Part shown: in pieces, positions 1-32,000 of the stretch
Layout: each line of letters begins with the position of its first letter
Position numbering within the stretch: the first letter of the stretch is position 1
Origin: Candidatus Nanosynbacter lyticus
GTDB lineage: Bacteria > Patescibacteriota > Saccharimonadia > Saccharimonadales > Saccharimonadaceae
Reading direction: 5' to 3'
NCBI RefSeq assembly: GCF_030253515.1
Contig: NZ_CP124549.1
Coordinates: 30,001-62,000 of the forward strand
DNA length: 32,000 nt
Made by a program: the position numbers and the translations under genes
Notes under the pieces: model-generated
Databases searched by the model: none
Told to the model about the DNA's origin: nothing
Seen by the model: the letters and a program-made list of their open reading frames with translations, nothing else

Positions 1-7
1 GGGGGTG

Positions 8-931
8 TTAACGCAGCGCTTGGTAGGCGCGGTACAGCCAGTAGCGGCTGCGCTGTAATGGCAAATCCCAAGCCCCAGCAAAAGTAACGTCGTGCCCGCC
101 AAATGAGCGTTTGAACTTGGTGAAGCCGGCCCAAGGATGGTTCTTGTCGGCACCGTCGGGGGCGATGCCGTAGAGGTCAGCTTTGGCTAATCCGCGCTGC
201 TGAGCGTCAATGATCGCCTCGGCCAGTAGGGCAGTGCTGGCATTAAGTTTGCGGTGAGCTGGATCTGATGAGGCACCAGCGTGGGCGTAATATAGTGTGT
301 TGCTGCTGTGATAAAACAAGGCGGCGGCGATAGGCTGATTATCAAGCGCGGCGTAATACAGTGTGGCCGCGCCAAGAGGGAAGAGGGTAGCGGCTTGCTG
401 GCGGAAATAACTATCAGAGTGCGGCGTAATGCCACGGTGCCGAGCGACTTGGTGGACGAATTTCAGTAAGATATCAATGTCATGCGGGTCGGTCGAGCGG
501 TGGACAGAGACGCCTTTTTTATGATAATTGCGGTACACATTACGAACCGGCTGCGCCATATAGGCGATCAGCTGGTCTTGCGGCTGGGTCAGGTCGATGA
601 CGTGCGAATGCTCGGGCTGGAGCTTTTGGTAGGTGACCTTTTTCCAGTCGTGAGATTTGAGATGCGTGGTAAAGTTAGGGTTGGTTGGCTCAACGCGCAG
701 GAAAGTGACATGATGTTTTTTGCCAAGCTGAGCTAGAGAGTCAAGAGCTGCTGCTAGCGAATGTTCGTCATCGGCAGTCGGGCCGTACGGGCAGTACAGA
801 CGGGAATTACCGGTGCTGCGCTCCAGGATAGCCAAGTATTCCCAGCCCGGGCCGCTATCGCGAAAGGCGGTGCGCCCGAGTGATTCTTGAAAGGCTTGCC
901 AGGCGGTTGATTGTAAAAAATGTTGATTCAT
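8..931 (-). CDS. FemAB-family peptidoglycan interpeptide-bridge aminoacyltransferase
   Basis: 307-aa ORF with an N-terminal FLQSxxW motif and a C-terminal FTKFKRSFGG motif typical of FemA/FemB/FemX-type transferases. It lies 18 nt downstream of tsaD on the same strand, so probably in one operon. Confidence 0.75.
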   Translation of the reverse strand: MNQHFLQSTAWQAFQESLGRTAFRDSGPGWEYLAILERSTGNSRLYCPYGPTADDEHSLAAALDSLAQLGKKHHVTFLRVEPTNPNFTTHLKSHDWKKVTYQKLQPEHSHVIDLTQPQDQLIAYMAQPVRNVYRNYHKKGVSVHRSTDPHDIDILLKFVHQVARHRGITPHSDSYFRQQAATLFPLGAATLYYAALDNQPIAAALFYHSSNTLYYAHAGASSDPAHRKLNASTALLAEAIIDAQQRGLAKADLYGIAPDGADKNHPWAGFTKFKRSFGGHDVTFAGAWDLPLQRSRYWLYRAYQALR

Positions 932-949
932 GTTGTAATCCTCACAACG

Positions 950-2194
950 TTAGATTGCTGTCATTGATAAACTTGGTTGGACCTCCAGGTCGTACGGGTC
1001 GGCGGGCTGGTCTATGTGGGCGCGGAAATAGCCGAGTGCGGCGATCATGGCGGCGTTGTCGGTGCAGAGCTGGATGGGTGCGTAATCGATGTCGATAGGC
1101 AAGACCTCACGCAGTTGGCGGCGTAATTCTTGATTGGCGGCGACGCCGCCGGCGATGACGACGGAGGCAGGCTGGAAATTGTCATAGGCTTTTTTAGTCT
1201 TATCGACCAGGGTTTTAACGGCGGTGTACTGGAAACTGGCTGCCATATTATGCCTCAGTTCATCGTTTACTAGGGCAGGGAGCTCGTGCGACGGGAAGGT
1301 GAAGTCTTTGCCCACCTCGCGCTGAACAGCTCTCAGAACGGCTGTCTTGAGACCGGAGAAGGAAAAATCGTACTCGCCGGCGAGCTTGGCGATGGGTAAG
1401 TGAAAGGCGCGGGGATCGCCGAGTTCGGCGGCTTTGGCGATGGCGGGGCCACCGGGGTAGGGTAGGCCAATGATTTTAGCGACCTTGTCAAACGCCTCGC
1501 CAACGGCGTCGTCTTGGGTTTGGCCGATGAGCTGGTAGTTGCCGTGATTTTGAAACAGGACGAGCTGCGAATGTCCGCCAGAGACGATGAGGGCGAGGAG
1601 GGGGAAGGTGGGTTGATGATGTGGTAAAGACAGCTCCAAATCGCTAGAATTAACAACGGCTTCCGCACGCCGAGATGCTTTTTCGTCAGATTCTTTGGCG
1701 ACTGCGGGACTCGCTTTACTCAAACAGTCCTCGTCTCGCAAGGAATCTGACAAGCTCGCCTCTCGGGTTTGTGCAGATGTTGTTAATTCCAGCAATTTAG
1801 CATGTTTTGCGCCTCTCTTTCTCTGTTCGGTGATGAAATTAGCATACACATGCGCCTCGACATGGTGTATCTTGTAAAGCGGCTTATCGTGAATGATGGC
1901 GAGGGTGCGGGCGGCGAGAGTGCCGATGAGCAGTGAGCCGATCAGGCCGGGCGCATAGGTGACGGCGACGGCGTCGATATCATCCCAAGTACAATCGGCG
2001 TCAGACAGGGCTTTTTTGATGACAGGGTTAATAACCTCTAGGTGGCTGCGGGCGGCAATTTCCGGGATGACGCCGCCGTATTCAGCGTGGATGTCAATCT
2101 GGGAATTGACCACATTAGAAAGCAAGCGTTCGCCGTCTTCAACGACCGCCGCCGCCGTTTCGTCGCAGCTGGACTCGATTCCCAAAATCCTCAT
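950..2194 (-). CDS. tsaD: tRNA N6-adenosine threonylcarbamoyltransferase TsaD, carrying a roughly 65-aa internal insertion
   Basis: N-terminus is MRILGIESSCDETAAAVV. The HHVEAHVYA metal-binding HxxxH motif and LIVSGGHSQLV are present. At 414 aa it is longer than the usual ~340 aa because of an insert between these two motifs. Confidence 0.9.
   Translation of the reverse strand: MRILGIESSCDETAAAVVEDGERLLSNVVNSQIDIHAEYGGVIPEIAARSHLEVINPVIKKALSDADCTWDDIDAVAVTYAPGLIGSLLIGTLAARTLAIIHDKPLYKIHHVEAHVYANFITEQRKRGAKHAKLLELTTSAQTREASLSDSLRDEDCLSKASPAVAKESDEKASRRAEAVVNSSDLELSLPHHQPTFPLLALIVSGGHSQLVLFQNHGNYQLIGQTQDDAVGEAFDKVAKIIGLPYPGGPAIAKAAELGDPRAFHLPIAKLAGEYDFSFSGLKTAVLRAVQREVGKDFTFPSHELPALVNDELRHNMAASFQYTAVKTLVDKTKKAYDNFQPASVVIAGGVAANQELRRQLREVLPIDIDYAPIQLCTDNAAMIAALGYFRAHIDQPADPYDLEVQPSLSMTAI
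1636..1800. repeat. About 165-nt imperfect palindrome (long hairpin-forming element) inserted in frame in tsaD
   Basis: The left arm ccaaatcgctagaattaacaac (from 1636) matches the reverse complement of the right arm gttgttaattccagcaatttag (ending at 1800) at 19 of 22 positions. Nested inner pairs include gtcagattc (1685-1693) with gaatctgac (1743-1751), plus gcac/ccgag blocks. The length is a multiple of 3. Confidence 0.6.
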
Positions 2195-2234
2195 TTGCTT
2201 TTATTATAGCAAATATAAGTGGTAAAATAGGGAT
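2195..2234. promoter_or_regulatory. Divergent promoter region for tsaD (minus) and murE (plus)
   Basis: On the minus strand, TGCTATAAT (-10 hexamer at 2203-2208) sits 8 nt from the tsaD ATG. On the plus strand, TGGTAAAAT (-10 hexamer at 2223-2228) sits 6 nt from the murE ATG. Neither gene has a Shine-Dalgarno sequence. Confidence 0.4.
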
Positions 2235-3533
2235 ATGAAAGCCATATTGGTGAAGTTTGTGAGGAAGGTGCTGCCGGGCGGGATGCTGCGGCGGTTAGAA
2301 AATGGGTATCGGCGGTTGCGCGTCAAGCTGGTTAGCGCGCGGTATGGCAATCCGTCAAAGCACCTCAGGGTGATCGCGGTGACGGGGACAAATGGCAAGA
2401 CGACAACGTCGTGCTATATCAATGAGATTTTGAAAGAAGCTCATTTCACGACGGCGATGTTTACCACAGCGGTGATCGAGGTGGCGGGCAAGCAAAAACT
2501 CAATGATCTCAATGCTACGGTAGCGAGCACAGCGCGGATGCAGCGGTTTTTCCGCGATGCCAAGCGGGCGAACGCTGACTACGTGGTGCTGGAGGTGACG
2601 AGTCATGCGCTGGATCAGCATAAGCTGGACGGCGTGCCGATCGAGGCGGCGGTGATGACAAATTTGACGCAGGATCACCTGGATTATCACAAGACGATGG
2701 AAGAGTATGCGGCGGCCAAGAGCAAGCTGTTTCAATTGCGCCCGCGATTTATCGTGCTCAACCGTGACGACGAGTGGTATGACTATTTCAATCAGTTTGT
2801 CGCCAGCGAGCAAAAGATGACGTACGGTCGAAGCGTGGAGGCTGAGGCAAAAATTACCCACGTCAAGTTGTACCGCAAGGGCACCGAGGCCGACGTGGTA
2901 CTGGATCATCAGACGCACTTGGAGCTAGCGACGAATCTGCCGGGCGAGTTCAACGTGATGAATATGACGGCTGCGACAACGCTGGCGTATCTGTTGGGTG
3001 TCAAGCTGGAGGATATCCAGGAGGGGGTGGCTAATGTCGAGGCCGTGCCGGGGCGGTTTGAGCGAGCGGTCGAGGGCCTGGGTTATGACGTGATCGTTGA
3101 TTATGCGCATACGCCGGATGCGCTGGAAAAACTGTTGGCGGCGGCCCGTGGTATCACTAAGCAGCGGGTGATCTTGGTGTTCGGGGCGTGCGGCGATCGT
3201 GATCAGGGCAAGCGACCGATTATGGGCGAGATCGCGGCGCGTGGAGCGGATCGGATTTTCCTGACTGACGAGGAAAGCTATAACGAAGATCCGGAGCAAA
3301 TCCGGCGGATGCTAATGGAGGGGATTGAGCGCGGTCGCGGCGACGCGAAAACGACGGAAATTGCCGATCGGCGCCGGGCGATTGAGCGAGCGCTTGGCTG
3401 CGCCAAGAAGGGCGATATGGTGCTGATCACCGGCATGGGCCACGAGCAATATCGGATCGTCAATGGTCAGCGGCTGCCGTGGAATGATGGCCAGGTGGTA
3501 CGCGAGATCGTTGGTCGGGAACGGGCGGCGTGA
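2235..3533 (+). CDS. murE: Mur ligase, MurE-type (UDP-MurNAc-L-Ala-D-Glu:diamino-acid ligase)
   Basis: Contains the VTGTNGKTTT P-loop, DHLDYH, VDYAHTPDALEKL and FGACGDRDQGKRPIMG, all MurE-like. The N-terminal domain is short, about 50 aa before the P-loop. The DNPR position reads DEES. Confidence 0.8.
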   Translation: MKAILVKFVRKVLPGGMLRRLENGYRRLRVKLVSARYGNPSKHLRVIAVTGTNGKTTTSCYINEILKEAHFTTAMFTTAVIEVAGKQKLNDLNATVASTARMQRFFRDAKRANADYVVLEVTSHALDQHKLDGVPIEAAVMTNLTQDHLDYHKTMEEYAAAKSKLFQLRPRFIVLNRDDEWYDYFNQFVASEQKMTYGRSVEAEAKITHVKLYRKGTEADVVLDHQTHLELATNLPGEFNVMNMTAATTLAYLLGVKLEDIQEGVANVEAVPGRFERAVEGLGYDVIVDYAHTPDALEKLLAAARGITKQRVILVFGACGDRDQGKRPIMGEIAARGADRIFLTDEESYNEDPEQIRRMLMEGIERGRGDAKTTEIADRRRAIERALGCAKKGDMVLITGMGHEQYRIVNGQRLPWNDGQVVREIVGRERAA

Positions 3534-3536
3534 GGT

Positions 3537-5693
3537 ATGCGGCTACTATTGGTAACCAGAGGGATTCCCGGCTCTGGTAAGTCGACGTTTCTCGCGGAGC
3601 AGGGGCTTGATACCTATACGTTGTCGCCGGACGCGATACGGTTGATGCTGGCGTCGCCGCAGTTGACGCCTGATGGACAAACGACTATGCCGTCGCGTCA
3701 AGACGCAATGGTGTGGCGGCTTCTACACGAGATGCTGGAGCAGCGGATGACGCGGGGTGAGACGACGGTGGTTGATGCAACGCACACGACGCCAAATTAT
3801 TTCAAGACGTATGGCGAGCTGTGTCGGAAATATCGCTATCGGCTGGTGGTGATTGATTTTGCTGATGTGCCGCTGGCGGTGTGTCAAGAGCGTAATCGAG
3901 AGCGGCCGAGTCATAAGGTGGTGCCGAGTAGCGTCCTTGAGCGTATGCATCGGCGGCTGCAGCAGAGTTCACTGCCAAAATGGGTGACGGTGGTACGGAC
4001 GGCTGAGGAAGTGAATCAACTGCTTACTAATCAGCCAGAGAACGTTGATAGGTATCGGGCGGTTCATCACATCGGCGATGTGCAGGGGTGTTTTGCGCCG
4101 CTGAAGGAATATTTCGAGCGGCATCCGCTTCGGGATGATGAACTGTATATTTTTGTCGGCGACCTATTAGATCGCGGTGCGGAGAATGATGCGGTGATGC
4201 GATTTGTTTGTGACGAGTTACTTGACCGACCAAACGTGCGGTTTGTGGAGGGCAACCACGAGCTATATCTCTGGCAGTGGGCGACTGATCAGCCAGTTAC
4301 GGCGCGGGTATTTAGTGAGCAAACTCAGCCACAGCTGGAGGCGGCGGGCATCGATAAGCGCAAGGTAGCGCGGCTGCTGCGGCGGATGGATCAATATATT
4401 TTGTATCAGTTTCGAGGGCAAACAGTTTTGGTGACGCATGGTGGGCTCAGTACGCTGCCGGAGCAGTTACCATTGGTGGCGACCAGCCAGCTGGTCCATG
4501 GCGTGGGGGCGTATGATGAGGTTGGGGTGGTGGACGATGCATTTATGGCGCAGACTGATGACGCGACGTTTCAGATTCACGGACATCGCAACAGGCAAAA
4601 TTACCCCACGTGCTACAACGAACGTTGCTACAATTTGGAGGGAAGGGTTGAGTTTGGCGGCGAGCTGCGAACAGTGCGGCTGGACGAGAACGGCATGACG
4701 CCAATCACTATTCAAAACCAACGAGCAGCAGCGCGGCTATATCCAGAGCACGCGGCGTTCCTAAGCCAGCTACGGCAGAATCGCTACATTCGTGAGTCGA
4801 TCCTGCCGGGTGATATCAGCTCGTTTAATTTCAAGCCCGAGGCATTTTATCGCCAGGCATGGACGACGCAAACGATGCGGGCGCGCGGACTGTTTCTCAA
4901 TACGCTGACGAACGAGATTGTGATTCGGGCCTACGATAAGTTTTTTAACATTGGCGAGCGGCGCGATACTGAACTAGCGGCGCTGGAGCAGACGATGGTC
5001 TTTCCGGTGCGGGCGTGGGTGAAGGAGAATGGCTTTTTAGGATTGGTCGGGTATGATTCGGCGGCGGGCGGGCTGGTGATCGCATCAAAGTCGACGACCG
5101 AGGGTGACTATGCGGCGGCCTTTCGGCAAGAATTTTTGGAGCAATTTCGAGACAAACTGCCATACGTCACTGATTATCTGCGCAGTCATAATGCGTGCCT
5201 GTTGTTTGAGGTGGTGTTGCCGCGATTTGATCCGCATATTATCGCCTATGAGTCGGATCAGCTGGTGCTGCTCGATATCGTCAAGCGGCAGGTTGCATAC
5301 GGGGCGGTCGACCGGCAGGAGCGGGAGCGATTTGCGCGCGAGATCGGGACGAACAGCAAGCGTCTGGCGGCGGAGTTTTCATCATGGGCAGAGTTTATGA
5401 CGTGGTTTGGCCAGCTTCACGGCATGGCGTATCGGTGGCGGGGCGAGTGGATTGAGGGTTTTGTAATTGAAGATTCTGGTGGCCATCAGGTTAAGGTCAA
5501 GCTTGATTATTATACCTTTTGGCGGCAGATGCGGACGGCACTGGCGGCGCTGCAGGCTGGTCGGCAGCCATCAACGAGGCCCGACTGCCCTGACCCGGCG
5601 TTGGCAGCGCGGGTAATTGCATATATGCGGCAGTTGCCCGCCGAGGAATTAGCGCGGATGGACATTATCGCGCTGCGGCGACGGTTTGAGTAG
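3537..5693 (+). CDS. Three-domain polynucleotide kinase / metallophosphatase / ATP-dependent RNA-ligase-like protein (bacterial Pnkp-type RNA repair enzyme)
   Basis: Residues 1-165 form a P-loop kinase (GIPGSGKST). Residues ~175-360 form a calcineurin-like phosphoesterase (GDVQG, GDLLDRG, GNHE, VTHGG, HGH). Residues ~440-718 form a nucleotidyltransferase with VKENGF (KxNG motif I), EGFVIED (motif IV) and VKVKL (motif V). The start lies 3 nt after the murE stop. Confidence 0.7.
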   Translation: MRLLLVTRGIPGSGKSTFLAEQGLDTYTLSPDAIRLMLASPQLTPDGQTTMPSRQDAMVWRLLHEMLEQRMTRGETTVVDATHTTPNYFKTYGELCRKYRYRLVVIDFADVPLAVCQERNRERPSHKVVPSSVLERMHRRLQQSSLPKWVTVVRTAEEVNQLLTNQPENVDRYRAVHHIGDVQGCFAPLKEYFERHPLRDDELYIFVGDLLDRGAENDAVMRFVCDELLDRPNVRFVEGNHELYLWQWATDQPVTARVFSEQTQPQLEAAGIDKRKVARLLRRMDQYILYQFRGQTVLVTHGGLSTLPEQLPLVATSQLVHGVGAYDEVGVVDDAFMAQTDDATFQIHGHRNRQNYPTCYNERCYNLEGRVEFGGELRTVRLDENGMTPITIQNQRAAARLYPEHAAFLSQLRQNRYIRESILPGDISSFNFKPEAFYRQAWTTQTMRARGLFLNTLTNEIVIRAYDKFFNIGERRDTELAALEQTMVFPVRAWVKENGFLGLVGYDSAAGGLVIASKSTTEGDYAAAFRQEFLEQFRDKLPYVTDYLRSHNACLLFEVVLPRFDPHIIAYESDQLVLLDIVKRQVAYGAVDRQERERFAREIGTNSKRLAAEFSSWAEFMTWFGQLHGMAYRWRGEWIEGFVIEDSGGHQVKVKLDYYTFWRQMRTALAALQAGRQPSTRPDCPDPALAARVIAYMRQLPAEELARMDIIALRRRFE

Positions 5694-5709
5694 GCGAGAG
5701 GTTGGTTTC

Positions 5710-5738
5710 TTGTTCTACGCAGGGCGGTCTGGTACAAT
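5710..5738 (+). promoter_or_regulatory. Sigma-70-like promoter for the SGNH-hydrolase locus
   Basis: TTGTTC (5710-5715), a 17-nt spacer, then TACAAT (5733-5738). A GGAGGGGG Shine-Dalgarno sequence lies just before the ATG at 5769. Confidence 0.45.
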
Positions 5739-5768
5739 TTTGACATAAGCATAACGGAGGGGGCGCTT

Positions 5769-7295
5769 ATGTGGAAACTTATTATTAGTGTTATTGGGGC
5801 TACGTTAGCGGTGTGCATCGCGGTGCCGGCGACGGCTGGAGCGACTTCTGGGTATGATGATATCATCAACAAGGTTTCAACGAAAACATTGATCCATCAC
5901 ATCGATAATTATTCGGGTAAAACCTGCGGAAGTCCTGATGACGATTACGCGAAGAAGTGGCTGTTTGCCTTTAAGCAAAAGAGATATTATTCAGGTGACC
6001 CCAGAGACCACCAGGCGGCGGTAGAAAGTTTAGAACGCGCTATGTCGTCGCCAAAGGGTGCGTACGCGGTTGTTTATGAGCAGAATAATAAACATAACGA
6101 CACGTCAAACCCATCGTTCATAAAAGTTTTTTGGACAGAGGACGGTAAGGATGATTATACGTATCGTTTTTATAAAAATCATCAAATAAGCGGGATTTAT
6201 CTTACGAGGAAGGAGGGTAGTCAGTCGAAACTTTATGTGGCTACCGTTGCCAGCCCTAAGTTGATTTTAGGAGGTGGTAATGGTAGTAATTGTGACCCTG
6301 AATACTTGTGGGGATATAAACATTCGCAGGCTTTTGTATCTGATCTGAATATATCTGTAGGATCAAATAAAAAACTCTTCACGTCTACGTTTTCTGTTGA
6401 CTATCCGAGCGGCTATGCAGGCCCCAAGTTTCCGGACAATCGCTCAGCGATCGGATGGTGGCCAGACTCGTCTCAATATGATGATTTTACAGACAAAATA
6501 ACAGTAAAAAAATTAATAAATTACATAAATTATCACAAGAAATTTTGTGCACCATCAGACTATTCTAACAGTTGGTTTACAGCGTTTAAGTATCCCAATA
6601 TTCCTGACAATCATAAGTATCATAAAAGTTATATGGCAAGTCTTGAACGGGCGATGGCGACGGGAGCGTATGCTGTTGCTTATGAACAAACGACGGTTAA
6701 TGGTAAAACAGTAAACCCCTATTTCATAACGGTATTTTGGTCAGAAAATAGCAATGACTTTCATATTAAGTTTTACGGTGATGCTCCGTACAGAGTTGCT
6801 ACCATTACACATAAGTGGGGCAGCAGTGCAAAGTTGTACGGTATGATCGCAGGTAGCACTGGACCGCTCTGGGGACGTGGCGGTTGTGAAGTTGAGTTTT
6901 TGCAGGGAAATTATCTAAATGGCTATATACCTACTGCTCGGTTTAACGAGTCGTATATACCGTTGAGCGGTGGCAATAATATGAAAATCTTCACCTCAAC
7001 CTTTGACGTCGAATATCCAGACGGCTATAAGGGTAAGCCGATTCCTGGCGATCGACGCAATATCAAGTATCTCGCCCTTGGCGACTCCTTCTCCAGCGGC
7101 GAGGGTGATACTGACAAAAATCCGGCGACTGACCGAAAGTATTATCGCCAGTGGACGGATGTGAAAGAAGATAAGGCGAAGGGTGCACCGAAGGAAAAGT
7201 GTCATATCAGTACGCGTTCGTATCCGTACAAGCTGGCGAATTGGATGGGGCTGGGTAAGCGGCCCGTCGGCGGCGTGGGCGTCGGTTGCGTGTAG
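5769..7295 (+). CDS. Secreted protein with signal peptide, two tandem ~195-aa unknown domains and the start of an SGNH/GDSL hydrolase domain (N-terminal part of a frameshifted gene)
   Basis: N-terminal signal peptide is MWKLIISVIGATLAVCIAVPATAGA. Internal repeats cover aa 29-225 and aa 237-430. GDSL block I (LALGDSFSSGEG, GDS at 7080-7088) is present, and the frame ends 70 codons later. Confidence 0.7.
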   Translation: MWKLIISVIGATLAVCIAVPATAGATSGYDDIINKVSTKTLIHHIDNYSGKTCGSPDDDYAKKWLFAFKQKRYYSGDPRDHQAAVESLERAMSSPKGAYAVVYEQNNKHNDTSNPSFIKVFWTEDGKDDYTYRFYKNHQISGIYLTRKEGSQSKLYVATVASPKLILGGGNGSNCDPEYLWGYKHSQAFVSDLNISVGSNKKLFTSTFSVDYPSGYAGPKFPDNRSAIGWWPDSSQYDDFTDKITVKKLINYINYHKKFCAPSDYSNSWFTAFKYPNIPDNHKYHKSYMASLERAMATGAYAVAYEQTTVNGKTVNPYFITVFWSENSNDFHIKFYGDAPYRVATITHKWGSSAKLYGMIAGSTGPLWGRGGCEVEFLQGNYLNGYIPTARFNESYIPLSGGNNMKIFTSTFDVEYPDGYKGKPIPGDRRNIKYLALGDSFSSGEGDTDKNPATDRKYYRQWTDVKEDKAKGAPKEKCHISTRSYPYKLANWMGLGKRPVGGVGVGCV

Positions 7296-8982
7296 TGGGG
7301 CGACGGTGTATGACATGAATTGGGACAACTCGGGTGGCTATGAAGGGCAGGACAGCCCGCTCGGGCGGCTGCATGGTTATGACAACAAAGGAGTGTTGCA
7401 GAAGATGGCGCTCAACGAGATGATCCCGGGGCGCGTCAAGCAAATCGAGTTCGTAAAGAAATACCAACCAAAGGTGATCACGCTGACGGCGGGCGGGAAT
7501 GATGTGGGGTTTGGAAATAAATTAAAAGCATGCGTGCCCTTCCCTAGTACCTGCGTGTATGCAAAAACTGAAGAGCGACGAAAGCTAAAGAACGAAATTC
7601 TTGATCAATTTGAGCGATTAAAGTCATTCTATGAGGAACTTAAAGCCGCAACGGACAACAAAGCAAAAATATATGTACTTGGCTATCCGCAATTTATAAA
7701 TGGAGCTCCTGATGCTCCGTGTGGAGGCAGGGGCCTTCTTTATCTTGACGCCAGAGAGCGCGAGATGATAACAAATTCAGTTTCTTATCTTAATGGTGTG
7801 ATCCGCCAAGCCTCCAAAGCGGCTGGGGTAAAATACATAGATGTAGAAAATGCCTTTGGCAATCATTGGCTATGTGGCGATAAACCTACTCACGTTAACC
7901 CGTTGCTGTTGGTTGAGGAGGTTGCTAGTAGGCAACCAGACTTCCACCTCCCTCCCGTTGAGCGTCAAGAAAGCTTTCATCCAAACGCTAAAGGTCACGC
8001 CGATATTGCTCGTGCTTTTAAGAAAGAATTAGGCGGTGTTAATCCTGTGGATTATAAAATCTGTAAAAATGACGCGACGACTTGTCCTGACAACTCTGCG
8101 ACAAGGGATAATATACCAACACCTCCTTATTTTAACGTTACTAATGAGCAGGAAGACATAAAGTTTACTTATTATAAACTATCCAATGGGACAGCGACAA
8201 AAGTTCAAGAAAAGCACATAGAGATCAAAACATCCAGGCGCCCGTATAAGCCATGGAAAAAGGTATACGTAAAGATTTACTCTGAGCCAAGAGATTTGGG
8301 CGAGATTGAGGCTGATGAGAATGGTGAAATTAATGGATCTGTGGCACTGCCTGAGGATTTGCCCGCTGGATATCACACGCTGGTGGTGTCTGGTGAAGCA
8401 CCAGATGGCAAGAAGCAAGAGCTATACCAAACCATTCTCGTCAAAGGTCCAAACCCCGAGGATATCGACGAAAATGATACGCCAGACAAACTCCAACCCT
8501 GCGGGGCTTTCGCTCAAGCCGCTAATAAAGACGAAGACCTTGACGGCATCGACGACGCCTGCGACCCTGAGATCACCGACCCCATCCTCTACACTGCTCG
8601 CAACGGCAAGTCGTTGCTTGGCGAAGATGAGGATCGGATTTATCTCTTTCGCAATACGCGAGCAGCTAACTTGACTGGTATCACGAACGATTACGTTGAC
8701 AAGTCAAAAAACCAGAATAACGCTGATGCGCTGGTCGGACATACTTTAAGCGAAGAGACACGCGGACTTGCATTCGATAAACTGGTCGTTATGAAAGAAG
8801 CTGACGGTGACATAAAAAAAGGAACGCCGATTATCCTCGCCAAAGACGTAAACGAAAAATGCTACGCCCTAAAACCAGAGGATTACCTATCACCAGCACT
8901 AAAGCCCGGATCAAAAAAGTATAAGCTACGAGGATTAACAAAACTAAATACACTACCGAAGGGGGTTGGTTGTGAAGAATAA
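7183..8982 (+). CDS. SGNH/GDSL hydrolase blocks II-V plus Ig-like and Ca-binding C-terminal regions (C-terminal part of the frameshifted gene)
   Basis: Contains ACSGATVYD (block II), TLTAGGNDVGF (block III) and ESFHPNAKGH (block V, catalytic His). A DxDxDGxxDxxD thrombospondin-type-3-like motif lies at 8530-8565. This frame is +1 relative to 5769..7295. The real coding part probably begins near 7257; the first in-frame ATG is at 7315. Confidence 0.7.
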   Translation: MHRRKSVISVRVRIRTSWRIGWGWVSGPSAAWASVACSGATVYDMNWDNSGGYEGQDSPLGRLHGYDNKGVLQKMALNEMIPGRVKQIEFVKKYQPKVITLTAGGNDVGFGNKLKACVPFPSTCVYAKTEERRKLKNEILDQFERLKSFYEELKAATDNKAKIYVLGYPQFINGAPDAPCGGRGLLYLDAREREMITNSVSYLNGVIRQASKAAGVKYIDVENAFGNHWLCGDKPTHVNPLLLVEEVASRQPDFHLPPVERQESFHPNAKGHADIARAFKKELGGVNPVDYKICKNDATTCPDNSATRDNIPTPPYFNVTNEQEDIKFTYYKLSNGTATKVQEKHIEIKTSRRPYKPWKKVYVKIYSEPRDLGEIEADENGEINGSVALPEDLPAGYHTLVVSGEAPDGKKQELYQTILVKGPNPEDIDENDTPDKLQPCGAFAQAANKDEDLDGIDDACDPEITDPILYTARNGKSLLGEDEDRIYLFRNTRAANLTGITNDYVDKSKNQNNADALVGHTLSEETRGLAFDKLVVMKEADGDIKKGTPIILAKDVNEKCYALKPEDYLSPALKPGSKKYKLRGLTKLNTLPKGVGCEE

Positions 8983-8988
8983 GAAGGT
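8862..8988 (+). repeat. Direct repeat copy 1 (3' end of the hydrolase gene plus start of small gene A1)
   Basis: Near-identical to 10345..10471. I saw 3 mismatches over about 127 nt, all synonymous in the hydrolase frame. Confidence 0.85.
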
Positions 8989-9265
8989 AATCAAGTGCTC
9001 AACTGTACTATATACAGGCGTAGTGTCGGTCTTGGGAATATGTCAGTTCCTGGGTGTGCCAAACCTTGATATGATCTCAATACAAGATAGGGTAATGCTA
9101 GGTGCAATTATATGGTGGCTCGGCATATTTGGTGTTGCTATGAATGCAGTTATTATAATGAAAATTCAGGAATTAAGAGCGCTGGCCACTATTTTATTAC
9201 TATTATGTGCTGCATCTGGTTTAATCGGTGGTTTTCATTACTATTTGGCGACTACCTGGGCTTGA
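8972..9265 (+). CDS. Small 3-TM membrane protein, family A (A1)
   Basis: The GTG start sits 6 nt after GAAGGGGG and overlaps the hydrolase stop (TGTGAAGAATAA). The protein begins MKNKKVIK and has three hydrophobic segments, a GVPNLD motif and GGFHYYLA. The ORF track starts it at 8966. Confidence 0.6.
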   Translation: MKNKKVIKCSTVLYTGVVSVLGICQFLGVPNLDMISIQDRVMLGAIIWWLGIFGVAMNAVIIMKIQELRALATILLLLCAASGLIGGFHYYLATTWA

Positions 9266-9315
9266 GGTTAACTTGTGAAGTATAACATAATTAACACAAA
9301 AATAAGGGGTGAATT

Positions 9316-9600
9316 GTGAAGAATAAGAAAATAATTGTGGGATTATCAATTATTGTCCCAATGTTAATATTGTTGCTAGAATACTACATAATCGGTCCGC
9401 TATTGGCCGATGGTATCAGTATATTTGTTGCACAATGCTCGTTGCTAGCTTTGAGTGCTATATTTATGATAGCGGGCATTGTCATTTTAGTGAGAGCTTC
9501 TGGGGGTTATAAATTTTGTTGTGTGCCCAGTATCGTCGCCAGCTTATTACTCGTTTTTGGATATTTTTTGTCCGAGGCTGTAAAAGAGATACGGTTCTAG
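9316..9600 (+). CDS. Small 3-TM membrane protein, family B (B1)
   Basis: GTG start preceded by AAGGGG. The protein begins MKNKKIIV and has three hydrophobic segments and the motif R-x3-YKF-C-C. Confidence 0.55.
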   Translation: MKNKKIIVGLSIIVPMLILLLEYYIIGPLLADGISIFVAQCSLLALSAIFMIAGIVILVRASGGYKFCCVPSIVASLLLVFGYFLSEAVKEIRF

Positions 9601-9643
9601 TGAGCTTGGAAAGTAAAATGTGTTATGTTCAACAAGGTGGGCT

Positions 9644-9949
9644 GTGAAGAAAAATAAGATTGTAAAATACGCCACGATAACTTATACATGTCTATTGGCG
9701 GTAATGGCATTTTGCCTATTCGCGGGAATACCGAATCTAGACATGAATCCGAGGCAAGTTAACTCACTGTTAGGGATCATTCTTGTGTGGGCAAGTGTGA
9801 TCGGTATAGCTATAAACCTGCTCACGGTAATTTTTATAAAAAGTCTACGCTCCATTGCCGTAGTGCTGCTCATCGTATGCACATTTGCACTGGCAGAAGG
9901 ATGTTTTCATTATTTTTGGTTTTCACAGCCATTCGCAGGGGGACGGTGA
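9644..9949 (+). CDS. Small 3-TM membrane protein, family A (A2)
   Basis: The GTG at 9644 gives MKKNKIVKY, analogous to A1. GIPNLDM and CFHYF motifs are shared with A1. The ORF track starts it at 9620. Confidence 0.55.
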   Translation: MKKNKIVKYATITYTCLLAVMAFCLFAGIPNLDMNPRQVNSLLGIILVWASVIGIAINLLTVIFIKSLRSIAVVLLIVCTFALAEGCFHYFWFSQPFAGGR

Positions 9950-9972
9950 AGTAGCGCATGGCTAATCATCAT

Positions 9973-10029
9973 ATGAAGATTAATAAAACTAAACAAGCTA
10001 CCGAAGGGGGTGGTTGTGAAAAAGAATAA
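9973..10029 (+). repeat. Degenerate remnant of the hydrolase 3' terminus in front of B2
   Basis: It reads MKINKTKQATEGGGCEKE*, compared with the hydrolase C-terminus LTKLNTLPKGVGCEE*. The nucleotide string aaaactaaacaagctaccgaagggggtggttgtgaa resembles aaaactaaatacactaccgaagggggttggttgtgaa at 8940-8977. Confidence 0.55.
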
Positions 10030-10309
10030 ACAAACGTGTCAAAACGTAATCACTATAATTATAGGGATAATTCCCATCCCTACGCTCGTAATCCATCAGA
10101 TAATAGCTGAAAAATTCATATTTCCATATTACTCCGAAGCTCATTTCAATTATCTACTTATAGGAATTGGAGCGTTTGTTATTGGGGGATCTATCCTAGT
10201 TTGTTGTCGAGGCAGGATAAAATTATGGTGTATTCCTGGGATGCTTGTTGGGGTTATTGCGGTATTAGCTTACATCATAGCTATTGGGCTGAGGGAATTT
10301 CAGTTCTAA
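10016..10309 (+). CDS. Small 3-TM membrane protein, family B (B2)
   Basis: The GTG start lies inside the TGTGAA junction, 5 nt after GAAGGGGG. The protein begins MKKNKQT and has the motif CRGRIKLWC, like B1 and B3. The ORF track starts it at 10010. Confidence 0.55.
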   Translation: MKKNKQTCQNVITIIIGIIPIPTLVIHQIIAEKFIFPYYSEAHFNYLLIGIGAFVIGGSILVCCRGRIKLWCIPGMLVGVIAVLAYIIAIGLREFQF

Positions 10310-10344
10310 GCCGGGGTTAACGATACTGAAGTTATCGTAGGCTA

Positions 10345-10471
10345 CTACGCCCTAAAACCAGAAGATTACCTATCGCCAGCACTAAAACCCGGATCAAAAA
10401 AGTATAAGCTACGAGGATTAACAAAACTAAATACACTACCGAAGGGGGTTGGTTGTGAAGAATAAGAAGGT
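10345..10471 (+). repeat. Direct repeat copy 2: orphan hydrolase 3' end (last 39 codons plus stop) fused to the start of A3
   Basis: It encodes YALKPEDYLSPALKPGSKKYKLRGLTKLNTLPKGVGCEE*, identical in amino acids to the hydrolase C-terminus. No start codon or upstream hydrolase body is present. Confidence 0.85.
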
Positions 10472-10754
10472 TATAAAGCACTCAATCATGCTGTATACTG
10501 GTATACTGTCGGTTTTAGGATTGTGCCAGTTTCTCGGCATACCAAACCTTGATACAGCTTCAAGACACGACAGGATGTTGCTGGGAGCGACTATATAGTG
10601 GTTGGGTGTGGCCGGGGTTATTATAAATGTGATTATTGCAATAAGGCTTAGAACATTGAGGACCTTGGCTATTGTCCTGCTAATGTTGTGTATCGTGTTT
10701 GGCTTGGTCGGTGGTTTTCATTATTATCTAGCAGTTAACTGGAAATGGGGTTAA
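10455..10754 (+). pseudogene. Family A small membrane protein paralog (A3) with an in-frame TAG
   Basis: It translates as MKNKKVIKHSIMLYTGILSVLGLCQFLGIPNLD...GATI*WLGVAG...GGFHYYLAVNWKWG*. The TAG at 10596-10598 sits where A1 has a TGG (Trp) codon. Confidence 0.7.
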
Positions 10755-10887
10755 TCCGTGAAGAATAGTCAATAGGTACGTCAAAGCGCCAAGGATACAA
10801 ACGGGGGTCCATTACCATTTGATGGCTCATTGCTCATAGCAATAGGTTGATTAACTAACGCAGCCGATTTATCATGAGGGGTAGGTT

Positions 10888-11187
10888 ATGAAAGATGATG
10901 TAGCGACGACGGACAAGCCATACTTAAGCGATACGATAGTAATCTTGCTAGTGGTCGCACCGATAGCTTTGTGCGTGCTGCTCTTTGTCGTGGCGAGGTG
11001 GGATACGTGGTGGATTCGTGAATATCATGTTACTGAGATAGCAGCAATGGCGCTGCCGATGCTATTGTCGGCGGCGGGAGTGTGGATGGTAGTGTGGCTG
11101 AGGGGTGTATATAAACTCTGTGCGTTTAGTAGCCTTGCGGTAGCGGCATTGTTCTGGCTGGCGTTTCTTTATAAATTATCGCAATGA
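10888..11187 (+). CDS. Small membrane protein, family B-like (B3)
   Basis: ATG start after GAGGGGTAGG. It has three hydrophobic segments and LRGVYKLC, which matches the family B motif. It is GC-richer than the other array members. Confidence 0.5.
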   Translation: MKDDVATTDKPYLSDTIVILLVVAPIALCVLLFVVARWDTWWIREYHVTEIAAMALPMLLSAAGVWMVVWLRGVYKLCAFSSLAVAALFWLAFLYKLSQ

Positions 11188-11703
11188 TTTTTTACGACTT
11201 TCGCGGTACTTGGTGCGGCGATTAATAGTCATAAGAATTGTTCCGCAGATGAAAAGTGGCGGCGCGCAGAATAGATATATAAACTCTCCCAGCCCATCAG
11301 CCAGAAAGCAGTTACCTATGGAAAATCCGCTACCGCAGCGTCCAGGAATGCCCCACCCGCCGATCGTCATGTCGAGGAGCAGTATCAGTATTGCGAGGTA
11401 AAACAGGATGCCTGTTATAACAAGCGGCCATCGATTGCGCAGGTTCTGACAGCGGGCGGTGATTGACCGGTCCGTTATCTCTATCATCAGCAAGGTGATA
11501 AGCATGGCCACAATGAACCACATTGAGTCGTGCAGATAGTAATCATAATAATAGTCGGGCGGACCAAATTGGTCAGAGTTGAGCTTGTGTAGGTGGTCAT
11601 TATGGGCAGTTGCAAGCACAAAAACGAGGATCGTCAGGCCGTAAATAAGCCAACGCACGATGCGGGTGGCAATTGATTTTTTTGATGGAGCATTTTCAGT
11701 CAT
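11176..11703 (-). CDS. Multi-pass membrane protein, unknown function
   Basis: A 175-aa ORF with about 4 hydrophobic segments. Its ATG overlaps the murF stop (TGATG), so the two are translationally coupled. Its 3' end overlaps B3 convergently by 12 nt. Confidence 0.5.
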   Translation of the reverse strand: MTENAPSKKSIATRIVRWLIYGLTILVFVLATAHNDHLHKLNSDQFGPPDYYYDYYLHDSMWFIVAMLITLLMIEITDRSITARCQNLRNRWPLVITGILFYLAILILLLDMTIGGWGIPGRCGSGFSIGNCFLADGLGEFIYLFCAPPLFICGTILMTINRRTKYRESRKKSLR

Positions 11704-12989
11704 CAATGGTCGCTTTCAAAAAACTGCCGTTTCTTTTCGAGCCACGCGTCTGATTGGCGGACGAGCTTTTGGCGATCGGCGGGGTTTTTGAGGAGTGGCT
11801 TGATGGCTTCCTCGAGGTAGATGCCACCCTGGGAACCTTTGAATAGGAAGGTGGTGTCTTTATTGGCTAGGCGAGCGAGGAACTCAGTGGCATCGGTGGC
11901 TTTAGTAAACGAAGTGACGGTGCAACCGTTTTGGCGGGCGGCTGGAGCGAGGAATCGCTCGGCCAGGTGGCCAACGGTGATGACGTGGTCAAGCTGTTTT
12001 GGGTCACACAGCGCGCCGATGGCAGCGTGTTCGTCGGCTGCGGTCTCGCCCAGCTCGTTCATGTCGCCAAGGACGGCGATTTTGGTTTTGGCGGGTAGCC
12101 GGTAAAGCGTCGTCAGGGCGGATTTTACAGCGAGGGGACTGGAATTATACGAATCGTCGATGATGGTTGCACCGTTGATACCGGGCAAGATATTCATGCG
12201 GCCGCTGACTGGCGTGAAATTCTCGAGCATGGTCATCACACATTCAATGTCAAGTCCAAGCTCTAACGCCACTGCCGCTGCGCCGCCGGCAACGCGGAGT
12301 TGATGCACGCCGACAACAGGAATGATGAATGGACGTGAGGTTTGGTCAGCGTGGATGAGCTGGCACTGAAAGCCCTTGCCGCTAGTAAATTTACCGATAG
12401 CCATCTGGTAGTCGGCGCCCGGCTCGGTGCCGTAGGAAATGATTTGGCCGCAATCGGCGAAATCCACGAACTCGGGGCGAATGTCGTCGCGGTTGTAGAT
12501 CACTTTTTCGCTATATTCAGCGAGGGCAAATTCCTCGCGGGCAACAGTTTCTAATGAGCCGAAAAACTCCATGTGCTCGGGTGCGATGGCGGTGACGATG
12601 GTGACGTCAGGGCGAATATAGCGGCCGAACGCGGTCATTTCGCCGGGGTGATCAATGCCAAACTCTTGGACGACAACATCAATGTCATGCTGGCGGCGGG
12701 CGGCCTGGCGGGCTCGGCCCAAGACCGACAACCAATTCCATACCGAGCGGGGGTTCTGCGGTGAATCGACACCGAGAATTTCCAGCGGCGCGCTAAACTC
12801 GGCGTTGAAGTTGCCGCGGTTGGTGCGGACTTTATAACTGGAGTTTAGGACGCTGACGAGAGTTGATTTGGTAGTGGTTTTGCCGACGCTGCCGACGACG
12901 GCAACGAGCTTGATGTGCGGATTATGCAGGAAGAACGCGGTGACAGAGCGGGCGAGAATGCGCGAGATGAGGGTTTTGAAGAGTCTCAT
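11703..12989 (-). CDS. murF: UDP-MurNAc-tripeptide:D-Ala-D-Ala ligase (MurF-type Mur ligase)
   Basis: Contains the VVGSVGKTTTKS P-loop, IDDSYNSSP and GDMNELG motifs. I prefer the ATG at 12989 (MRLFKT...), which has TGCTATACT 6 nt upstream. The ORF track extends the frame to 13067. Confidence 0.8.
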   Translation of the reverse strand: MRLFKTLISRILARSVTAFFLHNPHIKLVAVVGSVGKTTTKSTLVSVLNSSYKVRTNRGNFNAEFSAPLEILGVDSPQNPRSVWNWLSVLGRARQAARRQHDIDVVVQEFGIDHPGEMTAFGRYIRPDVTIVTAIAPEHMEFFGSLETVAREEFALAEYSEKVIYNRDDIRPEFVDFADCGQIISYGTEPGADYQMAIGKFTSGKGFQCQLIHADQTSRPFIIPVVGVHQLRVAGGAAAVALELGLDIECVMTMLENFTPVSGRMNILPGINGATIIDDSYNSSPLAVKSALTTLYRLPAKTKIAVLGDMNELGETAADEHAAIGALCDPKQLDHVITVGHLAERFLAPAARQNGCTVTSFTKATDATEFLARLANKDTTFLFKGSQGGIYLEEAIKPLLKNPADRQKLVRQSDAWLEKKRQFFESDH

Positions 12990-13053
12990 GAGTATAGTAT
13001 AGCATCTTTTGAATATGGGTAGTGAATCAGGAACTTGATTTTTTATCAAGTTT

Positions 13054-13332
13054 ATGCTAATATTCACTACAGTTATGCTTAATCATGAACGGACATCAGC
13101 ACGAAGGTTAGCACCACCTCGTTGGGGCAGGGTGGATGACATATTATATGCTGTCACAAAAACACCAGAATACCAAAAAACAATCAATGAGGTGAAGTCT
13201 CAAAGAGCTGAGCGACAGCCAGCACAAGAGAGTAATACCGAAGAGTGGGGTGCACGACTTATCGAAAGCTTGCCTAGTGTGCTGCGCGGAAAAGCGGTCA
13301 CTCTTCTGGCTGCACAAGCCGTGTCGGAGTGA
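13054..13332 (+). CDS. Hypothetical protein; possibly the N-terminal part of a gene interrupted by TGA
   Basis: A 92-aa ORF in an AT-richer segment. Its TGA (13330-13332) is followed immediately, in the same frame, by the next ORF. Confidence 0.35.
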   Translation: MLIFTTVMLNHERTSARRLAPPRWGRVDDILYAVTKTPEYQKTINEVKSQRAERQPAQESNTEEWGARLIESLPSVLRGKAVTLLAAQAVSE

Positions 13333-13989
13333 GTGGGGCGAACCCATAAATATGAGAGCGACCAAACTCGTCAATTAGCGCTTATGGCAGCGATACCAAA
13401 TTGGCTGTTAGCGAAGCGACAGCTTGACAAACATGGCAAAACAATGGAACGCCCTGAGAAAAAGAAATTACTTGGTCCAATAATAGCATTTAACCATGCC
13501 CTTCGTAAGATAATCGACGCGGAACAATGTTCAGGGATGCAGCAGTTGATTAATTTTGTTAATGACATTGTTTTAATGATGAGTGAGAGCGAGGAGGTCG
13601 CTCGGTATGCAGAAAATGCAGCACAAATAACCCTCGTTGGTATGAGACAGGAAATTGCGGCAGAGAGCGTGCTAAGTTCAATGCAGGAAGTGCATGGCAT
13701 CAGGGGTGCAAACGACGAGGAAGAACTGGACGGTATAGATATTGTCGTGAATTATAACGGTATTGAGGTTGGGATTGATATTAAATCAAGCCAAACTGCC
13801 GCTGATAAAGCAAATAGAGTCGCTAGAGAACATAGAGATACTAAGTACATGGCAGTGTGGTCTGGGTTTACCGGTTGTGATTTTGGTAGCAATCTCATTT
13901 TGGAGGATTGGCAGCTTAGAAATCAACAAGGCTATTATCGCTCCGTTATGGATGTAGTGATTCAGCAAGTTGGACATAATGTTGCATGA
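13333..13989 (+). CDS. Hypothetical protein with a possible PD-(D/E)xK nuclease-like motif
   Basis: A 218-aa ORF. The pattern E(x)nLDGIDIVV-x9-VGIDIKSS resembles the D...(D/E)xK core of the restriction-endonuclease fold. The GTG start has only a weak Shine-Dalgarno sequence, and the first in-frame ATG is at 13384. Confidence 0.4.
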   Translation: MGRTHKYESDQTRQLALMAAIPNWLLAKRQLDKHGKTMERPEKKKLLGPIIAFNHALRKIIDAEQCSGMQQLINFVNDIVLMMSESEEVARYAENAAQITLVGMRQEIAAESVLSSMQEVHGIRGANDEEELDGIDIVVNYNGIEVGIDIKSSQTAADKANRVAREHRDTKYMAVWSGFTGCDFGSNLILEDWQLRNQQGYYRSVMDVVIQQVGHNVA

Positions 13990-14017
13990 TATATCAGAAT
14001 AGTTTATAATACTAAAG

Positions 14018-14437
14018 ATGCCTATACGTTCATATGATATTATCACCCCTGACGATTTAAACTCGGAAGCATTTCTGAGACAACAATATATAGAAGCGCT
14101 CAAGCGTAGCACTGAGATACCTGGCAAGGTAGGCGCGGTTGCACTTCGGTTGGTTGTGACTCCTAATTCTGATGGTAATGAGTTGGCGACACGGCGACAC
14201 AAACAGAACGGTAGTGCTGAGACAATTATGCTAAATGCAACCATGGTGCTTGATGCAACGGGTTTTGATGAGTCCTCTATTCGAGCGACTGGAAATGTTA
14301 CGGTTGGGACAGAGAAAGCAGTTTGTGGCCCGGGGAGGCTTGAAAAAGATAAGAATGATCAATTAAAACTGCATGTTAATGAAAAGCTGGCGAATCCGGA
14401 GGAACCAGGTGAGGCGGCTATGAAGTTCAATTTCTAG
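14018..14437 (+). CDS. Hypothetical protein
   Basis: A 139-aa ORF with no motif I recognise. Its stop codon lies inside the CIRCE left arm. Confidence 0.4.
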   Translation: MPIRSYDIITPDDLNSEAFLRQQYIEALKRSTEIPGKVGAVALRLVVTPNSDGNELATRRHKQNGSAETIMLNATMVLDATGFDESSIRATGNVTVGTEKAVCGPGRLEKDKNDQLKLHVNEKLANPEEPGEAAMKFNF

Positions 14438-14460
14438 CACTCACGCTTGACGAGTGCTAA
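14434..14460 (+). promoter_or_regulatory. CIRCE operator (HrcA binding site) of the groES-groEL operon
   Basis: cTAGCACTC-N9-GAGTGCTAA, compared with the consensus TTAGCACTC-N9-GAGTGCTAA. It lies 47 nt upstream of the groES ATG. Confidence 0.9.
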
Positions 14461-14506
14461 TTTGGTGCGGTACAATGGGTGTATTGTTAACGAAATGGAG
14501 GATGAT

Positions 14507-14773
14507 ATGGATACACCTATCAAGCCTCTCGGCGACCGCGTGGTAGCGGTGCGCGAGGAGGCGAAGACGCAGACGGCTAGCGGATTATATTTGCCGGACA
14601 ACGCCAAGGAGAAGCCAGTGGTGGCTGAAGTCAAAGCGGTTGGCGGTGATGTCAAGAGTGTAAAGGTGGGCGACAAGATTGTATATAAGGAATATTCGAC
14701 CACGGATTTGAAAATTGACGGCACGGAATATTTGATCGTCCGCGAGGAAGATATTTTAGCAACGGTTGTTTGA
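14507..14773 (+). CDS. groES: Co-chaperonin GroES
   Basis: The protein begins MDTPIKPLGDRVVAV...GLYLPD. A GGAGG Shine-Dalgarno sequence lies 4 nt upstream of the ATG at 14507. The ORF track start at 14447 is upstream of the CIRCE right arm. Confidence 0.9.
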   Translation: MDTPIKPLGDRVVAVREEAKTQTASGLYLPDNAKEKPVVAEVKAVGGDVKSVKVGDKIVYKEYSTTDLKIDGTEYLIVREEDILATVV

Positions 14774-14792
14774 GAAAAGGGGAGTTTTTATT

Positions 14793-16436
14793 ATGGCAAA
14801 AAAAGTTTTTTACGATGATGATGCGCGCGCTCGCGTGTTGGGCGGTGCCGAGGCACTGTATAACGCAGTCAAGGTAACCTACGGGCCAAAGGGCCGCAAT
14901 GTGGTGATTGCCAAGGGGTTTGGCGGACCAACCGTGACGCATGACGGTGTAACGGTGGCGGAAGGTATTGAGCTGGGTGAGCAAGACGACGAGACACTGG
15001 GTTATAAGGTCGGTGCTGATTTGATCAAACAGGCGGCCAAGAACTTGAACAAGCAGGCTGGCGACGGCACCACGACTGTGACGGTACTGACCTATTCGAT
15101 TTTGAAGGAGGCTAACCGGTTGATCGCAGCGGGCCACAACCCAATGGAGCTGCGCAAGGGCATCGAGCAGGCCGGTGCGGAAATTGTCAAAGAGCTGAAC
15201 AAATTAGCTGAGCCAATTGAAGGCAAGTCTGAGCGTGTGGCAGAAGTGGCAACCATTTCGGCGGGCGACGCGGAAATTGGCAAATTGATCGCTGGTGTCA
15301 TCGAGAAAGTTGGTAAAGACGGCGTGGTAACGGTTGAGGCTGGCCAAGGTTTGGAGCTGGAGGCTGAGGTTGTTGAAGGCTTCAGCCTGGACAAAGGCTG
15401 GGTCAGTCCGTTCTTTGTCACCGACACCGGTCGGCAAGAGGCGGTTTATGAAAAGCCAGCGATTTTGATCACCGATAAGAAGATTTCCAGCGTGCAAGAG
15501 TTCCTACCAATGCTGGAAAAATTGGCACAAAGTGGGAAAAAGGATGTGGTGCTGATCGCTGATGAAGTTGAAGGTGAGGCGCTGAGTATCTTGGTGCTGA
15601 ACAAGCTCAAGGGCGTGTTTAACACCGTGGCGGTCAAGGCACCAAGCTTTGGCGACCGCCGCAAGGAGATTTTACGCGATATCGCAGTGTTGACTGGCGC
15701 AACGGTGATTTCTGAGGATCATGGTTTGACGTTTGAGAATGCTGGCTTAGAGGTGTTGGGTTCGGCGCGCAAGGTGATTGTCGGTAAAGATGAAACCACC
15801 ATCGTTGAGGGCGCGGGTAAGCCGTCAGCAGTGAAGGAACAAATCGCTCAGATCAAGGCGCTGTCCGACAATGCTTCCAGCGAGTACGAAAAAGAACAAT
15901 TCGACAAGCGGGCAGCTGCCTTGAGCGGCAAGGTGGCCGTTATTAAAGTCGGCGGCGCGACCGAGACAGAAATTGACGAAAAGAAGTTCCGGGTGGACGA
16001 CGCAGTGGCAGCGACCAAGGCAGCCTTGGCTGAAGGAATTGTCGCCGGTGGTGGCGTCACGCTGGTGAATTTGGCTGGCGGCTTGAAAGTGAGCGGTGCA
16101 GATAGCATCGCGGCTGGCCGGCAGATTCTAAAGGATGCCCTGAAGCAGCCGTTCCTACAGATTATGCGTAACGCTGGCTTGAATGCCGACGCGCTGCTAG
16201 CGCAAGTCGAGGCGGGCAAGGCTGGCTTTGGCGTTAATGTCATGGATCCGGAAGCAGGCCTGGTGGACGTCAAAAAAGCTGGCGTCATCGACCCAGCGCG
16301 CGTCACTAAGGAAGCAGTGCAGAACGCGGTATCTATCGCCTCAACCGCAGCAACCATGGGCGCACTGGTCGTCGACGTACCAGAGCCAGAAGCTCCAGCT
16401 GTGCCTGGTGGCATGCCAGGTATGGGGATGATGTAA
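14793..16436 (+). CDS. groEL: Chaperonin GroEL
   Basis: The protein begins MAKKVFYDDDAR, contains AGDGTTTVTVL and ends with the GGMPGMGMM tail. The true ATG is at 14793. Confidence 0.95.
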   Translation: MAKKVFYDDDARARVLGGAEALYNAVKVTYGPKGRNVVIAKGFGGPTVTHDGVTVAEGIELGEQDDETLGYKVGADLIKQAAKNLNKQAGDGTTTVTVLTYSILKEANRLIAAGHNPMELRKGIEQAGAEIVKELNKLAEPIEGKSERVAEVATISAGDAEIGKLIAGVIEKVGKDGVVTVEAGQGLELEAEVVEGFSLDKGWVSPFFVTDTGRQEAVYEKPAILITDKKISSVQEFLPMLEKLAQSGKKDVVLIADEVEGEALSILVLNKLKGVFNTVAVKAPSFGDRRKEILRDIAVLTGATVISEDHGLTFENAGLEVLGSARKVIVGKDETTIVEGAGKPSAVKEQIAQIKALSDNASSEYEKEQFDKRAAALSGKVAVIKVGGATETEIDEKKFRVDDAVAATKAALAEGIVAGGGVTLVNLAGGLKVSGADSIAAGRQILKDALKQPFLQIMRNAGLNADALLAQVEAGKAGFGVNVMDPEAGLVDVKKAGVIDPARVTKEAVQNAVSIASTAATMGALVVDVPEPEAPAVPGGMPGMGMM

Positions 16437-16455
16437 GACTCTTGCTTCTACCAGT

Positions 16456-16488
16456 AAAATGTCCCGTATGAAGCGGGACATTTTATAT
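16456..16488. terminator. Rho-independent terminator after groEL
   Basis: Stem aaaatgtcccg / cgggacatttt with a tatgaag loop. It is A/T-flanked on both sides, so it may act bidirectionally. Confidence 0.7.
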
Positions 16489-16549
16489 TGCTCGTGAAGT
16501 GAATTACCGACCTTGGGCCTGCGCTCTGTTTATGTTTGAGTCTGCAGTC

Positions 16550-17020
16550 TCAGCTCTGCGACAAGAAATCAATTTCCTTGATAATATCGAGCAGCGCCTG
16601 GGCTTTGCGGGTCTCGTCGGGGATGGCGACGGCCGCTTCGTGTGCTGGGGCGATTAGCGAGGTGTCGTCAGTTGAGCGCAGCAATAGGAGGTAGGTGTCG
16701 AACTTTTCCTCGGGCGAGACGTTGAGCTTGTTGACCAGTGGTCGAAGTTCATTTAGAGCATTTTGCTTGATATCATCAAGTGACATATCGGTCGGCGTGG
16801 TATATGGCCGACTAGTGTTATCGGTAGTTGGCCGTGGTGCTGGTGCGGCCGACCCGGGTGCGACGCCGGTCTGTGGCTTGGTCGGGCGACTGGTCGTGTC
16901 GGCGTCCTGGGCGCCGGTTTCTTCAAATCGTAGATTGTCATCATTGCCACCAGAGACGCCCGCTAGCACGTTGGCTAGATCTCGATCGCTGTTGACTTGT
17001 CCGCTGTCTTGAATTGTCAT
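16550..17020 (-). CDS. Hypothetical protein with a Pro/Thr-rich disordered centre
   Basis: A 156-aa ORF with a GAGGTGGGG Shine-Dalgarno sequence upstream of the ATG at 17020. I recognise no motif in it. Confidence 0.5.
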   Translation of the reverse strand: MTIQDSGQVNSDRDLANVLAGVSGGNDDNLRFEETGAQDADTTSRPTKPQTGVAPGSAAPAPRPTTDNTSRPYTTPTDMSLDDIKQNALNELRPLVNKLNVSPEEKFDTYLLLLRSTDDTSLIAPAHEAAVAIPDETRKAQALLDIIKEIDFLSQS

Positions 17021-17060
17021 ACCCCACCTCTTTTCACATTACGGTTACGCTTGCTTCCTA

Positions 17061-17069
17061 TGTTATACT
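17061..17069 (+). promoter_or_regulatory. Extended -10 promoter element for the isomerase gene
   Basis: TGTTATACT lies 28 nt upstream of the ATG. It is followed by an AAGGAGGA Shine-Dalgarno sequence. Confidence 0.4.
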
Positions 17070-17097
17070 GTAACACAGGAAAAGGAGGAATTTCAAG

Positions 17098-18135
17098 ATG
17101 CTTGACGATAAAAATCTTTTAGCGCAGCGCGATCCGGGCAGTACACGAACGAGTGCGGTGGCGGTAACGATGCAGACGGACTTTGCGGCTGAAGTGGAGT
17201 CACCGGCGACCCCTAGTGAGGTGGCTAATGTGGTGCTGGCGGGTATGGGCGGTTCGGCGCTGGCGGCAGATATGGTCAAGGTGCTGACGGCGGATCGGAT
17301 TATGGTGCCGCTTGAGGTAGTGAAAGGCTACCAGTTGCCGAATTTTGTGAACGAAAAAACACTAGTTATTGCTATCAGCCACTCGGGCAACACCGAGGAG
17401 ACGATGAGCTGTTACCAGCAGGCTCGTGAGCATGGCTGCCAGTTGGCGGTGATGGCGACGGGCGGGAAATTGTTTATGGCGGCCGAGGCCGATAATCTGC
17501 CGCGGGTGCGCGTCCCGTCGGGCGGCCAGCCGCGGATGTCAACGATTTATCATTTGCGTGGGCTGCTGAAGCTGCTCAGTCAGTTTGAGGTGATTGACGA
17601 TAGTCTGTACCACGCGGTCGCAACCAGTGGTGTGTGGCTGAAAGATCAGCTGAGCCAGTGGGCCGAGGATGTACCGACGGCGGATAATTATGCCAAGCAA
17701 CTGGCGCTTAAGCTCGTTGGTTCGACCCAGGTGTTTTATGCGGGCGAGCTGACATGGCCGCTGGCGTATAAGTGGAAGATTAGCTTTAACGAGTCAGCGA
17801 AAAACGTGGCGTTTTGGAATCAATATCCGGAGTTCAGCCACAATGAATTCATCGGCTGGTCATCACATCCGGTCGATAAACCATATAAGGTCGTGGATTT
17901 TCGGAGCAGCCTTGAGCGTCCGCGAATTCGGGAGCGGATGGAGCTGACCGATCGGTTGCTGTCGGGTATGCGCCCGAAGGCCGAAGTAGTCGAGCTACAG
18001 GGCAAGACGCTGCTCGAGCAGCTGCTGTGGGGGCTGGCGCTGGGCGAGATTGTCAGTATCTATGCGGGCATTCTCAACGGTGTTAATCCAGAGCCAGTGG
18101 CGCTGGTGGAGCAGCTAAAGAGAGAATTGTCGTAG
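17098..18135 (+). CDS. Bifunctional phosphoglucose/phosphomannose isomerase family (SIS domain) protein
   Basis: A 345-aa ORF with GMGGSALAADM and ISHSGNTEET SIS motifs. Its size and layout fit the PGI/PMI family. Confidence 0.7.
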   Translation: MLDDKNLLAQRDPGSTRTSAVAVTMQTDFAAEVESPATPSEVANVVLAGMGGSALAADMVKVLTADRIMVPLEVVKGYQLPNFVNEKTLVIAISHSGNTEETMSCYQQAREHGCQLAVMATGGKLFMAAEADNLPRVRVPSGGQPRMSTIYHLRGLLKLLSQFEVIDDSLYHAVATSGVWLKDQLSQWAEDVPTADNYAKQLALKLVGSTQVFYAGELTWPLAYKWKISFNESAKNVAFWNQYPEFSHNEFIGWSSHPVDKPYKVVDFRSSLERPRIRERMELTDRLLSGMRPKAEVVELQGKTLLEQLLWGLALGEIVSIYAGILNGVNPEPVALVEQLKRELS

Positions 18136-18155
18136 GCTCATTTGAGCCGGAGAAT

Positions 18156-18195
18156 AAAAAGCGGCGCCCGGGGAGTGGGGCGTCGCTTTTATTTT
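18156..18195. terminator. Bidirectional rho-independent terminator between convergent genes
   Basis: aaaaagcggcgccc-ggggagt-ggggcgtcgcttttatttt: a GC-rich stem flanked by an A-tract and a T-tract. Confidence 0.7.
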
Positions 18196-18230
18196 AGAGC
18201 CCATTGAAGGTCGTGGCGGATTTGTGTGAA

Positions 18231-19448
18231 TCAGTGGCGCAAGCTCTCGATCGGGTCTTTGCCGGCAGCGCGGCTGGCTGGATAGATGCCAAAGAGCATA
18301 CCGATGATCAGCGCTCCGCCGATGGTCAGGGCGGCTGCTTGCCACTCGAGAACCGGGGTGAATGGTAGGTACATGCCGAGGAGGAACGACGCGCCGAGGC
18401 CGATAACGTAGCCAAGAATACCGCCAAATAGGCCGATGATGGCTGATTCGATGAGGAATTGGGCGACGATGGTGCGGTTGGTGGCGCCAACGGCTTTGCG
18501 GATACCGACTTCGCGCTGGCGTTCGGCGACCGAAACCAGCATGATGTTAGTGATGCCGATGCCGCCGACCAGTAGCGAGATGCCGGCGATAACCGCCATG
18601 GCTGTTGAGAGCGCGTTCACTAGGTGTGAATTTGGTGCGGTGATGGCTTGGCCGACCAAGGTGTGGTAGTCGGTATCGCCCTGATGCTGCTGGGCAAGAA
18701 CTTTTTTGGCTGCATCAATTTTGGCTTGCAACGCCGTACCGTTGTCGGCAGTGATGAGGATTTGCTGGATTTGGGCGGTGTTTTGGGTGAACTTTTTGCT
18801 GACGGCCAGCGGCAGGATGATAGAGCGATTAAAATCAACACCGAGGTAACTAGGCGCAGTTTCCGGCTCGTCGAGGACGCCGACCACCGTGAGCGTCTCG
18901 CCGCGGAGCTTGAGGACGCTGCCGAGGGATTTTTCGGTGCCGAATAGGTCAATTGACAGCTGTTTACCGATCACGACGCCGTTGGCCTCGTCGATGAATT
19001 GTCCTTCGCGCAACTTGAGGCTGGCGAGTTTGGCCAGTTCGCCCGAGCTGCCGATAACGGTGGTGCGCTCTAGCTTCGTCTTGCCGTCCGGTGTTGATAT
19101 ATTCGTGCGAAACGTTGCCAGTGGTGCGGCGCTGTTGTCGGTCGCCTTGGCAATTTCTCGGGCGTCCTGTTCGGTCAGTGTGTTCACCATCTGGGCGGCG
19201 TGTCCGGAGCTGAGTGACAGCAATGAATCCGGCCGCGCCTCGCTGCCAGACCGGATTAGTGCGGTGGTGTCAGAGATCTTGGCGGATTGATCACCAAATA
19301 GGCGGCTCGTGCCGGTCAGCAGCGACAAGATAATAGTAATGCTGGCGATGCCGACCATGATGCCAAAAATCGATAGGTAGGTGCGGACTTTATTTGACTT
19401 GAGCGATTCAGTCGCGTTCTCGAAGTGATTATTGAGGAGCATTTTCAT
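18231..19448 (-). CDS. ABC transporter permease, MacB/FtsX family
   Basis: A 405-aa ORF with an N-terminal TM segment, a large extracytoplasmic domain and a C-terminal FtsX-type 3-TM bundle. Its start overlaps the ATPase stop (ATGA). Confidence 0.8.
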   Translation of the reverse strand: MKMLLNNHFENATESLKSNKVRTYLSIFGIMVGIASITIILSLLTGTSRLFGDQSAKISDTTALIRSGSEARPDSLLSLSSGHAAQMVNTLTEQDAREIAKATDNSAAPLATFRTNISTPDGKTKLERTTVIGSSGELAKLASLKLREGQFIDEANGVVIGKQLSIDLFGTEKSLGSVLKLRGETLTVVGVLDEPETAPSYLGVDFNRSIILPLAVSKKFTQNTAQIQQILITADNGTALQAKIDAAKKVLAQQHQGDTDYHTLVGQAITAPNSHLVNALSTAMAVIAGISLLVGGIGITNIMLVSVAERQREVGIRKAVGATNRTIVAQFLIESAIIGLFGGILGYVIGLGASFLLGMYLPFTPVLEWQAAALTIGGALIIGMLFGIYPASRAAGKDPIESLRH

Positions 19449-20611
19449 GACTTTTTCGTAGCTTTCCGTTCTTTTTTGACTGGTTTCTTGGTTGATTTGG
19501 CGGCATCGGTTTTTGCGTCGTCGGCTTTATCGGACTTAGGGGCGGGTTTCTTTTCGGTCGACGGAGCAGCGGTTTTTGCGGCGTCAGAATCTATTGATTT
19601 TTTACTATGATCGCTGTCAGCTTTAACAGTCTTTGTGGTTGCTTTGGCTGAAGCAGCGCCAAGCGGCCGCTTTGGTGGGAGATCATCCGGCGATTTCACT
19701 GGATCAGCTGGCTTGTTGGGAGTAGCAGATGGGGCTGCCTTCTCGGTCGTTGGTTTTTCAGGAGTGGTTTTGGTTGGCTCGGCTTTCTCTACTTTCTCGC
19801 CCTTTTCCTCTGACTCGTCTTTTGTGTCTTTGGCGGCTACTGTGTGCGTCGGCGTTGAACTCACCGGAGTTGCTGGTTGGTCATCGCCGCCCAGCTTTTG
19901 CTTAAAGATCTTCTTGATGTGGTGCGTATCGGTATCAATGCGCCCATCGAGCATAGAAATCACCCGGCTGGCATAGGACAGCAGCTCTGGATTGTGCGTC
20001 ACCATGATAATCGTATTGCCTCGGCGGTGAATGTCGGACAGCTCCTCCATGATGATGTGGCTGGACTTGGAATCGAGGTTGCCGGTCGGCTCGTCGGCCA
20101 GGATGATTGATGGGCTGTTGACCAGTGCTCGGGCGATTGCCACGCGCTGAACCTGACCGCCAGATAGCTGATGCGGCAGATAATACTCGCGCTCGCCCAG
20201 ATGGAAGTTGCGCAAGATTCGGCTGGCTTCCTGGAGGCGCTTGGTCTTGCTGATGCCTTTATAGGTGAGCGGCAGGGCAACATTATCGATCACCGTCAGG
20301 CGTGGGATGAGATTGAAATGTTGAAAAATAAAGCCAATATCGCGCGAACGAATCGTGGCGTGATGGGTTGCCGTCAGATCCTCGACTGGTTTATTGTCAA
20401 GGTAATACTCGCCCTCTGACGGGTGGTCGAGCAGCCCGAGGATGTTAAGCAGGGTCGTCTTGCCGCAGCCGGACGGGCCGACGATGGCGATAAATTCACC
20501 CTTTTTGACCTCGAGATTGACATTGTCCAGCGCCACCTGCTCGGCGTCACCAAAGCCAAATCGTTTGGTTACATTAGTAAGTTTAATTCGCGTTGAAGGA
20601 TCGTTCATCAT
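19445..20611 (-). CDS. ABC transporter ATP-binding protein (MacB/LolD-like) with a roughly 160-aa Lys/Pro/Ala/Thr-rich C-terminal tail
   Basis: Contains Walker A GPSGCGKTT, the signature LSGGQVQR and Walker B IILADEPT. I prefer the ATG at 20611 (MMNDPST...), which has TGTCTATAAT 7 nt upstream. The ORF track starts at a TTG at 20629. Confidence 0.85.
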   Translation of the reverse strand: MMNDPSTRIKLTNVTKRFGFGDAEQVALDNVNLEVKKGEFIAIVGPSGCGKTTLLNILGLLDHPSEGEYYLDNKPVEDLTATHHATIRSRDIGFIFQHFNLIPRLTVIDNVALPLTYKGISKTKRLQEASRILRNFHLGEREYYLPHQLSGGQVQRVAIARALVNSPSIILADEPTGNLDSKSSHIIMEELSDIHRRGNTIIMVTHNPELLSYASRVISMLDGRIDTDTHHIKKIFKQKLGGDDQPATPVSSTPTHTVAAKDTKDESEEKGEKVEKAEPTKTTPEKPTTEKAAPSATPNKPADPVKSPDDLPPKRPLGAASAKATTKTVKADSDHSKKSIDSDAAKTAAPSTEKKPAPKSDKADDAKTDAAKSTKKPVKKERKATKKS

Positions 20612-20664
20612 TGCCTTTATTATAGACAAAAAGCCGCTCCGGTTGCAACCGCTAGCGGACTTTC

Positions 20665-20673
20665 TGTTATAAT
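20665..20673 (+). promoter_or_regulatory. Extended -10 promoter for tRNA-Ser
   Basis: TGTTATAAT ends 9 nt upstream of the first base of the tRNA. Confidence 0.5.
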
Positions 20674-20682
20674 ATGCATCAC

Positions 20683-20774
20683 GGAAGGATGCAGGAGTGG
20701 TTGAACTGGCACGCCTGGAAAGTGTGTAGGCTCTTCACGGGGCCTCCGGGGTTCGAATCCCCGTCCTTCCGCCA
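20683..20774 (+). tRNA. tRNA-Ser (anticodon GGA), with encoded CCA
   Basis: Manual fold: acceptor stem GGAAGGA/TCCTTCC; anticodon stem CACGC/GTGTG with loop CTGGAAA; a long variable arm; T-arm CGGGG-TTCGAAT-CCCCG; discriminator G followed by CCA. Confidence 0.85.
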
Positions 20775-20795
20775 AGAGATATTTGAGAGGGCATT

Positions 20796-21023
20796 ATGGA
20801 AATATACGAACATCATACAGAAAAGCGTATAGAAACAAGAGAACATTATACGTACTTAATCAATATTTTGATAGGCGCATATAATGCTGGTAAGCTACCA
20901 GAGATAAAAGATATTATTATCGAACCTGAATATGGGTATGTGGCGTCAATTAAGTATAATTCTGGAGAACACAGAGTTTTATATGGACATGATCCTGGGT
21001 TTAATTCAGGAAGCGCAGAGTAA
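20796..21023 (+). CDS. N-terminal fragment of an ATP-grasp ligase (ends at an in-frame TAA)
   Basis: A 75-aa ORF in the same frame as 21054..21869. Only the TAA at 21021-21023 separates ...GFNSGSAE from LANDKGYTKFLLRENGI. Confidence 0.5.
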   Translation: MEIYEHHTEKRIETREHYTYLINILIGAYNAGKLPEIKDIIIEPEYGYVASIKYNSGEHRVLYGHDPGFNSGSAE

Positions 21024-21053
21024 TTAGCTAATGATAAGGGGTATACAAAGTTT

Positions 21054-21869
21054 TTGCTTAGAGAAAATGGCATAGATTGTGCAAGAGGTTCTGAATTTCT
21101 TTTACCTTGGTGGGCGGATATGCTGCGTCAATCAGACCGTCAGCAGTTTAATCACTCTATGCGTGACACAAAAGAAGCCCTTGGCTATATTGATGAATCT
21201 TTAGGATTTCCTGTCTATATTAAACCTAGCAGAGGTTCTCAAGGAGTTGGTGTAGCTAGAGTTGAAACCGCTGAAGAACTTGATAAGCTTCTTAACCAGT
21301 GTAACGAGGAGCGCGTTAAAGTAGCTGTCATTGAAGAAGAATTAAAAATGCCTGACTATCGCATATTGGTTTTTGATGATGAGGTAGTTAATGCCTATGA
21401 GAGACGACCTTTTTCTGTTAAGGGTGATGGAGTAAGTAATTTAGAACAGCTAATTGATTTGAAACATAAGACCTTGGTAGATTCTGGTAGAGATATACAT
21501 TTTGAAAGGCAGCTACCTATAATTATGAATAAATTGGGGAAAATGGGTCTGTCTATGACCGATATTATACCGAAAGGCACAGATGTTCGTTTGATGGATA
21601 TATCAAATTTATCAGCAGGAGGAACGCCAGTTGATGTCGGTGAAGTTATGCATCAACGGTGGCGAGATCTAGCTGTCAGGGTGGCAAGAATCTTTGATTT
21701 ACGAATATGTGGGGTTGATTTGGCGTGTAAGGATATTACGCAATCAGATAGCGAATACGGCGTAATAGAGGTAAACGCAACGCCTGGTGCCAAACAATTT
21801 ATGGCAAGCGGCGTGGCTCAGCAGGAAAAGCTAGAAGATATTTTTGTTAAATTCTTCCGAACATTATAA
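21054..21869 (+). CDS. ATP-grasp ligase domain protein (cyanophycin-synthetase / RimK-like ATP-grasp), C-terminal part
   Basis: Contains DKxxTKxxLxxxGI (encoded from 21033), FPVYIKPSRGSQGVGV, DYRILVFDDEV, NLSAGG and IEVNATPG. The frame is open from 21024. Confidence 0.65.
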   Translation: MLRENGIDCARGSEFLLPWWADMLRQSDRQQFNHSMRDTKEALGYIDESLGFPVYIKPSRGSQGVGVARVETAEELDKLLNQCNEERVKVAVIEEELKMPDYRILVFDDEVVNAYERRPFSVKGDGVSNLEQLIDLKHKTLVDSGRDIHFERQLPIIMNKLGKMGLSMTDIIPKGTDVRLMDISNLSAGGTPVDVGEVMHQRWRDLAVRVARIFDLRICGVDLACKDITQSDSEYGVIEVNATPGAKQFMASGVAQQEKLEDIFVKFFRTL

Positions 21870-21873
21870 TGAT

Positions 21874-23112
21874 CTACCTTGCCGCAAATTCACTCACCAA
21901 ATAAAACGACCCGGTAACAACGACGTACGTATCGAGTTGCCGGGCCTTCTTGATAGCTTTCGCGAGAGCCTTGTCTGTATTATGTTCAATCTCGACTGCA
22001 GATTTCATGACATGGCGGATAATTTCCGGCGGCATGTTGCGGTGATTTTTGCCGTAATTGGTGCTAAATGTGGTGGCGTAGGTTAGTTGCGCCAGGTTGT
22101 CAATTATAGCAAGCGATTCTGCTATTGATGACTGCTTATTTTGCCCGAATGCTACTACGAAGATAGGCTTTTTATCCGGATATAATTTCCGCAATGAATC
22201 AATCAAAGCGCGGATTTTCTGGGGATTATGCGCAACATCAAATATGATGTTAACTCCATCAACATTGCGCTTCTCTAACCGTCCAGGAATAGTGATATGC
22301 ACGGATTTTTCCAGAACTTCTTTTGGCAGGGACGGCTTTTTATTCAGTGCCAGCTGCTTTTCGACGGCGCGGTACGCCAATGTCCAATTCCGCTGCTGAA
22401 AATCCGGCAGTATTTTCAGGAATTCGCTAGTCACTGGTGAAGTAATCGAGAATTGTGTATGCTGCTCCTCTGCACGTTGTCGAACAACCATTTCAATCTC
22501 AGAAGCTTGCCGGTTCATAACGACTGAATCGCTTTGATGGATAATGCCAGCTTTTTCTTGGGCGATTTCTGTCAGAGTATTGCCTAATAATTCCGTATGG
22601 TCTAGTCCGATATCAGTGATGACGCGTACCGTTGGCGAACGGAAAATCACGTTGGTTGTATCTAGCCGACCGCCAATCCCAACCTCAATTATGATATAAT
22701 CAACTCTCATTTCCTTAAATAGCCAAAAACTAAAAATCGTCAAAAATTCAAAATACGATAGATGCAGGTTGTGTACTATATAAAGATTGGCAAACGCTTG
22801 AAAATAATGCAAATATTCTTGTTCAGGCAGTGGCTGTCCGTTGATTAGCGAGCGCTCGGCGACGCTGGCAATATGCGGCGACACTAACATGCCGGTAGTA
22901 TAGCCAGCCCGGTTCAGTAAACTGGTAGCATAATAAGCAGTCGAACCCTTGCCGGAGGTGCCGGCGATGTGGATGGCGGGAATTTGATTTTGCGGACTGC
23001 CAAGGGTTTCCAAAATATGCGCTACATATGCCAGCCGATCATGCTTTTTGGGCGGATGAGCAATTAGCTCGTCCAAAAAATAAGTGGCGTCGCGCATTGA
23101 GGCAAATTTCAT
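21874..23112 (-). CDS. folC: Folylpolyglutamate synthase/dihydrofolate synthase family Mur-ligase (FolC-like)
   Basis: Contains the IHIAGTSGKGST P-loop and has FolC-like length and layout (412 aa). TGCTATAAT lies 10 nt upstream of the ATG. Confidence 0.75.
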   Translation of the reverse strand: MKFASMRDATYFLDELIAHPPKKHDRLAYVAHILETLGSPQNQIPAIHIAGTSGKGSTAYYATSLLNRAGYTTGMLVSPHIASVAERSLINGQPLPEQEYLHYFQAFANLYIVHNLHLSYFEFLTIFSFWLFKEMRVDYIIIEVGIGGRLDTTNVIFRSPTVRVITDIGLDHTELLGNTLTEIAQEKAGIIHQSDSVVMNRQASEIEMVVRQRAEEQHTQFSITSPVTSEFLKILPDFQQRNWTLAYRAVEKQLALNKKPSLPKEVLEKSVHITIPGRLEKRNVDGVNIIFDVAHNPQKIRALIDSLRKLYPDKKPIFVVAFGQNKQSSIAESLAIIDNLAQLTYATTFSTNYGKNHRNMPPEIIRHVMKSAVEIEHNTDKALAKAIKKARQLDTYVVVTGSFYLVSEFAAR

Positions 23113-23160
23113 ACCGTATCTGATTATAGCAAAAATAGGTTGTAAAATTTACCAAATGTC

Positions 23161-23216
23161 TTGAAAAACACTATATGTAGCGGCTATAGTTAGTGTTGTA
23201 CGCTATATATGTAGCG
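23161..23216 (+). promoter_or_regulatory. nrd promoter with two NrdR-box-like palindromes
   Basis: -35 TTGAAA (23161-66), an 18-nt spacer, then -10 TATAGT (23185-90). Box 1 is ACACTATATGTAGCGG (23168-83), inside the spacer. Box 2 is CGCTATATATGTAGCG (23201-16), palindromic at 14 of 16 positions. The box starts are about 32-33 bp apart, roughly three helical turns. Confidence 0.6.
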
Positions 23217-23253
23217 AACCCATAAATAAATAAAAAGGCAAATTATCCAAATG

Positions 23254-23287
23254 AGCCACCAGATGGGGTACTGGCGGCTGATTTTTA
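23254..23287 (+). promoter_or_regulatory. Terminator-like hairpin in the nrdA 5' leader (possible attenuator)
   Basis: agccaccag-atggggta-ctggcggct pairs at 8 of 9 positions and is followed by gattttta. It lies between the promoter and the AAGGAGGG Shine-Dalgarno sequence of nrdA. Confidence 0.35.
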
Positions 23288-23310
23288 GCAGGGCAAATTA
23301 AGGAGGGTAC

Positions 23311-25713
23311 ATGCAACAAATCAACGTCATCAAACGCGACGGGACAAAAGAGCCGTTTGATGCCAATAAAATTAACGCGGCGATTTTGAAGGCTTGCGAC
23401 GGGCTGCCAGATCAGGTTTCTAAGGTGGTGCAGGTGGCAACCGAGCTGCAGCTGACACTATTTGACGGGATTACCACCGAGCAGCTCGATCAGGCCGTCA
23501 TCCAGACGACACTACAGAATGTCAAGGATGATCCAGATTATGATAAAATCGCAGCCCGCTTGCTGCTAAAGACTATTTATAAGAGCATTTTGGGCGATTA
23601 CGAGACGGCCGATGAATTAAAGAAATTGCACGCTCGGGAGTTTCCGAAATTTGTTAAAGCGGCGGTCAAAGATGGCTTACTTGATAAGCGGATGAGCGAC
23701 GGGCGATTTGATTTGAAAAAATTGGGCGAAGCATTACAGCCAGAACGTGATGACCTCAGTAAATATCTCGGTGTGATGACGAATAAAAACCGCTATGCCT
23801 TGCGTAAACAAAGCGGCGACTCGCTGGAAACACCGCAATTTACTCATATGCGCATCGCCATGGGGCTTAGCTATAATGAGCCAGATCCAACTGCAGCAGC
23901 GATTGAGTTTTATGAACATATGAGTAAGTTGGAATATCTGCCAGGCGGCTCGACACGAGTCAATGCTGGCGGCTCCTTCCCGCAACTCAGCAATTGTTTT
24001 TTGTTAAATGTTGATGACGATATGGAATCAATTGCTAAGAGTGTGCGTGATACGATGTTTATCGCCAAGGGTACTGGCGGCATCGGCATCGGTTTTACTA
24101 AGTTGCGGGCAGCTGGTAGCCCAGTTAAAACCACTAATACTGAATCAACTGGCCCAATTCCTTTCATGAAGATGATTGACACGGCGTTATTTGCGGTCTC
24201 ACGTAAGGGTAAAAAGGCGGGTGCGGCGGCCATTTATATGGAGAACTGGCACCTTAATTTTGGGCAGTTTATTGATCTGCGTTCTAACTCTGGCGACCCG
24301 TATATGCGCACGCGTTTTGCCAACACCGCGGTATTTATCTCTGATGAATTTATGAAGCGGGTGCAAAAAGATCAGGATTGGTATCTGTTTGACCCAGCGG
24401 AAACGCCAGATTTGCCAGAGTTGTACGGTGAGGAGTTTTCGGCGCGTTACAAGGAATATATTAAGCTAGCCGAAGCTGGTAAATTGCGGGTCTTTGAAAA
24501 GATGTCAGCCCGCCAGCAATTTAAGCAGATTTTGACTAGCCTGCAGGCTACTAGCCATCCGTGGTTAACCTGGAAAGATACCATTAATGTGCGGGCGCTG
24601 AATAATAACACTGGTACAATTCATCTGAGCAATCTGTGTACGGAAATTACCTTACCTCAAGACAAGGATAATATCGCCACCTGTAACTTGGTTAGTATCA
24701 ATCTGTCGGCGTTTTTGCGTGAGGATAAGACGTGGGACTGGGACCGTTTACAAGAGGCTTCACGGGCAGCGATTCGGCAATTGGATAATCTGATTGACAT
24801 TACTGAGACGCCAGTTAAAGAGGCAATGCACGCCAACCAGCAGACGCGAGCTGTCGGCCTGGGCATGATGGGTTTTTCGGACGTATTGGAAAAACTTGGC
24901 TATTGTTATGAGTCGAATGAAGCCTATGAGTTGATCGACCAATTGACGGAGTTTATCAGTTATCACGCCATCGACCAGTCGGCGGATTTGGCGACCAAGT
25001 TAGGTAGTTATCCGACATATAACGGTAGCGGCTGGAGTAAGGGTGTTTTGCCGATTGATACGGTGGCGGAATTGTCGAATAATCGCAAGGTTAAGGTGAA
25101 AATTGATAACAAAACCCGTCTAGATTGGGATAAACTACGTAAGAAAGTTAAAAAAGGCATGCGTAACGCCACATTGATGGCCATTGCACCGACCGCTAAC
25201 ATCGGTCATGTGGCAGGGACGACCCCTGGAATTGATCCGCAATTTGCCCAGATTTTTAGCCGTTCGACGCTGAACGGTAAGTTTTTGGAGGTGAATAATA
25301 ACCTGGTGCGCGACCTTAAGGCGCTGAACTTGTGGGATGACATAAAAGAGGAAGTGTTCGCTAATCAGGGCGACATTCAGCACATCGACGTCATTCCGCA
25401 AAAACTGCGTGACGTCTACAAGACTAGCTTCCAGCTCAGCCCGTATGCTTTTATCGAGGTGGCGGCGCGGGCGCAAAAGTGGGTGGATCAGGCGATTAGC
25501 CGCAATATGTACCTGGCAACTCGTGATATTGATGAGTATGTGGAAATTTATTCTGAAGCCTGGCGGCGTGGTTTGAAAACGACTTACTACTTGCACGTTA
25601 AGCCACGTCATCAGTCAGAGCAGACCACAGTGTCGGTGGAAAAATTAGCAGAACAGAAGATTCGAACTGGCGCTAAAACACGCGGGTTTGGATTTGCCAA
25701 GGTTAATAAATAA
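23311..25713 (+). CDS. nrdA: Class I ribonucleotide reductase large subunit with an N-terminal ATP-cone
   Basis: An 800-aa ORF. It has the ATP-cone VIKRDGTKEPFDANKI, the catalytic region NLCTEI, and a YYL motif near the C-terminus. Confidence 0.95.
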   Translation: MQQINVIKRDGTKEPFDANKINAAILKACDGLPDQVSKVVQVATELQLTLFDGITTEQLDQAVIQTTLQNVKDDPDYDKIAARLLLKTIYKSILGDYETADELKKLHAREFPKFVKAAVKDGLLDKRMSDGRFDLKKLGEALQPERDDLSKYLGVMTNKNRYALRKQSGDSLETPQFTHMRIAMGLSYNEPDPTAAAIEFYEHMSKLEYLPGGSTRVNAGGSFPQLSNCFLLNVDDDMESIAKSVRDTMFIAKGTGGIGIGFTKLRAAGSPVKTTNTESTGPIPFMKMIDTALFAVSRKGKKAGAAAIYMENWHLNFGQFIDLRSNSGDPYMRTRFANTAVFISDEFMKRVQKDQDWYLFDPAETPDLPELYGEEFSARYKEYIKLAEAGKLRVFEKMSARQQFKQILTSLQATSHPWLTWKDTINVRALNNNTGTIHLSNLCTEITLPQDKDNIATCNLVSINLSAFLREDKTWDWDRLQEASRAAIRQLDNLIDITETPVKEAMHANQQTRAVGLGMMGFSDVLEKLGYCYESNEAYELIDQLTEFISYHAIDQSADLATKLGSYPTYNGSGWSKGVLPIDTVAELSNNRKVKVKIDNKTRLDWDKLRKKVKKGMRNATLMAIAPTANIGHVAGTTPGIDPQFAQIFSRSTLNGKFLEVNNNLVRDLKALNLWDDIKEEVFANQGDIQHIDVIPQKLRDVYKTSFQLSPYAFIEVAARAQKWVDQAISRNMYLATRDIDEYVEIYSEAWRRGLKTTYYLHVKPRHQSEQTTVSVEKLAEQKIRTGAKTRGFGFAKVNK

Positions 25714-25730
25714 AATAAAGGAGGAACGAT

Positions 25731-25850
25731 ATGGAATATCAAAATCAACAGGATACGTTGCCGGGAATTGATCTGTTGGCGAAGGAGGCGGCGCAACGAG
25801 CTATTGGGCAGGAAGCGCTGTTTGCTATCATCATAGAAGGGGACAATTAA
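25731..25850 (+). CDS. 39-codon ORF between nrdA and nrdB (unknown; in frame with nrdB)
   Basis: A strong AAGGAGG Shine-Dalgarno sequence lies 6 nt upstream of the ATG. It encodes MEYQNQQDTLPGIDLLAKEAAQRAIGQEALFAIIIEGDN*. Its TAA abuts the nrdB ATG (TAAATG). Confidence 0.35.
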   Translation: MEYQNQQDTLPGIDLLAKEAAQRAIGQEALFAIIIEGDN

Positions 25851-26828
25851 ATGGGTATTTTAGGTTCAGGACTACGCGACGGTTTATCACTGCACCCAAT
25901 TCGCTACCCATGGGCGTATGACTTATACAACCAAGCGGTGGCTAACACCTGGTTTCCTAACGAGGTGCAGCTAGTCCAGGATTTGGCGGACTTTGAAAAA
26001 CTCAGCGATGAGGAAAAGCACGCGCTCAAAACGGTGATTAGCTACCTCAACCCGAACGAGCTATTGATCAACAAGTCGCTGGCCTTTGGTATTTATCCAT
26101 ACGTCAACGCCGCTGAAGCGCAGCTCTATCTGTCAAAACAGATGTGGGAAGAAGCCAACCACTTCATGACCTTTGAATATATCATTGAGACCTTTCCATT
26201 TGATCGCGAGGAGATTTATGCGGCGGGCTTTGGCAAGAAATCGCTGGCCGACAAGGCAGATTTCCAGAACAAGCACCTCGATGTCATGCTTGATCCAAAC
26301 CTCGATATCTACACGCTGGAGGGTAAAAAGGATTTTGTCCGCTCACTTGTGGCATATAACATCGTGCTGGAGGGTATTTGGTTCTACTCGGGCTTTATGG
26401 TCGGCATGAGTTTCCGTCAGCGCAACTTGCTGCGTAATGTCGGCACGCTGCTGGACTGGATCACCAAGGATGAGAATCTGCACTTGACCTTTGGTATCAA
26501 TTTACTGCTGACTATTTTGGACGAAAACCCAGAACTGCAAACCCAGGAATTTGCCGAGGAAATCCGCAACCTCATCCTGCAGGCGGTGGAGCTGGAGAAA
26601 GAGTACAACAAGGATATGTTGCCAAAGGGAATCCTCGGCCTGAACGCTGATTATGTCAATCAATACGTCATGCACATGACTGACCGCCGCTTGGTCGAGC
26701 TTGGTTTTGAGCCTGAGTACAACGTGGCCAACCCGGCCAAATGGATGGCTACGGCAAATGACACCCTGGAATTGGTCAATTTCTTTGAAAGCACTAACAC
26801 TAGCTATGAGGTGAATACCACAAAATAA
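25851..26828 (+). CDS. nrdB: Ribonucleotide reductase small subunit with a class Ic-like signature
   Basis: Metal ligands are present: E70 in NPNELL, WEEANH (E101/H104), VLEGIWFYSGF and KDENLH. The radical-Tyr position (His+4) is Phe108 (TTT at 26172-26174). Confidence 0.9.
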   Translation: MGILGSGLRDGLSLHPIRYPWAYDLYNQAVANTWFPNEVQLVQDLADFEKLSDEEKHALKTVISYLNPNELLINKSLAFGIYPYVNAAEAQLYLSKQMWEEANHFMTFEYIIETFPFDREEIYAAGFGKKSLADKADFQNKHLDVMLDPNLDIYTLEGKKDFVRSLVAYNIVLEGIWFYSGFMVGMSFRQRNLLRNVGTLLDWITKDENLHLTFGINLLLTILDENPELQTQEFAEEIRNLILQAVELEKEYNKDMLPKGILGLNADYVNQYVMHMTDRRLVELGFEPEYNVANPAKWMATANDTLELVNFFESTNTSYEVNTTK

Positions 26829-26833
26829 CTACT

Positions 26834-27232
26834 ATGGACAAAATTACAACAGATATTTTAGACACCGTGGAAGTTGGTGCTTTGGCTACCGTCAATCGCG
26901 ACAGAACACCATTAGTGACGCCGCTCCACTTTGTGCGTTATAAAAATGACAACATTATTTGGATTTCTGACCGGCAATCCCGTCACGCTGTTAATGCGTA
27001 CCGCAGCGGTGTTGTCGAATTTGTGGTTTGGAATGACCAAAAGAGTGCTGTCTTTTTGACAACAAAGGTGCGAGAGCTACCAGAGGAAGAAGAGGCGGCG
27101 GCTTTGGGGGTCTATGCCAATAAGCTGGGCGACTTTATGCCGCGCGTGGAAAATAGGCAAATTTACATCATGCCAATTGGCAATCTTGATGAAAAAACCA
27201 CAACGGAAAATTGGCTGCATTTTATTGCGTAA
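26834..27232 (+). CDS. Pyridoxamine 5'-phosphate oxidase-like (FMN-binding split-barrel) family protein
   Basis: A 132-aa ORF whose N-terminal pattern VGALATVNRDRTPLVTPLHF...IIWISDRQSRH is typical of the PNPOx-like family. It starts 5 nt after the nrdB stop. Confidence 0.55.
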   Translation: MDKITTDILDTVEVGALATVNRDRTPLVTPLHFVRYKNDNIIWISDRQSRHAVNAYRSGVVEFVVWNDQKSAVFLTTKVRELPEEEEAAALGVYANKLGDFMPRVENRQIYIMPIGNLDEKTTTENWLHFIA

Positions 27233-27290
27233 GCGCTATCACTGGCGTACAATAGCCATAAGGCTATACTAAATATAGGGGAAAATAAGA

Positions 27291-27464
27291 ATGAATGCAG
27301 CCCAAATTATTACTGATGACATGTCTCTGGAAGAAAAGCTGAGTGCTATTGATGCGGCGATGCAGGCAGCGCAGGCGGTGGCTGACGAACAGGCCAGAGC
27401 GAATGGTAGTGTCGCTGCACCCATTGATCCGGCAAGTCTGACGGTTTGCGATGGTTGTGAATAA
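27291..27464 (+). CDS. 57-aa small ORF (unknown; C-terminal CDGCE)
   Basis: Too short for the ORF track. ATG follows GGGGAAAATAAGA. It encodes MNAAQIITDDMSLEEKLSAIDAAMQAAQAVADEQARANGSVAAPIDPASLTVCDGCE*. Its codon usage looks protein-like and it fills the gap before pyrG. Confidence 0.4.
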   Translation: MNAAQIITDDMSLEEKLSAIDAAMQAAQAVADEQARANGSVAAPIDPASLTVCDGCE

Positions 27465-27470
27465 AACAAC

Positions 27471-27497
27471 AGAGGTGTCGATTTGACGCCTCTTTTG
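27471..27497 (+). terminator. Intrinsic terminator-like hairpin immediately upstream of pyrG
   Basis: The agaggtg / cgcctct stem has 7 bp including one G-U pair, a 9-nt loop and a following tttt. It ends 17 nt before the pyrG ATG. Confidence 0.45.
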
Positions 27498-27513
27498 ATA
27501 TGTTGGAGAAGTG

Positions 27514-29091
27514 ATGGCAAAGAAGTATATTTTCGTAACCGGCGGCGTGCTGTCAGGCGTAGGTAAAGGTATCACGGCCGCCAGTATCGGTGCAGTGCTG
27601 CAGGCCAAAGGCATCGCCGTGTCGGTACAAAAGTGTGATCCGTATCTGAATGTTGATGCTGGACTGCTGAATCCGAAAGAGCACGGCGAGTGCTTTGTGA
27701 CCAAGGATGGCGCCGAGACCGATTTGGACCTGGGCCACTACGAGCGGTTTTTGGATTTGGAATTGACGCGAAAAAACACCACGCTGTCGGGCCGATTGCT
27801 GCGCGATTTGATCGCCGATGAGCGGGCTGGTAAGTTTGGCGGCCAGACGGTACAGATGGTGCCGCATTTAACTAATTCTATCAAGGCGGCCATCCGCGAG
27901 GCGGCCGAGGGTGACGTTCATATCGTGGAAATTGGCGGCACAGTCGGCGACTACGAGGGTCTGAGCTTTATCGAGGCGATTCGCGGTTTTGCGCTGGATG
28001 TGGGACGGGAAAATTGCCTCTTCGTGCACGTGGTATATGTGCCGTTTTTGGAGGCGTCGCACGAGTACAAGACCAAGCCGGCTCAGAATGCGCTGGCGGA
28101 TCTTCGCGGTTTTGGCATTATGCCGGATGTGGTGGCGGTGCGGACCGAGGGTCACGACAAGCCGCCGCGCAGTATCGGCGAAAAAATTGCTATTTCGTCT
28201 GGCGTGCGCCAGGAGGGAATTATTATGATGCCAAATGTCGATACAGTATATGAAGTGCCATTGACGGTGTACCGTGATTTGGGCAAGCTGCTTGGCGAGT
28301 TTACTGACAATTCAGTGGAGCCAAATTTACAGCGATGGAAACGTCTAGCTCAGCGCGATACTACTGAATATGCCAAGCGGGTAACCGTCGGCTTGGTGGC
28401 TAAATACATTGATAATTCTGATACCTACTTGTCGGTGACTGAGGCGCTGAAGTCTGCTGCTTGGGCGAACAAAAGTGAGATTTCTATTAAGTGGATTAAC
28501 GCTGAGACAGCCAGCGAAGCTGATTTGGCCAGCGTTGACGCTATCGTGGTGCCGGGCGGTTTTGGCACGCGCGGCGTGGAGGGGAAGATTAAAGCAGCTG
28601 AATATTGTATAAAAAACAACAAGCCGTATCTAGGAATTTGTCTTGGCCTGCAGGTGGCGGTCATTGCGGCAGCGCGTTTGGGCGGCGTGGCGAATGCTAA
28701 CAGTGAAGAGTTTGGCGCTGAGCCTGGCGCGGATGTGGTGTACATCATGGACGGACAGCAGGGCAAGCAGTCGACCGGCGGCACGATGCGCCTCGGCGAT
28801 TATCCGGCGGTGCTGAAATCTGGTTCGCTTGTTGCTAAAATTTATGGTAAAACAGAGGTAATTGAGCGGCATCGCCATCGCTACGAAGTGAATCAAGATT
28901 TTGTTCAAGCGATTGAGAGGGGCGGCCTGGTGATTTCTGGCACGTCGCCGAACGGTCAGCTGGTGGAATTTATCGAAGCGCCGCATCATCGGTATTTCGT
29001 GGCCACGCAAGCTCATCCTGAATTTAAGTCGCGCCCGTTCCGCCCGCATCCACTATTTGACGGGCTGATTCGAGCCAGCTTGACAAAGTAA
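27514..29091 (+). CDS. pyrG: CTP synthase
   Basis: The protein begins MAKKYIFVTGGVLSGVGKGI. The glutamine amidotransferase domain has GICLGLQ and HRHRYEVN. The GTG at 27511 given in the ORF track is probably not the start. Confidence 0.95.
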   Translation: MAKKYIFVTGGVLSGVGKGITAASIGAVLQAKGIAVSVQKCDPYLNVDAGLLNPKEHGECFVTKDGAETDLDLGHYERFLDLELTRKNTTLSGRLLRDLIADERAGKFGGQTVQMVPHLTNSIKAAIREAAEGDVHIVEIGGTVGDYEGLSFIEAIRGFALDVGRENCLFVHVVYVPFLEASHEYKTKPAQNALADLRGFGIMPDVVAVRTEGHDKPPRSIGEKIAISSGVRQEGIIMMPNVDTVYEVPLTVYRDLGKLLGEFTDNSVEPNLQRWKRLAQRDTTEYAKRVTVGLVAKYIDNSDTYLSVTEALKSAAWANKSEISIKWINAETASEADLASVDAIVVPGGFGTRGVEGKIKAAEYCIKNNKPYLGICLGLQVAVIAAARLGGVANANSEEFGAEPGADVVYIMDGQQGKQSTGGTMRLGDYPAVLKSGSLVAKIYGKTEVIERHRHRYEVNQDFVQAIERGGLVISGTSPNGQLVEFIEAPHHRYFVATQAHPEFKSRPFRPHPLFDGLIRASLTK

Positions 29092-29144
29092 AAAACTTAT
29101 GCTAACATACGGCCAGATAGTACCTAACATAAAAAGGAATAAAA

Positions 29145-29300
29145 ATGGCTGAAGAAACAATTGAAACACATGATCCGCTTGATGGGACGACGTTAAGTCA
29201 TGACGATGCCTCGGCGCTTGGGTATGTTTTGCGTCACGTCAAGGGCTCGAGTCCGAGCTCGGTGACGCTGCTGCAGCTGGAAGAAATGAGTCAAGAGTAA
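29145..29300 (+). CDS. 51-aa small ORF (unknown)
   Basis: Too short for the ORF track. ATG follows AAAAAGGAATAAAA. It encodes MAEETIETHDPLDGTTLSHDDASALGYVLRHVKGSSPSSVTLLQLEEMSQE*. Confidence 0.3.
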   Translation: MAEETIETHDPLDGTTLSHDDASALGYVLRHVKGSSPSSVTLLQLEEMSQE

Positions 29301-29330
29301 AACTGCTTGTTGTCTGCTATACTGAAAGGT

Positions 29331-30962
29331 ATGGAGCAGATTATTTCTCAGGCGGTGAAGCAACTTTTTGATCAGGATGTATCGGTGCAGTTGACGCGCC
29401 CTGATCCAAAATTTGGTGATTTTGCGACGAATGTGGCGCTGCAGTTGGCGAAACCACTGGGCAAAAGTCCGCGCGAGATTGCCGAGGCGATTGCCAAAGA
29501 GCTGCGTGGCCGCCAGGAGTTTAGCGAGGTCAGTGTGGCTGGGCCAGGCTTTATCAATGTGAAATTGAGCGATCAAGCGGTGCTTGAGTCGTTGAAAGTG
29601 CGACCAGCCACCAATCGTTCAGGTCAAACGGTCGTTATTGAGACCAACTGCCCGAATCCGTTCAAAGCCATGCACATTGGTCACGCTTTGAATGCGATTT
29701 TGGCAGACACCATGGCGAATTTGTTGGCGGTGGATGGTGCATCGGTACACCGAGTGAGTTACCACGGCGATGTCGGTACGCATGTTGGCAAGAGTATGTG
29801 GGCGATTCTTCGCGAAATTGATGGCGATGTCAGCAAGCTAGACGCTATTCCAGCTGATAAGCGCAACGAGTTTATGAGCCGTATGTACGTTGAAGGGGCG
29901 CGGGCAGCCAAGGAATCGCCAGAGGCGCGGGCGGAGATTGATGAGCTGGCCAAACAGTCATTTGTGCTGGACGATCCGTTGTATAAGCAGGTGTATGAGA
30001 TTTGTAAGGCCTGGAGTTTTGATGAAATTGACGCCAATGTGGCACGACTGGGTAATGTGCCAATTGAGCGACGCTACGTCGAGAGCGAAACTGAAGTGCC
30101 AGGCAAGGCCTTGATCAAAGAAAAAACCCCAGAGGTCTTTACTGAGTCGGACGGTGCATATATCTTCAAGGGTAGCCAGTACGGTGCGTTTGATAATGTG
30201 TTCATCGGTTCGCATGGCAACGGGTTGTATGGTGCGCACGACATGGGGCTGATCCAGCTGAAGCGCCAAGATTATCCAAACCTAGACCTATCAATTACCG
30301 TCAATGGCGAAGAGCAGGCGGCGTATTTCCGCGGGGTGATTGCCGCTAGTGAATTGGCAATTCCAGAACTGAAGGGTAAATTGTTTAATTATGCGACTGG
30401 CCTCGTCAAATTAACGACTGGTAAAATGAGTTCGCGTACTGGCGAGGTGATTACCATCGATTGGTTATTTAACGAGTTTAAAAAGGCCATCACGCAAGCT
30501 GGCGGTGAACCAACCGACGAAGTAGTGGCTGGCGCACTGCGCTATCAATTTTTGAAGGTCAAAATTGGTAGCGATGTGGTCTTTGACATTAACGATGCGG
30601 TTAGTTTGACAGGTAACACCGGTAGTTACCTACAGTATGCACACGCTCGGGCACGGGGTATCTTGGCGAAATCTGAGCAAGCAGTTGCGTTCCCGACGGA
30701 ATTGTTCGACGAAGATCGGCTGCTCGTTAGGAAACTGAGCGAATACGCTGAGGCGGTTAACCGTGCTACCGAAAGTTTGGAGCCGCATCATATCTGCGCC
30801 TATTTGTTTGAGCTGGCACAAGAATTCAACCGCTACTATGAGAAAAATCAAGTTGTTGGCAGCGACAAAGAAGCGCACCGCGTTGGCTTGGTAGCGGTGT
30901 ATGCTGACATCTTGAAGGCGGGACTCACCATTCTTGGTATCGTCGCCCCCGATAAGTTGTAA
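29331..30962 (+). CDS. argS: Arginine--tRNA ligase
   Basis: Contains the HIGH-like motif PFKAMHIGHALN, a class I core and a C-terminal anticodon-binding DALR-type domain. I prefer the ATG at 29331 (MEQIISQ...), which has TGCTATACT 7 nt upstream. The ORF track starts at 29307. Confidence 0.9.
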   Translation: MEQIISQAVKQLFDQDVSVQLTRPDPKFGDFATNVALQLAKPLGKSPREIAEAIAKELRGRQEFSEVSVAGPGFINVKLSDQAVLESLKVRPATNRSGQTVVIETNCPNPFKAMHIGHALNAILADTMANLLAVDGASVHRVSYHGDVGTHVGKSMWAILREIDGDVSKLDAIPADKRNEFMSRMYVEGARAAKESPEARAEIDELAKQSFVLDDPLYKQVYEICKAWSFDEIDANVARLGNVPIERRYVESETEVPGKALIKEKTPEVFTESDGAYIFKGSQYGAFDNVFIGSHGNGLYGAHDMGLIQLKRQDYPNLDLSITVNGEEQAAYFRGVIAASELAIPELKGKLFNYATGLVKLTTGKMSSRTGEVITIDWLFNEFKKAITQAGGEPTDEVVAGALRYQFLKVKIGSDVVFDINDAVSLTGNTGSYLQYAHARARGILAKSEQAVAFPTELFDEDRLLVRKLSEYAEAVNRATESLEPHHICAYLFELAQEFNRYYEKNQVVGSDKEAHRVGLVAVYADILKAGLTILGIVAPDKL

Positions 30963-30985
30963 AATATTAGTAAATATTGTATGAT

Positions 30986-31576
30986 ATGTCAGAGATGGAA
31001 AAGTATATTTCTGCTAATTTGATGACGCCTAAACGGCAATTAGTTAAGGCTGAGCCAGGACTACGACGTGAACTTTTATTAGACTCGCAGCAGCTGAAGT
31101 TGATTCGTGCAGTGTATGAACAGTCTCCGCAGACGTATGATGCTGCAACGAAGGCGGCAGTTGATATAGCACGGGTGGTACGACAAACGGTGGATTTTGC
31201 TCCGACTTCGGCTGATTCACCGCTACTCGATGCAGTTGAAGTTGCTGGTTGTGAGGCTACAAATTGTTTTGGCCATGTCATTATTGCGTCAGAGTGTCTG
31301 GAGCAGCTCGGCATTGAGCATTTTGTTAGTTATGCGAATCAGCACGCTATGGTTACACTATTTGATTGGAGTAGTAGGCGAGCCTTTTTGCTCGATGTGG
31401 CAACAGAGGAGTTGTGCTGTGATATGACCGGCGTGATTGGCAGCGGTGCGCCCAACCCGCTTGACCAGCTGGCGATGGGTGAGTTGCGGGCAGTGAATAC
31501 ATTTTTTTCGGGGGAACTCTTGAAACGACTACCGCCGTCGATCGATAGGCAAAAGTTTATGAGCTCAAGGCCATGA
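30986..31576 (+). CDS. Hypothetical protein with a transglutaminase-like / papain-like Cys-His-Asp core; ends at an in-frame TGA
   Basis: The segment GCEATNCFGHVIIASECLEQLGIEHFV...NQHAMVTLFD resembles the transglutaminase-core pattern G-x-C-x-x-F...G-I-P...H-A-W. The Cys codon is at 31265-31267. The ORF track starts at a TTG at 30977. Confidence 0.4.
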   Translation: MSEMEKYISANLMTPKRQLVKAEPGLRRELLLDSQQLKLIRAVYEQSPQTYDAATKAAVDIARVVRQTVDFAPTSADSPLLDAVEVAGCEATNCFGHVIIASECLEQLGIEHFVSYANQHAMVTLFDWSSRRAFLLDVATEELCCDMTGVIGSGAPNPLDQLAMGELRAVNTFFSGELLKRLPPSIDRQKFMSSRP

Positions 31577-31672
31577 CTGTCATTTGATGCTATTGATGCG
31601 GCACAATCTCACGAATATAAGCCCCGAAATCGGATATTACAGTTCTTAACATTACCCTCAGTACCGGGGCGT

Positions 31673-32000
31673 ATGTTGTTGATTCAGCAATACAATGCTG
31701 CCCGGCGAGCGGAGTGGGGTGAAATCGAAACGGCGAGCGAGGAGCTATCAGAATTATCAGGGATATATCTTGATGTTGATTCGCGAAATGGCCTGAAAGA
31801 AGTTGATGGGTTGTGTCGTCGGCTAATAATAGCAGGAAAGTATGACGAAGCGGTTGAGCTAGCGACTATGGTGGACGAGAGCTTGGTCCCAGATGACAAA
31901 TCGAAGAATAAGTTGTTTTTGCCAGATGTTATGCGAAAAATTGCCAAACAGAAGGGCGACAAGAGACTTGCCCAAGAAGCCATTGCACTATATGAGGCGA
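31673..32000 (+). CDS. Hypothetical helical protein, partial (runs off the window); same frame as the preceding ORF
   Basis: The frame is open from 31577 to the window end. It translates as MLLIQQYNAARRAEWGEIETASEELSELSG...RLAQEAIALYEA. It is absent from the ORF track only because no stop is reached. The opposite-strand ORF 31684..31983 has an antisense-like Ser/Leu-rich composition. Confidence 0.5.
   Translation, partial: MLLIQQYNAARRAEWGEIETASEELSELSGIYLDVDSRNGLKEVDGLCRRLIIAGKYDEAVELATMVDESLVPDDKSKNKLFLPDVMRKIAKQKGDKRLAQEAIALYEA

Follow-up and report, generated by a model that had tools for sequence, protein, structure and literature searches.

An in-frame palindromic insert in tsaD of oral Saccharibacteria with features of Rickettsia palindromic elements

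In the window analysed here (the whole 32-kb stretch of DNA), the gene tsaD contains a 174-nt in-frame insert that makes up most of a long imperfect palindrome, and the same codon in close relatives is either empty (356-aa protein) or occupied by one of four other mosaic palindromic inserts, five insert architectures of 58–81 aa in all. In the best reading, this insert behaves like a Rickettsia palindromic element (RPE), although its palindrome is known from a single gene. We propose, with a probability of roughly one half, that the insert is an allele of a dispensable, hypervariable in-frame "protein-coding palindrome" cassette, built in place by template switching and exchanged between strains. 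Until now, protein-coding palindromes have counted as a speciality of Rickettsia and Wolbachia; selfish-looking hairpin DNA coded inside essential genes is now found in an unrelated lineage of ultra-small, host-dependent bacteria (Saccharibacteria/CPR).

Position and anatomy of the insert

The essential tRNA-modification gene tsaD encodes here a 414-aa TsaD protein (PF00814) with homologues at 73–98% identity, and PDB TsaD structures match the product with E = 1e-74. In the alignment with Thermotoga TsaD (6nak_B), the aligned part consists of residues 1–122 and 198–410 of the 414-aa protein, so that about 75 residues stand where Thermotoga has a 6-residue linker after HHVEAH. The initial annotation had counted about 65 extra residues; comparison with the insert-free 356-aa alleles of close relatives corrects the indel to 58 aa or 174 nt (1649–1822), and the linker of these empty alleles is already about 11 residues longer than that of Thermotoga TsaD. 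The claim of an in-frame insertion in this essential gene held, since the 174 nt are in frame with zero stops, the coding of the translated peptide being read from the sequence. The features are as follows.

950..2194, minus strand: tsaD, tRNA t6A37 threonylcarbamoyltransferase subunit and host of the insert (ORF, PF00814 homologues, PDB TsaD matches)
1649..1822, minus strand: the insert itself, 58 aa (residues 125–182, RKRGAKHAKLLELTTSAQTREASLSDSLRDEDCLSKASPAVAKESDEKASRRAEAVVN) encoded by 174 nt (protein alignment; codons compared with those of empty alleles L002 and L008)
1799..1822, minus strand: non-palindromic head of the insert, 24 nt, RKRGAKHA (outside the paired region in the folds)
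1739..1798, minus strand: 5' arm in gene sense, module A, specific to the 414-aa allele class (inverted repeat; six species genomes)
1698..1738, minus strand: centre between the arms, 41 nt, with a small hairpin of its own, GGACT...AGTCC (folds)
1649..1705, minus strand: module R1, AVAKESDEKASRRAEAVVN, most of the 3' arm (blastn between alleles)
1638..1648, minus strand: native tsaD codons, TCTAGCGATTT, SSDL, outermost part of the 3' arm (codon homology with empty alleles)

An AlphaFold2 model (20-sequence alignment) had a mean pLDDT of 34 and was unusable, and the placement of the insert was therefore read from the PDB sequence alignment. The insert is best explained as occupying a tolerant linker that joins the HxxxH helix to the strand with which the second TsaD lobe begins. 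The encoded peptide would be translated as extra linker and would probably form a disordered loop, and the insert is best explained as dispensable for TsaD function.

A long imperfect palindrome had been claimed at this site, and both quoted motif pairs are present and paired: gaattaacaac (1647–1657) with gttgttaattc (1779–1789), and gtcagattc (1685–1693) with gaatctgac (1743–1751). The arms (1638–1697 and 1739–1798) measure 60 nt each, are 72% complementary and lie 41 nt apart, giving an imperfect palindrome of 161 nt in total. Its symmetry is significant against shuffled controls: the sense RNA folds at -87.8 kcal/mol compared with -53.5 +/- 4.4 for dinucleotide shuffles (z = -7.84; 0/200 shuffles as good), and the DNA fold gives z = -4.81. 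Within the 32-kb window, this is the only inverted repeat of at least 30 nt and the strongest structure, ranking first on either strand when 180-nt segments are folded in a sliding scan. The window allele folds somewhat better in sense (-78.6 kcal/mol) than in antisense (-69.3 kcal/mol), while R2-type alleles show the opposite, and RNA-specific selection is thus not supported. The allele class of the window was too uniform for covariation (seven copies, insert 96–99% identical), and Rfam returned no family for the window hairpin.

The palindrome and the insert do not coincide. The palindrome itself is real, as the initial annotation had it, but it is shifted relative to the indel: 24 nt at the head of the insert (1799–1822) are unpaired, with no match elsewhere in the window or the related loci, and 11 nt of native tsaD (1638–1648) lie inside the 3' arm. 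The native status of these codons follows from their empty-allele counterparts, TCTAGAAACCTA (L002) and SGDLSLSLP-type peptides. The end of the 5' arm, AAATTGCTGGA, is an inverted copy of them, complementary at 9/11 positions, a match with a chance of about 1e-4 at a fixed position by our own calculation. An outer arm that is an inverted copy of native codons points to in-place construction and not to the arrival of a ready-made element.

Allele series and age of the inserts

Alignment with the orthologs bears out the presence/absence of the insert, which the 356-aa alleles of close relatives lack; insert-bearing and empty tsaD genes are more than 90% identical outside it. Sequenced inserts measure 174, 195, 201, 207, 231, 237 and 243 nt, all multiples of three and stop-free, so that the insert would stay in the protein, and all of these inserts are composed of hairpins. 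Module R1 is 91–100% identical (blastn) in the 433-aa and 421-aa alleles, which are without the 5' arm. Four sister arrangements were found, namely X-b-V-b'-R1, X-b-V-a-R2, a'-V'-a-R2 and a'-V'-b'-R1, and the core V is inverted between alleles at 98% identity (positions 63–164 of L001 are the reverse complement of 49–150 of L005). A single inversion series linking the four arrangements was attempted, and no such reduction was reached.

The 414-aa allele of the window was recovered in 10 protein clusters, one of them with 193 members, and in six independent species genomes, and the allele types are dispersed over the core-protein tree. As close relatives are empty or carry other inserts, the insert is not a lineage-specific domain, and its encoded peptide is not conserved.

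The inserts are younger than the gene that surrounds them. Segregating sites amount to 9/174 in the insert and 184/1068 in the tsaD core for the 414-aa class (p = 1e-5), and to 8/231 and 158/1068 for the 433-aa class (p = 2e-7). The few changes in the insert are mostly nonsynonymous (6/9 in the 414-aa and 6/8 in the 433-aa class, compared with 51/184 and 31/158 in the core). This low divergence within each class, together with the nonsynonymous share, argues for inserts younger than the host gene that spread between lineages. Sequence diversity falls abruptly at the insert borders, and in every informative allele pair the common modules are 89–100% identical compared with 84–94% for the tsaD core. 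Flanking polymorphism begins about 7–20 nt from the insert, which is tight for recombination as the sole means of spread.

Copy number, module V and palindromes at other loci

The initial annotation had called the insert RPE-like and proposed a search for further copies. Neither the 32-kb window nor 560 kb of related loci yielded a further copy of the window palindrome, in a search that strongly diverged copies would escape. An exact 20-mer of the arm terminus, a probe blind to such diverged copies, gave 10 matches in Saccharibacteria among 185,579 species genomes, all inside tsaD; eleven matches outside Saccharibacteria were taken as chance. The insert peptide retrieved only a TsaD fragment from 1.84 billion representative proteins, and viral contigs gave no match to the arm terminus. 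At the insert junctions (CAG|AGA ... AAT|TCT) there is no direct repeat that would mark a target-site duplication, and none of the ORFs in the window encodes a transposase or a recombinase.

RPE-like behaviour is seen in a different component, module V, a GC-rich core of about 75–80 nt in the sister tsaD alleles (GC content 66%, with 64% in R2, compared with 45–50% for the genome). V also occurs in frame and in either orientation in the unrelated gene dus, and a 42-nt fragment of it lies in the intergenic leader upstream of metG. Across these three unrelated loci V is 92–100% identical, with flank similarity of at most 6 nt, and the stems that flank it are locus-specific (a/a' and b/b' in tsaD, c/c' in dus). 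The dus junctions carry a 5-nt direct repeat, GAGGC, for which microhomology is an equally possible source. In dus, V is inverted between identical c/c' stems (L031 and L067). Among 13 distinct dus alleles, compensatory double changes occur in these stems even though each arm encodes protein, for example CG(4)<->TA(9) and AT(4)<->GC(9), with all sequences paired there; the G-T and C-A mismatches have no strand bias.

A scan of 241 million metagenome records placed V at 2–3 sites; about 10 matches to a V 19-mer, none extending beyond 19–24 nt, were taken as chance. V is not tRNA-like according to ARAGORN, neither V nor the metG-leader fragment has an Rfam family, and viral contigs gave no match to the V core. 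The core common to the loci can also yield chimeric metagenome contigs (L045).

A gene for a P-type ATPase contains a 91-nt palindrome with an anatomy like that of the tsaD insert. Its right arm (FSESAIAEL) is wholly orthologous to native LSESVVAEL of insert-free alleles, its left arm is an inverted copy of the native right arm (22/25), and L038 and L045 have its loop in opposite orientations. Long palindromes in about 450 kb of related loci are confined to the tsaD and dus sites, with the ATPase palindrome as the shorter exception.

These data leave the RPE interpretation partly supported. A palindromic, in-frame insert that is absent in relatives and younger than its gene agrees with it; the window element has no second copy, and RPE-like behaviour applies to the sister module V, in frame in dus in both orientations and partly present in the metG leader, and not to the window palindrome. 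A true non-autonomous element (MITE- or RPE-like) served by a transposase in trans and preferring the tsaD linker, with the modules as different element families, is a doubtful origin for the insert, at well under even odds. Palindromes of 100–250 nt, in frame and present or absent among close relatives, would suit such an element, but no search returned another copy of the window element, and the tsaD insert has no target-site duplication. Its sharp borders and youth would also follow from insertion, yet the outer arm in tsaD and the right arm in the ATPase are native host sequence. The near-identical V at tsaD, dus and upstream of metG, in both orientations and with the 5-nt dus repeat, is what a mobile element would leave, and RPEs are likewise 100–150 bp long and lie in coding and intergenic DNA (PMC1779305, PMC10969869); the stems around V, however, are not conserved termini, V is at very few sites in the metagenome scan, the window encodes no transposase, and the related loci hold long palindromes at so few places.

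Origin of the insert and comparison with known systems

In our preferred reading, of a cassette built in place, a structured seed sequence would land in a tolerant linker. During replication or repair, the nascent strand may fold back on the hairpin and copy the opposite arm (quasi-palindrome template switching), which would lengthen the palindrome outward, finally into host codons, keep the arms complementary and sometimes invert the spacer. In an essential gene, the only survivors would be stop-free products with a length that is a multiple of three. The finished cassette would then pass between strains and species of the naturally recombining oral Saccharibacteria via homologous recombination in the tsaD flanks, and such exchange would explain why each class is much younger than the surrounding gene. 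At least one seed, the core V of the sister alleles, has also been copied between genes, and the system thereby behaves like an RPE, though the window palindrome is known at a single locus. Template switching between inverted-repeat arms is a published cause of spacer inversion and arm homogenisation within coding sequence (PMC8604942), and mutation by this route is known from E. coli (PMC7202029).

The sequences directly show the anatomy, the empty and mosaic alleles, the inversions, the native sequence within arms, the young age of the insert and V at three loci; we infer template switching as the generator of the cassette, recombination as its route of spread and translation of the insert as a disordered loop. 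Several observations weigh against this reading. Arms that are 72% complementary, with R1 of the window allele 96–100% identical to R1 in alleles lacking the 5' arm, speak against a recent fold-back copy, which is expected to be near perfect; the model needs rapid divergence of the new arm, or recombination with the 433-aa alleles, which are common, to have held R1 constant. The identity of V at three loci, with the GAGGC repeat, is explained equally well by real transposition. The 24-nt head and the GC-rich cores are left unexplained, which also counts against the model.

A functional hairpin or peptide maintained by selection is an unlikely explanation, whether as an RNA or DNA structure that regulates tsaD (and dus, metG) in cis or as a linker under diversifying selection, for instance in escape from an inhibitor of tRNA-modification enzymes. 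The compensatory changes do preserve stem pairing, but the G-T and C-A mismatches lack the strand bias, and the hairpin the Rfam match, that would speak for such a role. At the nucleotide level the insert is better conserved than the surrounding gene, but its few substitutions are mostly nonsynonymous. Of the three affected genes, tsaD and dus concern tRNA, as does the metG leader, whereas the P-type ATPase shares the same anatomy. The discrete allele classes common to several species resemble balanced polymorphism, yet close relatives have insert-free alleles, and V occurs in both orientations, altering RNA and peptide alike.

It is very improbable that the insert is an assembly artefact or simply a domain or expanded loop specific to the lineage: the longer linker of the empty alleles would fit an expansion, but the site is polymorphic inside a group more than 90% identical, the palindromic symmetry is significant, and the same allele was recovered independently in the clusters and species genomes given above. 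An intein or self-splicing intron was rejected, as the insert has no Cys/Ser at position 1, no conserved terminal HN and no Rfam intron match, and all alleles are in frame and stop-free.

Returning to the cassette reading, we offer tentatively a broader version, in which oral Saccharibacteria harbour a new class of self-extending in-frame hairpin cassettes. A GC-rich core such as V would move between genes, in this case a pair related to tRNA and a leader, and nucleate palindrome growth by copying host codons, producing invertible mosaics exchanged across species; essential enzymes would then contain hypervariable linkers, and the tsaD palindrome of the window would be one mature product. The population data display steps only inferred for RPEs, including empty, stem-only, filled and inverted alleles, host-codon arms, compensatory arm changes that rewrite both peptides, and inserts younger than the gene. 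Saccharibacteria are now culturable and transformable, and with such stepwise data the origin of the elements (template switching or transposition) and their role in new protein segments become directly testable. The insert sites are also highly discriminating strain markers for oral TM7.

Families RPE-1 to RPE-10 are known, and protein-coding palindromic repeats occur in Wolbachia as well. The tsaD insert shares with RPEs a palindrome in frame in a housekeeping gene, presence/absence that varies between relatives, a reduced-genome, host-dependent bacterium as host, and a sister module in frame in two unrelated genes and an intergenic leader. All five tsaD architectures are in frame, as judged from their nucleotide sequences, and the 161-nt imperfect palindrome compares with the RPE size of about 100–150 bp. 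As interspersed repeats, RPEs number in the tens per genome and are recognised by family HMMs (PMC1779305, PMC10969869), whereas the window palindrome is known from one locus and V from 2–3. The tsaD system further differs in its several unrelated modules stacked at one codon, its inverting spacers and the host codons in its arms, and in its phylum, Saccharibacteria/Patescibacteria.

In-frame bacterial MITEs (ERIC, BOX, Correia, Anabaena MITEs) are likewise small hairpin DNA without coding capacity and able to sit inside ORFs, but the window element has no terminal inverted repeats common to loci, no target-site duplication, no parent IS or transposase detected among the ORFs of the 32-kb window, and a very low copy number. 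Homing elements (inteins, group I introns) also occupy one fixed site in a conserved essential gene, with presence/absence polymorphism and evidence of horizontal spread, whereas the tsaD insert is far too small and has no endonuclease and no Rfam intron; splicing residues are absent too, the first residue of tsaD inserts being R or G and a final HN being missing from the R2-type alleles.

With quasi-palindrome template switching (PMC8604942, PMC7202029) the system shares an inverted copy of adjacent sequence, compensatory arm correction and spacer inversion, all in coding DNA. In tsaD (9/11) and the ATPase (22/25) alike, the new sequence repeats its native neighbour in inverted orientation, and arm homogenisation and spacer inversion are seen in the dus stems, in V of tsaD and dus, and in the ATPase loop. 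Known template-switch changes involve a few nucleotides, while the arms here measure 25–60 nt and the inserts 72–243 nt, and the system differs further in its discrete cassettes common to several species and in a core that has moved between genes.

The palindromic insert of tsaD

The host gene encodes a TsaD protein of 414 aa (PF00814), the tRNA t6A37 threonylcarbamoyltransferase subunit. In a comparison with the solved structure of Thermotoga TsaD (6nak_B), residues 1–120 and 127–326 of the latter align with residues 1–122 and 198–410 of the window protein. Approximately 75 residues, located directly after the HHVEAH metal motif, therefore replace a 6-residue linker. The initial annotation had placed an in-frame, imperfect palindrome in this gene, and this was borne out by the following features:

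950–2194, minus strand: tsaD open reading frame
1638–1697 and 1739–1798, within tsaD: palindrome arms of 60 nt each, 72% complementary, with 41 nt between them
1649–1822, minus strand, within tsaD: insert of exactly 58 extra residues (174 nt) relative to the 356-aa alleles

The sense RNA of the palindrome folds with −87.8 kcal/mol, compared with −53.5 ± 4.4 in dinucleotide-preserving shuffles (z = −7.84). The symmetry is thus significant against shuffled controls, none of the 200 being as good, and the fold as DNA gave z = −4.81. No other inverted repeat in the window reaches 30 nt, and this one was the top outlier on both strands in a sliding fold scan.

Among the 120 best TsaD homologues (73–98% identity overall, >90% outside the insert site), protein lengths of 356, 413/414, 421, 423/425, 433 and 435/437 aa were observed, and alignment confined this variation to a single place. 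The empty site is that of the 356-aa alleles, INQQ/SGDLSLSLPKK and variants. Native sequence restarts in the window at TCTAGCGATTTG (SSDL), whose codon-for-codon homologue in the empty allele of the related contig L002 is TCTAGAAACCTA. The extra residues first noticed are therefore a real insert by homologue alignment, smaller than the estimated 65 or so. The insert represents an indel rather than a domain.

No further genomic copy of the element, as would be expected of a dispersed repeat, was found in the window or in 560 kb of related loci. Furthermore, an exact-match scan of 185,579 species, each represented by one genome, with the 20-mer common to both arm termini (GTTGTTAATTCYAGCRATTT) yielded 10 Saccharibacteria matches, all within tsaD and with both arms present in six; no Saccharibacteria match fell outside this gene. 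The other 11 matches were single ones in unrelated organisms and were set aside. A search of the 58-aa peptide against 1.84 billion representative proteins, where polymorphic inserts may be missing, returned, apart from a spurious TPR protein, only a TsaD fragment with a frameshift.

Around tsaD in the window lie ordinary housekeeping genes, none of which encodes a transposase or recombinase. At 3537–5693 there is a Pnkp-like RNA repair enzyme of 718 aa, in which polynucleotide kinase (AAA_33), phosphoesterase (Metallophos) and T4-type RNA ligase are fused. In the related contig L003 it occurs as two separate genes (358 and 332 aa), and it is missing at the corresponding position in L001, L002, L004 and L007, which puts it in a variable island two genes from tsaD. 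Three Mur-ligase paralogues were also identified (2235–3533, 11703–13067 and 21874–23112); the number and arrangement of those beside tsaD vary among contigs L001–L007.

Allele classes and age of the insert

The other tsaD inserts are mosaics of unrelated modules: a short left-hand module (X), a core of about 80 nt with 66% GC (V, or V' in reverse orientation) and two right-hand modules (R1 and R2). Short inverted-repeat pairs form stems around V, with a/a' and b/b' in tsaD and c/c' in the tRNA-dihydrouridine synthase gene dus.

Composition of tsaD insert alleles, by protein length
433 aa: X-b-V-b'-R1
435/437 aa: X-b-V-a-R2
423/425 aa: a'-V'-a-R2
421 aa: a'-V'-b'-R1
414 aa (window): 24-nt head, class-specific 5' arm and loop, R1

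All sequenced inserts are hairpin-built, stop-free and a multiple of three in length. V has a single open frame per orientation, and exactly that frame is used every time. R1 is carried by ten species-representative genomes of Candidatus Saccharibacteria, several of them from oral samples. The window has 50% GC; V (L001, 10082–10163) and R2 (64% GC; L004, 10129–10252) are far GC-richer than their carrier genomes (45–50%), and R2 on its own forms a palindrome of about 100 nt.

The insert is younger than its host gene. In the 414-aa class (5 genomes), 9 of 174 insert sites segregate compared with 184 of 1068 in the rest of tsaD (Fisher p = 1.3e-5), and the changes are nonsynonymous in 6/9 and 51/184 cases, respectively. 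The 433-aa class (4 genomes) gave 8/231 and 158/1068 (p = 2e-7), with 6/8 and 31/158 nonsynonymous. Substitutions in the insert are thus few and mostly amino-acid changing, which argues for recent common ancestry and not for purifying selection on the peptide. Third-position differences amount to 13–25% in the core gene and 0–7% in the insert. Diversity is 0–0.03 within the insert and returns to 0.07–0.10 within one 30-nt bin past each border. Shared modules are 89–100% identical in every informative pair, compared with 84–94% for the core gene, and copies of V in opposite orientations retain 98.8% identity compared with 89% for the core. Additionally, allele types are dispersed across the core-protein tree, which indicates that the cassettes pass between lineages.

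Palindromes and module V in other genes

V, the sister module of the window palindrome, is a repeat. A 19-mer of V, scanned over 241 million metagenome records, was found at 36 loci: 11 in tsaD, 15 in dus as full-length V (92–100% identity), one in the metG leader and nine short ones, which were taken as chance matches extending only 19–24 nt. Positions, with those of a P-type ATPase palindrome included, are as follows:

L031, 2261–3331: dus, with V at 3005–3084
L054 (603-kb JGI contig), 2288–3778, minus strand: metG (methionyl-tRNA synthetase)
L054, 3842–3885: intergenic fragment of V (42 nt, 100% identical), in the leader upstream of metG
L038, 8137–8226: in-frame palindromic insert in a P-type ATPase gene (7254–9683)
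L045, 395–2791: the P-type ATPase of the second contig with such an insert

In dus (PF01207), V lies in frame and specifies the peptide EEAVTGASSPVSRTPRAGEATRKEYSE, just as it does in tsaD; a Dus homologue with 81% identity is from Candidatus Nanosynbacter lyticus. The site, hypervariable for in-frame palindromes, lies between GRGIFSDPFCF and LIALLHYH in proteins of 333–450 aa. Variants also occur in L032, L033, L035, L038, L043, L044, L047, L048, L051, L052, L057–L059, L063, L066 and L067. Alleles include stem-only forms (…AVELSSVEE/AEDRLAAH…), forms with V in forward or, between identical stems, reversed orientation, an internally deleted V and numerous larger mosaics. Of the tsaD modules, V alone was found in dus. 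In DNA terms, alleles with and without V differ by 75 nt, with the 5-nt GAGGC at both junctions, and in the reversed allele the whole segment between the c/c' stems is inverted. Across 13 distinct alleles the stems show compensatory double changes although both arms are protein-coding: at −17/+17, 4 alleles have CG and 9 have TA, and at −15/+15, 4 have AT and 9 have GC, with all 13 paired at both. The stems flanking V differ at each locus.

The metG leader fragment had no Rfam match, and the locus sequence ends directly past it. In L045 (8048–9667), dus residues 2–277 are joined via V to tsaD residues 186–414 at 3x coverage, most likely by an assembler merging two V copies, both of which would then be present in one sample. 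The predicted N-termini of the Dus proteins P0123–P0242 differ by 0–120 residues, with mosaic sequences such as MAVFLNVENYSEQNRLSPPTPYLDDEIG...; start codons miscalled where the upstream region varies, or a further variable module, may account for this.

In a palindrome scan of the related loci, those longer than 100 nt were confined to the tsaD and dus sites; a 91-nt palindrome was also detected in the P-type ATPase. The latter insert (24–31 aa, just past the DKTGT motif) is present in two contigs and absent from four related ones. Its right arm (TTTTCTGAGTCAGCTATTGCTGAGC, FSESAIAEL) has the native LSESVVAEL as its orthologue in empty alleles, its left arm repeats the right one in inverted form (22/25), and the loop has opposite orientations in L038 and L045. 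The window palindrome resembles it on a smaller scale, with an arm made from native sequence: on the 3' side the 11 outermost nt belong to native codons, and these recur in inverted form at the far end of the 5' arm (9/11).

Origin of the palindrome and comparison with Rickettsia palindromic elements

Template switching by a polymerase between inverted-repeat arms leaves adjacent sequence copied in inverted form, arms maintained as complementary and inverted spacers (PMC8604942), and quasi-palindrome mutagenesis occurs in E. coli (PMC7202029). Since these three signatures are observed here, we read the window element as a palindrome made in place around a structured seed. The palindrome would have grown from this seed by template switching, with only in-frame products kept because tsaD is essential. 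The insert would be tolerated in the TsaD inter-lobe linker, and the cassette would be passed from strain to strain by recombination in the flanks. Three points weaken this interpretation. Complementarity between the arms reaches only 72%, yet R1 is nearly identical to the R1 of alleles without the other arm; flank polymorphism starts very near the insert; and the source of the 24-nt head and of the GC-rich cores is not accounted for. The transfer of V between separate genes, where flank similarity is 6 nt at most, shows a part of the system to be mobile in a wider sense, by either templated insertion or transposition.

Full-text literature searches found no report of palindromic or MITE-like inserts in Saccharibacteria. 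The palindromic elements of Rickettsia (RPEs) are interspersed repeats of 100–150 bp in coding and intergenic DNA (PMC1779305), and their in-frame insertion is frequent (PMC10969869). The initial proposal of an RPE-like element therefore holds for the in-frame behaviour of the insert; however, the searches above gave no sign that the window element is an interspersed repeat, the defining feature of RPEs, and it has no target-site duplication. To our knowledge, nothing outside the Rickettsiales is closer to RPEs in behaviour than this palindrome system of Saccharibacteria.

Follow-up and report, generated by a model that had tools for sequence, protein, structure and literature searches.

We find that the SGNH hydrolase locus at positions 5769-11187 (+ strand; coordinates count from the first letter of the window, i.e. 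the whole 32,000-nt stretch analyzed) is an accessory locus that differs between strains of oral Saccharibacteria; in it, a large secreted esterase is translationally coupled to the first of several small membrane-protein genes. The locus is previously undescribed, as we found no literature on it, and its cassette architecture is real—i.e. module copy number and order vary by strain, as the original prediction of a cassette locus implied, and the module orphaned in the window is the primary, first-position module in other strains (L011, L021, and L092). Its sequence features lead us to propose, tentatively, that the small proteins are putative immunity-like membrane partners of the hydrolase.

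The genome is that of an oral Saccharibacteria member (TM7, HOT-488-like), and the gene order is SGNH hydrolase, A1-B1-A2-B2, hydrolase 3' fragment, A3 (TGG>TAG), and B3. The features are:

5710..5738 (+), promoter-like site, plausible only, read directly in the sequence: -35 TTGTTC at 5710-5715, 17-nt spacer, extended -10 TGgTACAAT at 5730-5738
5769..8982 (+), SGNH hydrolase gene, ~1070 aa once repaired, frameshifted in the window and so read as ORFs 5769-7295 and 7183-8982, which overlap
5769..5846 (+), Sec-type signal peptide (MWKLIISVIGATLAVCIAVPATAGA); homologs keep its hydrophobic N-terminus and AxA motif
5847..7058 (+), two ~200-aa N-terminal repeats, alpha + beta (self-comparison, AF2 model)
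7059..8142 (+), SGNH/GDSL catalytic domain (GDSFSSGEG ... ACSGAT ... GGND ... SFHPNAKGH), from Pfam
7257..7258 (+), 1-nt insertion of an extra A (GGGTAAGCGG vs GGGT-AGCGG) that breaks the hydrolase frame; stop at 7293-7295
8143..8457 (+), putative beta-sandwich-like ("Ig-like") spacer
8458..8979 (+), TSP3-type Ca-binding motif and conserved beta-rich C-terminal domain (CT), ending LPKGVGCEE (A2/A3 alignments, AF2)
8972..9265 (+), A1, 97-aa 3-TM protein, family A; GTG start overlaps the hydrolase stop by 11 nt, SD AGGGGG at 8960-8965
9316..9600 (+), B1, 94-aa 3-TM protein, family B; junction copy 9306-9335 in front
9644..9949 (+), A2, 101-aa 3-TM protein, family A; junction copy 9634-9663
9972..10011 (+), 40-nt hydrolase 3'-end remnant preceding B2 (repeat D3, 85% identical to 8927-8966)
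10016..10309 (+), B2, 97-aa 3-TM protein, family B (ORF and clustering)
10328..10465 (+), orphan hydrolase 3'-end fragment, last ~40 codons, ending YALKPEDYLSPALKPGSKKYKLRGLTKLNTLPKGVGCEE + TAA (repeats D1/D3; tblastn CT q136-173 at 95%)
10455..10754 (+), A3, family A, inactivated by TGG>TAG at 10596-10598
10888..11187 (+), B3, 99-aa 3-TM protein with its own ATG and SD, conserved last array gene in the clade (cluster 1)
11176..11706 (-), 176-aa multi-TM protein, convergent on the array and possibly associated

As predicted, the block is AT-richer, with a GC content of 0.39-0.48 over 5.5-11 kb vs 0.54-0.59 on either side. Its neighborhood consists of housekeeping genes, and its usual site is between murE and murF. 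An SD (GGAGGGGG) lies immediately 5' of the hydrolase ATG at 5769. The sigma-70-like promoter proposed for the locus can be read at 5710-5738, but it falls below the threshold of our consensus scan, which did not report it, and promoter-like sites in the region are in modest excess over chance (20 found vs 12.9 ± 3.4 expected). A scan of the window found no + strand terminator-like site inside the array.

The large signal-peptide protein described originally is recovered when the two frames are joined: they align to intact 1030-1075-aa proteins (P0001-P0120) with 100% coverage and up to 90% identity. Full-length intact homologs are common, and the gene is unbroken in essentially all relatives; the frameshift was judged by DNA alignment to L014 (locus 97.5% identical) and L011. 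In the window, the +1 A insertion knocks out the hydrolase, a nonsense codon does the same to A3, and the other five small genes are intact. That small genes persist beside a broken hydrolase may reflect their independence of the enzyme, or simply a frameshift that is recent or an artefact.

By its domains, the hydrolase is assigned to the SGNH esterases of the Streptomyces phospholipase-A1/lipase type, at ~1050 aa and with Sec export. Its two N-terminal repeats are followed by the catalytic domain, then the beta-sandwich-like spacer and a Ca site of TSP3 type, and finally a beta-rich CT ending in LPxGxxCE. The homolog alignment shows no conserved lipobox Cys in the signal peptide. Membership of the SGNH/GDSL superfamily, also claimed originally, is confirmed by PF13472 (1e-11) and PF00657 (5e-7), which match the second half of the split hydrolase, GDSFSSGEG being in the first; blocks I, II, III, and V are present with the catalytic Ser, Gly, Asn, and His, and S438, G508, N575, and H736 are invariant in 10 homologs. 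Among proteins of solved structure, phospholipase A1 from Streptomyces (4HYQ, 3e-10) comes closest in sequence, along with lipase 5MAL and esterase 1ESC. The two repeats, likewise anticipated, are 40% identical to one another (E 3e-37) and limited to 28 loci, all of the oral/mammal-associated clade; their AF2 model (pLDDT 83, pTM 0.78) has no significant PDB match. They are allelic, with 37-47% identity vs 60-91% for SGNH and 89-94% for CT in the compared proteins. For the Ig-like region, the matches are weak (MalQ_N, E 0.0018; PDB 6S5W surface protein, E 0.04) and nothing stronger emerged, whereas the DxDxDG Ca-binding motif is present, with a weak thrombospondin type 3 (TSP3) match (NCBIfam MtsC, E 0.004).

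The AF2 model of CT reaches pLDDT 80-95 over residues 61-195, with no structural match in PDB or BFVD. A CT search returned 78 cluster representatives at E<1e-30; among the 150 best matches listed, the match mostly falls at the C-terminal end of 840-1150-aa proteins, and all four CT-bearing proteins checked carry a GDSL domain. CT is among the best conserved parts of the hydrolase (roughly 70-95% identity across the oral clade, where all variants share about 68% or more, and 29-94% over the whole set), with the same invariant residues in every variant, and the catalytic domain is not exchanged. Profile and structure searches, proposed earlier as a way to place the unknown parts, gave no match to any Pfam, NCBIfam, PHROG, or PDB entry for the N-repeats, CT, or the small proteins.

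Clustering and HMMs reproduce the division into families A and B, and hydropathy the three hydrophobic segments per small protein. The start M-K-(N/K)-(K/N)-K, said to be common to all, fails for B3, which begins MKDDV. For A1, B2, and A3, the upstream TTG/GTG starts given by the ORF finder were replaced by the likely GTG starts at 8972, 10016, and 10455, each 6 nt past AGGGGG. Both the Shine-Dalgarno and the start codon of a small gene lie within the final codons of the hydrolase gene, so the pair is translationally coupled. This start inside the hydrolase stop recurs as noted originally, the junction GTGAAGAATAA occurring five times (repeat D2); because a copy lies at every small gene in the window except B3, each of these was once coupled to a hydrolase 3' end. 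Orphan 3' fragments are also real: the hydrolase 3' end is duplicated at 10328-10465, 94% identical to the primary hydrolase tail of L011, L021, and L092, and the same 94% identity holds for window 10345-10767 (tail + A3) against the primary tail and first gene of these strains. There, the intact A3 ortholog is the first, coupled small gene; here, an in-frame TAG replaces the TGG of relatives, making A3 the pseudogene it was taken for. A1 is identical to its copy in L014, and the array ends in B in the HOT-488-like clade.

Relatives were surveyed, as suggested earlier. In 32 of 35 CT-type hydrolase loci, a 91-120-aa ORF with 2-4 TM segments overlaps the hydrolase stop by 7-19 nt, the exceptions being L037 (contig end), L036 (1 TM at the threshold used), and L030. 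Linkage is kept after relocation to between rsmA and SulP (L006/L007, L111-115). Conversely, the hydrolase lies directly upstream in 19/20 metagenome loci found with family-A patterns, and in the twentieth the contig is cut but retains the gene that flanks the array. Family B comprises only 33 clusters, all Saccharibacteria, and all family-B loci examined are in arrays (P0193 among them). The small TM genes practically never occur without the hydrolase.

The small proteins fall into at least four unrelated families (A, B, C, and D/E), arranged in more than 35 array architectures. Of the two families originally described, both hold, but at least five are named in close relatives (A, B, C, D, and E) and more exist in distant ones. 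The CT variant co-segregates with the small family, D following CT clusters 1/2/4 in 9/11 cases and A/C/E following cluster 5 in 23/25; near-identical CT domains pair with the three unrelated families A, C, and E. Many homologs end in a C-terminal TM anchor in place of CT, a feature absent from the original prediction: about 45 of 55 SGNH homologs without CT finish with a single TM helix followed by a basic tail, whereas none of the tabulated CT-type proteins (L028, L030, L031, L034, L036-L038) has a C-terminal TM helix. Self-anchored homologs still carry 1-3 small 3-TM genes downstream, and a bitopic Cys-containing family follows the CT tail in L030 and many self-anchored homologs. CT-like units also end other large secreted proteins. 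Small-gene starts and TM architecture are kept across lineages whose hydrolases share only ~30-45% identity.

Orphan CT ORFs are widespread, and hydrolase 3' fragments precede small genes; full-length CT orphans (181-184-aa ORFs) are also followed by small genes, and the orphan ORFs inspected have no signal peptide. Small genes show a dN/dS of 0.06-0.5 in first and displaced positions (B3, 0.06-0.21), which indicates that displaced copies remain under purifying selection and that each appears useful on its own. The dS of A2/B1/B2 (0.03-0.13) is well under that of B3 between the same strains (0.2-0.4), a sign of recent spread. New cassettes of CT 3' end and small gene would enter by homologous recombination in the conserved CT-coding DNA, and older ones would shift downstream, retaining their own SD and start on the same transcript.

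The small proteins probably lie N-in/C-out, exposing no more than one short loop and a brief C-terminal tail on the outside, a topology read from hydropathy and the positive-inside rule. Conserved motifs at the predicted outer face are GIPNLD and GGFHYY in A, WIGWD..FQF in D, HELGNLRF in E, and LFRVNR in C. As immunity-like partners, these proteins would shield the producer's membrane from its own lipase, or from one displayed by neighboring Saccharibacteria on the same host. The prevailing view is that Saccharibacteria cannot synthesize membrane lipid de novo, so membrane damage would be costly; if this reading is true, the locus carries the enzyme's self-protection system. It is consistent with the linkage in both directions, the cassette mechanics (five D2 copies, D1/D3, orphan CT ORFs, and the many architectures), selection on individual small genes, closest solved enzymes of the PLA1, lipase, and esterase kinds, and an array free of + strand terminator-like sites; small 3-TM genes beside self-anchored homologs argue that the partners are not merely anchors. 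However, the conserved CT and invariant catalytic residues are unlike known toxins, near-identical CT with unrelated A, C, and E makes specific lock-and-key immunity hard to picture, and the exposed loop and tail are too small to occlude a 360-aa catalytic domain. The small genes also persist here beside a broken hydrolase, and Southlakia epibionticum ML1 is annotated with only a 190-aa SGNH protein, which makes the module accessory.

The main rival, possible but doubtful, is docking in trans, whereby CT would bind the 3-TM protein translated along with it, at the loop or tail exposed outside, holding the otherwise soluble esterase on the epibiont surface in place of a C-terminal TM helix. The complementary distribution of helix and CT with overlapping 3-TM gene fits this, as do the roughly 1:1 complex that translational coupling suggests, the position of the best conserved motifs at the predicted outer face, and the CT-like ends of other secreted proteins. 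But self-anchored homologs have small 3-TM genes too, one CT type precedes unrelated families, displaced copies without a full hydrolase upstream are still selected, the families share no conserved outer-face Cys as a partner for the invariant Cys at the C-terminus, and anchoring would not readily explain the arrays and their rapid turnover. It is unlikely that the small proteins instead serve another role tied to enzyme products or host, be it uptake or flipping of fatty acids or lysolipids, strain identity or host range, or as diversifying targets of host or phage attack: hypervariability with retention, several unrelated families in one slot (including the bitopic one), and the allelic hydrolase repeats would suit such roles, but we see no transporter-like feature or family match, the exposed surface is very small for recognition, and nothing links these proteins to lipid handling. 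A classical polymorphic toxin, with CT itself the exchanged toxic or receptor-binding module and the small protein its cognate immunity protein, is improbable despite the full-length CT orphans followed by small genes and the co-segregation of CT variants, given that oral-clade variants are one domain rather than unrelated folds, orphan CT ORFs lack a signal peptide, and Pfam, NCBIfam, and structure searches match no toxin family. Least credible is a decaying island of non-functional duplication by-products beside a pseudogene; the frameshift and the stop in A3 invite it, but intact hydrolases in relatives, the dN/dS values, and the starts and architecture conserved across divergent lineages already contradict it.

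Polymorphic toxin loci vary in their C-terminal toxin. Like the CdiA-CT/CdiI and Rhs systems with their orphan CT-immunity cassettes (reviewed in PMC3482391), the locus shows 3'-end replacement, orphan 3' fragments followed by their own small gene, strain variation, and displaced modules that are retained. The likeness originally proposed thus stands for the cassette architecture, but not for the exchanged part: CT is one conserved domain throughout rather than unrelated toxins of varying fold on a conserved body, the catalytic domain upstream is not exchanged, and the sequences place the variation in the small membrane protein. The locus also has a Sec signal peptide with no dedicated secretion system, and no VENN or PxxxxDPxGL demarcation motif. 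With the Streptomyces enzymes (4HYQ, 5MAL, 1ESC), the hydrolase shares Sec export and the GDS(F/Y)S, ACSGAT, GGND, and HPN blocks, but it is three to four times larger, with two novel N-repeats, a TSP3 motif, a novel CT, and an obligatory downstream small membrane-protein gene.

Pore-forming colicins have 3-4-TM immunity proteins, and arrays of membrane immunity paralogs lie next to the S. aureus T7SS toxin TspA. The small proteins resemble these in size (~100 aa), 3-4 TM helices, position beside a putative toxin, and sometimes multi-copy strain-variable arrays; searches found no sequence relationship, and here several unrelated families share one slot whose partner is a hydrolase, not a pore former. 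Bacteroidales acquired interbacterial defence (orphan immunity) islands are likewise accumulated arrays of diverse small protective genes spreading between strains. Such islands, cited within PMC13622651, are not known to be physically and translationally bound to one conserved enzyme gene.

Other pairings were set aside. A sortase (LPXTG) substrate does not fit, as the hydrolase stops at LPKGVGCEE with nothing after and the helix ORF is read in a different frame from an SD and start of its own; joining the two by a frameshift would put that ORF's basic segments outside the cell. A lipase-specific foldase (Lif) combines a single N-terminal TM helix with a large chaperone domain outside the cytoplasm, whereas these partners are ~95-120 aa, nearly all membrane-embedded, and without a Pfam match. 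Two-component O-acetyltransferases (OatA, PatA/PatB type) use a 10-11-TM acyltransferase (AT3 or MBOAT), and our 3-TM partners match neither. In holin-endolysin cassettes, a small TM protein releases a signal-less lysin in a phage context; this hydrolase has its own signal peptide, the PHROG search gave no match at E<0.03, and the neighbors are housekeeping genes.

The convergent 176-aa multi-TM protein has no family match in Pfam or NCBIfam searches; in the distant L030, the ORF immediately downstream of the hydrolase shares 31% identity with this protein (E 4e-19). The gene for the 176-aa protein adjoins B3 in HOT-488-like loci and is present in 30 of 116 sources.

The two open reading frames at 5769-7295 and 7183-8982 form a single gene, and the joined hydrolase matches >120 intact proteins (1024-1075 aa, 46-90% identity) from end to end; sources annotate them only as "SGNH/GDSL hydrolase family protein". 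Candidatus Saccharibacteria are the source of all nearest public loci. Alignment against L014, a locus from an oral MAG (97.5% identical to window 5501-10030), and L011 (CP128407.1, "oral taxon 488 strain 106.1.1"; ~88% identical to the window locus) reveals one extra A in the window at 7257/7258, and the window hydrolase is thus a pseudogene or reflects a sequencing error.

Features of the hydrolase, from N- to C-terminus, and of the small genes behind it
Hydrolase N-terminus: Sec signal peptide
Two N-terminal repeats of ~200 aa, 40% identical to each other (AF2 model pLDDT 83)
SGNH domain (Pfam, 1e-11), catalytic Ser/Gly/Asn/His invariant
Beta-sandwich spacer after the SGNH domain, weakly supported
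DxDxDG motif, TSP3-type, between spacer and CT
CT, the conserved C-terminal domain, beta-rich (model pLDDT 80-95)
8972-9265: small gene A1, three hydrophobic segments
9316-9600: small gene B1, three hydrophobic segments
9644-9949: small gene A2, three hydrophobic segments
10016-10309: small gene B2, three hydrophobic segments
10455-10754: small gene A3, three hydrophobic segments, TGG to TAG at 10596-10598
10888-11187: small gene B3, three hydrophobic segments

The catalytic domain is an ordinary SGNH superfamily member, with Streptomyces phospholipase A1, lipase, and esterase as its nearest solved relatives. Foldseek returned no significant match for the models of the N-terminal repeats (against PDB) or of CT (against PDB and BFVD, i.e. 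viral structures), and a resemblance of the repeats to LolA/LprG-type lipid binders, at E~1 against PDB, was not counted as evidence. Four Cys of CT are invariant, and its last residues are always ...(L/I)PxGxxCE. An exhaustive profile search finds it at E < 1e-30 in 78 cluster representatives, and most of the 150 best matches listed are proteins of 840-1150 aa matched at their C-terminal end, with a GDSL domain in 4 of the 4 carriers of this size that were checked. A word-indexed search with the CT profile returned short orphan ORFs only, full-length carriers being seen by the exhaustive search. Stand-alone CT ORFs are common (181-184 aa, plus an internally deleted class of 126-128 aa) and carry no signal peptides. 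Two tandem CT units are frequent; they show the Ca motif followed by Y.ARNG..GED..IY..RN... and are found at the hydrolase C-terminus in environmental Saccharibacteria (L030, L034, L036-L038), as well as in P0141, P0142, P0157, P0166, P0212, and other compared proteins. Weak CT-like units also end two unrelated non-SGNH large secreted proteins, P0335 (2306 aa) and P0332 (1410 aa), whose signal peptides suggest a high-GC organism.

The N-terminal repeats (equivalent to window 5847-7058) are allelic (loci L093, L099, L105, L107, L021). At some loci they are 37-47% identical to those of the compared protein P0001, vs 60-91% for SGNH domains and 89-94% for CT domains, the clearest case being L093 (42% vs 91% and 94%, respectively). 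This mosaic pattern is visible in the full-length hydrolase alignment, and suggests that the N-terminal, presumably target-binding, part is under recombination and diversifying pressure.

In every small protein of the window, the N-terminus is basic and so is the short TM2-TM3 loop, which predicts an N-in/C-out topology. The A1 GTG lies 6 nt after AGGGGG within the last hydrolase codons, with a stop overlap of 11 nt; this type of junction is repeated before B1, A2, B2, and A3 (DNA repeat D2), and remnants of the hydrolase tail precede B2 (40 nt) and A3 (~120 nt; DNA repeats D1 and D3). A programmed frameshift that would join hydrolase and small ORF into one product was rejected, as every small gene keeps a conserved SD and a GTG/ATG start of its own; such a fusion would also place the basic N-terminus and TM2-TM3 loop outside the cell. 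Other candidates were discarded as well: a sortase signal in LPKGVGCEE (the same frame has no following helix or basic tail), a disulfide linking the small protein to the invariant C-terminal Cys (the families share no conserved Cys at the outer face), and covariation of the last 32 CT residues with the downstream family, which is absent except for CEKE vs CEE, a difference forced by the overlapping start. On the minus strand, a 176-aa multi-TM ORF (11176-11706) converges on the array and carries the motif DMTIGxWGxPGxCGxxFxxGNCFxADGL. L030 8338-8769, directly downstream of a distant CT-type hydrolase, encodes a protein with 31% identity to it (E 4e-19). The 176-aa ORF adjoins B3 in HOT-488-like loci and is present in 30 of 116 sources; its product may be a further component of the locus.

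Searches in both directions show that enzyme and translationally coupled small membrane protein form a conserved two-part module. For the forward test, 90 loci with SGNH homologs were sorted by whether or not the hydrolase ends in CT. An ORF of 91-120 aa with 2-4 TM, whose start overlaps the hydrolase stop by 7-19 nt, is found at 32 of the 35 CT-type loci; those without it are L037 (contig end), L036 (1-TM call), and L030. The overlap is kept at ~30-45% hydrolase identity, in environmental lineages without N-repeats (L028, L031, L034, L036, L038), and also at loci between rsmA and SulP, not murE and murF. In the reverse test, family-A peptide patterns recovered 20 metagenome loci, with the hydrolase directly upstream in 19; the one other is a contig of 1.8 kb, on which the array's flanking gene is still present. 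Among 5.8 billion proteins, the family-B profile matched 33 clusters only; these consist of short Saccharibacteria proteins without exception, and one of them (P0193) lies in arrays. As the original prediction had it, families A and B are thus linked to the hydrolase, rather than mostly found apart from it.

By clustering, the small proteins of close relatives fall into families A, B, C, D, and E, and distant relatives add singletons. Profile-profile comparison joined D with E only (probability 91%), while A, B, and C are unrelated to one another and to D/E. With H for the hydrolase, ct for an orphan CT fragment, and A* for an inactivated A, the window array reads H-CT-A-B-A-B-ct-A*-B. More than 35 such strings occur over ~60 loci (e.g. 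H-CT-D-ct-D, H-CT-C-C-A-E-B, H-CT-A-B-A-B-ct-C-B, and H-CT-E, thereafter with two partial C-like matches only), which shows that copy number and order vary between strains. CT variant and small family tend to go together: 9 of 11 cases have D behind CT clusters 1/2/4, and 23 of 25 have A/C/E behind cluster 5.

Window 10345-10767 (tail plus A3) shares 94% identity with the primary tail and first small gene of L011, L021, and L092, i.e. one module is expressed in some strains and displaced in the window strain. The dN/dS of small genes is 0.06-0.5, at first and displaced positions alike. Between the same strains, dS is 0.03-0.13 for A2/B1/B2, far under that of B3 (0.2-0.4), which indicates recent cassette spread. 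We infer that each small protein has a selectable function, independent of the first position in the array, and that this function turns over quickly between strains. The array would grow as 3' ends are replaced in series, with unequal recombination in CT-coding DNA.

Among 55 homologs without CT, ~45 have a single C-terminal TM helix and basic tail, and are therefore self-anchored type-I surface enzymes. Several have 1-3 small 3-TM genes just downstream (L029, L032, L033, L035, L040, L041, L045), others a coupled bitopic protein of 110-196 aa, and a bitopic gene also follows the orphan CT tail of L030 (8950-9264). Small partners in both CT-type and self-anchored homologs indicate that a small membrane partner is general to the enzyme family, however it is held at the surface. 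Bitopic partners occur at L043, L049, L070, L074, L076, L078, L079, L081, L083, L084, L086, L088, and L090; one type (~112 aa) has Y.KW..CG..P ... YFC.P.EAE.AGYS and another (~190 aa) ends in DRAKAKHYPY, neither with a Pfam match. The bitopic partners, the small proteins, and the 176-aa ORF have no match in Pfam, NCBIfam, or PHROGs, and an exact look-up of the window B3 protein gave no record. L027 and L072 lie ~20 kb apart on JAUNOS010000001.1, and represent a CT-type hydrolase with array and a self-anchored 853-aa paralog.

Position-independent function and quick turnover between strains are the pattern of conflict or protection genes, and we therefore tentatively favor an immunity-like reading, in which the small proteins are candidates for self- or neighbor-protection against a putative membrane-active esterase. 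The main difficulty is the conserved enzyme, in that CT domains of almost one sequence are paired with small proteins of unrelated families. In addition, the part of the small proteins exposed beyond the membrane is very small. Docking of CT by the small 3-TM protein, as an anchor in trans, was first suggested by the C-terminal helix of the homologs without CT. It ranks second and is unlikely, given that several self-anchored homologs also carry small 3-TM genes, and that a structural anchor fits awkwardly with the position-independent function and turnover. Other roles, e.g. product handling or identity/host interaction, rank third and are improbable.

Saccharibacteria are epibionts of other bacteria, on which they are believed to rely for lipids, and to our knowledge very few of their systems for surface functions or conflict have been worked out. 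The locus could account for the handling of foreign lipid without destruction of the cell's own membrane, or for competition between strains on a common host. It combines an exported enzyme of lipase type with fast-turnover membrane proteins found nowhere else, is among the most strain-variable spots of otherwise syntenic genomes, and defines new protein families (two N-terminal repeats, CT, and small families A, B, C, and D/E). In Southlakia, which we take to be the one Saccharibacteria with Tn-seq data, the annotated SGNH is a 190-aa protein only, so that Tn-seq gives no information on the hydrolase family. Literature searches found no paper describing the hydrolase/small-gene locus. The polymorphic-toxin-like locus of the original prediction stands in part: the cassette architecture most resembles that of polymorphic toxin loci carrying orphan CT-immunity cassettes (PMC3482391), but the variable toxin domains that define such systems are missing, and we do not class it among them for this reason. 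It is rather doubtful, if conceivable, that Patescibacteria have here their first described effector-immunity (or kin/competitor-discrimination) system. Its design would be new, the 3' end of a conserved surface phospholipase-like enzyme acting as a socket in which unrelated small membrane proteins are exchanged by recombination and expressed, with epibiont strains on one host cell told apart by cassettes, not toxin. As Saccharibacteria take up DNA by natural transformation (PMC10633639), the locus can be tested by experiment.

The 5.5-11 kb block has a GC of 39-48%, vs 54-59% in the background. Flanking genes in the window encode MurE, a Pnkp-like kinase/phosphatase, MurF, GroES/GroEL, an archaeal-type PGI/PMI, a fused TsaB-TsaD, a FemAB-like transferase, and MacB-type ABC proteins. 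Extra low-GC stretches (41-45%) lie at 13333-14437, with two ORFs (218 and 139 aa) without Pfam match directly before groES/groEL, and at 20500-23100, with an ATP-grasp (RimK-like) gene and a third Mur-ligase-family gene. The Pnkp-like protein (3537-5693; 718 aa, with AAA_33 kinase, metallophosphatase, and RNA-ligase-like domains) is encoded between murE and the hydrolase; its gene is there in L001 and not at that position in L002-L005, L008, and L009, and is thus a second variable insertion at the hydrolase site.

Follow-up and report, generated by a model that had tools for sequence, protein, structure and literature searches.

Silent-cassette conversion is known from pilE/pilS of Neisseria and vlsE of Borrelia, in which an untranslatable partial copy gives a short tract to a full-length gene and thereby changes the protein. 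Lipase effectors with tandem immunity genes, such as Tle/Tli of the T6SS and TslA/TilA of the T7SS, consist of a lipase-type enzyme followed by several small envelope-associated genes whose number varies between strains; the known immunity proteins of such effectors are paralogues of one family and are usually lipoproteins or periplasmic proteins. Meanwhile, the orphan modules of Rhs and CdiA loci are promoterless 3' fragments, lacking start and export signals, that lie alongside a large secreted main gene; they retain homology to that gene, recombination alters the expressed product and the arrays differ between strains (PMC3967940).

Here, a locus is described from Candidatus Nanosynbacter lyticus, an oral Saccharibacterium (TM7), that shares elements with each of these arrangements, as found in a stretch of 32,000 nucleotides that is referred to throughout as the window. 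The features just listed for Rhs/CdiA all recur in it, whereas the shared homology differs in kind: in Rhs/CdiA it is a motif upstream of the variable toxin tip, and here it is the extreme 3' end of the main gene together with a translational-coupling junction. Furthermore, the variable cargo is mainly the small membrane-protein gene downstream, which is not dictated by the type of C-terminal domain (CT), and neither a toxin fold nor a delivery system was detected, only a Sec-type signal on the protein. The resemblance to pilE/pilS and vlsE lies in the gift of a short tract by an untranslatable partial copy, but it concerns one inferred event in a short C-terminal tail rather than in a known antigenic region. 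In contrast to the Tle/Tli and TslA/TilA clusters, the genes behind the lipase-type enzyme belong to at least four unrelated polytopic families and have no secretion-system context. Taken as a whole, the locus is probably best explained by an old remnant of the hydrolase tail, by homologous junctions that serve for cassette exchange and by a recent gene conversion.

The main gene encodes a hydrolase, and it is interrupted in this strain. All features of the hydrolase and its array lie on the forward strand. The 5' reading frame in the list of open reading frames (5769-7295) comprises a signal-peptide-like N-terminus, two internal repeats of about 230 amino acids and SGNH block I (LALGDSFSSGEGD), and it ends early through a frameshift at 7257-7258, where the window reads AA against only one A in the aligned genes of the related loci L007 and L008 (GGGTAAGCGG versus GGGTAGCGG). 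The 3' reading frame (7291-8982) carries the other SGNH blocks together with an Ig-like domain, a thrombospondin-3-like DxDxDG linker and the CT (178 amino acids, 8446-8982), in which a beta-rich core is held between a conserved leader (DIDEN..ITDPILYTARNG) and a conserved tail. In L007 and L008 the orthologues are intact proteins of 1070 amino acids with the same parts in one frame, i.e. signal-peptide-like N-terminus, two repeats, SGNH domain, Ig-like domain, DxDxDG linker and a CT of 178 amino acids. The hydrolase matches PF13472 (46.1 bits, cut-off 32.9) and PF00657 (30.6 bits, cut-off 23.6), and the catalytic blocks are present as GDS in LALGDSFSSGEGD, GGND in LTAGGNDVGF and HPN in ESFHPNAKGH; the enzyme is a secreted, (phospho)lipase-like SGNH/GDSL hydrolase. 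The best PDB sequence matches to the catalytic domain, which share the GDS, GGND and HPN motifs, are the Streptomyces phospholipase A1 4hyq (E = 1.6e-22) and lipase 5mal (E = 8e-19). These Streptomyces enzymes are single domains of about 235 amino acids, whereas the hydrolase would be a multidomain protein of about 1070 amino acids that adds the two N-terminal repeats, the Ig-like domain, a calcium-binding-type linker and a novel C-terminal domain. The N-terminal half has no sequence match in the PDB and its two repeats match no known family. An AF2 model of the CT is beta-rich (pLDDT 86, pTM 0.78) and has no match below E = 0.5 in a Foldseek comparison with the PDB, and no Pfam or NCBIfam family covers the domain.

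Homologues of the hydrolase bear Saccharibacteria protein names, and the contigs with related loci come from human oral metagenomes and complete oral TM7 genomes. About 90 related loci, designated here by L numbers, were collected by exact-protein look-ups and by two scans, one of species-representative genomes and one of metagenomes with the junction pattern. The hydrolase is mosaic among them: in L065 identity is 99% over the N-terminal half and 45% over the catalytic half, and in L060 the reverse holds. Three types of CT core occur in the relatives, i.e. W (at least 85% identity), mid (60-84%) and short (below 60% and about 45 amino acids shorter), all of them flanked by the conserved DIDENG..ITDPILYTARNG leader and the conserved tail. 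In every one of the roughly 90 loci the stop codon of the hydrolase overlaps the GTG start of a small membrane-protein gene, behind which the array follows.

The preliminary description of this DNA had reported a near-exact direct repeat of the hydrolase 3' end with three synonymous substitutions, followed by two strongly diverged genes, and each of these points is borne out. In an ungapped comparison at an offset of 1483, segments 8862-8988 and 10345-10471 are identical at 124 of 127 bases, far above chance expectation. The mismatches at 8880 (G/A), 8892 (A/G) and 8904 (G/A) are without exception synonymous third-position changes when read with the hydrolase, which taken alone is weakly significant (p about 0.02-0.06), and the final 84 nucleotides (8905-8988) contain no differences. 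An abrupt rather than gradual loss of identity had been expected, and alignment of the flanks gives abrupt edges on both sides: the 127 nucleotides 5' of the repeat are 29.9% identical between the copies, the 127 nucleotides 3' of it 69.3%, and the full bodies of the two A-family genes behind the copies (A1 and A3) 63.9%, a contrast between tail and body with a Fisher p of 6e-16.

The main copy (8862-8988) comprises the last 39 codons of the hydrolase, a Shine-Dalgarno sequence (SD) and the overlapping GTG start of A1. The SD of each downstream gene reads AAGGGGG and doubles as the LPKG codons of the tail, while the terminal CEE and stop are GTGAAGAATAA read out of frame, which suggests that translational coupling sets the last 8-10 residues of the enzyme. 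The overlap of stop and start is also present in the distant reactor MAG L024, which suggests that the enzyme and its first small partner have long been functionally linked.

The second copy (10345-10471), here called the orphan tail or tail39, holds the same 39 codons, the SD and the GTG start of A3. As had been described, it reads YALKPEDYLSPALKPGSKKYKLRGLTKLNTLPKGVGCEE to a stop and is overlapped by the GTG of an A-family gene, which was located at 10455. Its frame (10346-10465) contains no ATG, GTG or TTG and in the window stands in frame behind the stop codon of the preceding gene B2, so the orphan is not translatable on its own. The 127-nucleotide element is thus a non-translatable remnant of the hydrolase 3' end joined to the ribosome-binding site of the following gene and its overlapping GTG. 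Read-through of the B2 stop codon into the orphan was considered and rejected: the spacers of L008 and L018 are two bases longer, and therefore the frame relation between B2 and the orphan is not conserved.

Between the hydrolase and its right-hand flank the window array reads hydrolase-A1-B1-A2-B2-[orphan]-A3(pseudogene)-B3. A1 (8972-9265), B1 (9316-9600), A2 (9644-9949) and B2 (10016-10309) each encode a small protein with three transmembrane segments. The start of A1 overlaps the hydrolase stop, and the gene is 100% identical in L007, L060 and L085. A 30-nucleotide junction (GGGG..GTGAAGAAtAAG) stands before A1, B1, A2, B2 and A3, with the copies in front of B1 and A2 at 9306-9335 and 9634-9663, respectively. 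B2 is preceded by a shorter tail remnant of about 60 nucleotides (tail60, 9972-10029), which includes the SD and GTG start of B2, is 83-85% identical to 8926-8986 and is also found after A2 in L007, L008, L009 and L014. Behind B2 and a spacer (10310-10344), which by alignment is conserved, along with the junction, in L008 and L018, come the orphan tail and the A3 pseudogene (10455-10754). A TAG at 10596-10598 interrupts the frame of A3 in place of the TGG found in A1 and in the A3 copies of L008 and L009, and the A3 body is 97-98% identical to the intact A3 genes of L008, L009, L064, L068 and L080. A vestigial gene start (GGGGTTAATCCGTGAAGAATAG, 10747-10768) abuts the 3' end of A3 and forms the right-hand edge of its cassette; the same vestige follows F3 in L007 and L008, and cassettes are therefore bounded on both sides by a conserved junction. 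B3 (10888-11187), another small transmembrane protein gene, has its own ATG and no tail junction and is the conserved right end of the array, beyond which a conserved 176-amino-acid protein with four transmembrane segments (11176-11706, reverse strand) and a Mur ligase gene (11703-13067) form the flank.

The small genes encode proteins of about 95-120 amino acids with three to four hydrophobic segments, and pN/pS values of 0.13-0.53 (0.44 for A2, 0.43 for B2 and 0.13 for B3) indicate that they are real genes. By hhalign, B1 is linked to B2 with a probability of 89% and to B3 with 74%, and at least four groups are mutually unrelated: A, B1/B2/B3, F2/F22 and F3. The small proteins and the 176-amino-acid flank protein match no Pfam, NCBIfam or PADLOC family at meaningful E-values. 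A homologue search with A1 returned five clusters only, all of them oral metagenome or NCBI fragments, and the A family is therefore narrow. Promoter-like sites are modestly more frequent than in shuffled sequences (20 versus 12.9) and none is informative, one of them lying before B3; terminator-like sites are at background level. With the hydrolase frameshifted and A3 carrying a nonsense codon, the window locus looks partly decayed, and it may be decaying in this strain rather than operating.

The preliminary description had suggested comparing strains for structural variants, and cassette swapping at the junctions proves abundant in the roughly 90 loci. The order of the array varies even between close relatives, with the unrelated small-gene families found in many orders. 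L007, whose hydrolase is 97% identical to that of the window, has hydrolase-A1-B1-A2-F3-B3; L008, L059, L070, L072 and L082 have hydrolase-A3-B1-A2-B2-[orphan]-F3-...-B3; L012 has hydrolase-F3-B3 and L080 hydrolase-F3-F22-A3-B3, while further loci contain F2 or F22 genes and long orphan CT domains. In most strains A3 directly follows the hydrolase, and the first position alternates between A1 and A3 in otherwise collinear arrays. Few places differ as much in their arrangement between closely related oral strains as this locus. The junction A2-tail60-F3 of L007 reads as tail60 joined to the end of tail39, which is consistent with a tail60/tail39 recombinant in which the B2 cassette was lost or gained between direct tail repeats. 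The swap that had been predicted from the window, in which recombination between the two repeats removes A1-B1-A2-B2 and places A3-B3 behind the hydrolase, is thus upheld in its principle by cassette loss or gain between tail repeats in relatives, but its specific product, hydrolase-A3-B3, was not found in the roughly 90 loci, the nearest arrangement being the adjacency of A3 and B3 in L080. As a separate observation, the predicted swap would in the window genome join a frameshifted hydrolase to the A3 pseudogene.

Orphans of 32-200 amino acids occur in most related loci, and the hydrolase 3' remnants between cassettes have discrete lengths of about 30, 60, 127, 240 and 400-570 nucleotides. 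Their 5' ends are tied to the gene upstream, while the gene downstream is variable. Eighteen orphans begin at CT residue 5, with F2a upstream in 20 of the 21 whose start is no later than residue 5; 11 begin at residue 100 and are preceded by F2b, F2d or F2f; 13 begin at residue 140, with B2 upstream in 12 of the 19 whose start is no earlier than 140; and three begin at residue 147, preceded by F3b. In L006 the main hydrolase is itself cut at about residue 99 by an ending in LPKGVSCE and a stop followed by an F2b cassette, and an orphan resumes at ETRGLAF. The 127-nucleotide orphan of the window belongs to the residue 140 class. Its junction with B2 and the spacer, with the same 5' end, is found in at least 13 contigs from several species and is identical in the window, L008 and L018, whereas the gene on its 3' side is F3 in most loci, F22 in L075, F2 in L057, B1 in L018 and the A3 pseudogene in the window only. 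By this comparison the orphan is old and was inherited together with B2, not a new duplication.

Along its whole length the window orphan represents a separate tail lineage, the closest sequence being the orphan of L081 with two mismatches in 110 nucleotides, and orphan plus A3 (10345-10767) is 94% identical to the expressed hydrolase tail and first gene of L008 and L009. The B2-linked orphan tails, of which there are nine distinct sequences, have stayed open in frame, and their pN/pS of 0.33-0.41, compared with 0.19-0.25 in expressed tails, is more in line with recurrent exchange with expressed copies than with unconstrained decay. Tails also move between main and orphan positions across lineages: the main tail of L001 and the orphan tail of L018 share 99.2% of their bases, and the L006 orphan is as close to that of L023.

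Within genomes, main and orphan tails elsewhere are only 68-85% identical, with the exception of L017, in which a whole CT domain of 498 nucleotides is duplicated at 99.8%. The main tail and A1 of the window are identical to those of L007, L060 and L085 except at nine sites, all within 8916-8951, and at nine of nine the window main copy agrees with its own orphan. L007, L060 and L085 are three independent contigs with the same A1, and all lack this patch. It alters five residues (SNGYKLRGLIKLSK to SKKYKLRGLTKLNT), and the allele TCAAAAAAGTATAAG is confined, among 84 loci, to the two window copies. The direction of transfer was assigned by parsimony from the three relatives and outgroups: L007, L060, L085 and L008 agree at six of the nine sites (8919, 8922, 8939, 8944, 8948 and, except in L060, 8951), and theirs would therefore be the older state of the main gene. 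The most economical reading of these alignments is a recent, short gene conversion of 36-84 nucleotides from orphan to main gene, with a minimal tract of 8916-8951, a maximal tract of 8905-8988 and the orphan as the putative donor. The near-identity of the two copies and its sharp boundaries would then exist because the orphan tract was recently copied into the main gene. The three synonymous differences, which lie 5' of the tract, distinguish as alleles two lineages of tail whose evolution took place in expressed genes, and all three variants are also carried by the main hydrolase of L001. Of the events that the preliminary description had put forward, recent unequal recombination or gene conversion, the latter is retained in the form of the nine-site patch, and unequal crossing-over is set aside given the recurrence of the orphan junction in other contigs. 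Its further statement that the two copies do not go back to one old duplication agrees with the near-identical counterparts that A1 (100%) and A3 (97-98%) each have elsewhere.

The data allow a mechanism to be proposed. Every array cassette starts with the junction SD-GTGAAGAAtAAG, of which the hydrolase tail is the long form, and since all junctions are homologous they could act as portable recombination sites. The remnants of discrete length may be scars from past insertions of cassettes into the hydrolase 3' end, and L006 would represent the unresolved state of such an insertion and illustrate how scars arise. Each scar type would move with the gene upstream of it, the 39-codon scar with B2. 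Homologous recombination, either intragenomic or with DNA taken up from related strains, would insert, delete and swap cassettes and could likewise exchange the C-terminal domains of the hydrolase, with occasional illegitimate insertions creating new scars. Saccharibacteria are naturally competent, and competence has been used to engineer them (PMC10633639). This competence, the finding that no integrase, transposase or other recombinase is encoded in the 32-kb window and the position of breakpoints within homologous sequence together favour general homologous recombination as the agent.

Of the other explanations, a classical polymorphic toxin locus, with the CT as an interbacterial toxin, the small proteins as cognate immunity and the orphans as displaced pairs, survives best, although it is unlikely. 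The variable CT lies between conserved flanks, with at least three core types, and downstream there are start-less orphans homologous to the main gene, among them full-length copies. These orphans lack start and export signals, there is evidence of recombination between main and orphan copies, of 18 main copies with a mid-type CT, 16 have the F2 family next, and the arrangement parallels the orphan modules of PMC3967940. Against this, an immunity gene that co-varies with CT type was not found: type W, the commonest, precedes five families, namely A in nine cases, F3 in 11, F22 in three, F2 in four and B2 in one, and these are unrelated, which argues against simple cognate pairing. Furthermore, the 39-codon orphans lack any variable toxin part, no known toxin family or fold was found for the CT in Pfam, NCBIfam or the Foldseek comparison with the PDB, and the constant enzymatic domain is a lipase rather than a tip. 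No T5SS, T6SS, T7SS, PAAR, LXG or VENN domain, nor any other delivery marker, was found in the hydrolase or in any window ORF of at least 150 amino acids.

The identity of the two tails could also have been kept without recombination, through purifying selection acting at the nucleotide level on, for example, a leader RNA, a regulatory structure or a translational-coupling signal. The SD-GTGAAGAA core is indeed found at every one of the five gene starts of the window and in almost all tails elsewhere, and the overlapping stop and start are kept even in L024. However, this account is improbable as an explanation of the 127-nucleotide repeat: main and orphan tails differ much more in other genomes, and the patch, with nine changes relative to the orthologues of which five are protein-changing, is the opposite of conservation. 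A structured RNA was rejected, as both tail copies fold less stably than shuffled sequences (z-scores +0.9 and +1.4) and an Rfam scan of 5500-11800 with E up to 1 gave two chance-level matches only.

Similarly improbable is an assembly chimera, in which strain variants reading hydrolase-A1-B1-A2-B2-orphan-... and hydrolase-tail-A3-B3 were stitched together through the shared tail. The contigs of relatives often break in or beside the array (L001, L002, L005 and L018), and the order B2-orphan-A3 is seen in the window only, both of which speak for such an artefact. But the three mismatches, together with the conserved left junction of B2 and spacer, identify the orphan as a genuine B2-linked copy, the perfect stretch of the repeat is only 84 nucleotides long, the adjacency of A3 and B3 occurs independently in L080, and the source contig measures 824 kb.

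An integron-like, site-specific cassette system would account for the short single-gene cassettes, which lack promoters and all point the same way behind a fixed gene, but this or any other mobile-element reading is rejected for the window, which encodes no recombinase, and is rendered barely credible by the lack of inverted repeats at cassette ends, the varying junction lengths and the breakpoints within homologous sequence. Equally hard to credit is a single recent tandem duplication of the tail and an A gene, after which positive selection drove the A copies apart rapidly and left the tail unchanged: it would explain a direct repeat with homologous A genes behind both copies, but A1 and A3 are only 64% identical and each has near-identical counterparts in other strains, the B2-orphan junction is common to several species and the main tail is mosaic relative to its closest relatives.

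With homologous junctions and gene conversion as the preferred reading, two broader interpretations can be offered at lower confidence. It is possible, if tentative, that the hydrolase is a secreted (phospho)lipase acting on a cell envelope and that the membrane proteins coupled to it serve for protection or as partners and are subject to diversifying selection. Somewhat more speculatively, Saccharibacteria may possess a diversity system of their own that is driven by recombination and has the tail repeats as its working parts, beyond their being scars, and in it silent tails and CT domains would return variation to the expressed enzyme. A full-text literature search for hypervariable, lipase/GDSL/SGNH or polymorphic toxin loci in Saccharibacteria found no prior description.

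Saccharibacteria are obligate epibionts with tiny genomes, and their strains differ in host range and competitiveness. The rest of the 32-kb window is housekeeping, with genes for Mur ligases, GroES/EL, TsaD, ribonucleotide reductase, CTP synthase and ArgRS, and it is in this neighbourhood that a strongly rearranged locus links exchangeable membrane proteins to a conserved, phospholipase-like enzyme that is secreted. It would represent a gene-cassette system run by homologous recombination on very short portable junctions, without a dedicated recombinase, which fits the natural competence of the group (PMC10633639), and it would carry the orphan-module principle of Rhs/CDI loci over to another phylum and another type of cargo. 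If the broader interpretation is correct, unrelated membrane-protein genes could be plugged in behind a lipase-like enzyme by means of a portable tail and coupling junction, and strain-specific combinations may determine the self-protection, competition or host compatibility of these epibionts. The locus is thus a concrete and genetically tractable candidate for strain-level variation in Saccharibacteria.

In L006 (3100-3760), one of the related contigs compared with the window, an inserted cassette consisting of the hydrolase 3' junction '..LPKGVSCE*' and a small gene of the F2b family cuts the main hydrolase at approximately residue 99 of its C-terminal domain (CT), and the displaced 82-aa remainder of the enzyme follows the cassette as an orphan, apparently an insertion intermediate that is still unresolved. 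In L017 the entire CT is present twice, at 11120-11617 and 12019-12516, with 99.8% identity over 498 nt and an F2 gene between the copies; this is a second, larger instance of within-genome homogenisation. The untranslatable 39-codon orphans retain an open frame and, in the set formed by the window, L018, L057, L059, L064, L068, L072, L075 and L079, have a pN/pS of 0.33-0.41 versus 0.19-0.25 in expressed tails, a difference that amounts to only mild relaxation. Many metagenome contigs (L001, L002, L005, L018 and L060) end within or shortly past the array, consistent with tail repeats breaking short-read assemblies, and this locus is likely to be under-represented among MAGs.

The hydrolase itself (5769-8982) is mosaic between strains. 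Compared with the window gene, the identity of its L065 homologue falls from 99% over the N-terminal half to 45% over the catalytic half, whereas L060 has the opposite pattern (55% and 99%, respectively), and GC content reaches 0.55 at 7001-7500 versus 0.40-0.45 in the flanks. The N-terminal half (5769-7000) contains two internal repeats of ~230 aa (..SLERAM..AYAV.YEQ..F..VFW.E..), for which Pfam, NCBIfam and PDB sequence searches gave no match. With L007 and L008 as reference, an extra single A at 7257-7258 splits the window gene and thereby places the GDS catalytic block out of frame with the remaining enzyme, which is either a true inactivation or a sequencing error. Directly upstream lies the gene of a 718-aa protein (3537-5693) with P-loop kinase (AAA_33), calcineurin-like phosphoesterase and T4-type RNA ligase domains, i.e. 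a Pnkp-like RNA repair architecture.

A second strain-variable island is located between a Mur ligase gene and groES (13054-14437). In the window and L014 it holds a 311-aa gene, with a weak match to the MjaI restriction-endonuclease, and a 139-aa gene; in L007, L009 and L011 a different pair of genes takes their place, and the position is empty in L008, L010 and L012. The 311-aa ORF (13054-13989) contains a nonsense TGA at 13330-13332, an Arg codon in L014, and the A-family pseudogene A3 (10455-10754) has TAG at 10596-10598 in place of the TGG of other A genes. Counting the frameshifted hydrolase along with these two nonsense-bearing genes, a stretch of 7 kb holds three accessory genes that are disrupted.

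Orphan copies of the tail, together with small genes whose starts overlap, also occur in a reactor-derived Saccharibacteria MAG (L024, 11600-12550), the hydrolase of which is only 43% identical. The architecture is therefore older than the oral lineages.
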